DNA from: Lytechinus pictus
Taxonomy: Eukaryota
Assembly: GCF_037042905.1 (NCBI RefSeq)
Contig: NC_087250.1
Coordinates: 10,976,001 to 11,040,000 of the forward strand
DNA: 64,000 bases
Direction: 5' to 3'
Part shown: piece after piece, positions 1 to 64,000 of the stretch
How the letters are laid out: each line of letters starts with the position of its first letter
How positions within the stretch are numbered: position 1 is the first letter of the stretch
Notes under the pieces: model-generated
The model's input: the letters and a program-made list of their open reading frames with translations, nothing else
Told to the model about the DNA's origin: nothing
Database searches by the model: none
Position numbers and translations under genes: made by a program

Positions 1-3000
1 TAAATGTATGTGGTGTATACTTACTTTCTGCCAAATAAGATAAGGAAAAAAGAGGAAGAATAACAAAATATAGAAGCATTAAGAAAACTTTTCGAAAACG
101 CTCTTCGAAACGGAATTGCAAATATTTGAATTGTTTAAGAGTTTGGCCTTATTTAAAAAAAAAATAATTTTAGAGGATTGAAAAATGGAATCATTTCATT
201 GTCATTACCCTAAATATCAATGGATTTATTTCGTACTTATATTGTGGGTAAATCAAGGTGACCATACGTTATATTGAACATATCTAACTTCATGAGGAAA
301 CCTTTTCCACTGATATATTGAATAGACAAAAATACATTTCTACATTTCTTTAAGGAATAGTGAACAAAGACCATTAAAATATAAATACATGAAGGTGTAT
401 ACTTACGCCCTGTCAAATAACGTAAGGAAAAAGAGAAAGAATAACAAAAGATAAAAGCAATAAGGAATATTTTCGAATACACTCTTCGAAACGTACTTGG
501 AACTATTTATATTGTTTTAGAGGTGGGCCTGATTTAAAACAAAACAATTCTAGAGGATCGAAAAATAGAATTATTTTATATTCATTACTCTAAAATTCAA
601 TGGACTTTTTTTTTAACTTATACTGTGGGTAAATCAAGGTGACCATACGTTGTATTGAACATATCTAACTTCATGAGGAAACCTTTTCCACTGATAAATT
701 GAATAGACAAAAATATATTTTGACATTTCTATAAGGAATAGTGAACAAAGACCATTAAAATATAAATACATGAGGGTGTATACTTACAGGCTGTTAAATA
801 AGGAAAAAGAGAAAGGATAACAAAAATATAAATATATTAAGGAATATTTTAGAAAACGCTCTTCGAAACGTACTTGGAACTATTTGTATTGTTCAAATAG
901 GTCGGTGTGATTTCAAAAAAGTAATTTTAGAGGATTGAAAAATTGAATTAGTTTATTGTCATTACCCTAAATATCAATGGATTTTTTTTTCTCGTACTGC
1001 GGGTTAGTCAAGTTGACCATGCGTTGTAATGAAAATATCTGATTTCATGAAAAACCTTTTCCATTGATATATTGGATAGACAAAATTCAAGCTTATAGAC
1101 ATTCATCTAAATGATAGTTAAAAATACTTTGAAATATAAATGTTTGTGGTGTATACTTAAGTTCTGCCAAATAAGATGAGGAAACAGAGAAAGAATAACA
1201 AATAATAGAAGCATTAAGGAATATTTTCGAAAACGCTCTTCGAAACGTACTTTGAACAATTTGTTTGGTTTAAGAGGTTGGTCTGATTTGACATAAGTAG
1301 TTTTAGAGGATCGAAAAAAAGAATTATTTTATATTCATTACTCTAAAATTTAATGGATTTTTTTTTCGAACTTAGACTGCGGGTAAATCAAGGTGACCAT
1401 ACGTTGTATTGAACATATCTTACTTCATGAGGAAACCTTTTCCACTGATATATTGAATACACAAAAATATATTTTGACATTTCTCTAAGGAATAGTGAAC
1501 CAAGATCATTAAAATATAAATACATGAAGGTGTATACTTACGGCCTGTTAAATAAGTAAAAAGAGAGCGGATAACAAAAATATAAAAATATTAAGGAATA
1601 TTTTAGAAAACGCTCTTCGAAACGTAATTGGAACTATTTGTATTGTTCAAAGAGGTCGGTGTGATTTCAAAAAAGTAATTTTAGAGGATTGAAAAATGGA
1701 ATAATTTCATTGTCATTACCCTAAATATCAATGGATTTATTTCGTACTTATACTGTGGGTAAATCAAGGTGACCCTACGTTGTATTGAAAATATCGGATT
1801 TTTTGAAGAAAAATAATTTTCTATTGATATATTGGATGGACAAGAATCAATCTTATAGACATTCATCTAAATGATAGTCAAAAATGCTTTGAAATATAAA
1901 TGTATGTGGTGTATACTTACTTTCTGCCAAATAAGATAAGGAAAAAAGAGGAAGAATAACAAAATATAGAAGCATTAAGAAAACTTTTCAAAAACGCTCT
2001 TCGAAACGGACTTGGAAATATTTGAATTGTTTAAGAGGTTGGCCTGATTTCAAAAAATAATTTTAGAGGATTGAAAATTGGAATAATTTTATTGTCACTA
2101 CCCTAAATATCAATGGATTTATTTCGTACTTATACTGTGGGTAAATCAAGGTGACCATACGTTGTATTGAAAATATCTGATTTCATGAAATAACTTTTCC
2201 ATTGATATATTGAATAGACAAAAATATATTTTTACATTTCTCTAAGGAATAGTGAACAAAGACCATTAAAATATAAATACATGAAGGTGTATACTTACCG
2301 TCTGTCAAATAACGTAAGGAAAAAGAGAAAGAATAACAAGAGATAAAAGCATTAAGGAATATTTTCGAATACACTCTTCGAAACGTGATTGGAACTATTT
2401 GTATTGTTCAAAGAGGTCGGTGTGATTTCAAAAAAGTAATTTTAGAGGATTGAAAAATTGAATTATTTTATATTCATTACTCTAAAATTTAATGGATTTT
2501 TTTTTTCGAACTTAGACTGCGGGTAAATCAAGGTGACCATACGTTGTATTGAACATATCTTACTTCATGAGGAAACCTTTTCCACTGATATATTGAATAC
2601 ACAAAAATATATTTTGACATTTCTCTAAGGAATAGTGAACAAAGACCATTAAAATATAAATACATGAAGGTGTATACTTACCGTCTGTCAAATAACGTAA
2701 GGAAAAAGAGAAAGAATAACAAGAGATAAAAGCATTAAGGAATATTTTCGAATACACTCTTCGAAACGTGATTGGAACTATTTGTATTGTTCAAAGAGGT
2801 TGGTCTGATTTGACATAAGTAGTTTTAGAGGATCGAAAAAAAGAATTATTTTATATTCATTACTCTAAAATTTAATGGATTTTTTTTTTCGAACTTAGAC
2901 TGCGGGTAAATCAAGGTGACCATACGTTGTATTGAACATATCTTACTTTATGAGGAAACCTTTTCCACTGATATATTGAATACACAAAAATATATTTTGA

Positions 3001-6000
3001 CATTTCTCTAAGGAATAGTGAACCAAGATCATTAAAATATAAATACATGAAGGTGTATACTTACGGCCTGTTAAATAAGTAAAAAGAGAGCGGATAACAA
3101 AAATATAAAAATATTAAGGAATATTTTAGAAAACGCTCTTCGAAACGTAATTGGAACTATTTGTATTGTTCAAAGAGGTCGGTGTGATTTCAAAAAAGTA
3201 ATTTTAGAGGATTGAAAAATGGAATAATTTCATTGTCATTACCCTAAATATCAATGGATTTATTTCGTACTTATACTGTGGGTAAATCAAGGTGACCCTA
3301 CGTTGTATTGAAAATATCTGATTTTTTGAAGAAAAATAATTTTCTATTGATATATTGGATGGACAAGAATCAATCTTATAGACATTCATCTAAATGATAG
3401 TCAAAAATGCTTTGAAATATAAATGTATGTGGTGTATACTTACTTTCTGCCAAATAAGATAAGGAAAAAAGAGGAAGAATAACAAAATATAGAAGCATTA
3501 AGAAAACTTTTCAAAAACGCTCTTCGAAACGGACTTGGAAATATTTGAATTGTTTAAGAGGTTGGCCTGATTTCAAAAAATAATTTTAGAGGATTGAAAA
3601 TTGGAATAATTTTATTGTCACTACCCTAAATATCAATGGATTTATTTCGTACTTATACTGTGGGTAAATCAAGGTGACCATACGTTGTATTGAAAATATC
3701 TGATTTCATGAAATAACTTTTCCATTGATATATTGAATAGACAAAAATATATTTTTACATTTCTCTAAGGAATAGTGAACAAAGACCATTAAAATATAAA
3801 TACATGAAGGTGTATACTTACCGTCTGTCAAATAACGTAAGGAAAAAGAGAAAGAATAACAAGAGATAAAAGCATTAAGGAATATTTTCGAATACACTCT
3901 TCGAAACGTGATTGGAACTATTTGTATTGTTCAAAGAGGTCGGTGTGATTTCAAAAAAGTAATTTTAGAGGATTGAAAAATTGAATTATTTTATATTCAT
4001 TACTCTAAAATTTAATGGATTTTTTTTTTCGAACTTAGACTGCGGGTAAATCAAGGTGACCATACGTTGTATTGAACATATCTTACTTCATGAGGAAACC
4101 TTTTCCACTGATATATTGAACACACAAAAATATATTTTGACATTTCTCTAAGGAATAGTGAACAAAGACCATTAAAATATAAATACATGAAGGTGTATAC
4201 TTACCGTCTGTCAAATAACGTAAGGAAAAAGAGAAAGAATAACAAGAGATAAAAGCATTAAGGAATATTTTCGAATACACTCTTCGAAACGTGATTGGAA
4301 CTATTTGTATTGTTCAAAGAGGTTGGTCTGATTTGACATAAGTAGTTTTAGAGGATCGAAAAAAAGAATTATTTTATATTCATTACTCTAAAATTTAATG
4401 GATTTTTTTTTTCGAACTTAGACTGCGGGTAAATCAAGGTGACCATACGTTGTATTGAACATATCTTACTTTATGAGGAAACCTTTTCCACTGATATATT
4501 GAATACACAAAAATATATTTTGACATTTCTCTAAGGAATAGTGAACCAAGATCATTAAAATATAAATACATGAAGGTGTATACTTACGGCCTGTTAAATA
4601 AGTAAAAAGAGAGCGGATAACAAAAATATAAAAATATTGAGGAATATTTTAGAAAACGCTCTTCGAAACGTAATTGGAACTATTTGTATTGTTCAAAGAG
4701 GTCGGTGTGATTTCAAAAAAGTAATTTTAGAGGATTGAAAAATGGAATAATTTCATTGTCATTACCCTAAATATCAATGGATTTATTTCGTACTTATACT
4801 GTGGGTAAATCAAGGTGACCCTACGTTGTATTGAAAATATCTGATTTTTTGAAGAAAAATAATTTTCTATTGATATATTGGATGGACAAGAATCAATCTT
4901 ATAGACATTCATCTAAATGATAGTCAAAAATGCTTTGAAATATAAATGTATGTGGTGTATACTTACTTTCTGCCAAATAAGATAAGGAAAAAAGAGGAAG
5001 AATAACAAAATATAGAAGCATTAAGAAAACTTTTCAAAAACGCTCTTCGAAACGGACTTGGAAATATTTGAATTGTTTAAGAGGTTGGCCTGATTTCAAA
5101 AAATAATTTTAGAGGATTGAAAATTGGAATAATTTTATTGTCACTACCCTAAATATCAATGGATTTATTTCGTACTTATACTGTGGGTAAATCAAGGTGA
5201 CCATACGTTGTATTGAAAATATCTGATTTCATGAAATAACTTTTCCATTGATATATTGAATAGACAAAAATATATTTTTACATTTCTCTAAGGAATAGTG
5301 AACAAAGACCATTAAAATATAAATACATGAAGGTGTATACTTACCGTCTGTCAAATAACGTAAGGAAAAAGAGAAAGAATAACAAGAGATAAAAGCATTA
5401 AGGAATATTTTCGAATACACTCTTCGAAACGTGATTGGAACTATTTGTATTGTTCAAAGAGGTCGGTGTGATTTCAAAAAAGTAATTTTAGAGGATTGAA
5501 AAATTGAATTATTTTATATTCATTACTCTAAAATTTAATGGATTTTTTTTTTCGAACTTAGACTGCGTGTAAATCAAGGTGACCATACGTTGTATCGAAC
5601 ATATCTTACTTCATGAGGAAACCTTTTCCACTGATATATTGAATACACAAAAATATATTTTGACATTTCTCTAAGGAATAGTGAACAAAGACCATTAAAA
5701 TATAAATACATGAAGGTGTATACTTACCGTCTGTCAAATAACGTAAGGAAAAAGAGAAAGAATAACAAGAGATAAAAGCATTAAGGAATATTTTCGAATA
5801 CACTCTTCGAAACGTGATTGGAACTATTTGTATTGTTCAAAGAGGTTGGTCTGATTTGACATAAGTAGTTTTAGAGGATCGAAAAATTGAATTATTTTAT
5901 ATTCATTACTCTAAAATTTAATGGATTTTTTTTTTCGAACTTAGACTGCGGGTAAATCAAGGTGACCATACGTTGTATTGAACATATCTTACTTCATGAG

Positions 6001-9000
6001 GAAACCTTTTCCACTGATATATTGAACACACAAAAATATATTTTGACATTTCTCTAAGGAATAGTGAACAAAGACCATTAAAATATAAATACATGAAGGT
6101 GTATACTTACCGTCTGTCAAATAACGTAAGGAAAAAGAGAAAGAATAACAAGAGATAAAAGCATTAAGGAATATTTTCGAATACACTCTTCGAAACGTGA
6201 TTGGAACTATTTGTATTGTTCAAAGAGGTTGGTCTGATTTGACATAAGTAGTTTTAGAGGATCGAAAAAAAGAATTATTTTATATTCATTACTCTAAAAT
6301 TTAATGGATTTTTTTTTTCGAACTTAGACTGCGGGTAAATCAAGGTGACCATACGTTGTATTGAACATATCTTACTTTATGAGGAAACCTTTTCCACTGA
6401 TATATTGAATACACAAAAATATATTTTGACATTTCTCTAAGGAATAGTGAACCAAGATCATTAAAATATAAATACATGAAGGTGTATACTTACGGCCTGT
6501 TAAATAAGTAAAAAGAGAGCGGATAACAAAAATATAAAAATATTGAGGAATATTTTAGAAAACGCTCTTCGAAACGTAATTGGAACTATTTGTATTGTTC
6601 AAAGAGGTCGGTGTGATTTCAAAAAAGTAATTTTAGAGGATTGAAAAATGGAATAATTTCATTGTCATTACCCTAAATATCAATGGATTTATTTCGTACT
6701 TATACTGTGGGTAAATCAAGGTGACCCTACGTTGTATTGAAAATATCTGATTTTTTGAAGAAAAATAATTTTCTATTGATATATTGGATGGACAAGAATC
6801 AATCTTATAGACATTCATCTAAATGATAGTCAAAAATGCTTTGAAATATAAATGTATGTGGTGTATACTTACTTTCTGCCAAATAAGATAAGGAAAAAAG
6901 AGGAAGAATAACAAAATATAGAAGCATTAAGAAAACTTTTCAAAAACGCTCTTCGAAACGGACTTGGAAATATTTGAATTGTTTAAGAGGTTGGCCTGAT
7001 TTCAAAAAATAATTTTAGAGGATTGAAAATTGGAATAATTTTATTGTCACTACCCTAAATATCAATGGATTTATTTCGTACTTATACTGTGGGTAAATCA
7101 AGGTGACCATACGTTGTATTGAAAATATCTGATTTCATGAAATAACTTTTCCATTGATATATTGAATAGACAAAAATATATTTTTACATTTCTCTAAGGA
7201 ATAGTGAACAAAGACCATTAAAATATAAATACATGAAGGTGTATACTTACCGTCTGTCAAATAACGTAAGGAAAAAGAGAAAGAATAACAAGAGATAAAA
7301 GCATTAAGGAATATTTTCGAATACACTCTTCGAAACGTGATTGGAACTATTTGTATTGTTCAAAGAGGTCGGTGTGATTTCAAAAAAGTAATTTTAGAGG
7401 ATTGAAAAATTGAATTATTTTATATTCATTACTCTAAAATTTAATGGATTTTTTTTTTCGAACTTAGACTGCGTGTAAATCAAGGTGACCATACGTTGTA
7501 TCGAACATATCTTACTTCATGAGGAAACCTTTTCCACTGATATATTGAATACACAAAAATATATTTTGACATTTCTCTAAGGAATAGTGAACAAAGACCA
7601 TTAAAATATAAATACATGAAGGTGTATACTTACCGTCTGTCAAATAACGTAAGGAAAAAGAGAAAGAATAACAAGAGATAAAAGCATTAAGGAATATTTT
7701 CGAATACACTCTTCGAAACGTGATTGGAACTATTTGTATTGTTCAAAGAGGTTGGTCTGATTTGACATAAGTAGTTTTAGAGGATCGAAAAAAAGAATTA
7801 TTTTATATTCATTACTCTAAAATTTAATGGATTTTTTTTTCGAACTTAGACTGCGGGTAAATCAAGGTGACCATACGTTGTATTGAACATATCTTACTTC
7901 ATGAGGAAACCTTTTCCACTGATATATTGAATACACAAAAATGTATTTTGACATTTCTCTAAGGAATAGTGAACCAAGATCATTAAAATATAAATACATG
8001 AAGGTGTATACTTACGGCCTGTTAAATAAGTAAAAAGAGAGCGGATAACAAAAATATAAAAATATTAAGGAATATTTTAGAAAACGCTCTTCGAAACGTA
8101 ATTGGAACTATTTGTATTGTTCAAAGAGGTCGGTGTGATTTCAAAAAAGTAATTTTAGAGGATTGAAAAATGGAATAATTTCATTGTCATTACCCTAAAT
8201 ATCAATGGATTTATTTCGTACTTATACTGTGGGTAAATCAAGGTGACCCTACGTTGTATTGAAAATATCTGATTTTTTGAAGAAAAATAATTTTCTATTG
8301 ATATATTGGATGGACAAGAATCAATCTTATAGACATTCATCTAAATGATAGTCAAAAATGCTTTGAAATATAAATGTATGTGGTGTATACTTACTTTCTG
8401 CCAAATAAGATAAGGAAAAAAGAGGAAGAATAACAAAATATAGAAGCATTAAGAAAACTTTTCAAAAACGCTCTTCGAAACGGACTTGGAAATATTTGAA
8501 TTGTTTAAGAGGTTGGCCTGATTTCAAAAAATAATTTTAGAGGATTGAAAATTGGAATAATTTTATTGTCACTACCCTAAATATCAATGGATTTATTTCG
8601 TACTTATACTGTGGGTAAATCAAGGTGACCATACGTTGTATTGAAAATATCTGATTTCATGAAATAACTTTTCCATTGATATATTGAATAGACAAAAATA
8701 TATTTTTACATTTCTCTAAGGAATAGTGAACAAAGACCATTAAAATATAAATACATGAAGGTGTATACTTACCGTCTGTCAAATAACGTAAGGAAAAAGA
8801 GAAAGAATAACAAGAGATAAAAGCATTAAGGAATATTTTCGAATACACTCTTCGAAACGTGATTGGAACTATTTGTATTGTTCAAAGAGGTCGGTGTGAT
8901 TTGAAAAAAGTAATTTTAGAGGATTGAAAAATTGAATTATTTTATTGTCATTACCCTAAATATCAATGGAATTTTTCTCGAACTGTGGGTTAATCAAAAA

Positions 9001-10846
9001 GGCCATGCGTTGTAATGAAAATATCTGATTTCATGAAAAAAACTTTTTCCATTGATATATTGGATAGACAAAAATCAAGCATATAGACATTCATCTAAAT
9101 GATAGTCAAAAATACTTCAAAAAATAAATGTATGTGATGTATACTTACGTTCTGCCAAATAAGGTAAGGAAAAAGAGAAAGAATAACAAAATGTAAAAAA
9201 TAAGGAATATTTTCGAAAACGCTCTTCGAAACGTACTTAGAACTATTTATATTGTTTTAGAGGTTGGCCTGATTTCAAAAAAGTAATTTTAGAGGATTGA
9301 AATATTGAATTATTTTATTGCCGTTACCCTAAATATCAATGGATTTATTTCGTGCTGATACTGTGGGTTAATCAAGATGACCATGCGTTGTAATGAAAAT
9401 ATCTGATTTCATGAAAAAAACTTTTTCCATTGATATATTGGATAGACAAAAATCAAGCATATAGACATTCATCTAAATGATAGTCAAAAATACTTCAAAA
9501 AATAAATGTATGTGATGTATACTTACGTTCTGCCAAATAAGGTAAGGAAAAAGAGAAAGAATAACAAAATATAAAAAATAAGGAATATTTTCGAAAACGC
9601 TCTTCGAAACGTACTTATTTATATTTATATTAACTATTTATATTGTTTTAGAGGTTGGCCTGATTTCAAAAAAAGTAATTTTAGAGGATTGAAAAATTGA
9701 ATTATTTGATTGTCATTATTCTAAATATAAATGGATTTTTTTCTCGTACTGTGGGTTTATCAAGATAACCATGCGTTGTAATGAAAATATCTGATTTCAT
9801 GAAAAACCTTTTCGATTGATATATTGGATAGACAAAATTCAAGCTTATAGACATTCATCTAAATGATAGTTAAAAATACTTTGAAATATAAATGTTTGTA
9901 GTGTATACTTAAGTTCTGCCAAATAAGATGAGGAAAAAGAGAAAGAATAACAAAATATAAAAAATAAGGAATATTTTAGAAAACGCTCTTCGAAACGTAC
10001 TTGGAACAATTCGTTTGGTTTTAGAGGTTGGTCTGATTTGACATAAGTAGTTTTAGAGGATCGAAAAATAAAATTATTTTACATTCATTACTCTAAAATT
10101 TCATTGATTTTTTTTCGAACTTAGACTGCGGGTAAATCAAGGTGACCATACGTTGTATTGAACATATCTAACTTCATGAGGAAACCTTTTCCACTGATAT
10201 ATTGAATGCACAAAAATATATTTTGACATTTTTCTAAGGAATAGTTAACAAAGATCATTAAAATATAAATACATGAAGGTGTATACTTACGGCCTGTTAA
10301 ATAGGAAAAAGAGAAAGGATAACCAAAATATGAAAATATTAAGGAATATTTTAGAAAACGCTTTTCGAAACGTAATAGGAACTATTTGTATTGTTCAAAG
10401 AGGTCGGTGTGATTTCAAAAAAGTAATTTTAGAGGATTGGAAAATTTGAATTATTTTATTGTCATTACCCTAAATATCAATGATTTTTTTCTCAAACTGT
10501 GGGTTAATCAAGATGACCATGCGTTGTAATGAAAATATCTGATTTCATGAAAAAACTTTTTCCATTGATGTATTTGATAGACAAAAATCAAGCATATAGA
10601 CATTCATCTAAATGATAGTCAAAAATACTTCAAAAAATAAATGTATGTGGTGTATACTTATGTTCTGCCAAATCAGGTAAGGAAAAAGAGAAAGAATAAC
10701 AAAATATAAAAAAATAAGGAATATTTTCGAAAACGCTCTTCGAAAGGTACTTAGAACTATTTATATTGTTTTAGAGGTTGGCCTGATTTCAAAAAAGTAA
10801 TTTTAGAGGATTGAAAAATTGAATTATTTTATTGTCATTACGCTTA
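1..10846. repeat. Tandem satellite DNA, ~380 bp AT-rich monomer, with a 4-monomer (~1523 bp) higher-order repeat in ~1300-8900
   Basis: Motifs GCTCTTCGAAACG/ACTCTTCGAAACG, TTTTAGAGGAT and GGGTAAATCAAGGTGACC recur every ~380 bp. Near-identical spurious ORFs recur at 1681/3204/4727/6633/8155 (spacings 1523, 1523, 1906, 1522). The array runs off the left edge of the window. Confidence 0.98.
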
Positions 10847-13800
10847 CCCTTTGCGTGCGGGCCCGCGAAACCGGATACCTCTCCCTGCGGCGGAGCCGTT
10901 TTTGTAAATTGCTGGTATTTGGATCTGTGGCGGTGTTTTCCTAATCTATTGCTAATTGTGCCAAACTGAAGTATTTTCAGGATTTTTAGTAAATGTAAAG
11001 ATGAAAGATCAGACATTTTTCTTTCTAGAATTAAAGGTCTCGCTTCTCAAATCAACAGAATGGTTAAAAAATTTACGGCGAAAAAGTCGTGTTATTTTGT
11101 CAAATCTTCGCTTTTTCCCAAGTCAATAGGCACTGTGTACAAAAATGCGTAAGGGCAATCAGCACGCGCGGACAAGTCGGATTCGATCGATACCGCTTTG
11201 TTGTCTGCTCTAGTGCTTTTTTCATTGCCTATTGTCACGCTACTCATGAATTGTCTCTTTACCCCCTTGTATTCAGATCATTTGCAAAGTGTATAATTTC
11301 GACGATAATCCGTTTTTGGTAAAATCACAGCATACCAAATACCTTTATTTTCCAGAATGAATAAAAAAGGGTGAATATATTCTCTTGCAAGTACGATGAT
11401 GATGCTGCACAACGAAAGTCCGAAACTATTTTGTGATTTTTGGCTTCTGGGCTTCAAGACGATGGCCTCAATGTTTCACTAAAAATCGCCTTTGGTTTCT
11501 TCTTTTCATAAATTACAGTTTGTAATAAAAAACTAATTTTGTTCCTGAAGATTGAATACCAGTGTGTTTTCCTGTTGCAATTTCAAAGAGCGAAGGGGGT
11601 AAATGTGACACAAATCTGAAATCATACCTCCCAACACTCTCCTCGTCTCGTTCTACGATTCATTTTTCTATCTCCCTTATCCCTCCAAAATAACCATGCT
11701 ACCGATTACTGTTCGTCACTATGAGAGAAAGTAAATCATTTTTATCTATTGAAATTGTAGCATCTAAGTGTTTTGTTCTTTCATTTTTTAATCGTTCTGG
11801 ATTTTTTTCACAACCTAAAACAAAAGTAATAAATAAGCCATTAAAAATTTGTATCCCGTTTTGTCTCTATCTTTTTACTCGTTCAATCAAATACAGATGC
11901 GTTGGAGTCGGTATGAGGCGTCATTCCACCCCCCCCCCTCCATTCAGTCCATAAAGTCCGTAAGTCCATACATTTGTGATTTGTAGGGGCCGGATCACTC
12001 CCTCCCACATTCAGCTCACCCCTCCATTATCAAAAACGCTCAGCGGCCCCTGTTATTTATACATCTTTTTCAGATATTTGGGTGTTGATGCTCACCAGGG
12101 TAAGTGCCCCAATAGTATGTTTGCCGTAAAAAAATATGTCAACCTGTCTTTTCTTTCTTTATATGGATCCTTTTCTGCTACGCTATTCGCCAGAAAAACA
12201 AAAGACAAAAAAAAGATGAAAGAGAATGGCGAAAAAGTAGGAAAATTAATAATATTTTTAGGGGGGGGGGGGTATGTATAAGATTGAGAGGGGTTTGTCG
12301 GGACACGTCAAACAAACGTGTTTTTTAGGTGGATGCTTCAACGAAAATTCTCATTCTATTTCCTCAATTTCCGGCGTGGAAACTTTTAGTTCATTGTTAG
12401 TTTTAGCGTTTGAACTGATTATGCTTTTGTCGAATCTTCAGTGCAAAAATGTTCACATGGGAGAGAAAGAGAGAATGAGATGAAGAGCTTCTAAACCTAA
12501 CATGACAAATTCATTCTATAAAATGACGTGATTTACAAATTGAGGTGGGGGACTAGTATTCTATAATTTTTTATAAGTAAATATTCATTATGGTTTACAT
12601 TATACCTTTTGGGTCTATTTCCTCTTTTTTCCCTTCTATCCGTTCTGTCGTTTTATCATTCTCCTATACTTGTATCTTGATTTGCATTTTCTATCCCTTT
12701 TTTTAATCTCACTTGCATCTTCTTCCATCCCTATGTGTATCATCACCCAGGGGAAAATTGTAATTTTTGTGAAGAAAGCACTATCATGCTCAAGAAGAAA
12801 ATGTTCTTGCCATGTCTTAAGCGCCTGAATGTTTTAAATAAGTAAACTTAACTTTTTACTTTTTTTATTGTTACTGTCGTAATATGAAAAGCAGTATTCC
12901 TAAAAGCTCTTTGTATCGCTAAATACGAGAAGCATTTAATAGGTCACCCTGACGAAATACACTAATCTTCCTTTTATTCAGGGCGTTGGCTATTTGTCCC
13001 CTGCTCTTTTTATAAAGAATTTGTTTGAGCGTCCGCCATGACTTTCTTTTGTTCATTTTTAAAAGAGCAGAGGATAAACGGTGTTCTTAATTCCTTTATT
13101 TTCTGTTTGTTTCCTTTGAAATAGAAGACAAAAATAAGAGCAATACCGAAAGAGAGAACGAGAGAAAGCGGGGAGGGGGGTGGGTGGTTCAAAAGTTTTC
13201 CAGGGGCCCGTTTTATATAAAATTTGTTTACAAATTTTCAATAACACTTGAAAGCTACTGAAATCATTCTATTTGACTGGCGGATGGTAAATTTGTATAA
13301 ATTATTGCGCATTTTTCAATATAAAATGTGCATGTATACTGTATTTATAAAACGATACCAATTAGGGATTTCCTCGTTTTCCCTTTCTCTGGTTTCTAAC
13401 CTGTAACTGAATGTATTATCTACCGCTTTCATTCCCTTATATCTATCGTCTTTCTATATCCCCTCCCTTCTACACCTTTTTTCTCTGAGTTCTTCTCATT
13501 TAAATTACATCTATATCGTCTTCTTTCTTCCCGATTTGGATTACGAGGTATATACCCTCCCCCATCCCCCTCAATCCTTTATTTCTGATTTTTTGTTCTC
13601 AGTACCTGTCATTTTACATTACATCTAACGTCTCCCCCCCCCCTATCTTCATGAAAGAATGCCTCGTTTTTGCAAATTGTATTGATCGGAGATGGTTGCA
13701 TTTGTGGGCCTCTCGTCCTATTGCATCGTGGTCATCATGTCGAAAAAAAAAAATGTCCCGAAAAACCTTTTACAATTACTATTGTAACTGTCTTTTCACA

Positions 13801-16591
13801 AAAAAATCTATATCATCTTCCATTTTCTATATTGATAACGTGGGTAGATATATTTCGCAAAAGACAATATGATGATGATCATCATCATCATCGTATAAAA
13901 ATGCACGACTAAACTATTTTTTGTGAACTTGGGGCTTAGGGTTATGGCAAGACAGAGGCCTCAATCTTTCACTAAAAGTTTTTGTTTGTTTTTTTATTTT
14001 TTTATAAATTATATGTCTCATTTAATTCGATTTCCCACGCAGATATTATAATAATAACATAATTTTGTTCCTGAAGTTTGCGCATCGGTATTCGATTTGT
14101 AATATCCTGAAATTAATTCAAAGAGTTAAACGAATAATAGTGACTAAAATTGTAAGTCTGAAATCATACCTCCCGAATCTCTTCTTGTCACTTTCTACGT
14201 TTCTTTCTTTATCTTACTATTCCCTCAAAAAGAGCCAATCAATTACTGAAAGTAACAGAAAGTATATTTTCTTGAATAAATTATAGCATCCGCAATCATA
14301 AGTGTTTTTTTATTTGTTCTTTCGTTTTGTTTGATTGTCTCCTTCGTTTTGTTATATTGTCTCCTTGATTTCACAACCGAAAATAAATCATTAAAACATT
14401 CACAATAGTTAGAATTCATTTTTGTCTCTATCGTTTTAATCGTTCAATCTAATAGTACAGAGGCGGCGGAGTTGGTAGGAAGTTTCAGTCCTCACCCCTT
14501 TCACCAAACATGTACAAAAAATCCGAAGTATATATAAATTTCTGATTTTTTCGGCCGGTCCACTTGCTCCCACATTCAGTAACGGAAACATTTTTTTTTT
14601 CTCTATGAATATTTTCTACCACGCTATTCGCCGGTAAAAAAAAGGAGAAAGAAATTGGCAAAAAAGTAGGAAAATCAATAAAATTTGGGTAGGTATCAAC
14701 ATTTTTTTTGGGGGGGGTGTAGGTTACACATAAATACAAATTTTGTAGGATTGAGAGGATTCTATCGGGTGACACGCCAGACAAATGTGTTTTCTTTATA
14801 ATGGGTGCCTTAACGTAATTTCTCATCCTGTATCATTTTATTTCCTCCATTTCGCGCGAGGAAACTTTTACTTCATTATTGGCTTTATCATTTGAAGTGA
14901 TTATGTTTCCGACAACTTTTCAATGCAAAATTTTTCATCTGGGAGAGAAAAGGAAATAAGATGAAGAGCTTCTAAAACCTAACCTATTATAAATTCATTC
15001 TGTAAAATGACATGAATTAACAAATTGTATTTTTAGCCGCTTCATCCCCGTCCCACAGCTCAACCCCTGCACCATAAAAAAAACATTGCTGTCCCTGTTT
15101 AACATCTTTTTCCAAACATTTTGGTTTAGACGCTAACCATGGTAAGCGCCCCAAATGCGATTTTTTGGTCGAAACGGGGGGAAAAGGGGCCTGGACGGTC
15201 TTTATTCTTATCCTTTTTACCGCGTTACTCGCAATTAAAAACAGAAAATCGGAGAGAGGAGACAAACAAGCAATATTATAGTGTAGGTCAGAACATTTCC
15301 ATCGGGGGGGGGGGGGTCAAACAAGAACAATGATAAAAAGCATTGGCAAGGGTCTGGGGACCGAGTTGCAACAAACAGACGTTTGGGATTTTTAAAAGTA
15401 ATCCAACCAAAAAATAAAGTCATGTTGTAATTCGTTTAAGTAGATATTCATGGAATTTTAGCAAAAGTACACTTGTCTGTTCCCCATTTTATCTCTGTCT
15501 CTCATTCTCTCTCGTTCTCCCTGACATTTGGACATATTTTTTTCGATAATTTCCGTAAATAATTATTCGTTCATCCTTATATGCATCATCACCCAGGGGA
15601 AGCTCCTATATGCAATATGAATCACTGACGGATGTCATAAGCACCTGTGTTGTCGGTAAACGAGACATTTTTTTTAAGATACGGTATGTTGGTCGAAAAA
15701 AAAGGATTCATAAAAGCTTTTTGTATTGCTAAGTACGAAAAGCGTTCAATGGGTCACCCTGCCGATAAACACTAATCTTCCTTTTGTTCGGGGCGTTGAC
15801 CATCTGTATCCTGCTCTTTTCGGAAGGAATTTGTTTAAGTGGCCGCCCAGACATTCTTTTGTTCGGTTAGTGCCGATATCATGAACTACATGGACGTTCC
15901 CCTTTTTAAAAGAGCAGAAGATGAATGGTGTGCTAAACTGCTTTCTTTTCTCCCTTTTTTCAGAATAGTAGACAAAAATAATGAGAAGAAGAGGGATGAT
16001 GGGGAGGGAAAAAGTTCAAAAGTGCACCGAGATCAGCTCAAAATACTAAGACATTACAAGCTACATGTATTTGATTTTCTGAAAATGCAATCGATCGATG
16101 AAACCAAGGAGATATCATTCTATCTAGAGTGATATCTTCTTGATTAAACAAATAAGACGAAAATGGTGAATAAACGCGTAGCTTATTACGTGACGATCTT
16201 GCAGAAAAGATGTTAGCGTATATCTATCAGAACAACGATATGGATCAAATCACGTGATCAGAACAAATCACGTGATCAGGCCTTATGCGCACGCGTACGT
16301 GCTCGTCACAAAATTTATCCTCCCCGTCCGACTCCAACGAAAAAATCTGGTAAAGTTGAAATGATTTCCAATTTTCGGGATTTTTCCCCACGTAGCTGTA
16401 TATTTTTTTCAATCTGTTATCGAAATAGGTTTATAAAGGAATAGTGGCAGAGGTTTTAGTACATAACATTTACGAAAAAGCTGAAAAACTTCATTGAATT
16501 AAACCAAACATTTCTCGGCTTCTGTAGAAGCCCGTCGTAGCTAAGTAAACGACTCGCTGGGCTTCTGTGGAAGCCCGTCGCACGCAAAGGG
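10847..16591. mobile_element. Non-autonomous piggyBac-like DNA transposon, copy 1 (5745 bp), inserted into the satellite
   Basis: Perfect 13-bp TIR CCCTTTGCGTGCG...CGCACGCAAAGGG. The satellite resumes in register on both sides (ATTGTCATTAC.. / CTAAATATCAATGG). Flanks are CTTA and CTAA, while the second copy at 39454-44231 has perfect TTAA flanks. No transposase ORF. Confidence 0.9.
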
Positions 16592-17866
16592 CTAAATATC
16601 AATGGATTTTTTCTCGTACTGTGCGTTAATCAAGATGACCATGCGTTGTAATGAAAATATCTGATTTCATGAAAAACCTTTTCCATTGATATATTGGATA
16701 GACAAAAATCAAGCTTATAGACATTCATCTAAATGATAGTTCAAAATACTTTGAAATATAGATGTATATGGTGTATACTTACGTTCTGCCAAATAAGATG
16801 AGGAAAAGAGAAAGAATAACAAAATATGAAAAAATAAGAGATATTTTCAAAAACACTATTCGAAACGTACTTGGAACTATTTATATTGTTTTAGAGGTTG
16901 GCCTGATTTCAAAAAAGTAATTTTAGAGGATTGAAAAATTGAATTATTTAATTGTCATAATTCTAAATATCAACGGATTTTTTATCATACTGTGGGTTAA
17001 TCAAGGTGACCATACGTTGTATTGAAAATATCTGATTTTATGAAAAACAATTTTCTATTGATATATTGGATTGACAAAAATCAAGCTTATAGACATTCAT
17101 CTAAATGATAGTTCAAAATACTTTGAAATATAGATTTATATGGTGTATACTTACGTTCTGCCAAATAAGATGAAGAAAAGAGAAAGAATAACAAAATATG
17201 AAAAATAAGGAATATTTTCAAAAACACTATTCGAAACGTACTTGGAACTATTTATATTGTTTTAGAGGTTGGCCTGATTTCAAAAAAGTAATTTTAGAGG
17301 ATTGAAAAATTGAATTATTTAATTGTCATAATTCTAAATATCAATGGATTTTTTTCTCATACTGTGGGTTAATCAAGGTGACCATACGTTGTATCGAAAA
17401 TATCTGATTTTATGAAAAACAATTTTCTATTGATATATTGGATTGACAAAAATCAAGCTTATAGACATTCATCTAAATGATAGTTCAAAATACTTTGAAA
17501 TATAGATGTATATGGTGTATACTTACGTTCTGCCAAATAAGATGAAGAAAAGAGACAGAATAACAAAATATGAAAAAATAAGGAATATTTTCAAAAACAC
17601 TATTCGAAACGTACTTGGAACTATTTGTATTGTTTTAGAGGTTGGCCTGATTTCAAAAAAGTAATTTTAGAGGATTGAAAAATTGAATTATTTAATTGTC
17701 ATAATTATAAATATAAATGGATTTTTTTCTCATACTGTGGGTTAATCAAGGTGACCATACGTTGTATTGAAAATATCTGATTTTATGAAAAACCTTTTCC
17801 ATTGATATATTGGATAGACAAAAATCAAGCTTATAGACATTCATCTAAATGATAGTCAAAATACTT
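16592..17866. repeat. Satellite continuation: about 3.5 monomers with 372-bp period
   Basis: AAGCTTATAGAC occurs at 16711, 17083, 17455 and 17827. Same monomer family as 1-10846. Confidence 0.97.
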
Positions 17867-19608
17867 GATTGATTGATTGATTGATTGATTTGATTGATTT
17901 TATTTGGCAAGTCACCTTAACATATATACAGTAGCATTAAAACAACAGGCTTGCACAGGATGACCCACGAAAGCTCGAAAGCTTATTTCCAGTGGGGTCC
18001 TCAATATACAGAATTATGATAATAAAATGTTAAAATTATACTATTTACATATTAAAAATGAAGAAAAAAATCAGAATTTACTATTACCATTAAATAAGAT
18101 ATATAATCAATAAATAAGATATATACAAGAATATAACGAAGAAGAAGAAAAGAAGGAGAAGGAAGAGGAGGAACAGAAGAAGAGAGGGGACGAGTAGTAG
18201 AAGGAGACGGAAGAAACTGATAACGAAGGAAAGTAAATCAGGAGAAGAACAACAGCAAAAACGTGACGACAATAACAACACGAAGAAGAGAATAAGAAGA
18301 GATAAAAGAAATAGAAAGAATACAAGAAAGGACATATCGAAGCTTCAATCAAACTATGTAAAATACATAATAATACCTAGTAGAGAAGAGAAAAGAACTA
18401 GGTCAGTATTCAGGCTAAATCAACCGTACAACATATCATTTGCATCTTCTTTTTGACTCTCAAGTGAAAGATATTCTTTCAATTTCCTCTTAAAATGCAA
18501 AAAGTTTCTTATTTCCTTTATATCATTGGGAAGGGAATTCCAATGTTTTATAGCATTGTAATAAAATGAGTTACCAATACTACCTATCCTTTCTGGTAAG
18601 CAAAAATTGAAATGGCTGTTTCTTGTATTATAGTTATGTATTTCGGTAACTAGATTAAAGTTTGATCCAATGTAATGATTTGATCTATTATGATAGATTT
18701 TATGCACATGGTGCAAAATTAACTGTTTTGATCTTTTGTTGACTTCAAGAAAACCTGCTCCAGAGAGTTCGGTGTAGCCAACATGGGTTCTGGGACCAGA
18801 ACAGCTAATGAATCTACCCATTTTATTCTGTATAATTTTCAACTTCTTTTTATCGAGTTCGCTTATGCCACTAAACCAAGCAGGGTTGGCATCGTCAAAT
18901 AAACTCTGAGTAAGAGCAAAACAGAGAATACGCCTTGCTTTTTGATCCATACAACTTTGATACCTGTACAAAAATTTCAAACGGGCATTCGCCTTTTTTA
19001 CGATTGATTCTACTAAAGATGAAAATGAAAGGGAGCTAGTCAACTCAATGCCTAAATACTTTACAGATTCTTTCCTCTGAATTATCTTATTATTGTATGA
19101 TACTTCAAATTCAAATAAAGTTTTATGATTACTCTTAGAACAAAACAGAATGCTTTCGGTTTTGCCTAAGTGTAACGATAATCTATTATCAGTCATCCAA
19201 TCGACACATAGCTGCTCGCTAAGTTTTTCCTCAACAAATTTTGGGTTGGCATTTGAACAAAGTAGTACGCTATCATATGCATACAATAATAATTTACAGT
19301 CTGCTTTTATACAAATAGACATGTCATTGATATAAGTTGAAAAAAGGATTGGGCCTAAAATACTTCCCTGTGGAACTCCACACGTTATAGGCATAATTTT
19401 GGAACAAATATCGCGAATAGCCACTACTTGATGTCGATTCGACAAGTAGGATTTGAACCATGCTACAGTAGCCTGGTTAAAACCCATTATTTGTATTTTT
19501 TTCAATAAGACGCCGTGATTAACTGTATCAAATGCTTTTTGAAGATCTAGGAGTACCATCCCAACGAATTGTCCCTTAGAAATATTTGTTCTCAGATAAT
19601 CAGTCAAG
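17867..19608 (-). mobile_element. 5'-truncated CR1/L2-group LINE inserted in the satellite
   Basis: (GATT)n tract at ~17867-17899 reads as an (AATC)n 3' tail next to AATAAA on the minus strand. There is a 3' UTR stem-loop region near 17955-18000 and an RT ORF. The satellite resumes at 19609 with a few bases lost and no TSD. Confidence 0.92.
18420..19608 (-). pseudogene. LINE reverse transcriptase, C-terminal part, probably inactive
   Basis: Motifs LDLQKAFDTVNH, GVPQGSILGP, KYLG and WNSLP are present. The catalytic YADD reads YAYD. The first ~11 aa of the track ORF (to 19643) come from satellite sequence. Confidence 0.9.
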
Positions 19609-19670
19609 ATAAATGTATGTGGTCTATACTTACGATCTGCCAAATAAGATAACGAAAAAGAGAAAGAATA
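19609..19670. repeat. Last partial satellite monomer (array boundary)
   Basis: ATAAATGTATGTGGTCTATACTTACGATCTGCCAAATAAGATAACGAAAAAGAGAAAGAATA matches the monomer. No satellite was seen downstream. Confidence 0.9.
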
Positions 19671-19905
19671 TGTTTATTCGATTATCGCATAAATTCTTTT
19701 GGAGAGAATACAAGTTTTAGTATGTAAACAAATACTGACTATAAACCAGTTCACTGCCCTTCAGAAGGAGGTCAAGTTCACGCGTACTTCTGTTGGGGGA
19801 AGTCGGTCAAAACGCGCACCCGAAAGGATTGTATCTTCTTCTTCTTCTGTATCCTTCCTCCGCTGTATCGGAGATCCACAGTTTAATACTGCATTAATAT
19901 TAGCG

Positions 19906-22241
19906 TTACATATTTTGACGTGAGAGTAAGGTAGACCGAGAGAGGTGAATCTTATGCAAGAAATTTAAGACAAGTAGGTTGAGGTCGTTTTTGGAGGAGT
20001 CTGCTAATTCGACGTCAGGAAGAAACAGGACGGAAGCGGTAAATTGTTGAGGTTCTTGATCATTGAAATGCACAGAAAAATACTGCAGTTCCTCGTCTTC
20101 TTTTATTAAGTTTAGAAGTGTTTTCCTGTGTGTGCTAAACGCTGGGCATTCTCCAACAAAATGTACAACACTTTCCAGTTCGGAGTGGCAGAACTTGCAG
20201 GACTTTGTGGTACTTTGATTCAGAGACAATAACCTTCTATTCGTTGGGTATGTACTGCAGGATAATTGAGCTCTGATGGACATAGCTTCCCTCAGGAGAG
20301 GGCTGGAGACTTGCTTTGGGTAATAATTCTTTTTATCACGTTGGGTCATGCCCGACCATAGACTTAGAGAAGATTTTTTAGCAATTGCAATTTCAAGGGC
20401 AGCATAGTGTTGTTTATAAATTTTTCCCAGTGCTAGCTTCTTCCATACTTTATATGGAATGTGATCTCTAAGGATGTTAGTGAGACTTGGAAGCTCATAA
20501 CTATTGAGGATTTTTATCCAGCGTCTTACCAAGGGTGTATTGTATGCTATACCATTCAACAGGATTCTTCTCTCAGTGCGCTCGTCTGAAAGGCTTGCAT
20601 ATTGCCCAAGTAAGATAAGAATTTCATAGTCGATTCGCTTATCCATTGGGAGGATATCGAGCAATAAATAAACAATTTCGTCCGCCGCACTCCTTGGCAA
20701 ACCAAGCACTCTTTTAAAAAGAAATGTTTGAGCCTTGTTCAGACGGGACAGCATGTAGTTGGTAAGTTGAATAATCTTAATCCCATATAGCATTCTTGGT
20801 ATGCAGAACATTTTCCAAAGATGAGTACATATTGGTGGCAGCAGGCGTAGAGTTCCTTGCTTGGTTCCAGTGAGAGAGAAGAAGGTGTTATATCCCTTTG
20901 AAATGATGTTATTGGTATGGTCAATATTACAATTGCTTTTTACTATGCCAAGGTGTGAGTGCTCTCTGCTTTCCTTGATCGTCAATCCTCCCATTTTCCA
21001 CTCGACTGAACTTACATTGGTTGATGCTTTTTTGTTTATTACTACTACGGCACTTTTTTGTGGATTAATTTTATATCTCCAAGCACAGGAATAAGAGAAG
21101 GTGAGGTCCAGCTTTGATTGGAGTTCTCGGGGGCATGTACTGATTAGAGCAACATCATCTGCTAGTACTATCACTCCCATGTAGCAACCATTAATAGAGC
21201 ATCCAAGACAAACGTTCCTTAGTGATTTGATCAGGCCATCGATGGAGACTGTATATAAGGTGGGAGAGAGCACACTCCCCTGTTTTACACCTTGGAGGAT
21301 TTGAAAAGGAGAGCTGACTTTTCCTTCCCACATGACTTTACTGGTACTACCGTTGTAGAACTCTTCCAGTGTAGATAACAGGGATTCATGGAGGCCTAGG
21401 TTTTGAAGCTTAGAAAATAGGCCTTTATGCCAAACTATGTCAAATGCTTTCTGTGCATCGAGAAGAGCAAGGTATGTTGTACATTTCTTGGCAGAGTTCA
21501 GTTGGATTATTAATTCCAGTGAAGATGCAGTAAGGAGGCAAGATTTGCCTTTCTGGAATCCAAATTGTAACTGGTCTGGGACATTATTTATTGCGAGTGG
21601 AATTTCTAGTTGAGATTTGATGAGCATTTCCAAAACTTTACCAATTGTTGAAGAAACTGTTATGCCTCGGTAGTTAGAAGGATCTTTTACATATTTTCCC
21701 TTTCCTTTGTGAACTGGGACTATAAGGCCGGACTTCAAAGGTTCAGGAATATACTTTAGGGATATACATCGATTGAAGAGGGCGAGAAGTAATTTCCGAG
21801 CTATTGGGCCAAGATTTATAAGATGCTCAGGAGATATATTATCAGGTCCTGCAGCTTTTTGTTTCATGAGAGAGTTAATAGCTTCATCTAGATCTTTTGA
21901 AGTAGAGGGTTGAAGTGGTTGATTCAAATTGTCCTGGAACGGGCGAGTGGGAATAGCTTCATCCAATTCAGGCGGAGAAGAGGCACTCATATAATCCGGT
22001 TTAGCAAGATCTGAGAAATGTGAGTTGAAGCCATCTAAAAGTGCCTCTCCTTCATATGTTGTACCCCTATAAGACAGTGTATCAGTGGACCGAGATCCTT
22101 TAGTGCTTTTGACAAGCCTATAGAAGAGTTTATCATTGCTACCTTTAGCATCCTCAATTTCTGAAAGGAGATTATTGTGATACATCCTCCGTGCTTGCCT
22201 GATGCTACTTCTAAATAGACGTTTTGTATATACATGCTTGA
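19906..22241 (-). CDS. LINE ORF2 C-terminal part: reverse transcriptase plus CCHC zinc knuckle
   Basis: Motifs KAAGPDNI, NYRGIT, QFGFQ, LDAQKAFD, GVKQGSVLSP, LADD, HLG and CKFC...ESVVHFVGEC. In frame with the upstream piece once the MITE is removed. Confidence 0.9.
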
Positions 22242-23837
22242 CAGCGGCGTAACAGGGGTCGGTGGCCAGGGGGGGCAAGAGCCAAAAATTTCCCGGTCAT
22301 ATCATTGAACAGGCAATGGCGTCATAAGGCAAAAATGTTGAGGGGGCGATATGGCGTATCGGGCAAATGTATATACATATAAGCGAGCGAGCGAAGTGAG
22401 CGAGAAAAAAAAATTTGACATCTTTATTGCAAAAAATCAAATTTTGTGATAGATTTTGACATAATGTTAAAAAGATGATATCATATTCACCCTCCTCTCT
22501 TTCCTCTTTTTCTCTCTTTTTTTGTACGCCACGGTGAACAGGATTTTTGTTATGAACTTATGATTGTGAGCATCAGGGCGAAGCTCTATATGCTTGAGGG
22601 GGCCGAGTATGGCGCTTTTGGCAAGAAGTGGCTTAATATAGGTCCCGAGCGAGCGAAGCGAGCGAGATAAAAAATCACCTTTTCATGAGAATCTAACATG
22701 AAGATAGATTTTAACGTGATATTCAGAAAAATATAATACACTTTCCTTTCTTTCCTCATTTTGTTTGTTTGGTTGTAGAACTTTTGGGGGCCATGGTCCA
22801 AACTCATCCATATAACAGTGCTTTATGGGTGGGGTCCAGGGCAGAGCCACGGAACCTCTTGATCTCAAAGCCATTTTAAACCTTACAGATGGCCACTTAT
22901 TTTAATCAAATTGCGTGTATATTTATATAGCTTTAACACAACACATAAATTCAATGCAGTTGTGTATCGTAATCATCCAAATATTGTGAGGGGCACACCA
23001 TAGCAAATGTGGGAAAAATTTTAAAAAGTCGCCAGCGAGCGAAGCGAGCCAGAAAAAAAGGGCCTGTTAAAATGAAATTCTAATTATGTGATAGATTTTT
23101 ACATCATTATAGCAAATATCATGTCATATATTTTTTTTAATTCATCTCATTTCGCTGCCTCCTTTATTTTCTTTTATTTCCCCTTGGCTGTGGAACCACC
23201 CCCCGGTACGCCAGTGCTTCACCGTAAAGCTTAATGGAGGAAGGGTCCATATAGGGGCCCGTTATAGAACCCATTGAAGGTTACAGATGAAGAGCCCCCA
23301 CTGCACGGGGTCTTGACTCTTGGACAGAGCCTTTGGAGATTTAGCAAGTTTATGATAGACTTTCGGACGACATTATGCTATATATACCATCCATTTTTCT
23401 TCCCGCTCGTTATCTCAATCCTCGGCAGCCCGGTAGTGTACGTTATCTTGTCCCTATTCTTTATTTTCCAATTTAGATTTTGGCCAATTCCATTCTGCCT
23501 TTATTTCCCGCTTTTGTTTGCCTTTTTGTCATCTTTAATTTATTTCCCTGTCTTACTGATCATGCTAATGTATTTGTATATCGGGGCGAATTGTTCTTTG
23601 TCACATGTTCTTTTTCCTTCCTTTTCCCGTTACCTTTCCGTTTTCCCTTTTTCATGTTTTTTCTTAGTTTTCTTTTCCCTTTTCCTTTCCCTTCCCCCTT
23701 TTTTCTTTCCTTTCCCTTTCCCTTTCTTCCCCCTTTTTTTTCTTTTTCCCGTTTTTTTATTTTCCCGGTGAGCTCCGCCAGGGGGGGGGGGCAGCTTGCC
23801 CCCCCTGCCCCCCCCCCCCCCGCCTGTTACGCCACTG
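22242..23837. mobile_element. hAT-type non-autonomous element (MITE, 1596 bp)
   Basis: TIR CAG(C/T)GGCGTAACAGG at both ends. Perfect 8-bp TSD ATGCTTGA at 22234-22241 and 23838-23845. Internal GAGCGAAGCGAGC motifs and pyrimidine tracts. Confidence 0.93.
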
Positions 23838-25163
23838 ATGCTTGATCCAGAGAGGGTCCTTGCCTTTTGGTTTTCCGCTGGCCCTCCAGAGACGCCAATA
23901 ATATTGAGATTGTTTATAACATGCCTCTACCTTTTTGGTCCACTCTCTTTTCCGTTTCCTTTTTCTTTTCTGACGGCCCTTCGAGTGTGGTAGAGTTAGT
24001 GATACCTTCAACATTTCTTCGCTAAGTTGATCAAGTAGCAAGTCGATTTGAGTCGGATCCAAGCACATTGCAGGAAGATTATAGAAAAGGTTCTTTGATA
24101 TTTGTTCCATAGGAAGAGTATAGAGAAGGTGCAGCTGGTCAGCACTGCACTGAAGCCAAGATATCTTATGACGAAGTATAGACTTTCCAGATCCTTCAGC
24201 TTTGCGATCAGGTATATCATGATCTACTTGGTAATTGGCTAAAAGTGGTAGTGAAAATGTCACTTTAACCGGTGTGTGGTCAGAGGTGTTTAAAGGATCA
24301 TCATGCTGAATAAGAAGGTCAGAGAAGCAGTTTTCGAGTTTTGCAGGAATTATGAAGTCATCAATGTATGATTGTCGTAAACCATCATCTGATTGGAAGG
24401 TGTATAGCTCCTTTTTATTTTGGAGAGATGATAAGTTAATCATGTTCTCACTAATCAGAAATTCCTTCAGAATACGCTTTGTAGGTTTCTTACACGATGC
24501 ATTTGTCAGATCAGCATTCAGATCTCCACCAAGTATAATCAGGGCCTCTTTATGGGTTGCTTCGACGTGGGATATGGTAGAGAGCATATGATGATACTCA
24601 GAAATACTATTGGCATCAACATCACACGGAAAGTATCCATTGCAGATAATTAAATGCGAGTTTGATGGCTCATGGAGTAGATCTGTAATGACTAATCTTT
24701 GCGATTGAGATTCTATCTTTGTTGCTTTCCAAGAGCTTGATGTTCTGATGAATGTAGCTACCCATCCCTTTGCTCTCCTTCTTGGTAGTGGTAATGATGA
24801 GTTATTTTGCTGTGATATACTAAAGACTTGGAAGTTATCATTGATATTAGTAAGCTCATTAAGGTCCCAATGGTAAAGCCAGTGTTCTTGAATTAATAGG
24901 ATATCCAATTCTTCTAAAAGACGTGATATGAAAGCATTGTTAGATTGTGCCCCCCTGCAGTTGAAGGTTCCCATTCTTAGTTGTTTTCTAGTAAGTGGAG
25001 GCTTGTGGAGGTTAAGTGCAGTATTTGTTGGTGTTGGGCTCTCAGTGCTTGGCGAATGACAGGGTCCGTAGTGGATAGGGGTAGTGCCAGAAGATTGATT
25101 GTATACATCACTGCCTGTTAAGTGTCCTCCATTAGAGTTTTGTGGTCGGCGGTTGAGGCACAT
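23838..25163 (-). CDS. LINE ORF2 N-terminal part: apurinic-type endonuclease
   Basis: Motifs TFNCRG, LIQEHW, GDLNAD, YIDDF and SDHTPV. The last 26 aa of the track ORF are MITE-derived. Confidence 0.9.
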
Positions 25164-26373
25164 TTAAGCGTGCGCGGTAATTTTACACATCTGAAATGCG
25201 CTAATGTTCTGAATGCGCGATCAGCGTGGATGAAATCGAGTCATTCACTTTTTAATTTCCGTCCGGGAAAGACATTTTTTAGATCACGGTGATACCGGTA
25301 CTACGGTACCTTTTACTCGGAATTATTCGGAAACACGTACCCAATGCACGGAGATATCTGAGATAGAACTGTAATACTCTATCGCGATTTGGATCTATAC
25401 ACGGAAAACTAAATCGAACCCTAGCCGGTCTCTACCCTAATAACATCGGAACATATTCCACTGACACTGGCACTGATACCGGTACATCGGTGATAAAACT
25501 GTTAACATGGTTAACGTTATACGGTACTCTTCGCTTCGGCCTAGGCCTAGTCCTTTAATTCGGACAGATCTACGGAACCAATTTATTATCCCTCGGAGAC
25601 ATCTGACACGTGAAAATAAAACCCAATTTTAGTCGCAGGTAGGCTACCGTAACCTGCTGACGCCAGCTACACTCACTAGACTACAGATTGCTAGTCTAAC
25701 TTCGAGTTCGACCACATTACCGGTACTGGCTCCTCGATTTCGTCGACTATAATAAAGTTTGATTATTGCGGCTCACATCAAAACTTGACTGGTTCAATGG
25801 AATAATCAATGCCTCAAGATGGAAAACATAAAGGATCAACCAGCAGAGGAGGCAGGGGGAAAGGAGCCAAAGGTTCAAGGGGACGCCCACGTCCAAGGAG
25901 TCTACACAGCCACCTCCCACCCACGTCAACCCCCGACGAGCCACCAGTCATCTGGTGAGTTAACCAGCCTAGGGCTAGCCCTAGTGGCCTCTGGTGAACT
26001 TGTGTCATTCCTAGCATTGTGTCTGAAACTAGTAGAAATACAATGAGGGTTAACTCGATGGTTACTCAGGGGAGGAACCTGGGAATACAGCTGACAATAA
26101 CGCTAGGCCTAGTTTAACAACTCGCTCATTTTGCAGTGAAAATTCAACCAGGGCTTTAGTCCCAGACCCAGGTGAGAATGCAAGTGCTAGCGATTAGGGC
26201 CTATTTTAATGTCACGCTATAGCACATGTAGATGTGGACCTGGCCTGGACTATGGAGTTAATTTTAATCACTTGGTTGTGGATCAAGGTCTAGGGGTCTA
26301 AATTTTGAAATTGCCTCCAATTCCGATAAGAAATTGTATAAAGAATGGATTGATACATAGGCCTGTTACAACC

Positions 26374-26578
26374 GATAATGTCGCATCGACGCATAATGTC
26401 GCACCAACGCATAATGTCGCAGATTGCGACGTTATGCCAAGAGCATCCGACGCATAATGTCGCAGTCAACGCATAATGTCGTAGTTTTTCTAACGCATAA
26501 CGTCACATGTCGCAACGCATAATGTCGCAGCAAGTTGTCAACGCATAATGTCACATGTCGCAACGCATAATGTCGCAG
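26374..26578 (+). repeat. Subterminal array of ~9 ACGCATAATGTCGCA motifs, mirrored at ~38990-39150
   Basis: Read directly from the sequence. One inverted copy (TGCGACGTTATGC, ~26425) is present only in the left arm. Confidence 0.9.
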
Positions 26579-27894
26579 TGGTATTTTCTTCAGGACTCGA
26601 GCTACAGATAAGATATAAAATATGCTTTTACTAAGTATTTTGATACACGAGAAAGAGAATTAATTGATCTGGAAATCAGGATTACTCTTTGTATGAATAT
26701 TTATCGGTTTATTGCCATTTCGTCTACTGCCTTTTTCCCACTATCGCATGGTCTGATATCATTTCGTTTACCATTAGTTAGTCAACTATCAACAAAGTCC
26801 AATAACCATTTCGTCTAATTACCATCTCGTCTAATAGCCAGTTGGTCTAGTAGCCGTTTTGTCAATTATCATTTAGTCTAATTGTATTTTTTTCAATTGG
26901 TCCAATTTCCACTTTGTCCAATATCATTATATACGTCTATCACCTTTTGGCCTAATAGCCAATTGGTCTAATAACCACTTGGTCTACTCTCATTTCATTC
27001 ATGTTCCATTTGGTCCAACTTAAGTTGGTTGACTATCACTTTGTCGAAACCCATTCCGGCAAACAATCATTTGGTATCGTTGCCATGGTCCAATCACCAA
27101 TAGGTCCTATTTCCGGTATTTTTTTCGGTATACTGACGGATGGTCTATTATCACTAAGTCTAATCATCAGATTGGCTAACAACATTCGTGATAAACCCAC
27201 TTAGTCCTATTCTCTTTTGGTCCAATGACCACTTGGTCTAATAGCCAATTGGTCTAATGACCACTTGATCTAATAGCCACTTGGTCTTATTCCCAGTTGG
27301 ACTAATTGCCACTTGGTCTAATTTTCATTTGGTCTAATTGCCATTTCGTCTAATGTATTTTATTGTCACTTGGTCTAATACCAGTTCGTCTAATAGTCGG
27401 ATGGTCTAATACCAGTTGGTCTAATCCTCACTTGGTCCATTATTCATTCTGTCTATATTCAGTTGGTCGAATGTGCAGTTGGTCTTATTTCCATTTCGGC
27501 CAATTTCCACTTGATCTAATTTCCAGAAAGTCTAACATTCATTTTGTCTACATGTCACTTGGTATAATATGTAAAGTTTGCATGGTAACTTGTTTTAATT
27601 TTTCTGGTGAAATTTTTAAAGTTACTTTCCGCGCGCCGGCTTCGAATATTCAACCGTGTGCCTCTCGATATTTGAGTACATTTAGAGTGACTATATTTCC
27701 ATCCCCAATTTTTTTTAAATATGAGGACTTTCAAAAGCCTGTGGAGATGAATGCTTCATATTCCAGTCCAAAAAGGGGTAAATTTAAGCACTTTTACAAG
27801 CGCTATGCATGAAAATTCTGAAGTGGATGTGGATGAGAGCGTGAAGCGCGAGCGAAAATTTTAGCCTATATACATGTAGTACATGGTGTTTTTT

Positions 27895-28058
27895 ACCTGG
27901 TTGCTAAGAAAGCATGATTGCTTGTAAGCAAGCAACCAGAGGACCGACGGCTTCAGGTCCTCTCCAAGGGGCACTAATGCACCAATTAGGAATCATATCC
28001 GGGTCACCGGAATCAGAACACCCCCCCCCCCCCGCTCTACCTACTGAGCTATCGCGCC
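27895..28058 (-). mobile_element. tRNA-derived SINE fragment
   Basis: The minus strand reads GGCGCGATAGCTCAGTAGGTAGAGCG (A-box-like), then a degenerate B-box GGATATGATTCC, then a non-tRNA body GAGGACCTGAAGCCGTCGGTCC. Confidence 0.75.
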
Positions 28059-29173
28059 TCTTTTGAGCTTGAAAGATTAGTTTTTTATGTTCCAAGTCTT
28101 CACCTCACCCTATTTTATTCACTCCTCTGTCTCCCTTTTTTTTCCTCATTTTCCCTCCTCTCTTTCCCCTTCTTTTCCCTTTTCTGATCTGAACCACAAA
28201 TCAGGAGTAGAACTGCAACAAGTCGGCAATGATACATAGAGTCACCGTAGAGGTCTAGCACCAGTACACCATTATGGTTATAAGATGAAATGAATATGCC
28301 TATTGGACGAAATGATGATTTCGACAAGATGGTGATTGGACCCATGGCAACGATACCAAATGATTGTTAGCCGAAATGGGTTTCAACAAAGTGATCGACC
28401 AACTTAAGTTAGATCAAATGGAACATGGACGAAATGACAGTAGACCAGGTGGTTATTAGACTAATTGGCTATTAGACCAAAAGGTAATAGAAGTTATGAT
28501 ATTGGACAAAGTGGATATTGGACCAATTGAAAAAGAAATACAATTAGACTAAATGATAATAAACAAAACGGCTATTAGACCAACTGGCTATTAGACGAGA
28601 TGGTAAGGGAGCTTGTCAAAAGTCCATGCACCGTTCTATACCGTCTTTACTGCATCCGGGTTTTCGCTTCGGCTTTCCTGCCCAACGTTCCCTTCTCTTC
28701 AAAGGAACGGCCGCCATCAAAGGCCCATTGATGCCACCGTTCTTTTGTTCGTCTTTCCTGCAAGTCTTAATTTCTGTCGAAAAACCGGAGAATCTATTCT
28801 AAATAGCTCCCTCTACGACCAAAACAAAGGCGTGCCTTCATATTTATTGTCGGATCGGAGAGTTCGGGTCACTGTTCTGAACTATGGTTCGCATCTATAA
28901 TGGAAGTTCGGGTGCATTCATAAAGCCACAGTAGCTTAATCAAAAATCACGCACGTGTCATAAATCGTTACTGATCTTTCGAATTTGCTGCAATAACCAT
29001 GAAAACCTCCTTTTTCGCATTGGAAGAGGGTCAATTCATGATGTTTTAGGTGGGAAAATAAGATTCCACACATTTTCGTTTCGTAGGCCCAAGCCATTCG
29101 TACAATTCACGTCAACTTGGAATATTTATTATTACTCGCATCTGAAACAAGTGTCGGGAGCCCCCCCCCCCCA

Positions 29174-29211
<38 letters not shown>

Positions 29212-29906
29212 TAAAGAGAAGGAAATGGAAAGATGAAATGAATATGACCGGAACAGCTTGGCACTATAAGGCATAGATAGATCAAAGATTTATTAGAAAC
29301 TGTTAAAAATAGTTTGTTCAATTTTTGGACGGGCAACCATTTCCCCAGGATAACATAATTATTGTCTCTTAATTTTCTTTATCTCCTTGTTTTAAAGAAG
29401 CGGGACCAAAAGAGAAGATGAAACGAGGAAGAAGAAAACTAAGGATAGGGAGAGAAAAGGAAGGGGAAACAGAGAGAAAATAAGAAAAAAAAACATTGGG
29501 ATGGAGGAAGAGGAAGGGTGAAAAAAATATGGAGGAAAAACAGTTGAAAGAGAAAAAAAAAATTGGAAATTTGAGAGGGGAAGAAATTTAGGATCGAATC
29601 AACGGGAGAGGGGGGACAAATTGGAATATGGAAATGGATAGAGACAGAAAATAAGGGGAAAGAAGAAGAGAGATCTGGTGGACGATGGGGGGAGAAATAA
29701 AGGGGAAAAAGGGAAAGAGTGAAAGGGGAACAGAGGGGAAGACATGCAGTGGCGGAGGCTGGATCCGCCCCTGATTTAGATTTACATGTTATTCACCCCC
29801 ATCGATCCCCTCTCGGGGTATGAGAGTACATATAAACAACTTATAACAGACTAAAGTATGTAACTTCATTTAATAGGTTTAACGTATTAAACGCAATGTT
29901 CGGAAT

Positions 29907-30290
29907 TGAAGATGAATACCAAATGTGGTAACGATCTGAAAATTAGTTCGATCAGAATCCAATGAAATTTACCAACGGAGTGTTTGTTTGTATAAATGAA
30001 AAATATTTGCCAAATAGCCCTGTGAAAGAAAATCGTGCTGAGAAATGAGCGATATAAGCACGGAATTCCATCAAGTGTCAGTTATTTTTCGAGGCAATAT
30101 TATAATACATTGTCCCACGTATGCTTTTCTGTTTTAGTCATCATCAGAATTATCGATATTGAGCGGCGATTTCATTATTCTACAAAAATAAGTGTATATT
30201 AATGTACTAGATCTAGATTTATGATTAATATTTCGTATCGAAATCGTCATGTAATCATATTTGAAATTGCGTCAGATACTTTGTGCTGTA
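29907..30290 (-). mobile_element. Old diverged copy of the MITE at 55674-56070
   Basis: GGTAACGATCTGAAAAT, GTGTTTGTTTGTAT, GCTGAGAAAT, TGTCCCACGT and AGATCTAGAT occur in the order expected for the reverse complement of 55674-56070. Ends are approximate. Confidence 0.65.
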
Positions 30291-33129
30291 CATGGTCTAT
30301 GACCTCTCATAATTGTCGGTATCGTCATCACCGCTGTTACAATCGCAATCATCTTCATTTCTCTATTATAAGTATTATCTTCATAAACATTTCTATTATT
30401 TCATTATAATTTTATCTTCATAAATCGATGAGGTGGGAGAAGGAGGAGGAGAAGAAGAATTACCAAGGAGAAGCAGACGTACATGTAGAATGGGGGAGCA
30501 GTAAAATAGGATGAGAATAATAATGAGAGATGAGGAAGAATACGAAGAGGAAAAAGGAAGATAAAGAAAAAGCTTATCAGTATATTACATCATCTGATCA
30601 AGTTTTTATTCTCATCTCGATCGTTCTCTGCATGGGTAGTGTTTAATTTATTGTTCTAATTGTCATGTTAAAACTCTTCGATTAACTTTGGTAAATAATA
30701 CGTAATTTTGTCTTTTGAATTTTGTCGAGTATTAACAAGCATTTTAAAATGTTTACAAAAGTGCAGTGGTCATCGGATTTTTTTCTTCAGATGTCATGAA
30801 TCAAGCACCATTTCTCGATGATGTTCTATTTTAGAAATAACCTTTTGAGCACCAAACGAAGTATGTTGCAATGTTATTCAGACCTACATCTTGAAGTCTG
30901 TCCCGATAGACGGTTTCCAATTAAAAATACACATACATTTTGATCGGTCGCCAAATCGCTGGAAAAAAAAGAATGTGTGAAAAGGGCTACATTTTCCAAT
31001 AAAACACATTTGATTTCATACCTATCACATCACAATCACTTTAGGGTCATGCTCATATAATCAAGGAGATATCATCTCCTTGATATTATATAGTACTCAG
31101 GAATGGAATGGTGACATGAACTTTTCTGACCGGGATTTACCAATATAATTATAAACTTAAAAGCTTTAAATCATCATCAAGAAGGAATATAAGCGGACAC
31201 AATTCAGTTAAAAAAATAAGAATAAACTAAATGGGAGGCTTACAAGTTGCACAAATTGTGTGTGATTTTTATTTCATCTAAAAGTATGTTTCTAGGTATT
31301 ATTCATTGAATGTGTGACTTTCGTAACTTTCAGTATTTTTATTTGTCATAATCACCAAGGCTACCACTACCACATTCACCATCACCGCCACCACCACCAT
31401 CATCATCATCAGTTTTGATTATCATCACTATCATCAGCAGCATCATTATCGTCAACAGCAAATCATCTATGTCATTATCATAGATATTGAAATTAGGATC
31501 ATTTTTTGTAAGGAAATAATGAAAGGGAATGAAAGAAAGGTTGTAGCGGGAAGGGAAGGGGGGTTGAATTTGTTCTAAAGTAAAATCAATGTGAGTAGAA
31601 TTAACTCTATGTTTTTATCTATATTGCAGTGATGGTGATTATGTAGAATGATATTAACATTAGATCAATACTCTAAAATAGATGAAAGATAATTATTATT
31701 TATCATCTATATCAGGTTGTACACAACTGGCCTACAGCAAAAGCAAATAGGGCCATGATATAGTCTTCTCCAGCAAGAGAATTTAACATTATTGACCTTT
31801 CAGGATTACTTGGCATTGATACTCATCGAACTGTTCTTAGTCATTGCCCAGGCCTATGATCATGAAAAAGCAAGATCACTCACCCGTGTAGAGAATCATT
31901 GACAATGGCATGCTCATCGGGTTCGCCACATACAACAATAAATGGGAAAGGCGCTCAGAGAATAGTTCCCCATATCCGCTGTCGTGATTATTGTCATAAT
32001 TTCAATAGATGAACCTATTTCAAAAGACCGTTGGCCCGTCCGATGGGGAATCTTTTGTACTATAGTGTAATAAAGTACGTGTATACAGTAACTACCGTCC
32101 CGACTTCTTTCTTTCACCATCATCGAGTAGCGATTAGCGTGTAAAATCGCATAAATTATCTCACAAAACGGATCTAATGTTCATGATTACCAGCATCACC
32201 ATTATCATTATTATTACCTTTCATATATTCTTAATTGTATAAAATATAAAATTGATATTGGAGAACGATTGGAAATAGATACTGAATGAATGATGATGGT
32301 GATGATGATAACAGTGATGATGATATAATGATAATTATAACTTTGAAGTGATATTAACGGACATGATAATACGAATAATAATATCAGTGATAATGTTGAT
32401 GATTAAATGATAACAAATGAAGATGATTGGTATATTTTGCGGCAATGAACCATGTATAACTTGAGACGCGTTTTTCCTTTATCATGTTTGTTATAAAAGG
32501 TTTTCATATCATGATCCTAAAATACATAGATTATATTTAGATTAAAACGAATGAGAATGGATGGCTTTCATCTAATTTTGGAAAAGATTTTGCGGGTTGT
32601 CAAGTCCGACGCAGTATCAAACATGCTTGCATATCGAGGTCGATGCGATTTTTATATCGACATCATCCCCCAGAGTCTATCAAGTTATGAATTTGTGTGC
32701 ATTTTCGCAAAATTGACATTTGTAATACGAGATTATTCTAATGTTAGAGTACTGTAACATCCGAACTGCATGCCATCCCGGCTACGTACGTTTTGAATAC
32801 ATCGGCTATTTCGATTTCTGGATGCATGATACCATGCAGTTAAAGCGGTGTACGCCTGAATCATATTGATTGTATTAACTTTATTATAACGTCGACAAAC
32901 AGAATTCATCAGATTCATCATCTTTATCATTACACCAATGACATGGACTTATGCACATATAGGCCTACGTCTTTTGCTTGATTGAACACTGACCCTCTCC
33001 CCCTCCCCTCCCCCATTAGAGCGAAAACAGTGAAATTGCGCTCTCTCATTAATATTGATTTCGATACGGAGATCGGGAAACGCACGCCACTAATTTACAT
33101 TATTTGTATACCACTTAGAACAAAACATT

Positions 33130-33335
33130 TATCTAAACGCTAAGGAAAAAATATAGAGAGAGAAGGAATTTCGCCAAAAAAATAAAGTAGTTGTACAGTT
33201 CACAGTAGGCTGTAAACAATTGAGGGGCTTCACATGCGGAGGGAAAGCTATATTTAACAAAAAAGGTTTTAACACGGATTTGAATTTCTCTCTTGAATCT
33301 GCTTGTTTAATACTTTTTGGTAGATTGTTCCAGAG
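33130..33335 (-). pseudogene. Extreme 3' fragment of a CR1/L2-group LINE ORF2
   Basis: Peptide LWNNLPKSIKQADSREKFKSVLKPFLL resembles the C-terminal WNxLP motif region of the LINE at 18420. Confidence 0.65.
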
Positions 33336-34699
33336 TTGGATCCAGGGGTGGGGCAAGGGGTCCGCCCTCCCTCCTCCCCCTATTGGCGGAGCAAAAAAAG
33401 GGGGAAAGAAAGACCAAAAAAGGGAAAAGAGGGGAGAAAAAATGGTAAACATGAGAGGAGGAAAACGAGTGAATAAATAAGATGAGGGGAAGACTTCGAA
33501 AACAATAAAAAAAAAATCTTTCATGTCATTATATAAAACTTTCGCTCGTGCTTTGCGCTCGCATTACCTTTTAGGTGATTTACATATATGGAACTTTAAA
33601 TATCAAATTTTGAAGTCAATATACATAACATATTTCAGCTCGGAAATTGAACTTTCATTTTAAAAAAGTGTTCTGTAAAAAATTCATTTTTATTGTCTGA
33701 ATATAAACATTTTCTGCTTGCGCTGCGCGCTCACAAAATTTGATTTCCAGGTACCTATTATTTTCCTGTATTCCATATACTTATAAAAATATCCCTATTC
33801 ATGTCAGATTGTAAAAACGTATCAGCTAGCGCTGCATGCTTGCATTTTGATTGGTGAGCTATAAAAATTTAAATATTAATTCTATAACAAACTACTTAAA
33901 TCTCCATTTTATGACAGTTTATCAACAATTTTCGGCTGGCGATATGCGCGCACATTGATTGTTAAAAATATATTAACTCATGCATCTTATTCATTATTAC
34001 AAAAGCGCTTTAAATTGTTCCTTTTTCAGAATGGCATATCGACAAGTTTCATCTAGCGCATTGATAGGAAGATAAATAGGAAGACAGTCATAATTTTCAT
34101 ACGATGGAATAATGTTCTTAGAATGTCCCGGTCCTACATGTATGTCAAACTCAAAGTAATAATAATGAAACATATCAGCTCCTTTTTAACTGTGATCCAT
34201 ATCCACTCACAATTTTCCTACAAACCTCGAATTTTCCGCTTGCGCTTCGCGCTCGCATCAATTGCTTTGTTATATATTCAACTTTTTCATGATTACAAAA
34301 ATTGCTTAGAATTTCAATTCTTCAGGTAGAAAGGTCAAAATTTTCAGCTCGCGCTTCGCGCTCGCGTTATTTGACTGTTGAAATATGTAACGTCTTCATG
34401 GCTAACTGCAATCAGCCGTTAACATATCTTTTTTTTTATCAGAATGATCAAAGCGTATATTAAATTTACTCATCTCGTTTAGGATCACAAGCATTGCCAG
34501 AATGCCATTTTAGGACAAAATACATGGAATAATAATTTAAACAATAGCTCGCGCTTCGCGCTCGCACTATTTAAATAAGGCTTATGAGATTATTTTACAT
34601 TCATTTAAACAAACAAAAATCATATTTGAGCGGCTGATCAGAGGTATGTGGTTAAAAAGACCCCCCCCCCCCCTTTGGCGAAGGCTGGTTCCGCCCCTG
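33331..34699. mobile_element. MITE with CAGGGGCGGATCCAG-like ends and repeated GCTCGCGCTTCGCGCTCGC motifs
   Basis: Left end CAGAGTTGGATCCAGGGG, right end GGCTGGTTCCGCCCCTG. No matching TSD. Related ends lie at ~29749-29773 and ~58388-59485. Confidence 0.6.
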
Positions 34700-36408
34700 C
34701 AAGTGTACTCACTTTTTGAGAGTCACAGCAAATATCTGTAATATGAATATGTTGTTCAAACACAAGTAAAGACCTTAATTTTTTAACGTCACGTTTTAAA
34801 CGGGTCAAAATGCCCTATTTTAGTGATAACTTTTTTGTCTAAAAAGTGTTCAAGGGAAAATGTGCCCCCACCTGAAAATCTGCCACTGATTGAATACATA
34901 TAAATCATTCAATTATAGACACGTGTAGTTCAGAATAATGCATAAATCCGAATGATTCATACATATATATATAATAAGCTTAACGTTTTTACTTCTTCTA
35001 TTTTGATCCTGTTCAAAAACACAATTCGAATTAACTTCATCGCAGTGGTGCCAACCGGTGCCAACACTAAACACTTCAATGTTCTTGCTCGTAAATAAAT
35101 ACTGTTTTCCCGAAAGCACGAATCCAATTAATGCTTATTTAACCACATGTCTATCCCGGCTTTTGTATGAAAAAAAAAGAGATCAGGCTCAGTGGGATTG
35201 AAAAGAAAAATCTTACCAGCGCCTGAACAAATCACGCTTGCATTATTTAGTCTGATACTTACCCTCTCGATGACTTTGAAATATTATGGTTGTTATTAAA
35301 TCGAGTATTATACATCTGTTCTATGAAACTCGATTTTGAAAACATTTATTATAAAGATACTTATGAACAAATCATATTTGGTTTACATATTATAAAGCGC
35401 CTTCTCATATTTCAAGTTTACCTTATAAACGTACACTGTAAGTATTTTCAAACGAAATCTATGAAAAGGATGGAAGTTAGACTTTCATTTTGAAGCCAAA
35501 TAGTCTCATTAATTGGGATTAGTTGCAAACACGGTGTTCGATTAAAAGACACATCGGGGACACATCAAAGTATTAAGACAGTCACCCGCGCTGACAAAGT
35601 GGTAATCTCCCATTGAAATACCCCCACCAATCAAGGGGTCATCCTTCTATTGAAATCCGCCACCAGTCAGACCACCTCTATGTTCAACAATAGGGTAATC
35701 TCCCCAATCAAGAATGGGGTAATTTAAATCTACCTTGACAATGGGGTAAGCCGAGCTCTCCCATTAAATACAGCTAGCAATGCACTGGCCCAGTTCATTT
35801 TCAACGTCCGGCTTTCGGGGAATTAAAATGAGCATCAAATGGGTAGTTTTCTTGTTCTCGTTTTGTCCCCATACTAGAGCCTTGATTTTGGTTCTTTTCG
35901 TAATGTGTATTTTAATATAGTTTCCATTATACATCTCAGCATTTCGACATTTAATGTAGTTTAATACTTGTCTTTATAAAGAGCAATATTACATAAAACC
36001 TGTTTGGCGCAGCAAATTTAACATAACGTTCCACTGATATTTTATCAACACATTTTTAATTAACCATGTAACTTCCCTCCTTATAGGTCTACTCTTAATA
36101 TTAACATTCGAGTTATATTCTTTGCCTATCATCTCTCCGTGCATTTTAATAATCAAATATATTTGGAAAAGGGGTGTTTACCAGGCGAAAGTGAAGGTCC
36201 TCACTTGTGCATGAACGACATATCCTCATTAAAATACATGCTGTGAGTTTCAAAGGGGGGCACACTTGTGTAAAAAATGCATATTTACATTAGCAATTGA
36301 TAATGGCTCTCAAAGGGGGAGGGCGCAAGGACCGGATGCCACCCCCCCCCCCCGGTATCACTACTGTACCCTCCAGGTGCAGAATATAGACCCACTGACT
36401 TCTTTTAG

Positions 36409-36485
36409 TATTATTATTATTATTATTATTACTTATTATTTGTACTGCGCTTTTCCCATTAGGTCCAAAGCGCTTACAATAGTAG
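36409..36485 (-). mobile_element. 3' tail of an L2-type SINE/LINE
   Basis: The minus strand reads GTAAGCGCTTTGGACCTAATGGGAAAAGCGCAGTACAAAT followed by (AAT)n. Confidence 0.6.
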
Positions 36486-36622
36486 AGGTCACATAATAGA
36501 CCACAATACTTTTGAGAGGCCAACTATTGTTCAAAATAAATACGGCGCTTATTAGATTGTATTGTGTTAATTCGGCATGATCTGCGCCAGCATACGCTCC
36601 ATCCTTCTTGATCTAGTATGCC

Positions 36623-36790
36623 TAATACCTCGGTCACATTTGTTCTACGGCGGCCGTACGGCGAGGCGAAAACAGTCGTTTCAACAGTTTTTGTACCAGC
36701 TAAATATAGGTGGTTTGAATAAAAATGAATAAAACGGCTGTTTTCGACTCGCCGTACGGCCGCCGGAGAGCAAATGTGACCGAGGCATTA
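36623..36790. mobile_element. 168-bp palindromic MITE
   Basis: ~55-bp inverted arms TAATACCTCGGTCACATTTG..CGGCGGCCGTACGGCGAG..CGAAAACAG versus CTGTTTTCGACTCGCCGTACGGCCGCCG..CAAATGTGACCGAGGCATTA, with TA/TWA at the ends. Confidence 0.85.
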
Positions 36791-39453
36791 CCATTTCCTG
36801 AACGTTTATTGATTTTTTTTTTTTGTGTGTAAAAGTATTTAAATTTGCAAGCTATACAGAATACAGCTATACGATTAAGAGGTGAAGTACAAAGTTGGAA
36901 GGGAAACTAGGCCAAAGAGGCTTTCGTATTACAAACTTTACGTCGGTAAATTATGTTTACCTTAGACACTGGGAATCTAATTTGCAATAATTTGACACAC
37001 ACATATTGCAGATAAATTCAGATATTTGATAGGAAGAAGAAATCAACGGCAATATGCACTACTGTATAAGTCAAACGTGAAGGTTAAAAAAATAAGTATA
37101 GAAAAGGTTTAGAAAAATTCAAAGGAAGAAATGAAGTTGGATGAAAAAAAAGAAGCCATTAAAATTAAGTTGACAAAATTAAATATTGTGAGTAGAACTG
37201 AAAAATTGAAAGAAATAATTAAGCCTTCCCCTACCGCCGAACGGTTTTGAAGGGGATCACCATGCATAAAATCATGGTACTTTATACGTTTTGTAGCTAT
37301 TTGGAGGAAAAAGAGTGTGGAGGCTTCAGCCCAGACCCCCTTCGGTTCTGTGTCTGCTGGATGGTAATCAAGAACACTTGGTCACTTAGTACTCTAGATC
37401 ACAGGGGAAATTGATAAGAGAATAAAGACGGATCCCAGGTAAAAAGATAATATAGGTTTTCATGTCCAATTTCATGTCAGAGTCACTTAAATGTGTTAAT
37501 TTGCATTTTAATTCACGCGATATTTTTTCCCCGGAGACATCGGTCATTCAAAGTTTAGAATGGGATTCATTAAAATACGCTATAATTCCTTTATAAACAT
37601 TCAACTCAATTCATGGTCAAGACTACCTCAAATTTGATAATTTTTATACTAAATTGTTAAGTGCTTTTGATTTCGTTTGAAGGTAAAGATGTTTGTAATG
37701 GTCTTACAAAGTAACGAAAATACTTTTTGTTCTAAATTTCGGGCAATGAAATTCAAGAATTGTGCATTTAATCAACAATGACCGATATGACTGCTTGAGC
37801 ATCCAATTTAATTTTTAAAAGTTCAAATTAATGATATTTTATTCGTTTGTTTTGCACGACATCTGTATTATGTGTGAATATATAAGTTTCTAGCATGTTA
37901 ATGTTTAAACATAATGTATAATAAGAGTAAAATTTTTGTGCACTTTGGCTAAATTAGATATAGGCCTATGTTTAGCTCAAATATGAATTTCAACGATGCC
38001 CTTGTCCATTTTCCCACAAAAACGCTTGCATTTTATGAGTTTATTATTTTTTGTCACAGTATAGCGTTTCAATGTAAATATTTAAATGCAATCATTTTTG
38101 GACCCAGGTATGATTTATATTGCATCTTTTGCAAAGGGTTTTGCATTTCGTTTACAAAGAAGTTAAGGACAATTCCATATTTTTCCTTTTCACCCGACAA
38201 TGCTGACTGTGTGGGCTCAGTGTGATGAACACAAATCTTACCTGCGCCTGAACATTTACTTTTAGAAAGTCAGTGTCTTAACGGTATATTCTTCAAAATA
38301 AAACAACTCGTTCTATTAAAAAAAATCAAATCTAAATCTAATTGAACTTTGTCACTACTGAAACCTGAAACGAAAAACTATCAAAATAAATTGTGAAAGC
38401 GTAACTTTGGAAAATGTACCCCCAATGGACTAGGCACACCGATACAAGGACAAAATGATATTCAGATCAGTGACTAGAGATCGGGCGTTCAATAGTTTGC
38501 CTAAAACGCCGATATCGTGAACATAGAGGGCGCTAATGCAAAAACATATTATCGGAGAGCCAACCGAAGCATGTCAGAAGAAAAGATAAAAGCGAACGCT
38601 TCCGTTTTCGCTGCAAAAGGGCACGCTGGCGTCTTGAATGGCAAGAGCACTGACCCGTAGGAAAGAAAAATGGACAATGGCACGCTCAGCGGGTTCGCCG
38701 TAGAATATAAAGGTAAAGACGCACGCACACTTTTGACAACACGCCTAATGAGACGAAATGGTTTTTGGACTTTGTTGATAGTTTACTAACTAATGGTAGA
38801 CGAAATGATATCAGACCATGCGATAGTGGGAAAAAGGCAGTAGACGAAATGGCAATAAACCGATAAATATCCATACAAAGAGTAATCCTGATTTCCAGAT
38901 CACTTAATTCTCTTTCTCGTGTCTCAAAATACTTAGTAAAAGCATATTTTATATCTTATCTGTAACTTGAGTCCTGAAGAAAATACCGCTGCGACATTAT
39001 GCGTTGCGACATGTGACGTTATGCGTTGACAACTTGCTGCGACATTATGCGTTGCGACATGTGACGTTATGCGTTAGAAAAACTACGACATTATGCGTTG
39101 ACTGCGACATTACGCGTTAGTGCGACATTATGCGTTGTTGCGACATTATCGGTTGTAACAAGGCCTACTAATTGGGTACAAACGTCGTTTAAACGGAAGA
39201 AAGTAGTGGTGTTGCCACTGCCGCATTGGTGAAAAAATAAATAAATAGATATCAAGCCCGGGCCTAACGTTAGCCTGGCCTGGACCTGGTCTTACTCAGG
39301 ACTACAACGTAGTGCCTTGCTTGGCTAATAACACTGATTCATTGTAATTTCCAAAGCCGGCTGTTTAGATTTTGGGGGTTAGTCTAGACTCTACGTCAGA
39401 AATAGGCTAGATGAGATCTGGATATAGATCTAATGATGCCTAAATTATATTAA

Positions 39454-42400
39454 CCCTTTGCGTGCGACGGGCTTCCACAGAAGCCCAGCGAGTCGTTCAC
39501 TTAGCTACGACGGGCTTCTACAGAAGCCGAGAAATGTTTGGTTTAATTCAATTAGGTTTTTCAGCTTTTTCGTAATTGTTATGTACTAAAACCTCTGCCA
39601 CTATTTCCTTCATAAACCTATTTCGATAACAGATTGAAAAAAATATACAGCTACGTGGGGAAAAATCCCGAAAATAGGAAATCATTTCAACTTTACCCGA
39701 TTTTTTCGTTGGAGTCGGACGGGGAGGACAAATTTTGTGACGAGCACGTACGCGCGCGCATAAGGCCTGATCACGTGATTTGTTCTGATCACGTGATTTG
39801 ATCCATATTGTTGTTCTGATAGATATACGCTAACATCTTTTCTGCAAGATCGACACGTAATAAGCTACGCGTTTATTCACCATTTTCGTCTTATTTGTTT
39901 AATCAAGAAGATATCACTCTAGATAGAATGATATCTCCTTGGTTTCATCGATCGATTGCATTTTCAGAAAAGCAAAAAGCTTGTTATGTCTTAGTACATT
40001 GAGCTTATCTCGGTGCACTTTTGAACCTTTTCCCTCCCCATCATCCCTCTTCTTCTCATTATTTTTGTCTACTATTCTGAAAAAAGGAGAAAAGAAAGCA
40101 GTTTAGCACACCATTCATCTTCTGCTCTTTTCAAAAGGGGAACGTCCATGTAGTTCATGATATTGGCACTACCCGAACAAAAGAATGTCTGGGCGGCCAC
40201 TCAAACAAATTCCTTCCGAAAAGAGCAGGATACAGATGGTCAACGCCCCGAACAAAAGGAAGATTACTGTTTATCGGCAGGATGACCCATTGAACGCTTT
40301 TCGTATTTAGCAATACAAAAAGCTTTTATGAATCCTTTTTTTTCGACCAACATACCGTATCTAAAAAAAAAATGTCTCATTACCGACAACACAGGTGCTT
40401 ATGACATCCGTCAGTGATTCATATTGCAAAAAGGCGCTTCCCCTGGGTGATGATGCATATAAGGAAGAACGAATAATTATTTAGGGAAATTATCGAAAAA
40501 AATATGTTCAAATGTCAGGGAGGACGAGAGAGAATGAGAGACAGAGATAAATGGGGAACAGACAAGTGCGCTTTTGCTAAAATTCCATGAATATCTACTT
40601 AAACGAATTACAATATGACTTATTTTTGGTTAGATTACTTTAAAAAATATCCCACAATGTTTGTTTGTTGCAACTCGGTCCTCAGACCCTTGCCAAACTG
40701 ATGACTTTTTATCATTGTTCTTGTTTGAGCCCCCCCCCCCCCCCCGATGGAAATGTTCTGACCTACACTCTAATGTTGCTTGTTTGTCTCCTCCGATTTT
40801 CTGTTTTTAATTGCGAGTAACGCGGTAGAAGAGATAAGAATAAATACCGTCCTGGGGCCCTTTTTTCCCCCCGTTACGACAAAAAAAAAAAAAAAAAATC
40901 GCATTTTGGGCGCTTACCATGGTTAGCATCTAAACCAAAATGTTTGGAAAAAGATGTTATACAGGGACAGCAATGTTTTTTATGGTGCAGGTGTTGAGCT
41001 GTGAGACGGGGATGAAGCGGCTAAAAAATACAATTTGTTAATTCATGTCATTTTACAGAATGAATTTATAATAGGATAGGTTTTAGAAGCTCTTCATCTT
41101 ATTTCCTTTTCTCACCCAGATGAAAGCTTTTGCATTGAAAAGTTGACGGAAACATAATTGCTTCAAATGATAAAACCAATAATGAACTAAAAGTTTCCTC
41201 GCGCGAAATGGAGGAAATAGAATGATACAGGATGATAAATTACGCTATAAGGCACCCCCTATAATGAAAACACGTTTGTATGGCGTGTCACCCGATAGAA
41301 TCCTCTCAATCCTACAAACTTTTTTTCATGTGTAACCTACACCCCCCCCCCCAAAAAAAATGTTGACACCGACCCAAATTTTATTGATTTTCCTACTTTT
41401 TTTGCCAATTTCTTTCTCATTTTTTTAACTGGCGAATAGCGTGGTAGAAAAAATTCATAGAGGAAAAAAATTGTTTCCGTGACTGAATGTGGGAGGGAGT
41501 GGACCGGCCGAAAAAAAAAATCAGAAATTTATATAGACTTCGGATTTTTTGTACATGTTTGCTGAAAGGGGTGAGGACGGTGAGGACTGAAACTTCCTAC
41601 CAACTCCGCCGCCTCTGTACTATTAGATTGAACGATTAAAACGATAGAGACAATAATGAATTTTAACTATTGTGAATGTTTTTTAATGATTTATTATCGG
41701 TTGTGAAATGAAGGAGACAATAGAATAAAACGAAAGAACAAATAAAAAAAAACACTTATGATTGCGGATGCTATAATTTATTCAAGAAAAATACTTCCTT
41801 TTACTTTCAGTAATTGCTTTGCTCTTTTTGAGGGAATAGTAAGATAAAGAAACGTAGAAAGTGACAAGAAGAGAGTTGGGAGGTACGATTTCAGACTTAC
41901 AATTTTAGTCACTTTTATTCGTTTAACTCTTTGAAATAATTTCAGGATATTACAAATCGAATACCGATGCGCAAACTTCAGGAACAAAATTATTTTATTA
42001 CTATAATATCTGCGTGGGAAATCGAATTAAATGAAACATATAATTTATGAAAAAATCTAAAAAAGAAAATTACTTTTAGTGAAAGATTGAGGCCTCTGTC
42101 TTGCCATAACCCTAAGCCCCAGGTTCACAAAAAAAATTGTTTAGTCGTGCATTTTTATACGATGATGATGATGATCATCATCATATTGTCTTTTGCGGAA
42201 GATATCTACCCACGTTATCAATATAGAAAATGGAAGATGATATAGAGTTTATTGTGAAATGACAGTTACAATAGTAATTTTAGAAGGTTTTTCGGGACAT
42301 TATTTGAGAAACGGGGAAAAAAACCCAAAATTTTCGACCTGATGACCACGATGCAATAGGACGAGAGGCCCACAAATGCAACCACATCCGATCAATACAA

Positions 42401-44231
42401 GTTGGCAAAAACGAGACATTCTCTCGGAACCGTTACCGATGAAAAGAGAGAGGGGGGGGGGAGATGTTAGATGTAATGTAAAATGACAGGTACTGAGAAG
42501 AAAAAATCAGAAAGAAAGGATTGAGGGGGGTGGGGGCGGGTATATACCTCGTAATCCAAATCGGGAAGAAAGAAGACGATACATATATAATTCAAATGAG
42601 AAGAACTCAGAGAAAAAATGTGTAGAAAGGAGGGGATATAGAAAGACGACAGATATAAGGGAATGAAAGCGATAGATAATACATTCAGTTACAGGTTAGA
42701 AACCAGAGAAAGGGAAAACGAGGAAAACCCTAATTGGTACCGTTTTATAAATACATTATACATGCACATGTTATATTGAAAAATGCGCAATAATTTAAAC
42801 AAATTTACCATCCGCCAGTCAAATAGAATGATATAGCTTTCAAGTGTTATTGAAAATTTGTAAACAAATTTTATATAAAACGGGCCCCTGGAAAACTTTT
42901 GAACCCCCCCCCCCCCCCCCCGCTTTCTCTCGTTCTCTCATCCGATATTGCTCTTATTTTTGTCTTCAAAGGAAACAAACAGAAAATAAAGGAATTAAGA
43001 ACACCGTTTATCCTCTGCTCTTTTAAAAATGAACAAAAGAAAGTCATGGCGGACGCTCAAACAAATTCCTTATAAAAAAAGAGCAGGGGACTAATAGCCA
43101 ACGCCCTGAATAAAAGGAAGATTAGTGTATTTCGTCAGGATTACCTAGTAAATGCTTCTCGTATTTAGCGATACAAAAAGCTCTTAGGAATACTGCTTTT
43201 CATATTACGACAGTAACAATAAAAAAAGTAAATGTTTACTTATTTAAAACATGCAGGCGCTTAACCCTAAATCTCCCGGGGTATTTTGATACACATAAAA
43301 CACTTAGATGCTAAAATTTCAATAGATAAAAATAATTTACTTTCTCTCATTGTGACGAACAGTAATCGGTAGCATGGTTATTTTGGAGGGAAAAGGGAGA
43401 TAGAAAAATGAAACGTAGAACGAGACGAGGAGAGCGTTGGGAGGTATGATTTCAGATTTGAGTCACATTTACCCCCTTCGCTCTTTGAAATTGCAACAGG
43501 AAAACAAATCGAACACTGGTATGCAATCTTCAGCAACAAAATTATTTTTTTATTACAAACTGTAATTTATGAAAAGAAGAAACCAAAGGCGATTTTTAGG
43601 GAAACATTGATGCCACCGTCTTGAAGCCCAGAAGCCAAAAATCACAAAATAGTTTCGGACTTTCGTTGCGCAGCATCATCATCGTACTTGCAAGGGAATA
43701 TATTCACCCTTTTTTATTCATTCTGGAAAATAAAGGTATTTGGTATGCTGTGATTTCACCCAAAATGGATTATCGTCGTAATTATACACTTTGCAAATGA
43801 CCTGAATACAAGGGGGTAAAGAGACCATTCATGAGTAGCGTTACAATAGGCAATGAAGAAAGCACTAGAGCAGACAACAAAGCGGTATCGATCGAACCCG
43901 ACTTGTCCGCGCGTGCTGATTGCCCTTACGCATTTTTGTACACAGTGCCTATTGACTTGGGAAAAAGCGAAGATTTGACAAAATAACACGACTTTTTCCT
44001 CGTAAATTTCTTAACTATTCAGTTGATTTGAGAAGCGAGACCTTTAATTCTAGAAAGAAAAATGTCTGATCTTTCATCTTTACATTTACTAAAAATCCTG
44101 AAAATACTTCAGTTTGGCGCAATTAGCAATAGATTAGGAAAACACCGCCACAGATCCAAAAACCAGCAATGTACAAAAACGGCTCCGCCGCAGGGAGAGG
44201 TATCCGGTTTCGCGGGCCCGCACGCAAAGGG
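39454..44231. mobile_element. Non-autonomous piggyBac-like element, copy 2 (4778 bp), inverted relative to copy 1, with an internal ~1 kb deletion
   Basis: TTAA at 39450-53 and 44232-35. Same 13-bp TIR. Reverse-complement match to 10847-16591, e.g. mirrored spurious ORFs 11089/43756, 13059/42844 and 14065/41778. Confidence 0.93.
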
Positions 44232-44702
44232 TTAAGTTTCCATAATTTAGGCCAGATTTGATACGCCTAGGGTTATAATATTTATTTAGGACCAGGATTA
44301 GGCCTAATTCTAAGACATCGTTTTTGCAATTGGGAAAAGCTCGAAATTTTTCAAAATCGAATTGAGTGGGAAAAGTCAATTTCTTGTCAGATCCAGTCTA
44401 CTGTCAGTTCTTTGTGCAGCCTACGGCTACATCTTTAATATCGACTTCACAATGGAAGTTAGGCTAGGCCTAGATCTATTTCTGAGTAGATGTAGTCATA
44501 GACTAGACTTGTCTGTTTTAGGCCCTGGTTCAGCTGGCAGATAAACCATAAAGGCCGTCTATAGTATGTGCAATAAATCAGCTTGAATTATAGATCTTGA
44601 CCTCTTTGATTTAATCTGGATGTTTGGTCGAGCGAGATGGTCTCGAATTTATCCCTGTCCGGCTAGTTTGAAATACGGTTGAATGGAATTTTCTCAGTCT
44701 TT

Positions 44703-44845
44703 CAAAAAAAAAAATAATAAATTAAAGAAAAATAATAATAATGAAATAAATAAAAATAAATAAATAAATAAATAAAATAAAAAATAAGTAAATAATAAAA
44801 ATAAATAAATAAATGGAAAGATAGAAAACAAATACGATAAATAAA
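44703..44845. repeat. (AATAA/AAAT)n low-complexity tract
   Basis: Read directly from the sequence. Confidence 0.85.
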
Positions 44846-47800
44846 GCCATAGAGTTGGTAGTATTGATAATAATATTGTAACAATAATACGGCAGTGTGA
44901 TAATGATAATGGAATATAAAAATAAATAGCCCAAGATCTACACTTTGAAGCATCAAACAAACTGTTCGGTTCATTCGCCTTGAAAGGAGGTTGGTATTTG
45001 GAATTAGGTTTGTATGGAATGGTTGTCGATGTTTGGGAGAGCTTTTGAGTTTTAAATTTCGAGAAAACACAGTAAAAGTCAATTTACCACGCACACGCCC
45101 GGATGTAATAATGCGAGCTAGCTTGGAACTCCCACCTCAATCTGGATAGTATCATTACCTATACTTTGCGATATTGTTGCTTTCTTTTGGAAGGGGCAAG
45201 TTCAAGGGGTTCGGCGAGCAGTGATTGGGTTTTTACATAGCGCTTTGTCAATCTTAAACACAATGAAACCTTACAATTCATGGTTAAAGAATAATAGTAA
45301 ATGAGCCTTCATTGCCTGTGAGTAGTTGGAACTGAGATGATATCGACTATATCATGAATGGCAACAATTGTAATAATAATTTTGTTAGTAATGATGATAG
45401 CGGTAAATAAAAATAATGGTGAACTAAATTTCCGGAAGGGGTCAAGTGGAAATTAGTGGATAGAGATAGGCGGGCATGGGCTGTATTTGGATGTGGTTGA
45501 GCTCTGTTAAGCATGTTAAGCTTCGGTCATAATTTCCATGTGTTGCGTTTTTCAATACAATATATGCAAATGAAGTAAGCCATTTAGTCCAAGTGTACAT
45601 GTAGATGAACGGGTAAAGCTGGAAATAAAGTCGTAAATGTTTTATGTGATAAAATGGGGTGGTATTTACCCAACTGTAGTAGTTTGGATAATTGGGTTTC
45701 ATGGGAGGATGGCAGTGTATTTTTATTCAGATGATGTTACGCAGATACCCATCCATGGTTTATATCAAAAGAAAGCTACTGATTCCTCACTCAGCACGTT
45801 TCATAAATATACATGTGGCTGCCTTTTGGAATTGATCAATGAGGGGAATATGGGTGATTAGTGGCTGGATGGATGCAACCAAAAAAGATAAGAATAATAA
45901 TAATGGAAAAAAGGGAACATAAATAAATAAAACAAAATGCGTCTGCAATTTGGCTTAATTATTTCTGTAGTTTTAGAGGTTGTAAAACAGTGTATGAATA
46001 TTGTTGATAATAATACTCTTCTGCTACAACTATTAGTTAAAATAAATTGATTAACAAGCCAAAATAAATGAAGAAAAAAAAATAAATAAAGGCTGAAAAA
46101 AAAAACAATATTCATAAATTTGATAACTGGAAAACATAGATAAAAATTCAGGAGCTACGTCCATGAGAAGAGCAATTAGATCTTAATTGCCCTTAAATAG
46201 GCATGCTTCTCCTGGTGAAAGTTCTGGATGTTAATGGAATGTGTATAGCTTACATGTACTCACTGGACAAGACTTAAATGAATAAGAGAGCTCTATGAGT
46301 CCCAGGATTGGCGAGTGCGACTCCTTTAGTTGATTTGGGAACAGCAAAGGAAAAACACTGGACATGCAGGCATGGCAGGGAAGTGTTGTTTAATTACACA
46401 ACCCATGATATGGCACTCATCATACTATTATAATGGTTTCTCATATTTATATTGGTTCATTATCCAGTCGACCAAACGGTACCTTCGGCTCATACCGAAG
46501 AGAAAACACAAGACAGAACATTAACCTTTATTGAACGAATGAATAACACTGACAAATAAATTCCATAATTGAATCAATAGCAAGGAGTGATTGATGGTTA
46601 GCAACTGGCATTAAGCCGAACCGACATCAGGAAGTTCCAGATTTGAATTTAGTTTTAATTGTTATACAATGCAATCACATCTGTCATATTGGCATGGACA
46701 GACACTCGCACCTGATTGGACATGGGTAATGGCAAAAATAAACTTGGAGGTTAGCTAATAAACATATAACCCCCTGCATTCTTTCTGCCCAATTGAAAGA
46801 TATAGGCCTACACAAACAGTGCCTATCCAATGTTTCTTTTCAAGTACGAGTGTTGCTCTGGTCAGTACTTAATTATAGCATAGTTCGATGTGTGCAACTG
46901 AGTAAATCAACGAATTGGCAAAAACGATGCTTATTATTCTGGGTGTTGTTTTGGGGTGTTTGTTTTGGGGGTGTTTTTAAGTACTTGGCAATTTCATTAT
47001 CATTTATAGAAGTATGCAGGGAAGGAATGACCGAGACGGAAAGGCCAAGATTATCGGATATTTGGTAGGGGGATCCTCGTCCCAGGAAACTGGGACACTG
47101 GGTGGAGCCACCATCCTCCCAGCTGGTGACATGACTCGTGACCCGGCTCTCCCTATGTGGTTATTTCTTAGCCTTACTCTTTCCTTCCTCTGCAGGCATT
47201 GAAATTTATTGACATTACTGCGATACACATGTTTGTGAAGCGTTGGTGTAATAATAATTGGTTGATATTACTGTGATACAAAATTATGTGAAATATTGGG
47301 GTAACAATTCCCGATCGGAAATTAAAGTTGAGAAAATGGCAATATCTGGTATATCGTGTCGTATTTCTTCTCACAATATGTTTATTCGATTATCGAATAA
47401 ATTATATTAGGAGAGAATACATAGTTTTATAATGTAAACAAATACTGACTGTGTTACGATACTGCAACAAATAACAATTGAATTTAGTTTTAAATTGGAT
47501 TTTCTTTCCTTTTATTACAGGAAATATATGGATCACTAAACAAAACAAATAAATATTTATCTTACATCTCATTAATTAAATAAATAAGTGAGACAACCAA
47601 AGTCTGCTGCGATGATTATACTAGCCTGGTACCGCCCTACTGGCTCTAGCATGTATTTGTCTGATCTTGTTGAAAATGTGCTATCCAAGTTGGATGATGA
47701 ATCTAATTATATTATCCTAATAGGAGACTTAAATTGTGATCTATTAGCTTTCCCTCCCAGTTGCTATTCAAAGAGACTAAATGAACTGTCGAACTGTCAA

Positions 47801-49597
47801 ATAATTCAGACACCAACACGAGTTGATCAAAAGTCTCAAACTCTCATTGATGTTATTTTTATTTCCAATACTTCTAAAAAAGAAGAGAGTGGCGTTATAC
47901 ACACCGGGATTAGTGACCATTCACTTGTTTTTGCTTTATTTGGTAAAAGGCGGTTTAATAAATGTCATCATGCGTACAAGGTGTTCAGGGATTATAAAAG
48001 ATTAAATGGCGACGCATTTCGTGAAGAAGTAGGTAATACTAATTATAACGATGTGTACAGTTCTTCAACGGTTGATGAGTCTGCCAATTCTTTTATAAAT
48101 TCTTTTTCGTTATCATGTAATAAATTTGCCCCATTAAGAAAAAAGAAGATAAAAAGGGACAGACTTCCATGATTGATGCAGATATTCTGGCAATGATTCG
48201 TAAAAGAGACAGCATGAAAATAAAAGCAGTTAAAGATAATCAGGATGAAGATTGGAAAGCATATAAGAAAATGAGGAATTCTGTAACAACAAAACTGAAG
48301 TACAAGAAAAAGATTTACTTTCAAACAAAAATCGAGACTTCGAAAGGCAATGTAACAGAAACATGGAAAAATCTGAATATGCTATTGAATAAAAACAATA
48401 AATCAAATGAAATACCGTTCATAAAATGTAATGATATGGATATTCATGATCCTATTCTGATTGCCGAAAAATTGAAAGAACATTTTGTTAATATAGGACC
48501 CCAGTTAGCAAAGTCAATTATAGAGCCCACAGTTAAATCCGATCTTACGTATTCTTTCCATTATTTGCCTCAAAATGCACAGTTTCATTTCACACTGGTA
48601 AATGAAAGTGAGGTGTATAGGTATATCTTGAATTTACCAAATGATAAAGCTATGGGGTGCGATTTGTTACCCGCCAAACTGATCAAATTAGTTGCCGAAT
48701 GTATCACTCGGCCCTTAACACATATAAGAAACTCGTCTTTTATATTCGGTGAAGTTCCTGAAATGTGGAAAAATGCCATCGTGACTGCATTACACAAATG
48801 AGGCTCTAATGAACTTAATAATTTTAGACCGATTTCTATTTTACCGATCTTTTAAAAAAACTTAGTAAGAATAGTTTTTAACCAATTGTACAATTACTTT
48901 AATTCTCATCATCTCTTGAATGCTTCCCAATCAGGCTTTAGGTCCCTTCATTCAACCATGACAACACTGCTTTCAATCACCGATGATTGGTTTTATGAAT
49001 TTGATAATATCTTTTAGCGAAAGTATTTCGTTAACAAGCGGTTATCCAGAGTCTAGACATCAAGGGCGTAGTTGGAAATCTCCCCGCCTGGCGATCTTGG
49101 CGCGGACAGGTGGTCCAATTTAACGACTTTGTTGACGAGAAATTATCGGCGGGGAGATTTCGCTCCTACCTCCTCACTTTTCTTCGTGGTGTTCAGAGTA
49201 GCGGGTCGTATTATTTTCTATCGCTTGTTTGATTACTTCCAATTTCTACAAATTTTCTTGTTTTGAAGTTACAATTATTACTTTTTTCTTGTTTTGAAGT
49301 TACAGTTTCTTTGGACGCTTTGCAGGAATTAGAGTCTCTTTACTCGTCGTGTGTTTATACTCCTTGCGATATTACGACCTGCCTGGTGTTAATAATACAT
49401 TCTAACTTTTGACAATTATTTTGAATTCGTTGAATTTACTTCAGTACACCATCCCCCTATTTTGGCAATTATTGAAGTAGTTGAATTTACCACAGTTTAT
49501 CTGCCTCCTGTCTGCCTGTTTTCTGTGCTCGGATTCTAATTTACGCTAACTTTTAGCGGCCTCTGTCTTTCCGCGTCATCTTTTGGAGTAGTTGAAA

Positions 49598-50654
49598 ATG
49601 CCGAAAGTCAAACAGGGAAGGAAAAATGCTATCAAGTCTGCAACGCCTCGTCGCACGCGGAAGGCTGGGATTGGGAGTGCATCGTCCACCTCGGTCGTCG
49701 AAGAGGACGTCGCTGGAGCTGGAGCCGGCACGGGGCATAGAAACGGTGAGTCTGTTACTGTAGGGGCTCCCTGGCCCATAGTCACCCCTCCCGGCGCTGC
49801 GCATAGTTCCGAGGCAACCCATGAAATTCAGGCGTTTTCACATCCCCCTGATACTCCGGTTACCCTCCCCATTTACGATGGTTCAGGCATTACCCCCTCC
49901 GACACAGCCGGCTATGCTGAGCTGCGTGTGCGATGAGCTGGGTAGTGAGGTTCCTGTTGGGATTAAAGAAAAGATTTGGAGTGGTGAATACTTTGATCTC
50001 GGTTTGCTGCTAAAAAGGGACGGCGCGCAGGTAGATTCCGCTCAATCATTCAGCCTCTGTGCTACGGGGGCTGCAGTAGTTTTGCGGCCACAGAGCAAGC
50101 CGCCTGTGCTGTCTAATATTGAACAGTGGACATCAGCTTTTCTGATATTCGCGTCGATATATCTAGAGCGTCATCCAACCCGGGCTCGGGAATTATTGAA
50201 ATACATGGACATCGTACGTTCCATTGTTAGGTATGGGGGGTTCAATTGGCGGTCTTATGATGCGCAATTTCGCCTCCGTCAGGCGCGTCAGCCTTTTAGA
50301 TCATGTGCGTCAATCGACTCCGAACTATGGCTGACAATCGCAACAGCGAGCCACGGTTTTCAATATCCCGCCTCGTCATCCCTCGCCTCTAGGAGTCAGC
50401 CTTTTCGTCCATACGGGCGGGGAGCAAGCCGCACGCCCCCGTCTCGGCAGTATGGTTCGAACCGCGTCGGCAGCCCCCGACCTCCACTGCTCTGTTTCGC
50501 ATTCAATGACACCGGGTCATGCAGCCGAGTTAACTGCCGTTTTCTGCACAGATGCAGAAACTGTTCCGCGACCTCCCATGGCGCCCACGCCTGCGTCAAA
50601 CCCACCACCGCTGCCGCCAGTAGCAAACGGGTGCCCGGCCCAAACACCAATTAA
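49598..50654 (+). CDS. Gag-like ORF1 with a Cys/His-rich C-terminus, apparently split by one frameshift near 49800-49930
   Basis: MPKVKQ start in one frame. KEKIWSGEYFDL, IEQWTSAF, WRSYDAQFR and CFAFN..C..C..H.C..C..H..C lie in a second frame, typical of DIRS/Ngaro ORF1. Confidence 0.8.
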
Positions 50655-52218
50655 TTTGAAACGCATGCTTCCTTTTCTGAATAAGTACGCCAGACGCGAT
50701 GATGCCGCGCAACTTATTTCTGGGTTCCGATTTGGGTTCTCTCTTGGTTTTACCGGGATCCGTCACCCTGTTTCTTCACGAAATCTTAAATCGGCAGGGG
50801 AGCTGAAGGATATTTTAAAGGATAAGATTAAAAAAGAAATTGGCCTGGGTAGAATTGCTGGTCCTTTCCAATATCCTCCCTTTCCGAATTTTCGCTGCTC
50901 CCCTATAGGGCTTGTTCCCAAGCGTTCCCCGGGGGAATTTCGCCTTATTCAACATCTCTCAGCTCCTCGAGGTCATTCGGTCAATGAGTTTATTGACCCA
51001 GATCTATGCTCCGTATCATACACTTCGTTCGATGAAGCTGTTAATCTTGTTTCAAACCTCGGTCGAGGTGCATTTATGGGCAAGGCAGATATCAAATCCG
51101 CATTTCGCCTACTGCCGGTCCACCCTTCTGATTTTGAACTCCTCGGTTTCTGCGTAGACGGTGAATATTTTTATGACAAATGTTTGCCTATGGGTTGCGC
51201 TATATCATGTGCGCACTTTGAACGGTTTAGCACTTTTCTCGAGTCTTGTTGTCGCAGACTAGCTAATACTGACCGCATTCTGCATTATCTAGACGATTTC
51301 TTCTTCGCCGGCGCTTCGCGCGAGGAGTGTGAATCGTATATGAGGCATTTGTTGGCTATGTGCGAGGCTTTTGGAGTCCCTATTGCAAGCGAGAAAACGG
51401 AAGGGCCCGTTTCTTCTATCAATTTTTTGGGTTTAGAGATTGATGCGATAGCTCTGAAGGTTCGCGTTCCAAGTCAGAAAATCGAATCCCTGCAGACAGT
51501 GTTGTATCACTGCGAAACGCAACAGAAGTTGACATTGAGACAAGTGCAATCGCTTATCGGCAGCCTTAATTTTGTGTGTAAAGCTGTTGCTCAAGGTAGG
51601 GCATTTCTTAGGCGTCTCATCGATTTGACACGAGGTGTCCGCCGTCCGGATCACCGAATTCGCATAACAAAAGGGGCAAGAGCTGATTTACAGGCGTGGG
51701 CTTTGTTTTTATCCGAGTTTAATGGCACCGTCATGTTTTCTCATCCAAACTGGCGCTCAAATACCGAATTTCAGTTTTTCACCGATGCAGCGGCTAGCAT
51801 TGGTTTTGGCATTTTCTTTCAGAACAACTGGGCTCAGGGACGCTGGCCTGCAGCGATTTTGGATGCTAGTTTTTCCATTGCCTTCTTAGAGCTATTTCCG
51901 ATTGTGGTGGGTATCCGGCTATGGGGGGCGCGCTTAGCCAACAACCGGGTTCTTTTCTGGTCGGATAACCAAACCGTTGTGCATGTTGTTAATTCGCAAA
52001 CATCTAAGTGCAAACACATCATGAAGCTAGTTAGGATGTTGGTAGGGCTTTGCTTGAAATACAACATTCTTTTTAGGGCGCGTTACGTGCCTGGCTCTTC
52101 CAACGAAATAGCTGACTCCCTCTCTCGTTTTCAGATGGAAAGGTTTCGGCAGCTGGCACCGGGCGCCGATCAGCGGGGATGCGTCATACCCATCCATCTG
52201 TGGCGGACCTTTTTGTAG
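50452..52218 (+). CDS. Reverse transcriptase plus RNase H (open ORF)
   Basis: Motifs SPIGLVPK, FRLIQHLS, DIKSAFR, LPMG, YLDDF, FLG, TDAA, ELFPI, SDN and NEIADSLSR. Confidence 0.95.
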   Translation: MVRTASAAPDLHCSVSHSMTPGHAAELTAVFCTDAETVPRPPMAPTPASNPPPLPPVANGCPAQTPINLKRMLPFLNKYARRDDAAQLISGFRFGFSLGFTGIRHPVSSRNLKSAGELKDILKDKIKKEIGLGRIAGPFQYPPFPNFRCSPIGLVPKRSPGEFRLIQHLSAPRGHSVNEFIDPDLCSVSYTSFDEAVNLVSNLGRGAFMGKADIKSAFRLLPVHPSDFELLGFCVDGEYFYDKCLPMGCAISCAHFERFSTFLESCCRRLANTDRILHYLDDFFFAGASREECESYMRHLLAMCEAFGVPIASEKTEGPVSSINFLGLEIDAIALKVRVPSQKIESLQTVLYHCETQQKLTLRQVQSLIGSLNFVCKAVAQGRAFLRRLIDLTRGVRRPDHRIRITKGARADLQAWALFLSEFNGTVMFSHPNWRSNTEFQFFTDAAASIGFGIFFQNNWAQGRWPAAILDASFSIAFLELFPIVVGIRLWGARLANNRVLFWSDNQTVVHVVNSQTSKCKHIMKLVRMLVGLCLKYNILFRARYVPGSSNEIADSLSRFQMERFRQLAPGADQRGCVIPIHLWRTFL

Positions 52219-53155
52219 AGAGGAATCGCCTCATGCTGGCTTCTCGAGCGCAGAACACTAATTCTACCTATAGGAAGGCTTGGGACGCATTCGAGCAATT
52301 TCGGTTGCGATATCACTACGATATAAATATCGAACCAGACGTTGAACAGGTGGCTCAGTTTATTTCTTTTCTTTCATGGCATGGTTATGCGGGGTCAACC
52401 ATAAGTACTTACATATCGGGGTTAGCTTTTGGGATGCAGGCTTCGGGTTGGCCTGACACGACCGGTTGTTTCATCATTCGTCGTTTGGTGGATGGATGTC
52501 GGCGCAAATTTGCCCAGCATGATACTCGGTGCCCTATAACTTTCCCCATTCTGAAATCGTTGATTCATTCCATCTCTCATGTTTGTCCAAATTCTTACAA
52601 TCAGGCACTTTTTCGAGCCGCTTTTCTAATGGCGTTTTTTGGCTTTCTCCGGGTGGGCGAGTTTACAGCTCAATCTAAACGGGGCCCCTTTTCTTTGTTG
52701 GAAAACGATGTTTGCATACGGGGGGAGGGTCCTAGCAGAAAACTGGAAGTTATAATCCGGAGGTCGAAGGCGGATCAAACAGGGCGAGGGTGTTGCATTA
52801 TTATTCCCACATATAATTCATCTCCAATGTGTCCTGTTCAGGCTGTAGATAATTACTTGTCCATTCGTTCTAGTAGTCAGGGTGCAGTGAGAGGAATGAA
52901 CTCGCCTTTTTCCGGCACTTTAGCACTCAGCCGTTAACGAGGCATGAATTTGGTAAAATATTAAAACAGGCGATATCTTTCCTCAACTTACCGGTGGAGT
53001 TTTATTCCTCTCACTCGTTTCGTATCGGGGCGGCAACAACTGCTGCAATGGCAGGGATCCCTGACGTTTGTATTCAAAATATGGGGCGCTGGGCTTCCCA
53101 TTCCCATCGGCTTTACATCCGGGCCAATCCTGCCTTGCTTGCCGATAGTATGTGA
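52179..53155 (+). CDS. Tyrosine recombinase with a single frameshift in a T5 run at ~52907-52911
   Basis: FFGFLRVGE, RSKADQ and MCPV lie in the track frame. A shifted frame continues FRHFSTQPLTR...HSFRIGAAT...MGRWAS..LYIR to TGA at 53153-55, completing the R-H-R-W-Y catalytic set. Confidence 0.9.
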
Positions 53156-54528
53156 ACAGTGGCGGTAACTTGACTAGTTAATTCAAAGGTCGCGCTTCTT
53201 GGTTTTCGGGTTCCCCCTTTCTTTCTAGTAATCTAATTTGGCATATTATGTTGCTTTAGTCAGGAGCTGGTATTATTCAGCGGCAAGTTTAATGGTTTGT
53301 TTCTTATAGTTAGGCAGCTCGAAATATGTAGTGAAGAAGGGAATGCTTCATTCGTTTAATTTAAATGTGGTCGGGTAATTTCTATTTTTTAATAACAAGG
53401 GTAGTGAGTGACGGTATGAAGATCCCTGTTAATGAGCATGCCTGTAATTTAGTGATGCAGGTTATTTCTGTGTATATACTGGAAGGAGGGTTATTCACTA
53501 GTTGTATTTGATACTGTTTTCAATGCTTTAGGGCGGGTTTCCCGCTCGCTTATCAATGCATTAGTTGGCACTGAATACAGAATGGGCGTTGAATTCAGTG
53601 GCAATATACTACAGTGCCTACGAAATATGTATTGTTATGATGTGTTATGTAACATGTTTTGGGGCCGTCAGGCTCCAAAGTTGTAGTTCGCCTTGCTGCT
53701 TGTCTTTTTTTTTTTTATCTCCATCTACAGCTGATATGATTCCGCTTGGTTGGAACCCATTCAACAATTGGTTTGGGAGGAGCCTGCTTACTCTCGATCT
53801 ACGTGCCACGCGTCCAAGCTATTTTCTTCTCGAACTGAGTCTTTAAACGAACTTGAAGGGGGCACCAGTCGACTATACCTCATCCTTTGTTTACCCGCGA
53901 TCTACTTTCGAGATAACATGAGACATGAACTAGTTTGTGGGTCAGACCTGCCACGCGTTAACACGTGGCCTTTCCTTCAGAGCGAGCCATACCCCTCCCC
54001 CTCCCCCCACTGCCCATTCGGCCATTAATGTTTGACCTTTGCTGCTCCTTGGACATTTTACGACTCTATTTTTCCCCTCGTCCAGCCAAGAGTATTTCGG
54101 TTCTTCCCTCATTCAGCTTGTTATGTCCCCGTTTGGATTTCATGGATGGACCACAGAAGTCGCGAGTTCACGTTTCCCCCCCCCCCCACCCCCATCTCCT
54201 TCCATACCCATCTCAGACCTTCTTCTTTTGTATTTAACCATTTTGAGATGTTATATGTGTTATTAGAAGTTTTAGGTTATTGAGTTTCGCTCTTGCGCGA
54301 AGCAGAATGTGTTGTGGCGGCGGGATGTCCATCCGGGCAAGATATACCCATGCTTTCCATCCCGTTTGGCGAAATTGCATTTTTGCCACACCACATTCAT
54401 TTGTACAGTAATCTACTTTATCAGTATATACAAATAAATGTATAACGAGAGGCTTCCTGAGAGGTTTATTACGATTCGCAAAAGAATAATTATTATTAGC
54501 GCCCACGTTAATTGGCCTGGTGGGCTAC

Positions 54529-54798
54529 GGCAAGCTGAGAAATCTTGTCGTAGAAAGGCCTGTGGATGGATTTATATGTATTTTTCCCTACTTTGGCCAC
54601 GTGGCAAGCTGGGAAATCTTGGCACGAAATTTAAGTAGGAAGGGCAAGCTGTGAAATCTTGCCATGGTTTTGGGTAAGCTGAGAAATCTTACCATTAATT
54701 ATTGAACTTGGCAAGCTGTGAAATCTTGCCTTGATTGCGGGTAAGCTAAGAAATCTTACCATTAAAATATTGAACTTGGCAAGCTGTGAAATCTTGCT
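54529..54798 (+). repeat. Array of seven 21-nt palindromic units GGYAAG-CTRNGAAAT-CTTRCC
   Basis: Units start at 54529, 54603, 54643, 54673, 54710, 54740 and 54778. Confidence 0.92.
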
Positions 54799-55673
54799 AT
54801 GTTCGTGATTTTCTGAATTTGGATTATTTTTATTCCCACCTATATTGGTTGAGTTATATATACAGTATCGAAAATCATTAGTAACCTCAGGAGGCCTCCA
54901 CTTCTATTTCTTTATGTAAAACAACATATGATACTATTATGACTTTTGTTGATGATTTGATAATATGAATACGGCGATGCTACTCGGTTAATTATTAAAC
55001 CACGAAATACCGCATATAACTGTGTTTGTATCTTTGTTGTGTCTGGACTTGGATAACGGGAATGTTGTATGTGCTGTAATGCTTGATCTGCGCAAAGCGT
55101 TTGATACTGTAAGTCACGAATTGTTAATCGACAAACTATTTCAGTATGGTCTGGATGGAATGTCAATAAACTGGTTCACGAATTATTTAAAAGGGAGAGG
55201 GCAGGTTACAAGAGTCAGTGGCCATATATCTCAAACTCGCCTTATCCTAGGTGGTATTCCCCAAGGGTCAATATTGGGACCCCTACTTTTTATCATATTT
55301 GTTAATGATCTACCGTCCATTTTAAAACATTGTAAAGTTAGCTTGTATGCAGATGATACGATGATTTATTGCTCAGGCAAAAGTCCCACTGAAATATGTT
55401 TTAAGATTAATGAAGATCTAGAAAACATAAGAAAATGGCTGATTAAAAATAAACTACATTTAAACATCGATAAAACCGAGTACATTGTACTAGGTACCAA
55501 ACAAAGGCTCTGTAAAATTAAAAATGCTATATTTCAGATACATATTGATAATACTCCATTGCGTAAGGTAGATGAATGTAAATATTTAGGTGTTATCCTT
55601 GATTCTAATTTAACATGGCAAAACCATATTGATTATGTTCAGAAGAAAGTAAATGGTGGTTTATTCATGTTAA

Positions 55674-56070
55674 AGAGAAATGCCAGTAGTTGCAGTAAAC
55701 ACTGATTTCATGAGAAAGTCTGTAAATCCAGGCTTAACTGTCAGAATATCATCGAGGATCTAGATCTGGTACAGTTACGTAAACTTAACTTTGTGAAATC
55801 TTGAAATCTACGCTGAAAAATGTTCACACTGAAGATCACCAACACAGATAGGCACACGTGGGGGGACAGTGTATTAATATTGCTGGAATAAAGACCCGAC
55901 GGAAGTGACCGAATCCGCGCTTATTTTGCTTATTTCTCAGCAATTACACAATTTCTTCCAGAATCCTTTGGCACATATTTTTTTTTCATACAAACAGACA
56001 CTTGGGTGGTCATTTTATTAGATTCTGTAAAAAGTCATTTTGAGATCGTTACCAAAACTGGAATTTATCT
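55674..56070. mobile_element. TTAA-flanked MITE (Kolobok-like, 397 bp)
   Basis: TTAA at 55670-73 and 56071-74. TIR AGAGAAATGCCAG / CTGGAATTTATCT. Removal restores the LINE frame GGLFMLKSIKNFV...HFNYCDAVWG. Confidence 0.88.
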
Positions 56071-56663
56071 TTAAAGTCTATAAAGAACTTCGTCGACGAA
56101 AAGTATCTGATCATTGTTTATAATTCCCTGATAATGTCACATTTTAACTATTGCGATGCTGTATGGGGTACCGCGGGTTGATTAATCACAGAATTCTTCA
56201 AAAGCTACAAAATAGGGCTGCCCGAATAATAAATCGATCTCCATGGTATTCATCTTCCAAAGAAAAATTAAATAAATTAAGATGGGTAACGCTACAAGAA
56301 AACAGAAGAGACAACATTGCTATAATGATGTTTAAAATAATGACAGGACAGGCACCGACATATTTAATTGAAAGATTTTCATTTTATAGGCATACATATA
56401 ATACACGGTCAGGTCCACTGACTTTAGATATTCCCCAAGCAAAAACCGAATCTGGTAAGAAAACTTTACGTTCAGGGGGGCTCAATGCTGGAACTCACTA
56501 CCAATCCAAATGCAACAATATAATACCACTACCAGTTTCAAAAGGGCATTAGCTAATTCAAGGAAATGAATCACAAAGGGATAGGTTGGCGGGGGAGGGT
56601 TTGTCTTTTTTTAATTATTTTTTTTAGCCCATTAATGCGTTATATCATAGGGATGAGACTTAA

Positions 56664-57044
56664 AGTGATTGGTTAACATTGGTTTGACTTTTAAAAAATC
56701 TGAGCTAGAAGGTCACACTTGTCACCTGTGTCTGTGATATGTTACAAAAATGAAGCCCAGAAAAAATTGTGTTCGAAAATAATTATTTAGTGCTTCAAAA
56801 ATTGAAATATAAAGTGACCGGAAACACCATCTTAATTTCCTCCCATACACTTATGTGTACTATTTAGGCGTCTATAAGACGCCTATTTACAAAATCGGGG
56901 TTTGCCTTGTAGTTTTAGCTTTTCATTCTCAATAATAGTTGTTTTCAGGGTTTATTAGTTCTAATACATGCACTTGACGTACACATTTTTCATCTTGGTT
57001 TGATATTTTTTTTAATCGGCTGCTCACAAAGTTAAACAAAACCT
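56664..57044. mobile_element. TTAA-flanked MITE (Kolobok-like, 381 bp) in the LINE 3' UTR
   Basis: TTAA at 56660-63 and 57045-48. Imperfect TIR AGTGATTGGTTAACATTG / CAAAGTTAAACAAAACCT. Confidence 0.72.
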
Positions 57045-57889
57045 TTAATGATGACGGGTGTATGAAAGGGTGTGTGGTGTGTATCTGTTTGTGTGTTAGG
57101 GTGAGTGTGCAGTTCTTTTCTCAATAATTCAAATTAATCCATTTATAATTATGTATCCAAGTAATATTTCACCCTATAGTAATGTTCTATTTTCTGTATT
57201 ATGCATTCATATTGAAGGCATTCTGTATTATTTCCAATTTGTTATTTGATTACAATTAGTAATTATTTGTATAAACTTACCGTCATTGTATTACCCTTGT
57301 ATTTCACCTGGTAATAATTACGATTATTATGTTTTATGTATTATTCATGTATGGTGCCTTTTACTTTGTACATTTTATTCATGGCACGGCCCCAATGCAA
57401 ATCAGACTATGTATCTGTTTGGGTTTTTTTTACCGTGTGAAAACAAAATTTATCTATCTATTAAATGTCAGTTCTGATTATAATCCAAAGTTTAATTCTG
57501 ATAAAATCCAAGTTGGCTGCCGAAAATCCCTTAAATCAAAGTTCACAATGATGGCGATAATGAAATTGATGTTGAAGCACGATGAATAACATGAGTCCAT
57601 GGGCTGAAAAGCGTTCATCAAAAGAGGTTGATGATCCCGATGAGAACTGAGAATTCCTCCCTCAAAGTCACTGCAAACAGTGCATTGATAGCTTGTAATT
57701 AATTCCACAGAAGATGAATATTGTATTCCAGTTTGAAAAAAAAAACGCTCTGACATAAAGTCTGGTGTGAAACCCTAAGTTCTGATGTGATATGATGATC
57801 TTCTTAAATAACTGGCAGCTTATATATACATTATTCACTATTCTGGAAGCTTCTAGTATTGTTTACCACCATAACATTCTGTTTAGGTT

Positions 57890-58210
57890 ACATAAAGTGC
57901 TTAGAATTTCCATTCCTTAGTTAAAATTGTCACCAAAAAAAATCAGCTCGCGCTTCGCGCTCGCATTATTATTTTTAAAAAATATGTAACGTATTCATCG
58001 CTAACTGCAAGCAGTCTTTAACAAGTACCTTTTCCATCAGTTCATTTTTGCTTGCGCTTCACGTCCGTAGTAGTTATTCATTTGCATACACATCTTTTTG
58101 AGGATAAAAAACATTGCCGAGAATGTTCAAAATTTCAGGATAATATACATAAAATTTCCCAAAAAAAAATAGCTCCCGATTCGCGCTCGCATTATTTATA
58201 TATGTATATG

Positions 58211-58242
<32 letters not shown>

Positions 58243-58412
58243 AGGATTATGATATTATATATTTATGTTTATTCATAAGAATAAAGCTAAGAAGTGACTA
58301 TTAGGACTACCCCTTCAAAGAAACCAAATATTATCTTCTAGCGGACGGTCGGGGAAAATATGGCTGAAAAAAACTACGCCCCCCCCCCCTATTGGCGAAG
58401 GCTTGATCCGCC
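57890..58412. mobile_element. Right part of a GCTCGCGCTTCGCGCTCGC-family MITE (related to 33331-34699), with its terminus split by an insertion
   Basis: GCTTAGAATTTC, CAGCTCGCGCTTCGCGCTCGC and TATGTAACGT..GCTAACTGCAA parallel 34300-34420. The terminus GATCCGCC|CCTG is completed at 59480-59485. Confidence 0.75.
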
Positions 58413-59479
58413 CCAGTCAGACCGCAGGTCCCTATGCTAATAAGCAAAAAGGCCAGATTCATCATAATCATCTCGTGGCTGAATCCTCCTTGCAAAATCT
58501 CGTGATTCGTGAGATTTTCTTTCTCTAAGAATTTACCTGTTTTAACCTCATGTTAAATAAAATATTATTGCACTATCAGGTAGAGTAAATGTTACTTTTT
58601 CATATTGGTCATTTATTTTGTTAAATAAGTAAATTCCTGGCCTGAAAATGTGCCTCAAAACTGAATTTTCTTCCTCTGTTTTCTTTTGCAAATTGTGCAA
58701 AACTTTTTATTTTGAGCCTCAATGATATCTATATCACCATAAAGTTGAACTTCTGTTCTTTCTCACAATGCCACTCTTGATATGCGGCACCTTTTAATCG
58801 GGTCAAAATCACACTTTTCCCACCAAGGTACAAGACAAGATTTCTGAAATTTTGTACTTGCATTAAATCCAGAGTTCTGATTGGCTGGATAAGGTTCACA
58901 GAACAACAGGCGCGGGGTATTTGAGGAGATTACCACATGGGAATTGGGACCTTCCCATGAACCCAGGCACTGGAACCGTTGGAATTTGCCACTGTTTGGT
59001 CTTTTTGACCAATCAGAGTGCAGTATTCTTGTTTTCAAGCTGCTTTATGTACTTGGCAAATGAAAAGCATGATCTTGACCCGATTAAACCAATTCTTATT
59101 TGAGACCTTCATCATTTTAAAGCATAAATATTCAGCTTTATCATGATCAAAAAATCATTTGGGCTCAAACAAAAATAAAGTGTAAAAATAACAGCTTTTG
59201 TCAGGTGAAAATAATTATTTTGTAGCATATTTTAGATCAAAATTTTAACCTCTACTTCAAATCTGTGAATAAATTCAAACACATGACCTGAAAGAATGAT
59301 TCTTCTGCTTTACAATGATACAAAATTCATGGAATTCGATGCACAATTAGAGTAGCAATGACCGAATGAAAAGAGGTGTTTTGGTCCGCATCAAGCTCAT
59401 TAAATATGCAAAACATCTCAAGTCATGAATATCACTTGGATGAAAGAAGCCACTTTCTGGGGACCTGCCGTCTGACTGG
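58413..59479. mobile_element. ~1.07 kb foldback MITE, TIR (C)CAGTCAGAC(C/G)GCAGGTCCC
   Basis: ~20-bp TIR. Internal inverted matches TTTAATCGGGTCAA (~58793) / TTGACCCGATTAAA (~59075-88) and CTGATTGG / CCAATCAG. The TSD reads as either CC or GCCC. Confidence 0.85.
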
Positions 59480-60029
59480 CCCCTGGTTATTGCAGTCATT
59501 TTAGTAACTGTTTTATTGAGCATTAGTAAATGCGTAAAGACGAGGAGTCTTTGGTAAGCAGGGAGAGAATGTTTATCGGCTCCACCCTTTGCACATATTC
59601 CGCCCTGCCTTTCACATCTCTCACTGTTGCTCTGTACACTGATTTATCTTCAAGAAATTAAAGGTACATATCAGACTTTGAACCTACACTCTACACTCTG
59701 GATTACGTTATTTGGAGTGTTACAAAGGGACAAATGATTGGTGTATAGAACAAATGGTCGACGGATGTACTCCGATTGACTGAATTGAGGAGAGAAAGGT
59801 GATCGATTGCAGTCGACGGATGATCTGACTGGAGAAACCAGAGTCGACGGTTGGTGATGGTTGTTAATCAGGCTTTTTAACATAAACCATCAGCAACAGT
59901 CAGATATTTTGACTAAACTGCCGGTCAGGCACGGTGGCATCCTGACAAGAAAACCGTGTCAGCTGAAGTTTGATTCGAGGCCGTCACAATATTTATATCA
60001 TTCGACAACTTATTTTTTTAACATTATAA

Positions 60030-60743
60030 TAGGAGTGGGCTATAAATGGGTCAAAAATATTTATTGTCATTTTAATATGGCAACAGTTTTTATCTATTCC
60101 TTGTAATGTATCTTAACATGAAATGACTATATTTTTTGTCTCGGGTCCGAGATAAAGATGTGCCTGGCCAAAATTCAAAATGGCCGCCACCCCCCCCCCC
60201 CCTCAAAAAAAAAATCAGTTTTGGCCACAACTTCTTTATTTGGTGATCTTTTTCTCTGGTTTTGGTGTCTATTTATATGTTGTTGGGTTTTTTTTTTGGG
60301 GGGGGGGGCAGGCAATTTGTTTTTTTCTGAAATTAGTACTTAAAAACCATTATTTGTAGAGTAAAAGGATGATTTTACCTTAATTTACACATTTTAGTCC
60401 CATTTTACAGCCAAAAATTAGTATATTTAAGTAAAATCACCTTGTAACTCTACAAATAATGGTCTAAAAGTACCAATTTTAGGAAAAAACAAATTGTGTG
60501 CCCCCCTAAACACATGAATAGACACCAAAACCAGAGAAAAAGACCACCAAATAAAGAAGTTGTGGCCAAAAGTGTAATTTTGGGGGGTTTTGGCGGGCAT
60601 TTTGGATTTTGGCCCGGCACACTCTTTCTCGGACCCAAAACAAAAAAATATTATCATTTCATGTTAATATAGGGTAAAAGGAATAGAAAAAAAATGTTGG
60701 CGAAGGTAAAACCAAAAAATCACCCATTTATAGCCCACTCCTA
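60030..60743. mobile_element. 714-bp palindromic (foldback) MITE with TA at both ends
   Basis: Perfect 22-bp IR TAGGAGTGGGCTATAAATGGGT / ACCCATTTATAGCCCACTCCTA. The arms stay inverted throughout, e.g. TTTTGGCCACAACTTCTTTATTTGGTG versus CACCAAATAAAGAAGTTGTGGCCAAAA. Confidence 0.9.
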
Positions 60744-60787
60744 CTTATAAAAAGGAATTAATCAAATGAGAAAAATGAGTACCTTAT

Positions 60788-60990
60788 GGGGTTTTGAAGA
60801 AACTTGCGATCAATTGCAAGTCTATTTTTGTCCCTAAATCAATCATGAGTCTTGCAGTTAATTGCAAATTAGTGAATGATTGCGAATCTGCTCCTTGAAA
60901 CAAACATTTTAATCTGATTTGCTATAGCTAACGTTGATCTATCTGTTGTAAAATTGCAACAGAATATTTGCAATTGGTCGCAACACACCC
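60788..60990. mobile_element. Short degenerate MITE
   Basis: TTGCGATCAATTGCAA (~60804) versus TTGCAATTGGTCGCAA (~60968), inverted. Ends approximate. Confidence 0.5.
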
Positions 60991-62893
60991 TTAGTGTCAC
61001 AACTCCTGTGGAACGGCCGATTCTACCAATGTTTTATCGGTGTTCCAGACTTTGGTAAAATAAATTCATTTTCTCACCCCTGCCTATACAGTATTATGTG
61101 TCTCACCTTTGACTATGCGTACGCGAGAGTCGATTACTCGTGTGCAAATTCGGGAAGGGGGTGGGGGATATATTGTATCTAGGTGACCAGATTTGGACAG
61201 ACAATATACGGGACACTTCGAGATCAGATATATAGAACCAAACATTTTATGGGGCTGCTGTCCATATTCTCAAATGATACATCGAAATACAAATTGAATT
61301 GAAAATGGTCTATTAGTAAATAAATATATGAGCAGTTATAATTATTTAATCACTTTATTCATAATCAATTTACTGTTTAAAATCTTGTTTATTATAACTT
61401 ACAATCAGTCATTTAGAGTGCTCACGTGCAGTAGGGTATGGAGATGAGTGTGTTAGGGTGTGTGTGTGTGTGTAGTGGGTGTTGGAATTCCTATGCATAC
61501 ATGGCCTAGCTTTGGAAGAATCAGAGAAAGAAAAGGATTTGGGCACTACCTTCTTCAGCCATGATGGTATCCTTTTTCTTCAGTTGGTATCACTGAGCTC
61601 ACTTCAAAGCCCTCTGCGGGTATGCTTTTCTTTTTGTCCTCCACTTGTCCTAGGTTGGTTCCTAAGGTTTAAAGGAAACAGATTCTTAATAAGATGAACA
61701 TTAACAAGAAATTTATCAAAAAATAAATTGATGAATTATAGTTTAATTAGCCTTTGGACTTTTATAAAGGAAGTTCGTTGTTGTTGTTTGTTAATGTATG
61801 TCGTTAAAGGGGAGTCCAGCCAAAATAAAAACTTGTTTTAAAAGCAAAAAGAAAAATCATACAAGTTGATAGGTAAAAGTTCGAGCAATATCACACAAAC
61901 AATAAGACAGTTATGAATTTTTAGAAGTTGCATATATTGGCAATCACTATTCCCATGAAGACTTCAAATTGCCGCATATGTCATGTCATAGTGATGTAAG
62001 GCTGGGGCTACTTTTCCATGGTCTCCTATCATAACATTGCTAAAATGTCATGTGGCGTGTGATACATGTACGTCTAAAACTAAACAAAACCCAAGAATCA
62101 GACCGAGTCCAGTGTCTTGATGTGTGCACAATGTGACTGTTACTTCTTTCATATGTTAACAGTTATTTAATAACAATGCATTCATCACGTGCCCGAAGAC
62201 GCCAAATTCAAGTTTCTTGCCTTTCATACACAACTACGCCACGTACGACTGTACGCTTTCTATTACGTAGTGCATTCAGGTATACGTATACGGCGTTTTC
62301 ATTTGAACAAATTCACTCGGCCTACATAACTCACATAATTTCCTAACTTAAGAACCATATTTCAGCATGCCACATGGCTTAAATGATAACATAACTAATA
62401 AACCTAAAGATAAACAAATAATACTCACGTCATTGGGCTCGTATCACCAAATTAAAGAAATTTAACAAAAACTATGGGCAAGCGACACGCTTCCCATGAC
62501 CAGACAAAATAGCAATACGCCCTCAATCGGTAAATTTAAATCTAAAAAAAAAAACGATTTACAAGATGAAACTAAAACAGTTTCACAACAATTTGAGACA
62601 TTCCAAAAATTTCATCCTGTAGGCGACATGTAATACACTACTCAAAAAAAGTTAAGGGCCACTTTTTAAAACGTACATAAAGATTTTATACAAGGTGTTT
62701 TATTTCTGGAAATACCTCAGTACAACTGTCCTAAATGTCCTTAAACACGCTGTAATCTATTTCACGCATGGGTGGTTTCAGTTGTTGCACAATGTCTCTC
62801 GCATCACTGCACATCCTGAAAAGTGGGCCCCGAGGGGTATCAGCTACCGACATGAAGTGGTAAAAACGAATGTCTGAGTGTCTTTCAGGCAGT

Positions 62894-63660
62894 TCAGTAA
62901 CGAGTGTGACCACCTCCTGCAGCAATAACGGCTTCACAGCGCTGTCTCATGGAGCTGATGAGGCGATTGATGTCTCTGACGTCCAGTGCATCCCATGCAG
63001 CCTCCAGAGCCACACCAAGCTGCTGCAGTCCAAGTGGATGGGCTTCGAGCTGCTCGAGACTCCTCCCCATCATGTCCCAGACGTGCTCTATCAGGTTTAA
63101 GTCCGGGGACCTCGCTGGCCACTCCATACGCTCAATCCCCTGGCCCTCAAGGAACTCGGTCACCACCCTAGCTCGGTGGGCACGGGCATTGTCATCCATG
63201 AAAATGATGTTTTGTCCCACATTTTCTGCAAATGGCACCACTATAGGTTCAAGGACCTCATCCCTGTACCTCACTCCTGTCATTGCTCCCCCTGGGACCA
63301 CGTAGAGACGAGTACGGTTGGCGTAGGTGATGCCTCCCCACACCATGACGCTGCCTCCCCCATAACGGTCATGTTCTGCAATACAGGGGTCTGCAAATCT
63401 CTCTCCTGGTCGCCTCCAGACTCTCGAACGTCCATCATTGTGGTCAAGGGAAAATCTGCTCTCATCTGTGAACAGAACTCTACGCCATTGCTGTCTGGTC
63501 CATCTGACATGCTCCCGGGCCCAGTTGAGACGAATTCTTCTGTGAGCAGGGGTGAGTGGGACACACTGAGCTGGCCGTCTGGCATGCATATTGGCTCTGT
63601 GAAGTCGGTTACGGATTGTTTGAGTGGAAACAATCACTCCAGTTGCTGCAGCGAAGTCAT
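62894..63660 (-). pseudogene. Tc1 transposase, C-terminal DDE domain, N-terminally truncated
   Basis: Motifs VLFTDESRF, VMVWGGI, FMDDNARAH, WPARSPDLNLIEHVW and GGHTRY*. The first HTH region is missing. Confidence 0.93.
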
Positions 63661-64000
63661 ATGCCAAGACACCACCTAAGTGAAACAGATGTAGCCAGAG
63701 CCCTAGGGATGCTGGAAGCTGGCCTCAGTCAGCGAAGAGTAGCCAGAATGATGGGCGTGTAACACAGTGTCATTAGCAGAGCAAATCAAAGACACCGAGA
63801 GACAGGGCTATACTCCGAGAGACCCCGCAGTGGCCGACCAGTTTCGACAACCCCTAGAGATGATCGCTACTTGACGAATCTCAACCTCCGCAACCGCTTT
63901 CACAGTGCACGCCGCCTCAACAATGACTTCGCTGCAGCAACTGGAGTGATTGTTTCCACTCAAACAATCCGTAACCGACTTCACAGAGCCAATATGCATG
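63661..64000 (+). pseudogene. Tc1 transposase N-terminal paired-like HTH region with an in-frame stop
   Basis: MPRHHLSETDVARALGMLEAGLSQRRVARMMGV*HSVISR...RSGRP..TTPRDDRYL...VSTQTIRNRLH, with TAA at 63760-62. Confidence 0.9.

What the first reader, a model, noticed from the sequence alone, without database searches (positions are those of the whole stretch)
54529..54798. Seven covarying 21-nt hairpins in the 3' non-coding region of a YR retrotransposon
Seen: seven units GGYAAG-(9 nt)-CTTRCC separated by 9-53 nt. The stem covaries: GGCAAG/CTTGCC in units 3 and 5, GGTAAG/CTTACC in units 4 and 6. The changes in units 1 and 7 are G-U compatible, and only unit 2 has a true mismatch. The loop CT(G/A)NGAAAT is near-invariant. 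Units 3-4, 5-6 and 7 look like a ~67-bp dimer repeat, so the covariation may stem from one event. Established: tyrosine recombinases bind inverted half-sites around a short spacer, and retroelement RNAs use stem-loops for packaging or priming. Inference: this is a functional cis array (Gag-binding RNA hairpins or recombinase sites) that I do not recognise from canonical DIRS/Ngaro structure.
Basis: partly seen in the sequence, partly recalled or inferred. Interest (0 to 1): 0.8.

Follow-up and report, generated by a model that had tools for sequence, protein, structure and literature searches.

The report
Hairpin array in Ngaro retrotransposon tail
Seven small hairpin-forming repeats sit in the terminal repeat of a sea-urchin tyrosine-recombinase retrotransposon and are probably a signal read on the element's own RNA, in a class of mobile elements whose packaging and priming signals are still unknown.

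Summary
Seven GGYAAG-N9-CTTRCC units lie at 54529-54798, far more clustered than chance gives.

The host element is a 6049-bp Ngaro-like tyrosine-recombinase (YR) retrotransposon at 49003-55051, with gag, RT/RNase H and YR. It is nested in a LINE of a Lytechinus-like sea urchin, with GATAA at both ends.

Contigs from other copies join 55051 to 49003 and 49255 to 54394. The array therefore lies inside the "B" split direct repeat, 253-522 bp upstream of the B|A crossover.

The array is family-wide and is not an independent minisatellite. The piece that carries it is among the least diverged parts of the element.

Pairing support is real but thin. Five of 10 pairs change on both sides, a level reached by 6 of 500 shuffles, and most core deviations are G·U on the sense strand.

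Distant Ngaro relatives carry unrelated hairpin-bearing tandem arrays in their non-coding parts, though not all do.

Best reading (0.4): sense-strand RNA hairpins bound by element proteins. The rivals are a U3-like enhancer, a neutral palindromic minisatellite, and YR accessory sites. The units are not the crossover site.

The parts
49003..55051 (+). Ngaro-like tyrosine-recombinase retrotransposon, 6049 bp, nested in a LINE reverse-transcriptase gene. This copy has the form A1-internal-B1.
   Evidence: An empty-site joint 49002->55052 (skips 6049, 5 letters shared) appears in one DNA contig of run X3 and in 6 RNA reads of run X24. Gag, RT and YR frames are shown.
49003..49007 (.). GATAA, the left copy of the 5-bp direct repeat at the insertion. 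The right copy is at 55052-55056.
   Evidence: One search reports 'both = 5' at the empty-site joint and at the B->A joint. The sequence is read.
55052..55056 (.). GATAA, the right copy. It is target-derived or the shared crossover core.
49003..49255 (+). Inferred 'A' split direct repeat (5' end of the element). It contains a perfect 14-bp inverted repeat, 49075-49088 / 49148-49161, that includes the GAAATCT motif.
   Evidence: Joints 55051->49003 (X3; X7 contig of 898 nt) and 49255->54394 (X1). The inverted repeat is read directly.
49598..50654 (+). Gag-like ORF1, in two frames in this copy (49598-49936 and 49782-50654). It has an N-terminal Arg/Lys-rich stretch and C-terminal CCCH-CCHC-type zinc knuckles.
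   Evidence: Weak zf-CCCH hit, E 0.054.
50335..52218 (+). RT/RNase H open frame of 627 aa.
   Evidence: Pfam RVT_1 at 4.3e-15. It is 92% identical to an uncharacterised Lytechinus variegatus protein.
52116..53155 (+). Tyrosine recombinase, broken into two overlapping frames in this copy (52116-52937 and 52877-53155).
   Evidence: PF00589 at E 3.1e-5 on the second piece, below the gathering score. HSFR and GRW...Y motifs are read. Relatives have the same gene after RT.
54394..55051 (+). Inferred 'B' split direct repeat, which carries the array.
   Evidence: Joints. Depth is higher here than in the unique tail (X1: 373-500 against 69-286).
54529..54798 (+). Array of seven 21-nt hairpin units. 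Each has a 6-bp stem and the 9-nt loop CT(G/A)NGAAAT. Units start at 54529, 54603, 54643, 54673, 54710, 54740 and 54778.
54839..54862 (+). CC(A/T)6GG-like box CCTATATTGG (54839-54848) and TATA-like TATATATA (54855-54862), 41-57 nt after the last unit.
   Evidence: Read directly. Their function is not tested.
54994..55046 (+). ATTAAA (54994-54999) followed by a GT-rich stretch (55021-55046), a candidate polyadenylation signal near the end of B. An AATAAA also lies at 54433-54438.
   Evidence: Read directly. Five RNA fragments end at 54453, which is weak evidence.

Best explanation
The array is a cis-acting set of small stem-loops formed by the sense-strand RNA of a sea-urchin Ngaro retrotransposon (possibly also by plus-strand DNA). 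It lies in the B terminal repeat, so a full-length transcript would carry it a few hundred nucleotides from its 3' end.

Each unit presents the same purine-rich loop (CU-R-N-GAAAU) on a 6-10-bp stem. The predicted form is a 6-bp stem, a C·U mismatch, a U-A pair and a G-N-G-A-A pentaloop. The proposed mechanism is that several copies of an element protein bind the loops. The most likely candidate is Gag, which has an N-terminal Arg/Lys-rich stretch and CCCH/CCHC zinc knuckles. RT is the alternative. Binding would mark the genomic RNA for packaging and/or position reverse transcription.

Shown: the units, their pairing potential, their place in the terminal repeat, their presence in other copies, and the nucleic-acid-binding features of Gag. 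Inferred: that the structure forms in RNA, that a protein reads it, and what it is for.
For: (1) Pairing. In the 7-unit alignment with a 10-bp helix, 80% of cells pair. Five of 10 pairs change on both sides, against a shuffled mean of 2.4, and 6 of 500 shuffles reach 5. The covariation score is 0.30 against 0.18 (8 of 500). Sliding the partner by 1-3 columns drops pairing to 33-50%.

(2) Strand. Two of the three core-stem deviations are G·U on the + (sense) strand and would be A·C on the other strand.

(3) Loop and stem conserved while spacers are not. CT and GAAAT of the loop and 10 of 12 stem positions are invariant in all 7 units, yet the spacers around units 1, 2 and 3 cannot be aligned with one another.

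(4) Family-wide and conserved. A 377-nt contig of depth 359 covers 54439-54820 with 9 substitutions and 5 gap letters (2.4%). Other pieces of the tail show 9.5% (53532-54089) and 13% (52986-53257), and coding pieces show 2-7%.

(5) Each unit folds alone at -5.3 to -11.7 kcal/mol. The z-score is -4.4 and -3.05 for units 1 and 2, and -1.3 to -2.4 for the other five.

(6) Recurrence with unrelated sequences. Tandem units with a perfect stem of 6 bp or more occur in the non-coding parts of 7 of 30 distant relatives' contigs (L040, L041, L046, L048, L083, L085, L086). L043 adds a stem of about 14 bp. The same test finds none among the 12 other tandem arrays of this window. In L041 and L046, 93.6% of cells pair and all four varying pairs vary through G·U on the sense strand.

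(7) Gag of this element and of 10 relatives starts with an Arg/Lys-rich stretch, and all but one (L047, whose basic run lies some 19 residues in) right after the Met. All of them end in Cys/His knuckles.

(8) The primer for cDNA synthesis in DIRS-1 is unknown, and a 3' hairpin has been proposed for it (passages of PMC7192593).
Against: The covariation rests on few events. The C-G/T-A change in the core is one event copied by the 67-bp dimer duplication. The outer four pairs hold in only 3-5 of 7 units.

The seven units are paralogues, so shuffle controls overstate significance.

The whole-array fold is only modestly better than shuffles (z -2.4 on +, -3.4 on -), so the fold gives no strand preference.

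Copy number varies between copies (joints 54731->54668, 54732->54776, 54463->54646), as in a plain minisatellite.

Among the closest relatives available (RT about 49% identical), L037, L039 and L081 have no hairpin-bearing array in the DNA held, and two of them have no array at all.

No TSS or poly(A) site is mapped. Five RNA fragments begin at 54830 and five end at 54453. If those are real transcript ends, the array lies outside the RNA.

RNA reads cover the array at only about 6x in each orientation, like the rest of the element, and give no strand.
Confidence: 0.4

Rival explanations
1. Neutral palindromic minisatellite. A short palindrome in the terminal repeat was amplified by slippage or by reverse-transcriptase template switching, both of which hairpins promote. 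Arm-to-arm templated correction (quasi-palindrome repair) keeps the arms complementary without any selected function.
For: The array contains a 67-bp dimer repeated 2.4 times. The number of units varies among copies (joints 54731->54668, 54732->54776, 54797->54776). Relatives carry tandem arrays of unrelated sequence, many without hairpins: 17 of 30 contigs have some array, and 7 have a perfect stem of 6 bp or more. That pattern suggests fast turnover. Symmetric changes in short palindromes can arise mechanistically (established knowledge, recalled).
Against: The 21-nt core is 90-95% identical between units 1, 2 and 3, while their spacers share nothing. A neutral array should decay evenly. The array-bearing piece is among the least diverged parts of the element between copies (2.4% against 9-13% in the rest of the tail). 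The invariant loop is not explained by arm-to-arm correction.
Confidence: 0.25
2. U3-like enhancer. The units are double-stranded DNA binding sites for a host transcription factor, repeated upstream of the element's core promoter in the terminal repeat. This is how tandem repeats work in the U3 of retroviral and LTR-retrotransposon LTRs.
For: The array ends 41 nt before a CC(A/T)6GG-like box (54839-54848) and 57 nt before a TATA-like box (54855-54862). ATTAAA plus a GT-rich tract follow at 54994-55046. Five RNA fragments begin at 54830, just after the array, and five end at 54453, just before it and 15 nt after AATAAA. The array lies in the terminal repeat, where retroelements keep promoters. 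L040, L094, L087 and L088 also carry tandem arrays inside their long direct repeats.
Against: A promoter in B would face A2-B2, not the coding region, in the canonical A1-[ORFs]-B1A2B2 layout. It would drive the genes only from a circle or a tandem copy. A dimeric DNA-binding factor does not require compensatory changes in the two half-sites, nor G·U-type deviations. Support for the transcript ends is 5 molecules each. The motif names are recalled and were matched to no library.
Confidence: 0.2
3. Accessory binding sites for the element's tyrosine recombinase, on double-stranded DNA or on hairpins folded in the single-stranded cDNA. They would help assemble the recombination complex at the nearby B|A junction, in the manner of arm-type sites of phage attP or the folded attC/CTX-phage sites used by bacterial YRs.
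For: The array lies 253-522 bp from the crossover at the B|A junction. The 7-mer GAAATCT of the units also occurs on the other side of the junction in A, at 49075, with its complement at 49155, as the arms of a 14-bp inverted repeat. It occurs only 4 more times outside the element in the window, counting both strands. DIRS-1 has single-stranded cDNA intermediates (PMC7192593, passages read).
Against: The units themselves are not the crossover site. The junction sequence around GATAA shows no convincing likeness to a unit. The YR is of ordinary size, and no extra arm-binding domain was detected. The motif link to A was noticed after the fact.
Confidence: 0.1

Closest known systems
Ngaro superfamily of the DIRS order (YR retrotransposons with split direct repeats A1-[ORFs]-B1A2B2)
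   Same: The gene order is gag, RT/RNase H, YR, with no methyltransferase. B->A and A->B joints are seen in other copies. Ngaro elements are reported from sea urchin (PMC4157794, passages read).
   Different: The papers read say nothing of a hairpin-repeat array in the B repeat. The window copy lacks A2-B2.
3' hairpin of DIRS-1 mRNA, proposed as a self-primer for reverse transcription (Poulter and Goodwin, as cited in PMC7192593)
   Same: A hairpin near the 3' end of a YR-retrotransposon transcript, in a class whose cDNA primer is unknown.
   Different: That case is a single hairpin at the very end. Here there are seven units, 253-522 nt from the element's end, with a conserved loop. Neither case has been tested.
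Tandem enhancer repeats in the U3 of retroviral and LTR-retrotransposon LTRs (recalled, not tested here)
   Same: Short tandem repeats inside the terminal repeat, just upstream of a TATA-like box.
   Different: The units are palindromes with stems that change on both sides. No transcription start is mapped. The split-repeat layout puts B downstream of the genes.
Protein-hairpin recognition systems such as phage lambda N-boxB or MS2 coat-operator (recalled; a comparison of mechanism only)
   Same: A small stem with a conserved purine-rich loop. An Arg-rich peptide is present at the Gag N-terminus. Multiple sites lie on one RNA.
   Different: There is no homology and no binding data. The predicted pentaloop is only a ViennaRNA minimum-free-energy call.
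Folded single-strand sites of bacterial YRs (integron attC, CTX phage attP; recalled)
   Same: A YR enzyme together with structure-defined, sequence-variable hairpins. The DIRS order has single-stranded cDNA intermediates.
   Different: The crossover here is at GATAA in the B|A junction, not in a hairpin. There are no cassettes between the units.
Hairpin runs in tails of Naegleria YR retrotransposons
   Same: Short hairpin-forming repeats in the non-coding tail of split-direct-repeat YR elements.
   Different: A different kingdom and different sequences. Those are unchecked AI notes that I did not re-examine.

Membership tests
Ngaro superfamily (DIRS order) | Reverse transcriptase domain | tested here: met
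   PF00078 at E 4.3e-15 on 50335-52218. 1428 homologues, the best at 92% identity to a Lytechinus variegatus protein.
Ngaro superfamily (DIRS order) | RNase H after RT | tested here: inconclusive
   Only a weak RVT_3 hit (E 0.033) on 51700-52218. The C-terminal 150 residues are conserved across 23 relatives.
Ngaro superfamily (DIRS order) | Tyrosine recombinase instead of a DDE integrase | tested here: met
   PF00589 at E 3.1e-5 (24.2 bits, below the 27.1 cut-off) on 52877-53155. HSFR and GRW...Y motifs are read. The homologous gene follows RT in 9 relatives.
Ngaro superfamily (DIRS order) | No methyltransferase domain (this separates Ngaro from DIRS1-like and PAT-like elements) | tested here: met
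   The RT/RNase H frame ends at 52218 and the YR frame starts at 52116, leaving no room for one. No MT family appears in the Pfam scans.
Ngaro superfamily (DIRS order) | Split direct repeats A1-[ORFs]-B1A2B2, with the internal repeats after the YR | tested here: inconclusive
   The window copy has no internal repeat. Other copies show joints B-end->A-start (X3; X7 contig with 644 and 253 nt on the two sides) and A-end->B-start (one X1 contig, 'between: not known'). These fit B1A2B2 or solo AB, but tandem copies or circles would also give the first joint.
Ngaro superfamily (DIRS order) | Gag-like ORF1 | tested here: met
   The ORF at 49598-50654 matches ORF1 of 12 relatives by tblastn at E 1e-20 to 1e-35. 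Zinc knuckles are seen.
YR core recombination site (inverted arms around the crossover spacer) | Strand exchange takes place inside the unit | tested here: not met
   The empty-site and circle/B-A joints place the crossover in GATAA at 55052/49003, 253 bp from the nearest unit.
Any curated RNA family (Rfam 15) | Match to a covariance model | tested here: not met
   0 matches at E <= 1 in 48800-55300, both strands.
Independent genomic minisatellite | The array occurs away from the element, or at far higher copy number than its flanks | tested here: not met
   Depth in the array bin is like that of the neighbouring B bins: X1 472 against 373 and 500; X3 716 against 391 and 641. There is no other copy in the window. 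The 36 pattern hits in metagenome and viral collections each hold a single unit.
U3-type enhancer repeats | Lies upstream of the transcription start and raises transcription | not testable with these tools
   The only evidence is sequence boxes read by eye and 5 fragment starts at 54830.

The most novel reading that the evidence does not exclude
Arrays of short stem-loops in the terminal repeats are a general, repeatedly re-invented cis signal of split-direct-repeat YR retrotransposons, seen in sea urchin, in other invertebrate hosts and, by earlier notes, in Naegleria. They would form a multi-site landing pad on the genomic RNA (or on the single-stranded cDNA) for the Arg-rich N-terminus and zinc knuckles of Gag. 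That would define which RNA is packaged and where reverse transcription starts. This would be the first packaging or priming signal named for the DIRS order.
Probability: 0.15. Interest if true: 0.7.

Novelty: new variant of a known kind. Interest (0 to 1): 0.45.

Why it matters
Tyrosine-recombinase retrotransposons are widespread in eukaryotes, but their cis-acting signals are essentially unmapped. For DIRS-1 the primer of cDNA synthesis is still unknown (PMC7192593).

This array is a compact, repeated and conserved stem-loop motif. It sits in the terminal repeat of a young Ngaro family whose other copies include some with no stop inside the matched RT stretch. The host is a sea urchin, where reporter injection and RNA work are routine. 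That gives a concrete candidate to test for Gag, RT or YR binding and for promoter activity.

If the array proves to be only a palindromic minisatellite, it still documents how hairpins seed tandem repeats in retroelement tails.

Tried and rejected
- Whole genome of the window: none is held, so other copies could not be fetched as sequence.
- Pattern scan GGYAAGCTNNGAAATCTTRCC: 34 loci in metagenome contigs and 2 in viral contigs, each with a single unit and no array.
- RT relatives in viral contigs: none.
- Rfam: no match.
- Earlier notes of this scan, by place and by sequence: nothing.
- Protein search with the 90-aa frame that runs through units 3-7 on the minus strand, hoping to catch called ORFs on other copies: no candidate.
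- Sequencing runs: no RNA holder is listed. All holders have small shares of 0.13-0.16. The strand of the RNA reads in X24 could not be read; the orientation ratios flip between bins.
- tRNA primer-binding idea for TGGCGCGG... in A: there is no tRNA gene in the window and no shared TGG-motif upstream of gag in 23 relatives. Dropped.
- Likeness between the B|A junction and a unit ('ACTTGG' and 'ATCTT' are shared, but with different spacing): judged coincidental. It was compared by eye only.
- Naming a transcription factor for the loop or arms: only recalled consensus sequences were available and no library to test them. Not pursued.
- Covariation in the homologous arrays of L041 and L046: none on both sides.
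- timed out. It was rerun with fewer shuffles, which uses mononucleotide shuffles, so its z-scores are rough.

Full report
**Observation.**
They match GGYAAG-N9-CTTRCC on the + strand at 54529, 54603, 54643, 54673, 54710, 54740 and 54778.
- Four units are exact and three have one mismatch.
- With up to two mismatches the window holds 12 matches, against 3.75 expected (largest shuffle 10; 0 of 100 shuffles reach 12). The other five matches have two mismatches each and are scattered.
- TRF reports the 67-bp dimer at 54643-54801, with 2.4 copies and 90% matches.
- In the aligned units CT and GAAAT of the loop are invariant, and so are ten of the twelve stem positions.
- Each unit folds alone as a 6-10-bp stem at -5.3 to -11.7 kcal/mol. 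Six of the seven have the predicted form: stem, C·U mismatch, U-A pair, G-N-G-A-A pentaloop.

**Context.**
The array belongs to a tyrosine-recombinase retrotransposon.
- A gag-like frame runs 49598-50654, in two frames in this copy.
- A 627-aa RT/RNase H frame runs 50335-52218 (PF00078, 4.3e-15).
- A YR runs 52116-53155, in two overlapping frames. PF00589 scores 3.1e-5 on the C-terminal piece, and HSFR and GRW...Y motifs are visible.
- There is no room for a methyltransferase between RT/RNase H and YR.
- The RT frame is 92% identical to an uncharacterised protein of Lytechinus variegatus. Its family reaches other echinoids, Xenopus, a lizard, and host-derived contigs in symbiont MAGs. The host is therefore a sea urchin of or near Lytechinus.
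- The element interrupts a LINE reverse-transcriptase gene at 48124-49017 / 54992-55705.

**Boundaries and terminal repeats.**
No genome is held for the window. I therefore laid contigs of two DNA runs, contigs of one probable RNA run, and raw reads of one RNA run on 48900-55200.
- One DNA contig and six RNA reads join 49002 directly to 55052, with five letters fitting both sides. This is the empty LINE site. The insertion is 49003-55051 (6049 bp), with GATAA at both ends.
- Contigs in X3 and X7 join 55051 back to 49003. The X7 contig has 644 nt on one side and 253 nt on the other.
- One X1 contig joins 49255 to 54394. The tool marks the letters between as not known.
- Together these fit the Ngaro layout A1-[ORFs]-B1A2B2 or solo AB units (PMC9210276, PMC4157794 and PMC8547959; passages, and section 11 of PMC8547959). 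On this reading A = 49003-49255 and B = 54394-55051.
- Tandem copies or circles would also give the first joint, so I treat the split repeat as likely, not proven.
- The window copy itself is A1-internal-B1 only.
- The array therefore lies inside B, 253-522 bp upstream of the B|A junction where this copy recombined. The hairpin units are not the crossover site.

**Is the array private, or a free minisatellite?**
Neither.
- A 377-nt contig of depth 359 covers 54439-54820 with only 9 substitutions and 5 gap letters.
- Depth in the array bin matches the neighbouring B bins: X1 472 against 373 and 500; X3 716 against 391 and 641. It exceeds the unique tail (X1 69-286).
- The window holds no second copy.
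- A pattern scan of metagenome and viral collections gave 36 loci with one unit each, which is chance level.
- Unit number does vary among copies (joints 54731->54668, 54732->54776 and 54463->54646).
- By the listed contig pieces, the array-bearing piece differs from the window by 2.4%. Other tail pieces differ by 9.5% and 13%, and coding pieces by 2-7%. These pieces come from different copies, so the comparison is rough.

**Pairing evidence.**
On the seven units with a 10-bp helix:
- 80% of cells pair.
- Five pairs change on both sides, against a shuffled mean of 2.4 (6 of 500 shuffles reach 5).
- The covariation score is 0.30 against 0.18 (8 of 500).
- Sliding the partner by one to three columns drops pairing to 33-50%.

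Caveats and further points:
- The core has one double change (C-G to T-A), which the dimer duplication copied.
- The other four double changes are in the outer pairs, which hold in 3-5 of 7 units. Units 1 and 2 extend their stems by 4 and 3 pairs of different sequence.
- Two of the three core deviations are G·U on the sense strand.
- The units are paralogues, so these controls overstate significance.
- The core of units 1-3 is 90-95% identical while their spacers cannot be aligned. That is hard to square with neutral decay.
- Whole-array folds are modest: z -2.4 on +, -3.4 on -.

**Relatives.**
Sea-urchin relatives could not be fetched. I obtained 30 whole contigs with distant relatives (RT 37-50% identical where measured), which are host contamination in MAGs. 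Most show gag, RT and YR in that order; in about a third one gene was not matched or the contig ends first.
- 17 of the 30 have at least one tandem array (period 15-200).
- Seven have an array whose unit holds a perfect stem of 6 bp or more with a 3-12-nt loop: L040, L041, L046, L048, L083, L085 and L086. The L040 case, and one of the two in L048, are trivial or low-complexity.
- L043 adds a 112-bp unit with a stem of about 14 bp.
- L041 (51 bp x 5.2) and L046 (43 bp x 5.7) carry homologous arrays directly after the YR stop codon. In them 93.6% of cells pair, no pair changes on both sides, and four pairs vary only through G·U on the sense strand.
- L048 has an 84-bp x 2 array about 1.1 kb after the YR, a relative position like that of the array studied here.
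- In L040, L094, L087 and L088 the tandem arrays lie inside long direct repeats.
- The same stem test on the 12 other tandem arrays of this window gives at most 5 bp. Three rows returned no stem at all, which may be a script quirk.
- Against a conserved feature: of L037, L039 and L081, which are among the closest relatives fetched, L037 and L081 have no array and L039 has only a short one without a hairpin, in the DNA held.
- The picture is recurrence of hairpin-bearing repeats in Ngaro non-coding regions, not conservation of one motif. The threshold was chosen after seeing the data.
- Two earlier notes of this scan describe hairpin runs in tails of Naegleria YR elements. I did not re-check them.

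**Mechanism.**
I favour sense-strand RNA hairpins read by an element protein (0.4).
- The pattern of invariant loop, covarying stem, G·U tolerance on the sense strand and free spacers is that of protein-bound RNA stem-loops.
- Gag of this element and of ten relatives has an Arg/Lys-rich stretch at or near its N-terminus and ends in Cys/His knuckles (weak zf-CCCH hit).
- ATTAAA with a GT-rich tract at 54994-55046 would end a transcript about 30 nt before the end of B. That places the array 220-490 nt from the RNA 3' end. These boxes were read by eye and are not tested.
- For DIRS-1 the cDNA primer is unknown, and a 3' hairpin has been suggested (PMC7192593, passages).

**Rivals.**
- *Neutral palindromic minisatellite with arm-to-arm correction (0.25).* It fits the copy-number variation and the turnover among relatives. 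It does not fit the conserved loop or the core-against-spacer contrast.
- *U3-like enhancer (0.2).* It fits the CC(A/T)6GG-like and TATA-like boxes 41-57 nt downstream. It also fits the five RNA fragments that begin at 54830 and the five that end at 54453, 15 nt after AATAAA. It does not fit the split-repeat geometry or the compensatory changes.
- *YR accessory sites (0.1).* It fits the nearness to the junction and the GAAATCT copies in A. There is no direct support.

**Literature.**
Four full-text searches, a fifth broader search, and passages of six papers show no description of such an array in Ngaro elements. [quoted passage not shown] Prior mention cannot be excluded.

**Verdict.**
This is a real, family-wide and probably constrained hairpin-repeat array in the B terminal repeat of a sea-urchin Ngaro element. 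The element is a member of a known kind. The array is an undescribed variant feature and a testable candidate cis signal. Interest 0.45.

Noticed in passing
49075-49088 and 49148-49161: A perfect 14-bp GC-rich inverted repeat (GAAATCTCCCCGCC / GGCGGGGAGATTTC) with a 59-nt loop lies in the A repeat / 5' leader. Its arms carry the same GAAATCT 7-mer as every hairpin unit. That 7-mer occurs only 4 times elsewhere in the window outside the element, counting both strands.
   Followed up: partly
49003-49007 and 55052-55056: The insertion is flanked by GATAA on both sides, and the empty site has one copy. This is longer than the trinucleotide reported for DIRS-type junctions in the passages of PMC7192593.
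   Followed up: partly
47588-49017 and 54992-55705: The Ngaro element is nested in a LINE: an endonuclease domain at 47588-48172 and RT pieces on either side of the insertion. The uninterrupted LINE form is present at high depth in run X3 and in RNA reads.
   Followed up: partly
near 49893, 50602 and 52882: The window copy differs from most other copies by small indels at these places. Gag and YR are each split into two frames here, so this copy looks defective, while the family includes copies with no stop inside the matched RT stretch.
   Followed up: partly
54176-54193: RNA reads carry long C-runs as loose ends on both sides of this stretch. It is probably a length-variable homopolymer in the tail.
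   Followed up: no
62894-63724 (-): A Tc1/mariner-type transposase frame of 276 aa, with DDE_3 at 8.8e-19 and HTH_Tnp_Tc3_2 at 2.1e-15.
   Followed up: no
1-10000: A long stretch of 27-29% G+C with a steady positive GC skew (0.15-0.19) and positive AT skew, unlike the rest of the window.
   Followed up: no
27217-27437: A 32-bp x 7.2 tandem array whose unit holds a 5-bp hairpin, TGGTC-TAAT-GACCA. It is unrelated to the Ngaro element.
   Followed up: no
L097 3483-4351 and 4622-5490 (oriented contig): Two identical 869-bp direct repeats 270 bp apart lie just after the YR of a distant relative. This is a clean B1-A2-B2-like layout.
   Followed up: no
L044 4283-4482: A 39/100-bp tandem repeat in the tail of a relative carries the palindrome TTGGC-N4-GCCAA. 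Units 5 and 7 of the array studied here also begin with TTGGC.
   Followed up: no

Follow-up and report, generated by a model that had tools for sequence, protein, structure and literature searches.

The tandem hairpins near the 3′ end of a Ngaro-like retrotransposon of Lytechinus pictus are best read as a functional cis element, which lies in the 'B' terminal split repeat of this element. A functional cis array had already been proposed in an earlier sequence-only reading of the locus, and we prefer this view because the array is specific to the element, its base pairing has been kept, compensatory changes included, and the hairpin cores are better conserved than the sequence between them. 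The mode of action can be named less firmly. That the units form hairpins in the plus-strand RNA, whose G-N-G loops may be recognised by the CCHC-knuckle Gag of the element, is a serious possibility, albeit short of a probable one. All positions refer to the window, i.e. the whole stretch of 64,000 nucleotides that was analysed (NC_087250.1, 10,976,001 to 11,040,000, forward strand).

Structure of the hairpin array

A pattern search permitting at most one mismatch identified seven 21-nt units of the type GGYAAG-N9-CTTRCC at 54529-54798. They begin at 54529, 54603, 54643, 54673, 54710, 54740 and 54778, all on the plus strand, and are separated, from unit 1 to unit 7, by 53, 19, 9, 16, 9 and 17 nt. 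Shuffled sequences lead one to expect 0.23 matches, and seven were reached in none of 100 shuffles. Each unit consists of a 6-bp stem and the 9-nt loop CT(G/A)NGAAAT (CTGNGAAAT). The stems of units 3 and 5 are GGCAAG/CTTGCC, those of units 4 and 6 are GGTAAG/CTTACC; the sole departures of unit 1 (CTTGTC) and unit 7 (CTTGCT) are G·T-compatible changes, and unit 2 (CTTGGC) has a G-G mismatch in the window copy. The sequence-only reading had given these units and their 9-53 nt spacing correctly in every detail, as it had the stem types of units 3-6, the G-U-compatible units 1 and 7, the mismatch and the loop. Its suspicion of a dimer repeat of about 67 bp was also well founded. By TRF, 54643-54801 has a period of 67 bp, repeated 2.4 times with 90% matching, and therefore units 3-4, 5-6 and 7 represent a tandem expansion of a two-unit repeat, the copy number of which varies between copies of the array. 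Rfam gave no match to 48000-56000 at E≤1. The arms were also compared with half-sites of RFX or NFI, and the loops with Smaug recognition elements (CNGG loops), but these likenesses were dropped, since either the spacing or the majority of the units is at odds with them.

Units 1 and 2 are more elaborate. The stem of unit 1 is lengthened to 10 bp by CTAC...GTAG flanks (54525-54553, plus strand; DNA fold -6.2 kcal/mol, z -4.1). Unit 2 forms a two-tier hairpin at 54587-54639 (plus strand), in which a 7-bp outer stem is followed by an internal loop and a 9-bp inner stem with the G-G mismatch. The 5′ flank of unit 2 is overlapped by a CACGTG palindrome (54598-54603); this E-box is part of a perfect 10-bp palindrome, GCCACGTGGC, at 54595-54604, for which the C4 copies have GGCCACGTGAC and which a sister family (family 2) does not retain. 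The hairpin domain as a whole is closed, in the minimum-energy fold, by a long-range inverted repeat with plus-strand arms at 54449-54461 and 54886-54898. Family 2 has conserved the sequence of this repeat, which, being invariant, is uninformative on pairing.

The host element and its genes

When the 811-Mb genome was searched with 48400-55400, both flanks of the element proved to be one LINE, intact copies of which match the two flanks with an overlap of 11 bases. The 5′ part of this LINE (APE endonuclease and the start of the RT) occupies 47588-49002 and its RT continues at 55057-55705, both on the plus strand. Many copies of the LINE are 88-97% identical, and its uninterrupted form is spanned by RNA reads. 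These reads join 49002 to 55052 with 5 letters in common. From the LINE-spanning reads and the element ends, the inserted element therefore extends over about 49003-55056 (plus strand). It is a whole copy of the form A-internal-B, lacking A2-x-B2, with GATAA at both ends.

The YR-retrotransposon context that had been claimed upstream of the array was found in full, with all genes in one orientation. A gag-like gene (49592-50654) is spread over two overlapping frames (49592-49936 and 49782-50654) and ends in a CCCH finger and a C-x2-C-x4-H-x4-C knuckle. The knuckle occurs in the Gag of both the window family and family 2; the Pfam zf-CCCH match of Gag lies below threshold (E 0.054). An open RT/RNase H frame of 627 codons follows at 50335-52218 (RVT_1, 4.3e-15). 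Its 3′ end is overlapped by the tyrosine recombinase (YR), which covers 52116-53155 in two frames (52116-52937 and 52877-53155). The YR piece in the window has no Pfam match of its own. It is 61% identical to the YR of family 2, and the latter matches Phage_integrase (6.3e-07; 29.8 bits, the cut-off being 27.1). A methyltransferase or hydrolase domain gave no Pfam match in any frame of the element. Thus, the element encodes RT/RNase H and tyrosine recombinase and lacks a methyltransferase domain between RNase H and YR, as is characteristic of Ngaro. A likely poly(A) signal, ATTAAA, is located at 54994-54999, downstream of the array. With gag and recombinase both frameshifted, the element in the window is dead, and this is the one full copy of a small family.

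Placement of the array in the split repeat

The C4 locus reveals where the array belongs. It comprises B (window 54293-55056), A (48997-49233) sharing one GATAA with B, 316 bp, and B again. It follows from this B-A-x-B layout that the array is inside B, and not outside canonical Ngaro structure, from which the sequence-only reading had not recognised it. The B repeat extends over 54293-55056, its start being 54293 or 54393 according to the two B copies at C4. The A repeat (49003-49255), the 5′ terminal part, follows B at the natural C4 junction and begins with GATAA; both repeats are on the plus strand. Split direct repeats of the type A1-[ORFs]-B1A2B2 are absent from the window copy and present in its family and in the sister families. 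Within 46000-57000 no long direct repeats were found besides the array, the window copy being A-internal-B, and we infer that it has lost A2-x-B2, for instance by recombination between B1 and B2. Family 2 possesses the complete layout (in locus L023, A1 704-1112, B1 5908-6522, A2 6518-6926, B2 7190-7804), and family 3 has the same full A1...B1A2xB2 arrangement. According to the available passages of PMC8547959, PMC9210276 and PMC4157794, A1...B1A2B2 is the published Ngaro layout. In a further copy, C8 (L014 2263-3383), A (257 bp) and B (660 bp) share 97-98% identity with the window and enclose 1122 bp that have no relation to the window element; this copy may be what is left of an A2-x-B2 stretch, or else a non-autonomous derivative.

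Distribution and history of the array

The strict motif has 29 matches in the 811-Mb genome and none in the reversed control. All 29 fall into seven places that are copies of the B region, of which a separate search found eight. That the array belongs to the element is thereby borne out, and a minisatellite spread independently through the genome can be dismissed, as the motif has no occurrence outside B-region copies. Arrays that are preserved across the repeat hold 5-8 units, and one of the copies, C14, has lost unit 1; more degraded or partial arrays have 1-4 units left. Three RNA reads that skip 68 bp (54699 to 54768) represent another copy-number variant of units 3-7. Units 1 and 2 are ancestral, because their flanks are unrelated and they are common to family 2; units 3-7 are a tandem expansion specific to family 1, the window family.

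Two side observations concern other repeats and rearrangements. In the C16 copy an insertion of about 550 bp (L016 2335-2887) divides the array between units 3 and 4. Far upstream in the window, an AT-rich 383-bp satellite (28.5 copies, 84% matching) occupies 12-10841, and a 372-bp repeat (3.4 copies, 96% matching) occupies 16592-17866.

Pairing and covariation within the family

The pairing was scored on 48 units, which a loop-anchored search had gathered from 9 arrays at 8 places; this search demanded at least 4 of 6 pairs and so favoured paired units and left out more degenerate ones. The units make up 39 distinct rows, in which pairing is seen in 93.6% of 234 cells, compared with 32-55% when the partner is slid. 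Two of the six core pairs change on both sides, CG to UA in 11 and GC to AU in 2 of the 39 distinct rows, and the covariation score of the unit alignment was reached by none of 500 shuffles. The both-side changes therefore define three Watson-Crick versions of the stem, GGCAAG/CTTGCC, GGTAAG/CTTACC and GACAAG/CTTGTC, of which the second has spread by duplication. Covariation extends into the lengthened stem of unit 1. In the window lineage its outer four pairs are CTAC/GTAG; the C4 copies have CGGC/GCCG instead, i.e. two compensatory pairs, and the C5 copy is intermediate (CTGC/GTAG, with one G·U). The G-G mismatch of unit 2 is found in three copies of the window lineage. RNAalifold, unaided, recovers hairpin 2 together with the outer portion of hairpin 1.

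A two-tier hairpin conserved in a sister family

Family 2 shares 68% DNA identity and 72-73% RT protein identity with the window family. At the orthologous place, marked by the common flanks GATGGA and TTTGGCC, it has kept the two-tier hairpin 2 with its 7-bp outer and 9-bp inner stem. The outer stem is CCUACUU/AAGUAGG in family 1 and CCACAUU/AAUGUGG in family 2, the inner stem CGUGACAAG/CUUGUCACG and CAUGACAAA/UUUGUCAUG, respectively. Five of the 16 pairs have been altered on both sides and none is broken. Thus, the covarying stem of the sequence-only reading is supported by compensatory changes within the family, in the core and in the unit 1 extension, as well as by pairing conserved in a related element. 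The MAFFT alignment, by comparison, gave 8 pairs with both sides changed; as it misaligns hairpin 1 of family 2, some of these are artefacts, and only 2 (helix 1, C4 copies) and 3 (helix 2) were counted from it. The independent covariation events are few: two in the core, two in the unit 1 extension and five between the families in hairpin 2. It is important to note that, according to the available passages of PMC8794818, template switching can produce compensatory pairs in one step, without selection.

In family 2, the counterpart of unit 1 is weak, with a 5-bp stem in the RNA fold that is absent from the DNA fold. There are only two hairpins, and their loops differ from those of family 1; they also carry G-N-G. 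The B repeat of family 2 is 99-100% identical in all 40 scored places and therefore counts as one sequence, not many. Family 2 occurs at L023-L028 and about 25 further places and has open gag, RT/RH and YR frames; its copies are 98-100% identical with the full A1-B1A2xB2 layout, and it looks like a young family.

In more distant relatives the array was not found. It is absent from families 3 (46-48% protein identity) and 4, and when 14 loci of other families were searched with a covariance model of the unit, no match came below E 0.5 (best E 0.58). A metagenome scan with a YR alignment yielded four loci; the tail search covered L040, whose 1.3-kb 3′ tail contains no hairpin array, the tail of L041 being only about 0.3 kb long. 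Simply counting hairpins in B of four families was uninformative, the numbers being hardly above those of mononucleotide shuffles. The B repeat of family 3 contains a GGTCACATGACC-type palindrome three times in a 170-bp tandem repeat, and that of L031 contains GGTCACGTGATC and GATCACGTGACC. As a side observation, distant families have an A-run of about 30 bases just upstream of the B repeat that holds these palindromes (the two features together at oriented positions 5765-5798 and 5900-6300 in L029, 6226-6258 and 6390-6460 in L031), and L040 has an A-run too (2902-2927).

Sequence constraint, strand preference and transcripts

The cores of the units are more conserved than their surroundings. 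When the window copy is compared with the C4a copy, to which it is 79% identical, 139 of 147 core positions agree, compared with 104 of 125 in the spacers of the array (Fisher p 0.003), a contrast that may be somewhat inflated because aligners tend to lock repeated cores together. Against the other columns of B, the difference is also clear (471 of 585; p 1e-5), as it is in the comparison with C14 (77 of 84 core positions versus 375 of 497; p 6e-4). Against the more decayed copies C5, C6b and C10 the contrast between cores and the rest is not significant. Loops are conserved as much as stems.

With regard to the strand, the plus strand folds to -140.3 kcal/mol and the minus strand to -113.5, a difference of 27 kcal/mol; in z-score, at -4.15 and -4.17, the strands are equal, and both beat shuffles. 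A hand tally of single-side changes in the stems gave about 8 G·U events on the plus strand versus 2 A·C (binomial p 0.11), and it includes two old, shared changes in units 1 and 7. The plus-strand bias is thus suggestive only. Units 3-7 alone are marginal as RNA, with -7.8 and -5.8 kcal/mol (z -1.5 and -1.7), values matched by 14 and 13 of 200 shuffles. Neither the window copy (z -1.3) nor family 2 (z -0.9) has a significantly stable region of hairpins 1 and 2.

The comparison of 48400-55400 with transcript data gave 107, 27 and 28 reads from three raw RNA-seq runs and three pieces from a contig run. RNA-seq covers 54484-54951 at a depth of about 5 per direction in one of the three runs, by reads that are 95-99% alike and stem from other copies. 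No usable transcript start or end emerged from the three RNA-seq runs, which are of low depth and have reads from other copies. Run X21 has five molecules whose start is at 54830 and five whose end is at 54453, close to the limits of the hairpin domain, possibly as duplicates of a single fragment.

The crossover site lies in a separate palindrome

Six of eight compared 3′ ends close with ...GGACTTGGATAA, one of them with two altered bases, at window position 55056; the other two (C16 and C10) terminate differently. The 5′ ends begin with (GATAA)TATCTTTTAGCG (49003/49008). GATAA is found at both ends of the element (49003-49007 and 55052-55056), and the natural B-A junction and the empty LINE site each have a single one. 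This recurrence points to a 5-bp crossover core, or a target preference, of the tyrosine recombinase. These GATAA sites were viewed in the window and at L014, L015 and L021; other insertions have (T/A)N(T/G/A)GATAA upstream.

The B/A junction is a nested palindrome made up of a 16-17-nt inverted repeat and a 34-nt spacer, which holds an inner hairpin. Its B-side arm (55041-55056, plus strand) ends in the GATAA core, and its A-side arm is at 49042-49058 (plus strand). The DNA folds of the junction reach -16.5 kcal/mol (z -5.4) at the natural C4 junction, -17.1 (z -5.2) in family 2 and -12.5 (z -2.65) in family 3, and the palindrome is kept in these three families with altered letters (L015:3546-3625; L023:6498-6577; L029:3292-3377(-)). 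It is likely to be the recombination site, or the circle-junction equivalent of the ICR of DIRS-1. In agreement with this, a short species-specific sequence at the circle junction has been proposed to define DIRS integration sites, as far as the available passages of PMC7192593 go; there it is a trinucleotide, here a 5-base core. Because the crossover is at the GATAA of the B/A junction, about 250 bp downstream of the array and in another, larger palindrome, the alternative of the sequence-only reading that the units are recombinase half-sites fails. The units are rejected as core site, since the boundary of the element is not in the array.

Possible functions of the array

The covariation, the conserved loops, the single orientation and the transcribed terminal repeat fit a plus-strand RNA hairpin with a sequence-specific binder. 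The hairpins would act on plus-strand RNA, with B present in every full-length transcript and twice in transcripts of the A1-B1A2xB2 form. Every loop holds G-N-G, N being the sole freely varying position, and this conserved motif would be displayed to the binder. The best candidate for the latter would be the element's own Gag, with its C-terminal CCCH finger and retrovirus-type CCHC knuckle. Retroviral nucleocapsid knuckles bind loop guanines such as those of G-N-G. In view of this binding mode, the Gag knuckle and the loops, a multivalent Gag-binding signal for packaging or RNP assembly is favoured, Gag binding of the units being plausible by analogy. As a second choice, the array might have a role in starting or guiding reverse transcription.

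Alternatively, the units could be double-stranded DNA sites for a host transcription factor, i.e. an enhancer-type tandem repeat in a regulatory terminal repeat. The 21-bp unit is indeed conserved as sequence, the loop included, and its number changes by tandem duplication, as in enhancer repeats; furthermore, CACGTG overlaps the flank of unit 2, and B of distant families contains the repeated E-box-like or half-site palindromes of family 3 and L031. We consider this reading unlikely, as the joint change of symmetric positions, seen in three Watson-Crick stem versions and the covarying extensions, is not accounted for by a dimeric DNA binder, and family 2 keeps the stems while loop and stem letters differ. 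In addition, all units have one orientation, B is downstream of the genes in the integrated element, and a known factor site was not matched by any tool used. Similar doubt attaches to a palindromic minisatellite without function, spread by slippage, in which template switching or arm conversion renews the palindromy. The recent tandem expansion of units 3-7 with its variable copy number would agree with neutrality, as would the few independent covariation events, the small and dead family, the lack of the array in families 3 and 4, and the one-step compensatory changes described for template switching (available passages of PMC8794818). Nevertheless, the cores are better conserved than the spacers (p 0.003, as above), and units 1 and 2 have the same core outside the tandem repeat and amid unrelated flanks. 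Hairpin 2 has, moreover, been kept at 68% identity with five compensated pairs over two stems 30-50 nt apart, which is not explained by one short template switch.

Other readings assign the array to DNA transactions of the element. Accessory sites are known from the arm-type sites of lambda attP and the accessory repeats of Tn4430, and the units might likewise be bound by the tyrosine recombinase or a helper protein and organise the B/A junction. The array is 250-530 bp from the crossover in the same repeat, its units are direct repeats of inverted half-sites, and ACTTGG is common to the junction arm and to units 5 and 7 with their 5′ flank. Yet only 2 of 7 units have this flank, and the unit arms are otherwise unlike the junction arms. 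Protein half-sites are not expected to covary, family 2 conserves the junction palindrome but has just two hairpins, whose loops differ, and an arm-binding domain was not detected in the YR; accordingly, we regard accessory sites as very improbable. The least probable reading is that the hairpins act on single-stranded cDNA, either in second-strand priming or as folded recombinase substrates or loading sites that prepare the junction palindrome, for which folded sites such as integron attC are a parallel. Palindromes fold on either strand, and DIRS-1 intermediates are linear single-stranded cDNA whose priming is unknown (available passages of PMC7192593). First-strand cDNA, however, is minus, so that the G·T pairs of units 1 and 7 become A·C mismatches, and this strand folds 27 kcal/mol less well. 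Plus-strand RNA hairpins offered to the element's Gag are the reading that we retain, tentatively, in the following comparison.

Relation to known systems

The element resembles Ngaro elements of the DIRS order in that gag, RT/RNase H and YR share one orientation without a methyltransferase domain, families 2 and 3 have the A1...B1A2xB2 layout, the C4 locus reads B-A-x-B, and the array is in B. It differs in that the window copy is only A-internal-B. A tandem hairpin array in B was not found in the available passages of the Ngaro literature searched (PMC8547959, PMC9210276, PMC4157794 and PMC7192593). A related feature in the DIRS order is an RNA hairpin at the 3′ end of DIRS-1, proposed by Poulter and Goodwin as self-primer of reverse transcription (cited in the available part of PMC7192593). 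Both are 3′ terminal non-coding hairpins of a YR retrotransposon with a proposed signal function, in DIRS-1 one in replication. The DIRS-1 hairpin is single and at the very 3′ end, whereas here 5-8 hairpins per preserved array are located 250-530 nt before the end of the element, upstream of ATTAAA. The same source, in its available part, states for DIRS-1 that the priming of reverse transcription in YR retrotransposons is unknown, and an account of RNA packaging or cDNA completion in YR retrotransposons was not found in the literature searched.

Against this background, the locus provides two candidates in a metazoan-type Ngaro lineage, namely a covarying hairpin module beside a zinc-knuckle Gag and a separate GATAA junction palindrome, and thus a modest lead on the copying of these little-understood elements. 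If the hairpins bind Gag, they would be, to our knowledge, the first packaging signal in the DIRS order. If they do not, a clean annotation remains: the array is part of B, and neither a recombination site nor a free satellite.

Beyond the DIRS order, the U3 enhancer repeats of LTRs are also variable-number tandem repeats in a terminal repeat, and factor-like palindromes occur in B of families 3 and 4; the stems described here covary, however, which enhancer sites do not need. Simple retroviruses have repeated structured RNA near the 3′ end, such as the constitutive transport element and the direct repeats of RSV. In these, as in the array, structured motifs are repeated between the last gene and the terminal repeat and act, or in our case would act, on genomic RNA; there is no similarity in sequence or in Rfam (0 matches at E≤1), and the units here are much smaller. 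Finally, retroviral packaging signals are stem-loops bound by the zinc knuckles of Gag/NC. The array differs from them in that it is placed in a 3′ terminal repeat instead of a 5′ leader and consists of tandemly amplified, near-identical units, for which binding is putative; it shares with them several small hairpins, unpaired G-N-G in the loop and a Gag ending in a C-x2-C-x4-H-x4-C knuckle.

What the first reader, a model, noticed from the sequence alone, without database searches (positions are those of the whole stretch)
62636..64000. Palindromic Tc1: head-to-head inverted duplication joined exactly at the start codon
Seen: 63583-63660 is the exact reverse complement of 63923-64000 (78 bp visible, continuing off-window), with a 262-bp spacer. 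The junction is CAT|ATG. The plus copy begins precisely at the transposase ATG with no 5' UTR or left TIR, and the minus copy carries the DDE domain, AATAAA and the 3' TIR. Inference: the element probably has two right ends and ~1 kb arms. It could still be mobilised, and read-through transcription would give long hairpin dsRNA of transposase sequence. Established analogy: Mu killer in maize is an inverted-duplicated element that silences its family.
Basis: partly seen in the sequence, partly recalled or inferred. Interest (0 to 1): 0.7.

Follow-up and report, generated by a model that had tools for sequence, protein, structure and literature searches.

The report
Two-right-ended Tc1 palindrome in urchin intron
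A young jumping gene has lost its left end and carries a mirror-image copy of its right part instead, a known by-product of such elements, and this copy appears to lie in a host intron, so it could make long double-stranded RNA, though nothing yet shows that it silences its family.

Summary
In detail: exact 78-nt inverted arms, 262-nt spacer, CAT|ATG junction, plus copy starting at the transposase ATG. The parent is a young DD34E Tc1 of about 1.73 kb, found intact in 4 of 4 runs laid; none of them showed this junction. The right arm is off-window; an unchecked note on the overlapping window gives 2,312 nt, exactly 1,025+262+1,025. Best reading: a non-autonomous 'right-right' derivative in which the 3' part replaced the 5' part, as described for mariner Rpmar17/Rpmar49 and Goblin. 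The break at ATG is unremarkable: both breaks fall in the same short motif. The scan noted this kind twice before elsewhere in this genome (about 150 copies claimed, unchecked). New here: a minus-strand host last exon lies 1 kb away, so the palindrome is probably intronic and read through. Silencing is untested (about 12%). Side finding: the transposase is 305/337 identical to a sea-spider protein, and DNA over 99% alike occurs in runs lacking the host's repeats, pointing to horizontal transfer. New member of a known kind; interest 0.35.

The parts
61555..61661 (-). Probable last coding exon of a host gene (34 codons and stop, then UTR-like DNA with AATAAA at 61393 and 61359)
   Evidence: Pyrimidine tract and AG, GC 46% against 24% in the next 120 nt; 33 residues 85% identical to the C-terminus of P0149, E 5.5e-10; run X1 covers it
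61662..61663 (-). Splice acceptor AG; the intron runs from here towards and over the element
   Evidence: X1 cover ends at 61663: predicted bin depth 4.316, observed 4.31; no X1 joint from here to any place in 60800-63922
62634..62635 (.). TA target-site dinucleotide (left copy)
   Evidence: Sequence
62636..63660 (-). Left arm, 1,025 nt: the 3' part of the Tc1 inverted, from the second base of codon 88 to the right terminal repeat
   Evidence: Collinear with intact contigs of X12 and X4 (4 other letters in 1,021)
62636..62669 (-). Outer terminal inverted repeat (about 30 nt) of the native right end
   Evidence: The native left end matches 30 letters here (joint 62669-62759 in X12 and X13)
62759..62830 (-). 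Inner block shared with the native left end (72 nt, 6 differences): the parent has long imperfect inverted ends of about 195 nt
   Evidence: X13 record 20, positions 119-190
62699..62704 (-). AATAAA poly(A) signal of the transposase, in the same sense as the host gene
62894..63658 (-). Transposase residues 89-342 with D153, D244, E279 (DD34E) and stop; no start codon or paired-type N-terminal HTH in front
   Evidence: residue spacing counted by hand on the translation
63658..63663 (.). Head-to-head junction CAT|ATG; both breaks fall at native CA^ATG
   Evidence: (loose end before 63661)
63661..63922 (+). Spacer (loop), 262 nt: codons 1-87 of the transposase, premature stop at 63760-63762
   Evidence: 2 other letters against all four runs
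63923..64000 (+). Visible start of the right arm; predicted to end at 64947 if symmetric
   Evidence: length from note e1-7787750 (unchecked)

Best explanation
A genuine, young, non-autonomous derivative of a DD34E Tc1 in a sea urchin, in which the 444-nt or so left end (terminal repeat, promoter region, 5' UTR) has been replaced by an inverted copy of the last 1,025 nt, giving TA-[right end inverted]-[codons 1-87]-[right end]-TA, 2,312 nt. Shown: structure up to 64000, parent structure, youth, break context. Inferred: it arose in repair of an excision or palindrome break, either (a) by gap repair that switched template between the long imperfect ends and closed by end joining at the near-palindromic CAATG/CATTG match (2+1+2 with both middle letters kept, like the one-letter scar described for Goblin), or (b) from a longer head-to-head palindrome trimmed on one side through the shared CAT. 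It makes no working transposase (no left end, stop at codon 34) but keeps two right ends that the intact family can bind in trans. It lies in the last intron of a minus-strand host gene, so pre-mRNA passes through both arms and can fold into a 1-kb stem; the likeliest fate is splicing out, editing and decay, with at most a small input into small-RNA pools. It is a by-product of an actively hopping family, not a selected silencer.
For: Intact parent in 4 of 4 runs laid, with the native order spacer-then-arm (joint 63922+ to 63660-) and native 5' UTR. Window copy differs from them at 6 of 1,283 letters (0.47%). Same 5-mer at both breaks occurs in 0.15% of 341,700 random break pairs, the inverted 2+x+2 match in 0.41%, a shared 3-mer in 1.8% (patterns chosen after seeing the junction). 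The architecture is published: Rpmar49 and 227 Rpmar17 copies with variable breaks (PMC4678618), seven Drosophila sublineages (PMC4161770), Goblin (PMC3814204). Right-right Mos1 transposes 26-fold better in vitro (PMC4505599). Host exon.
Against: The right arm beyond 78 nt, its terminal repeat and TA were not seen by me. No contig bridged the junction in 4 of 4 runs (331 pieces not shown, but bin depth equals the single intact record in X1, X4, X13), and the 24-nt junction pattern had 0 matches in JGI metagenomes. No run held half the words of the locus (0 of 24), so there is no independent DNA of this locus. X1's library type is not on record, and P0149 is an odd automatic model (zinc knuckle plus partial fibrinogen domain plus this tail), so the intron call is an inference. 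Right-right is not always favoured: for Mboumar-9 it is three times worse than natural. The 78-nt identity cannot tell one template from two (P = 0.48).
Confidence: 0.74

Rival explanations
1. Same structure, but it works as a dominant silencer ('Tc1 killer'): host-driven pre-mRNA gives a 1,025-bp perfect stem over three quarters of the transposase ORF; the element's own poly(A) signal, in host sense on the second-transcribed arm, may end the transcript there and export a stable hairpin that feeds Dicer or piRNA pathways and represses the family in trans.
For: Intronic position and orientation; AATAAA at 62699-62704 on the host strand; visible 441 nt already fold at -212.9 kcal/mol with the full stem; read-through fold-back RNA silences Tc1 in C. 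elegans as summarised in PMC3878927; Mu killer precedent.
Against: No small-RNA data could be tested. Unchecked notes claim about 150 such copies beside a still young family. Skibbe et al. found effective Mu killer plants made short antisense RNAs unable to form large hairpins. The poly(A) signal would itself be inside the stem.
Confidence: 0.12
2. Fold-back chimera of amplification, long-read sequencing or assembly: one intact minus-strand copy read, then a switch to the other strand 262 nt further on.
For: Same shape as amplification palindromes (PMC6218980) and long-read foldbacks (PMC12870357); no independent support for the junction; arms 100% identical where visible.
Against: An artefact has no reason to stop at the terminal repeat, yet the noted length ends there exactly (unchecked note). 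Foldback reads are about 0.6% of nanopore genomic reads and near zero in HiFi, and are defined within 200 nt of the turn; here the offset is 262. Two other notes report like elements of other sizes (2,064 and 2,537 nt), one said to have moved to five sites (unchecked).
Confidence: 0.07
3. Two separate events side by side: a 5'-truncated minus copy abutting a second, independently mutated copy (local hop into or next to a sibling, then deletion), or a local inversion-duplication whose plus part ends before the terminal repeat; not a mobile unit.
For: The junction contains TA, the family's target; head-to-head dimers followed by deletion are the origin proposed for Rpmar17/49; 78 identical letters are expected 48% of the time for two separate copies.
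Against: The TA at the junction is made of native letters from both sides, with no terminal repeat beside it; the noted total length fits a full symmetric unit. As an origin this merges with the best explanation if the outer ends share one target site.
Confidence: 0.07

Closest known systems
Rpmar17 and Rpmar49, rearranged mariner lineages of Rhodnius prolixus (PMC4678618; passages and second part of section 13 read)
   Same: 5' part replaced by an inverted 3' part with transposase homology, giving very long terminal repeats and two right ends; in Rpmar17, 227 copies with differing breakpoints.
   Different: mariner rather than DD34E Tc1; Rpmar49 arms 221 nt, Rpmar17 copies mostly 900-950 nt (longest over 1,700); here 1,025-nt arms, 2,312 nt, longer than the 1.73-kb parent, with the whole ORF still present on one strand.
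Dromar7, 11, 28, 36 rearranged MITE sublineages of Drosophila (PMC4161770; passages read)
   Same: One end replaced by the other, unusually long terminal repeats, mobilised in trans.
   Different: Described as 3' part replaced by 5' part, short, and amplified from one progenitor; amplification of this junction was not seen.
Goblin MITE from Ozma, Aedes aegypti (PMC3814204; abstract and sections 12, 13 read)
   Same: Right subterminal sequence copied in reverse at the left; microhomology with a one-letter scar; template-switch and end-joining model.
   Different: 213 nt, keeps a left terminal repeat, 15 copies, DD37E parent, no coding sequence in the arms.
Mu killer of maize (PMC3440606; passages read)
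   Same: Inverted duplication of about 1.3 kb of transposase sequence with two copies of one end, between host transcription units.
   Different: Mutator superfamily; duplicates the end next to mudrA; silencing shown genetically; that paper disputes the read-through hairpin model. No silencing shown here.
Tc1/DD34E family (Sleeping Beauty is the best solved-structure match, E 2.8e-28)
   Same: TA target, DD34E, HTH_Tnp_Tc3_2 plus DDE_3, 342-aa single ORF in the parent.
   Different: A distinct subfamily: outside its own clade (87-100%) the best hits are 39-60% identical.

Membership tests
Tc1 (DD34E) family | DD34E catalytic triad in a DDE_3 domain behind an HTH_Tnp_Tc3_2 domain | tested here: met
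   D153, D244, E279 with 34 residues between the last two, counted on the translation
Tc1 (DD34E) family | TA target duplicated on both sides | tested here: inconclusive
   Left TA at 62634-62635; right side is off-window
Tc1 (DD34E) family | Parent with terminal inverted repeats and one intact ORF of about 340 aa | tested here: met
   1,702-nt contig with both ends in X13; 342-aa intact relatives 97-99.6% identical
End-replacement (right-right) Tc1/mariner derivatives, Rpmar17/49 type | 5' part absent and replaced by an inverted copy of the 3' part | tested here: met
   Native 5' UTR is missing before 63661 and the 3' 1,025 nt stand there inverted
End-replacement (right-right) Tc1/mariner derivatives, Rpmar17/49 type | Second, normal right end completes the unit | tested here: inconclusive
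   78 nt seen; length arithmetic agrees with an unchecked note
End-replacement (right-right) Tc1/mariner derivatives, Rpmar17/49 type | Non-autonomous | tested here: met
   No left end; private stop at codon 34; minus arm lacks residues 1-88
Amplified MITE-like sublineage | Several independent insertions with the same junction | tested here: inconclusive
   None in 4 runs laid or JGI metagenomes, one copy in the window; the source genome could not be searched
Killer loci (Mu killer type) | Transcription through both arms from an outside promoter | tested here: inconclusive
   Host last exon and acceptor 1 kb away on the minus strand; upstream exon not found; no read across the element
Killer loci (Mu killer type) | Arm-derived small RNAs and dominant silencing of the family in trans | not testable with these tools
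   Only contigs were served; no small-RNA or genetic data
IR/DR subgroup of Tc1 (definition recalled: long inverted ends with inner and outer direct-repeat binding sites) | Inner direct repeat of the terminal binding site | tested here: not met
   Best direct match reached by 769 of 1,000 shuffles, best inverted 11-nt match by 177 of 1,000; long imperfect ends are present all the same

The most novel reading that the evidence does not exclude
A Tc1 that is spreading between marine animals of different phyla repeatedly throws off right-right palindromes that stay mobile, land in introns and, whichever way round they insert, give host-driven kilobase hairpins ending in a sense poly(A) signal. 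These would be self-made, mobile 'killer' alleles: a route by which an animal host gains small-RNA control of a newly arrived DNA transposon without waiting for an insertion in a piRNA cluster. This intronic copy would be one such allele.
Probability: 0.12. Interest if true: 0.75.

Novelty: new member of a known kind. Interest (0 to 1): 0.35.

Why it matters
As a structure it is ordinary for Tc1/mariner biology: end replacement is in print for mariner and Ozma, and its origin was called elusive (PMC4161770), so a very young copy with a readable junction is a modest data point on mechanism. It would matter more if the intronic 1-kb hairpin makes small RNAs that repress the parent, since that would be a Mu-killer-like locus in an animal and a testable answer to how a host first recognises a newly transferred DNA transposon; five searches of the open library listed no paper on this urchin family or on such an animal locus, but subscription journals are not covered. 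The separate lead, a young intact Tc1 shared between a sea urchin, a sea spider and several unnamed organisms, makes the family a good natural test case.

Tried and rejected
Whole-genome search: no genome held. Junction pattern in JGI metagenomes: 0 matches, uninformative since the family itself is absent there: relatives found were 28-44% identical in 14 metagenome loci, 30-45% in 9 prokaryote loci, none in viral contigs. Scan look-ups by sequence, words and relatives returned nothing. Special meaning of the start-codon break: rejected; with 150 independent copies an exact hit is expected 8-21% of the time even without motif bias (the 150 is unchecked), and the shared CAATG context explains it without selection. 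Junction as an excision footprint or nested insertion at TA: rejected, both letters are native and no terminal repeat is adjacent. Junction as a restriction-ligation product: considered from memory, no enzyme recalled for this context, not tested. Inner direct repeat in the ends: not above shuffles. Alternative reading of the host exon as a first coding exon with a donor near 61548: disfavoured, X1 record 4 runs straight across it. Pfam found nothing in 22 of 26 frames tested near and beyond the element, including the host exon; no other part of P0149 maps to the window (best other E 2.6). The careful tree did not finish; the quick tree is used. Parts of 62060-62584 without X1 cover prove nothing alone. 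No paper supplements were opened.

Full report
Observation. The inverted repeat is exact: 63583-63660 against 63923-64000, 78 of 78 letters, ending outward only at the window edge. The spacer is 262 nt and the junction reads CAT|ATG. The minus arm runs from 63660 to 62636, preceded by TA at 62634-62635. It encodes residues 89-342 of a transposase with DDE_3 (E 7e-19) and HTH_Tnp_Tc3_2; D153, D244 and E279 give DD34E (counted by hand). The plus copy encodes residues 1-113 up to the edge, with a stop at codon 34. No other copy lies in the window. No genome is held, so I could not read the rest of the right arm.

The parent. Of 24 runs listed, 20 hold part of 61000-64000 and none holds half. I laid 4 of them (X1, X12, X4, X13; labels A, B, C, F) on 60800-63922. 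All four have a contig that reads the spacer and then turns from 63922 to 63660 on the other strand, which is the native gene order. Three show the same loose end before 63661 (native 5' UTR, ending ACAGCA before the ATG); X13 has a 1,702-nt contig holding both ends. So the parent is about 1.73 kb, with about 444 nt before the ATG, a 30-nt outer repeat and a 72-nt inner block shared by both ends (6 differences). The window copy differs from all four runs at five listed places (62758, 63017, 63093, 63761, 63884) and at 6 of 1,283 letters against X4 (0.47%). Intact 342-aa proteins exist at 97-99.6% identity; 10 of 10 compared lack the stop and the Pro277Leu change. The family is young and probably still active; this copy is dead as a gene.

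Is the junction real? Not shown independently. No listed piece crosses 63660|63661, and the depth of bin 63635-63739 equals the single intact record in X1, X4 and X13; for X12 my hand sum of listed records gives about 257.5 against 258.8, and 331 pieces were not shown. Contigs drop rare variants and none of the runs is the source animal, so this argues only against a common amplified junction. The 24-nt junction pattern had no match in JGI metagenomes, where the family is absent anyway. The best support is indirect: an unchecked note on the overlapping window gives the feature as 2,312 letters from 62636, and 1,025+262+1,025 is 2,312. A mirror that stops at the terminal repeat is what a transposon unit gives; an amplification or long-read fold-back (PMC6218980, PMC12870357, passages read) has no reason to stop there. 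Two more notes describe palindromic Tc1 copies of 2,064 and 2,537 nt in this genome and claim 145-150 of the kind; I could not check them, nor whether they are this family.

The junction. Both breaks fall at native CA^ATG: one at the start codon, one at codons 87-88. Among 341,700 random break pairs the same 5-mer occurs in 0.15%, the inverted 2+x+2 match in 0.41% and a shared 3-mer in 1.8% (patterns picked after the fact). CAATG is nearly its own reverse complement, so one template switch closed by end joining, keeping both middle letters, explains the join; Goblin shows the same type of microhomology with a one-letter scar (PMC3814204, sections 12-13 read). A perfect head-to-head palindrome trimmed on one side through CAT explains it equally (centre-break trimming is recalled; one search listed three papers, none read). 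The parent's long imperfect ends would favour left-to-right switching (inference). The start codon is thus a sequence context and need not be selected: among 150 copies an exact hit is expected 8-21% of the time.

Host context. On the minus strand a pyrimidine tract and AG at 61663-61662 open a 34-codon frame ending at 61555, GC 46% against 24% upstream, with poly(A) signals at 61393 and 61359. Of 1.84 billion representatives, two matched at E up to 0.001; the best, P0149, matches 33 residues at 85% and ends at the same stop. It is XP_054757258.1, an automatic Lytechinus pictus model, which places the host among sea urchins, in line with echinoderm-labelled runs and scan notes. The model is odd (zinc knuckle plus partial fibrinogen domain) and none of its other parts maps to the window, so the gene's identity is open. 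X1 covers 60981-61445 and 61484 onward at depth 9-24; contig-end arithmetic puts its last covered letter at 61663, predicting a bin depth of 4.316 against 4.31 seen. That is the acceptor. No X1 joint links it to anything up to 63922, although joints with sides of 20 letters are listed. The simplest reading is that X1 is RNA, the exon is spliced, and the upstream exon lies beyond the element. X1's library type is not on record and 67 loose ends were not shown, so this is inference.

How it works. The unit has two right ends and no left end. The intact family can supply transposase in trans; right-right Mos1 moves 26-fold better than natural, right-right Mboumar-9 three-fold worse (PMC4505599, section 25 read), so mobility is plausible and unproven. 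Host transcription would pass the right arm in antisense, the spacer, then the left arm in sense with its AATAAA, and could form a 1,025-bp stem; the visible part folds as predicted. Read-through fold-back RNA silences Tc1 in C. elegans through much shorter repeats (review PMC3878927, passages read). Against a working silencer: no small-RNA evidence, intact-family contigs at depth about 160 in X1 (a poor measure), many such copies claimed beside a young family, and a Mu-killer paper in which silencing tracked short antisense RNAs and not read-through hairpins (PMC3440606, passages read). I put inert or nearly inert by-product at 0.74, silencer 0.12, artefact 0.07, two separate copies 0.07.

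Known kinds. Replacement of the 5' part by the 3' part is described for Rpmar49 and for 227 Rpmar17 copies with variable breaks (PMC4678618); the reverse for seven Drosophila sublineages (PMC4161770, passages). This copy meets the tests I could run for that kind and differs in degree: DD34E, 1-kb arms, longer than its parent. It works like those elements; it is not shown to be a killer locus. Searches listed no paper on this family or on an animal killer of this form; the library lacks most subscription journals, and no supplements were opened.

Side finding, horizontal transfer. The 90% cluster of the transposase holds KAG1665120.1 from Nymphon striatum, a sea spider, on a 506-kb contig: 305 of 337 residues identical to P0122, in one clade with the family (SH-aLRT 100, quick tree of 50 of the fetched proteins), while hits outside the clade are 39-60%. 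Urchin and sea spider are deuterostome and protostome. Runs X4 and X13 hold the element at over 99% yet have zero depth in the bins where X1 has host repeats at 3,000-7,800 (60800-61009, 61745-61954), which speaks against carry-over of the host's DNA. The organisms are coded, so their distance is unknown. Transfer of Tc1/mariner is common in print (listing only), so this too is a new case of a known kind.

Verdict. Real as far as visible, very probably a right-right Tc1 derivative; new member of a known kind; interest 0.35, with a 12% chance of a silencer story worth 0.75.

Noticed in passing
P0121 (KAG1665120.1) and runs X4, X13, X12 on window 62640-63922: The transposase is 305/337 identical to a Nymphon striatum protein, and DNA over 99% alike is in runs of four coded organism labels, two of which lack the host's high-copy repeats: likely recent horizontal transfer among marine animals.
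   Followed up: partly
61555-61663, minus strand: Probable last exon of an unidentified host gene; its only good match is the tail of a chimeric-looking Lytechinus pictus model named angiopoietin-1-like.
   Followed up: partly
16062, 27871, 30480, 34135, 45596, 46251, 62063: TACATGTA occurs 7 times against 1.04 expected (0 of 100 shuffles reach 7). Scan notes read it as an excision scar; an element with CA...TG ends in TA, as this one has on the visible side, could leave it.
   Followed up: partly
60030-60743: Palindromic MITE-like element of about 715 nt with a perfect 22-nt terminal repeat starting TA and 74% arm identity overall.
   Followed up: no
1-10844 and 16592-17866: AT-rich tandem satellite with a period near 380 nt (self-matches at 78-96%).
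   Followed up: no
12817-16595 with 39450-43264, and 10846-11774 with 43297-44232: Large inverted duplicated blocks (91% and 96% identical) about 23-31 kb apart, the left one abutting the satellite; perhaps one long repeat present twice in opposite orientation.
   Followed up: no
49782-52937: Three overlapping frames like gag, reverse transcriptase (RVT_1, E 4e-15) and a tyrosine-recombinase-like frame without Pfam hit; a scan note calls it Ngaro.
   Followed up: no
18420-19673, 19906-22296, 23757-25163, 47588-48801, 54992-55705: LINE-type reverse transcriptase and endonuclease fragments.
   Followed up: no
62657-62667 and 62819-62829: An 11-nt inverted echo of the outer terminal repeat closes the inner block of the end; not above shuffles (177 of 1,000), possibly a second binding site in opposite orientation.
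   Followed up: partly
run X13 on 62633-62689: Terminal contigs at depth 500-850 against 450 inside, some with a 2-letter gap at 62668: short derivatives or end variants of the same family in organism F.
   Followed up: no
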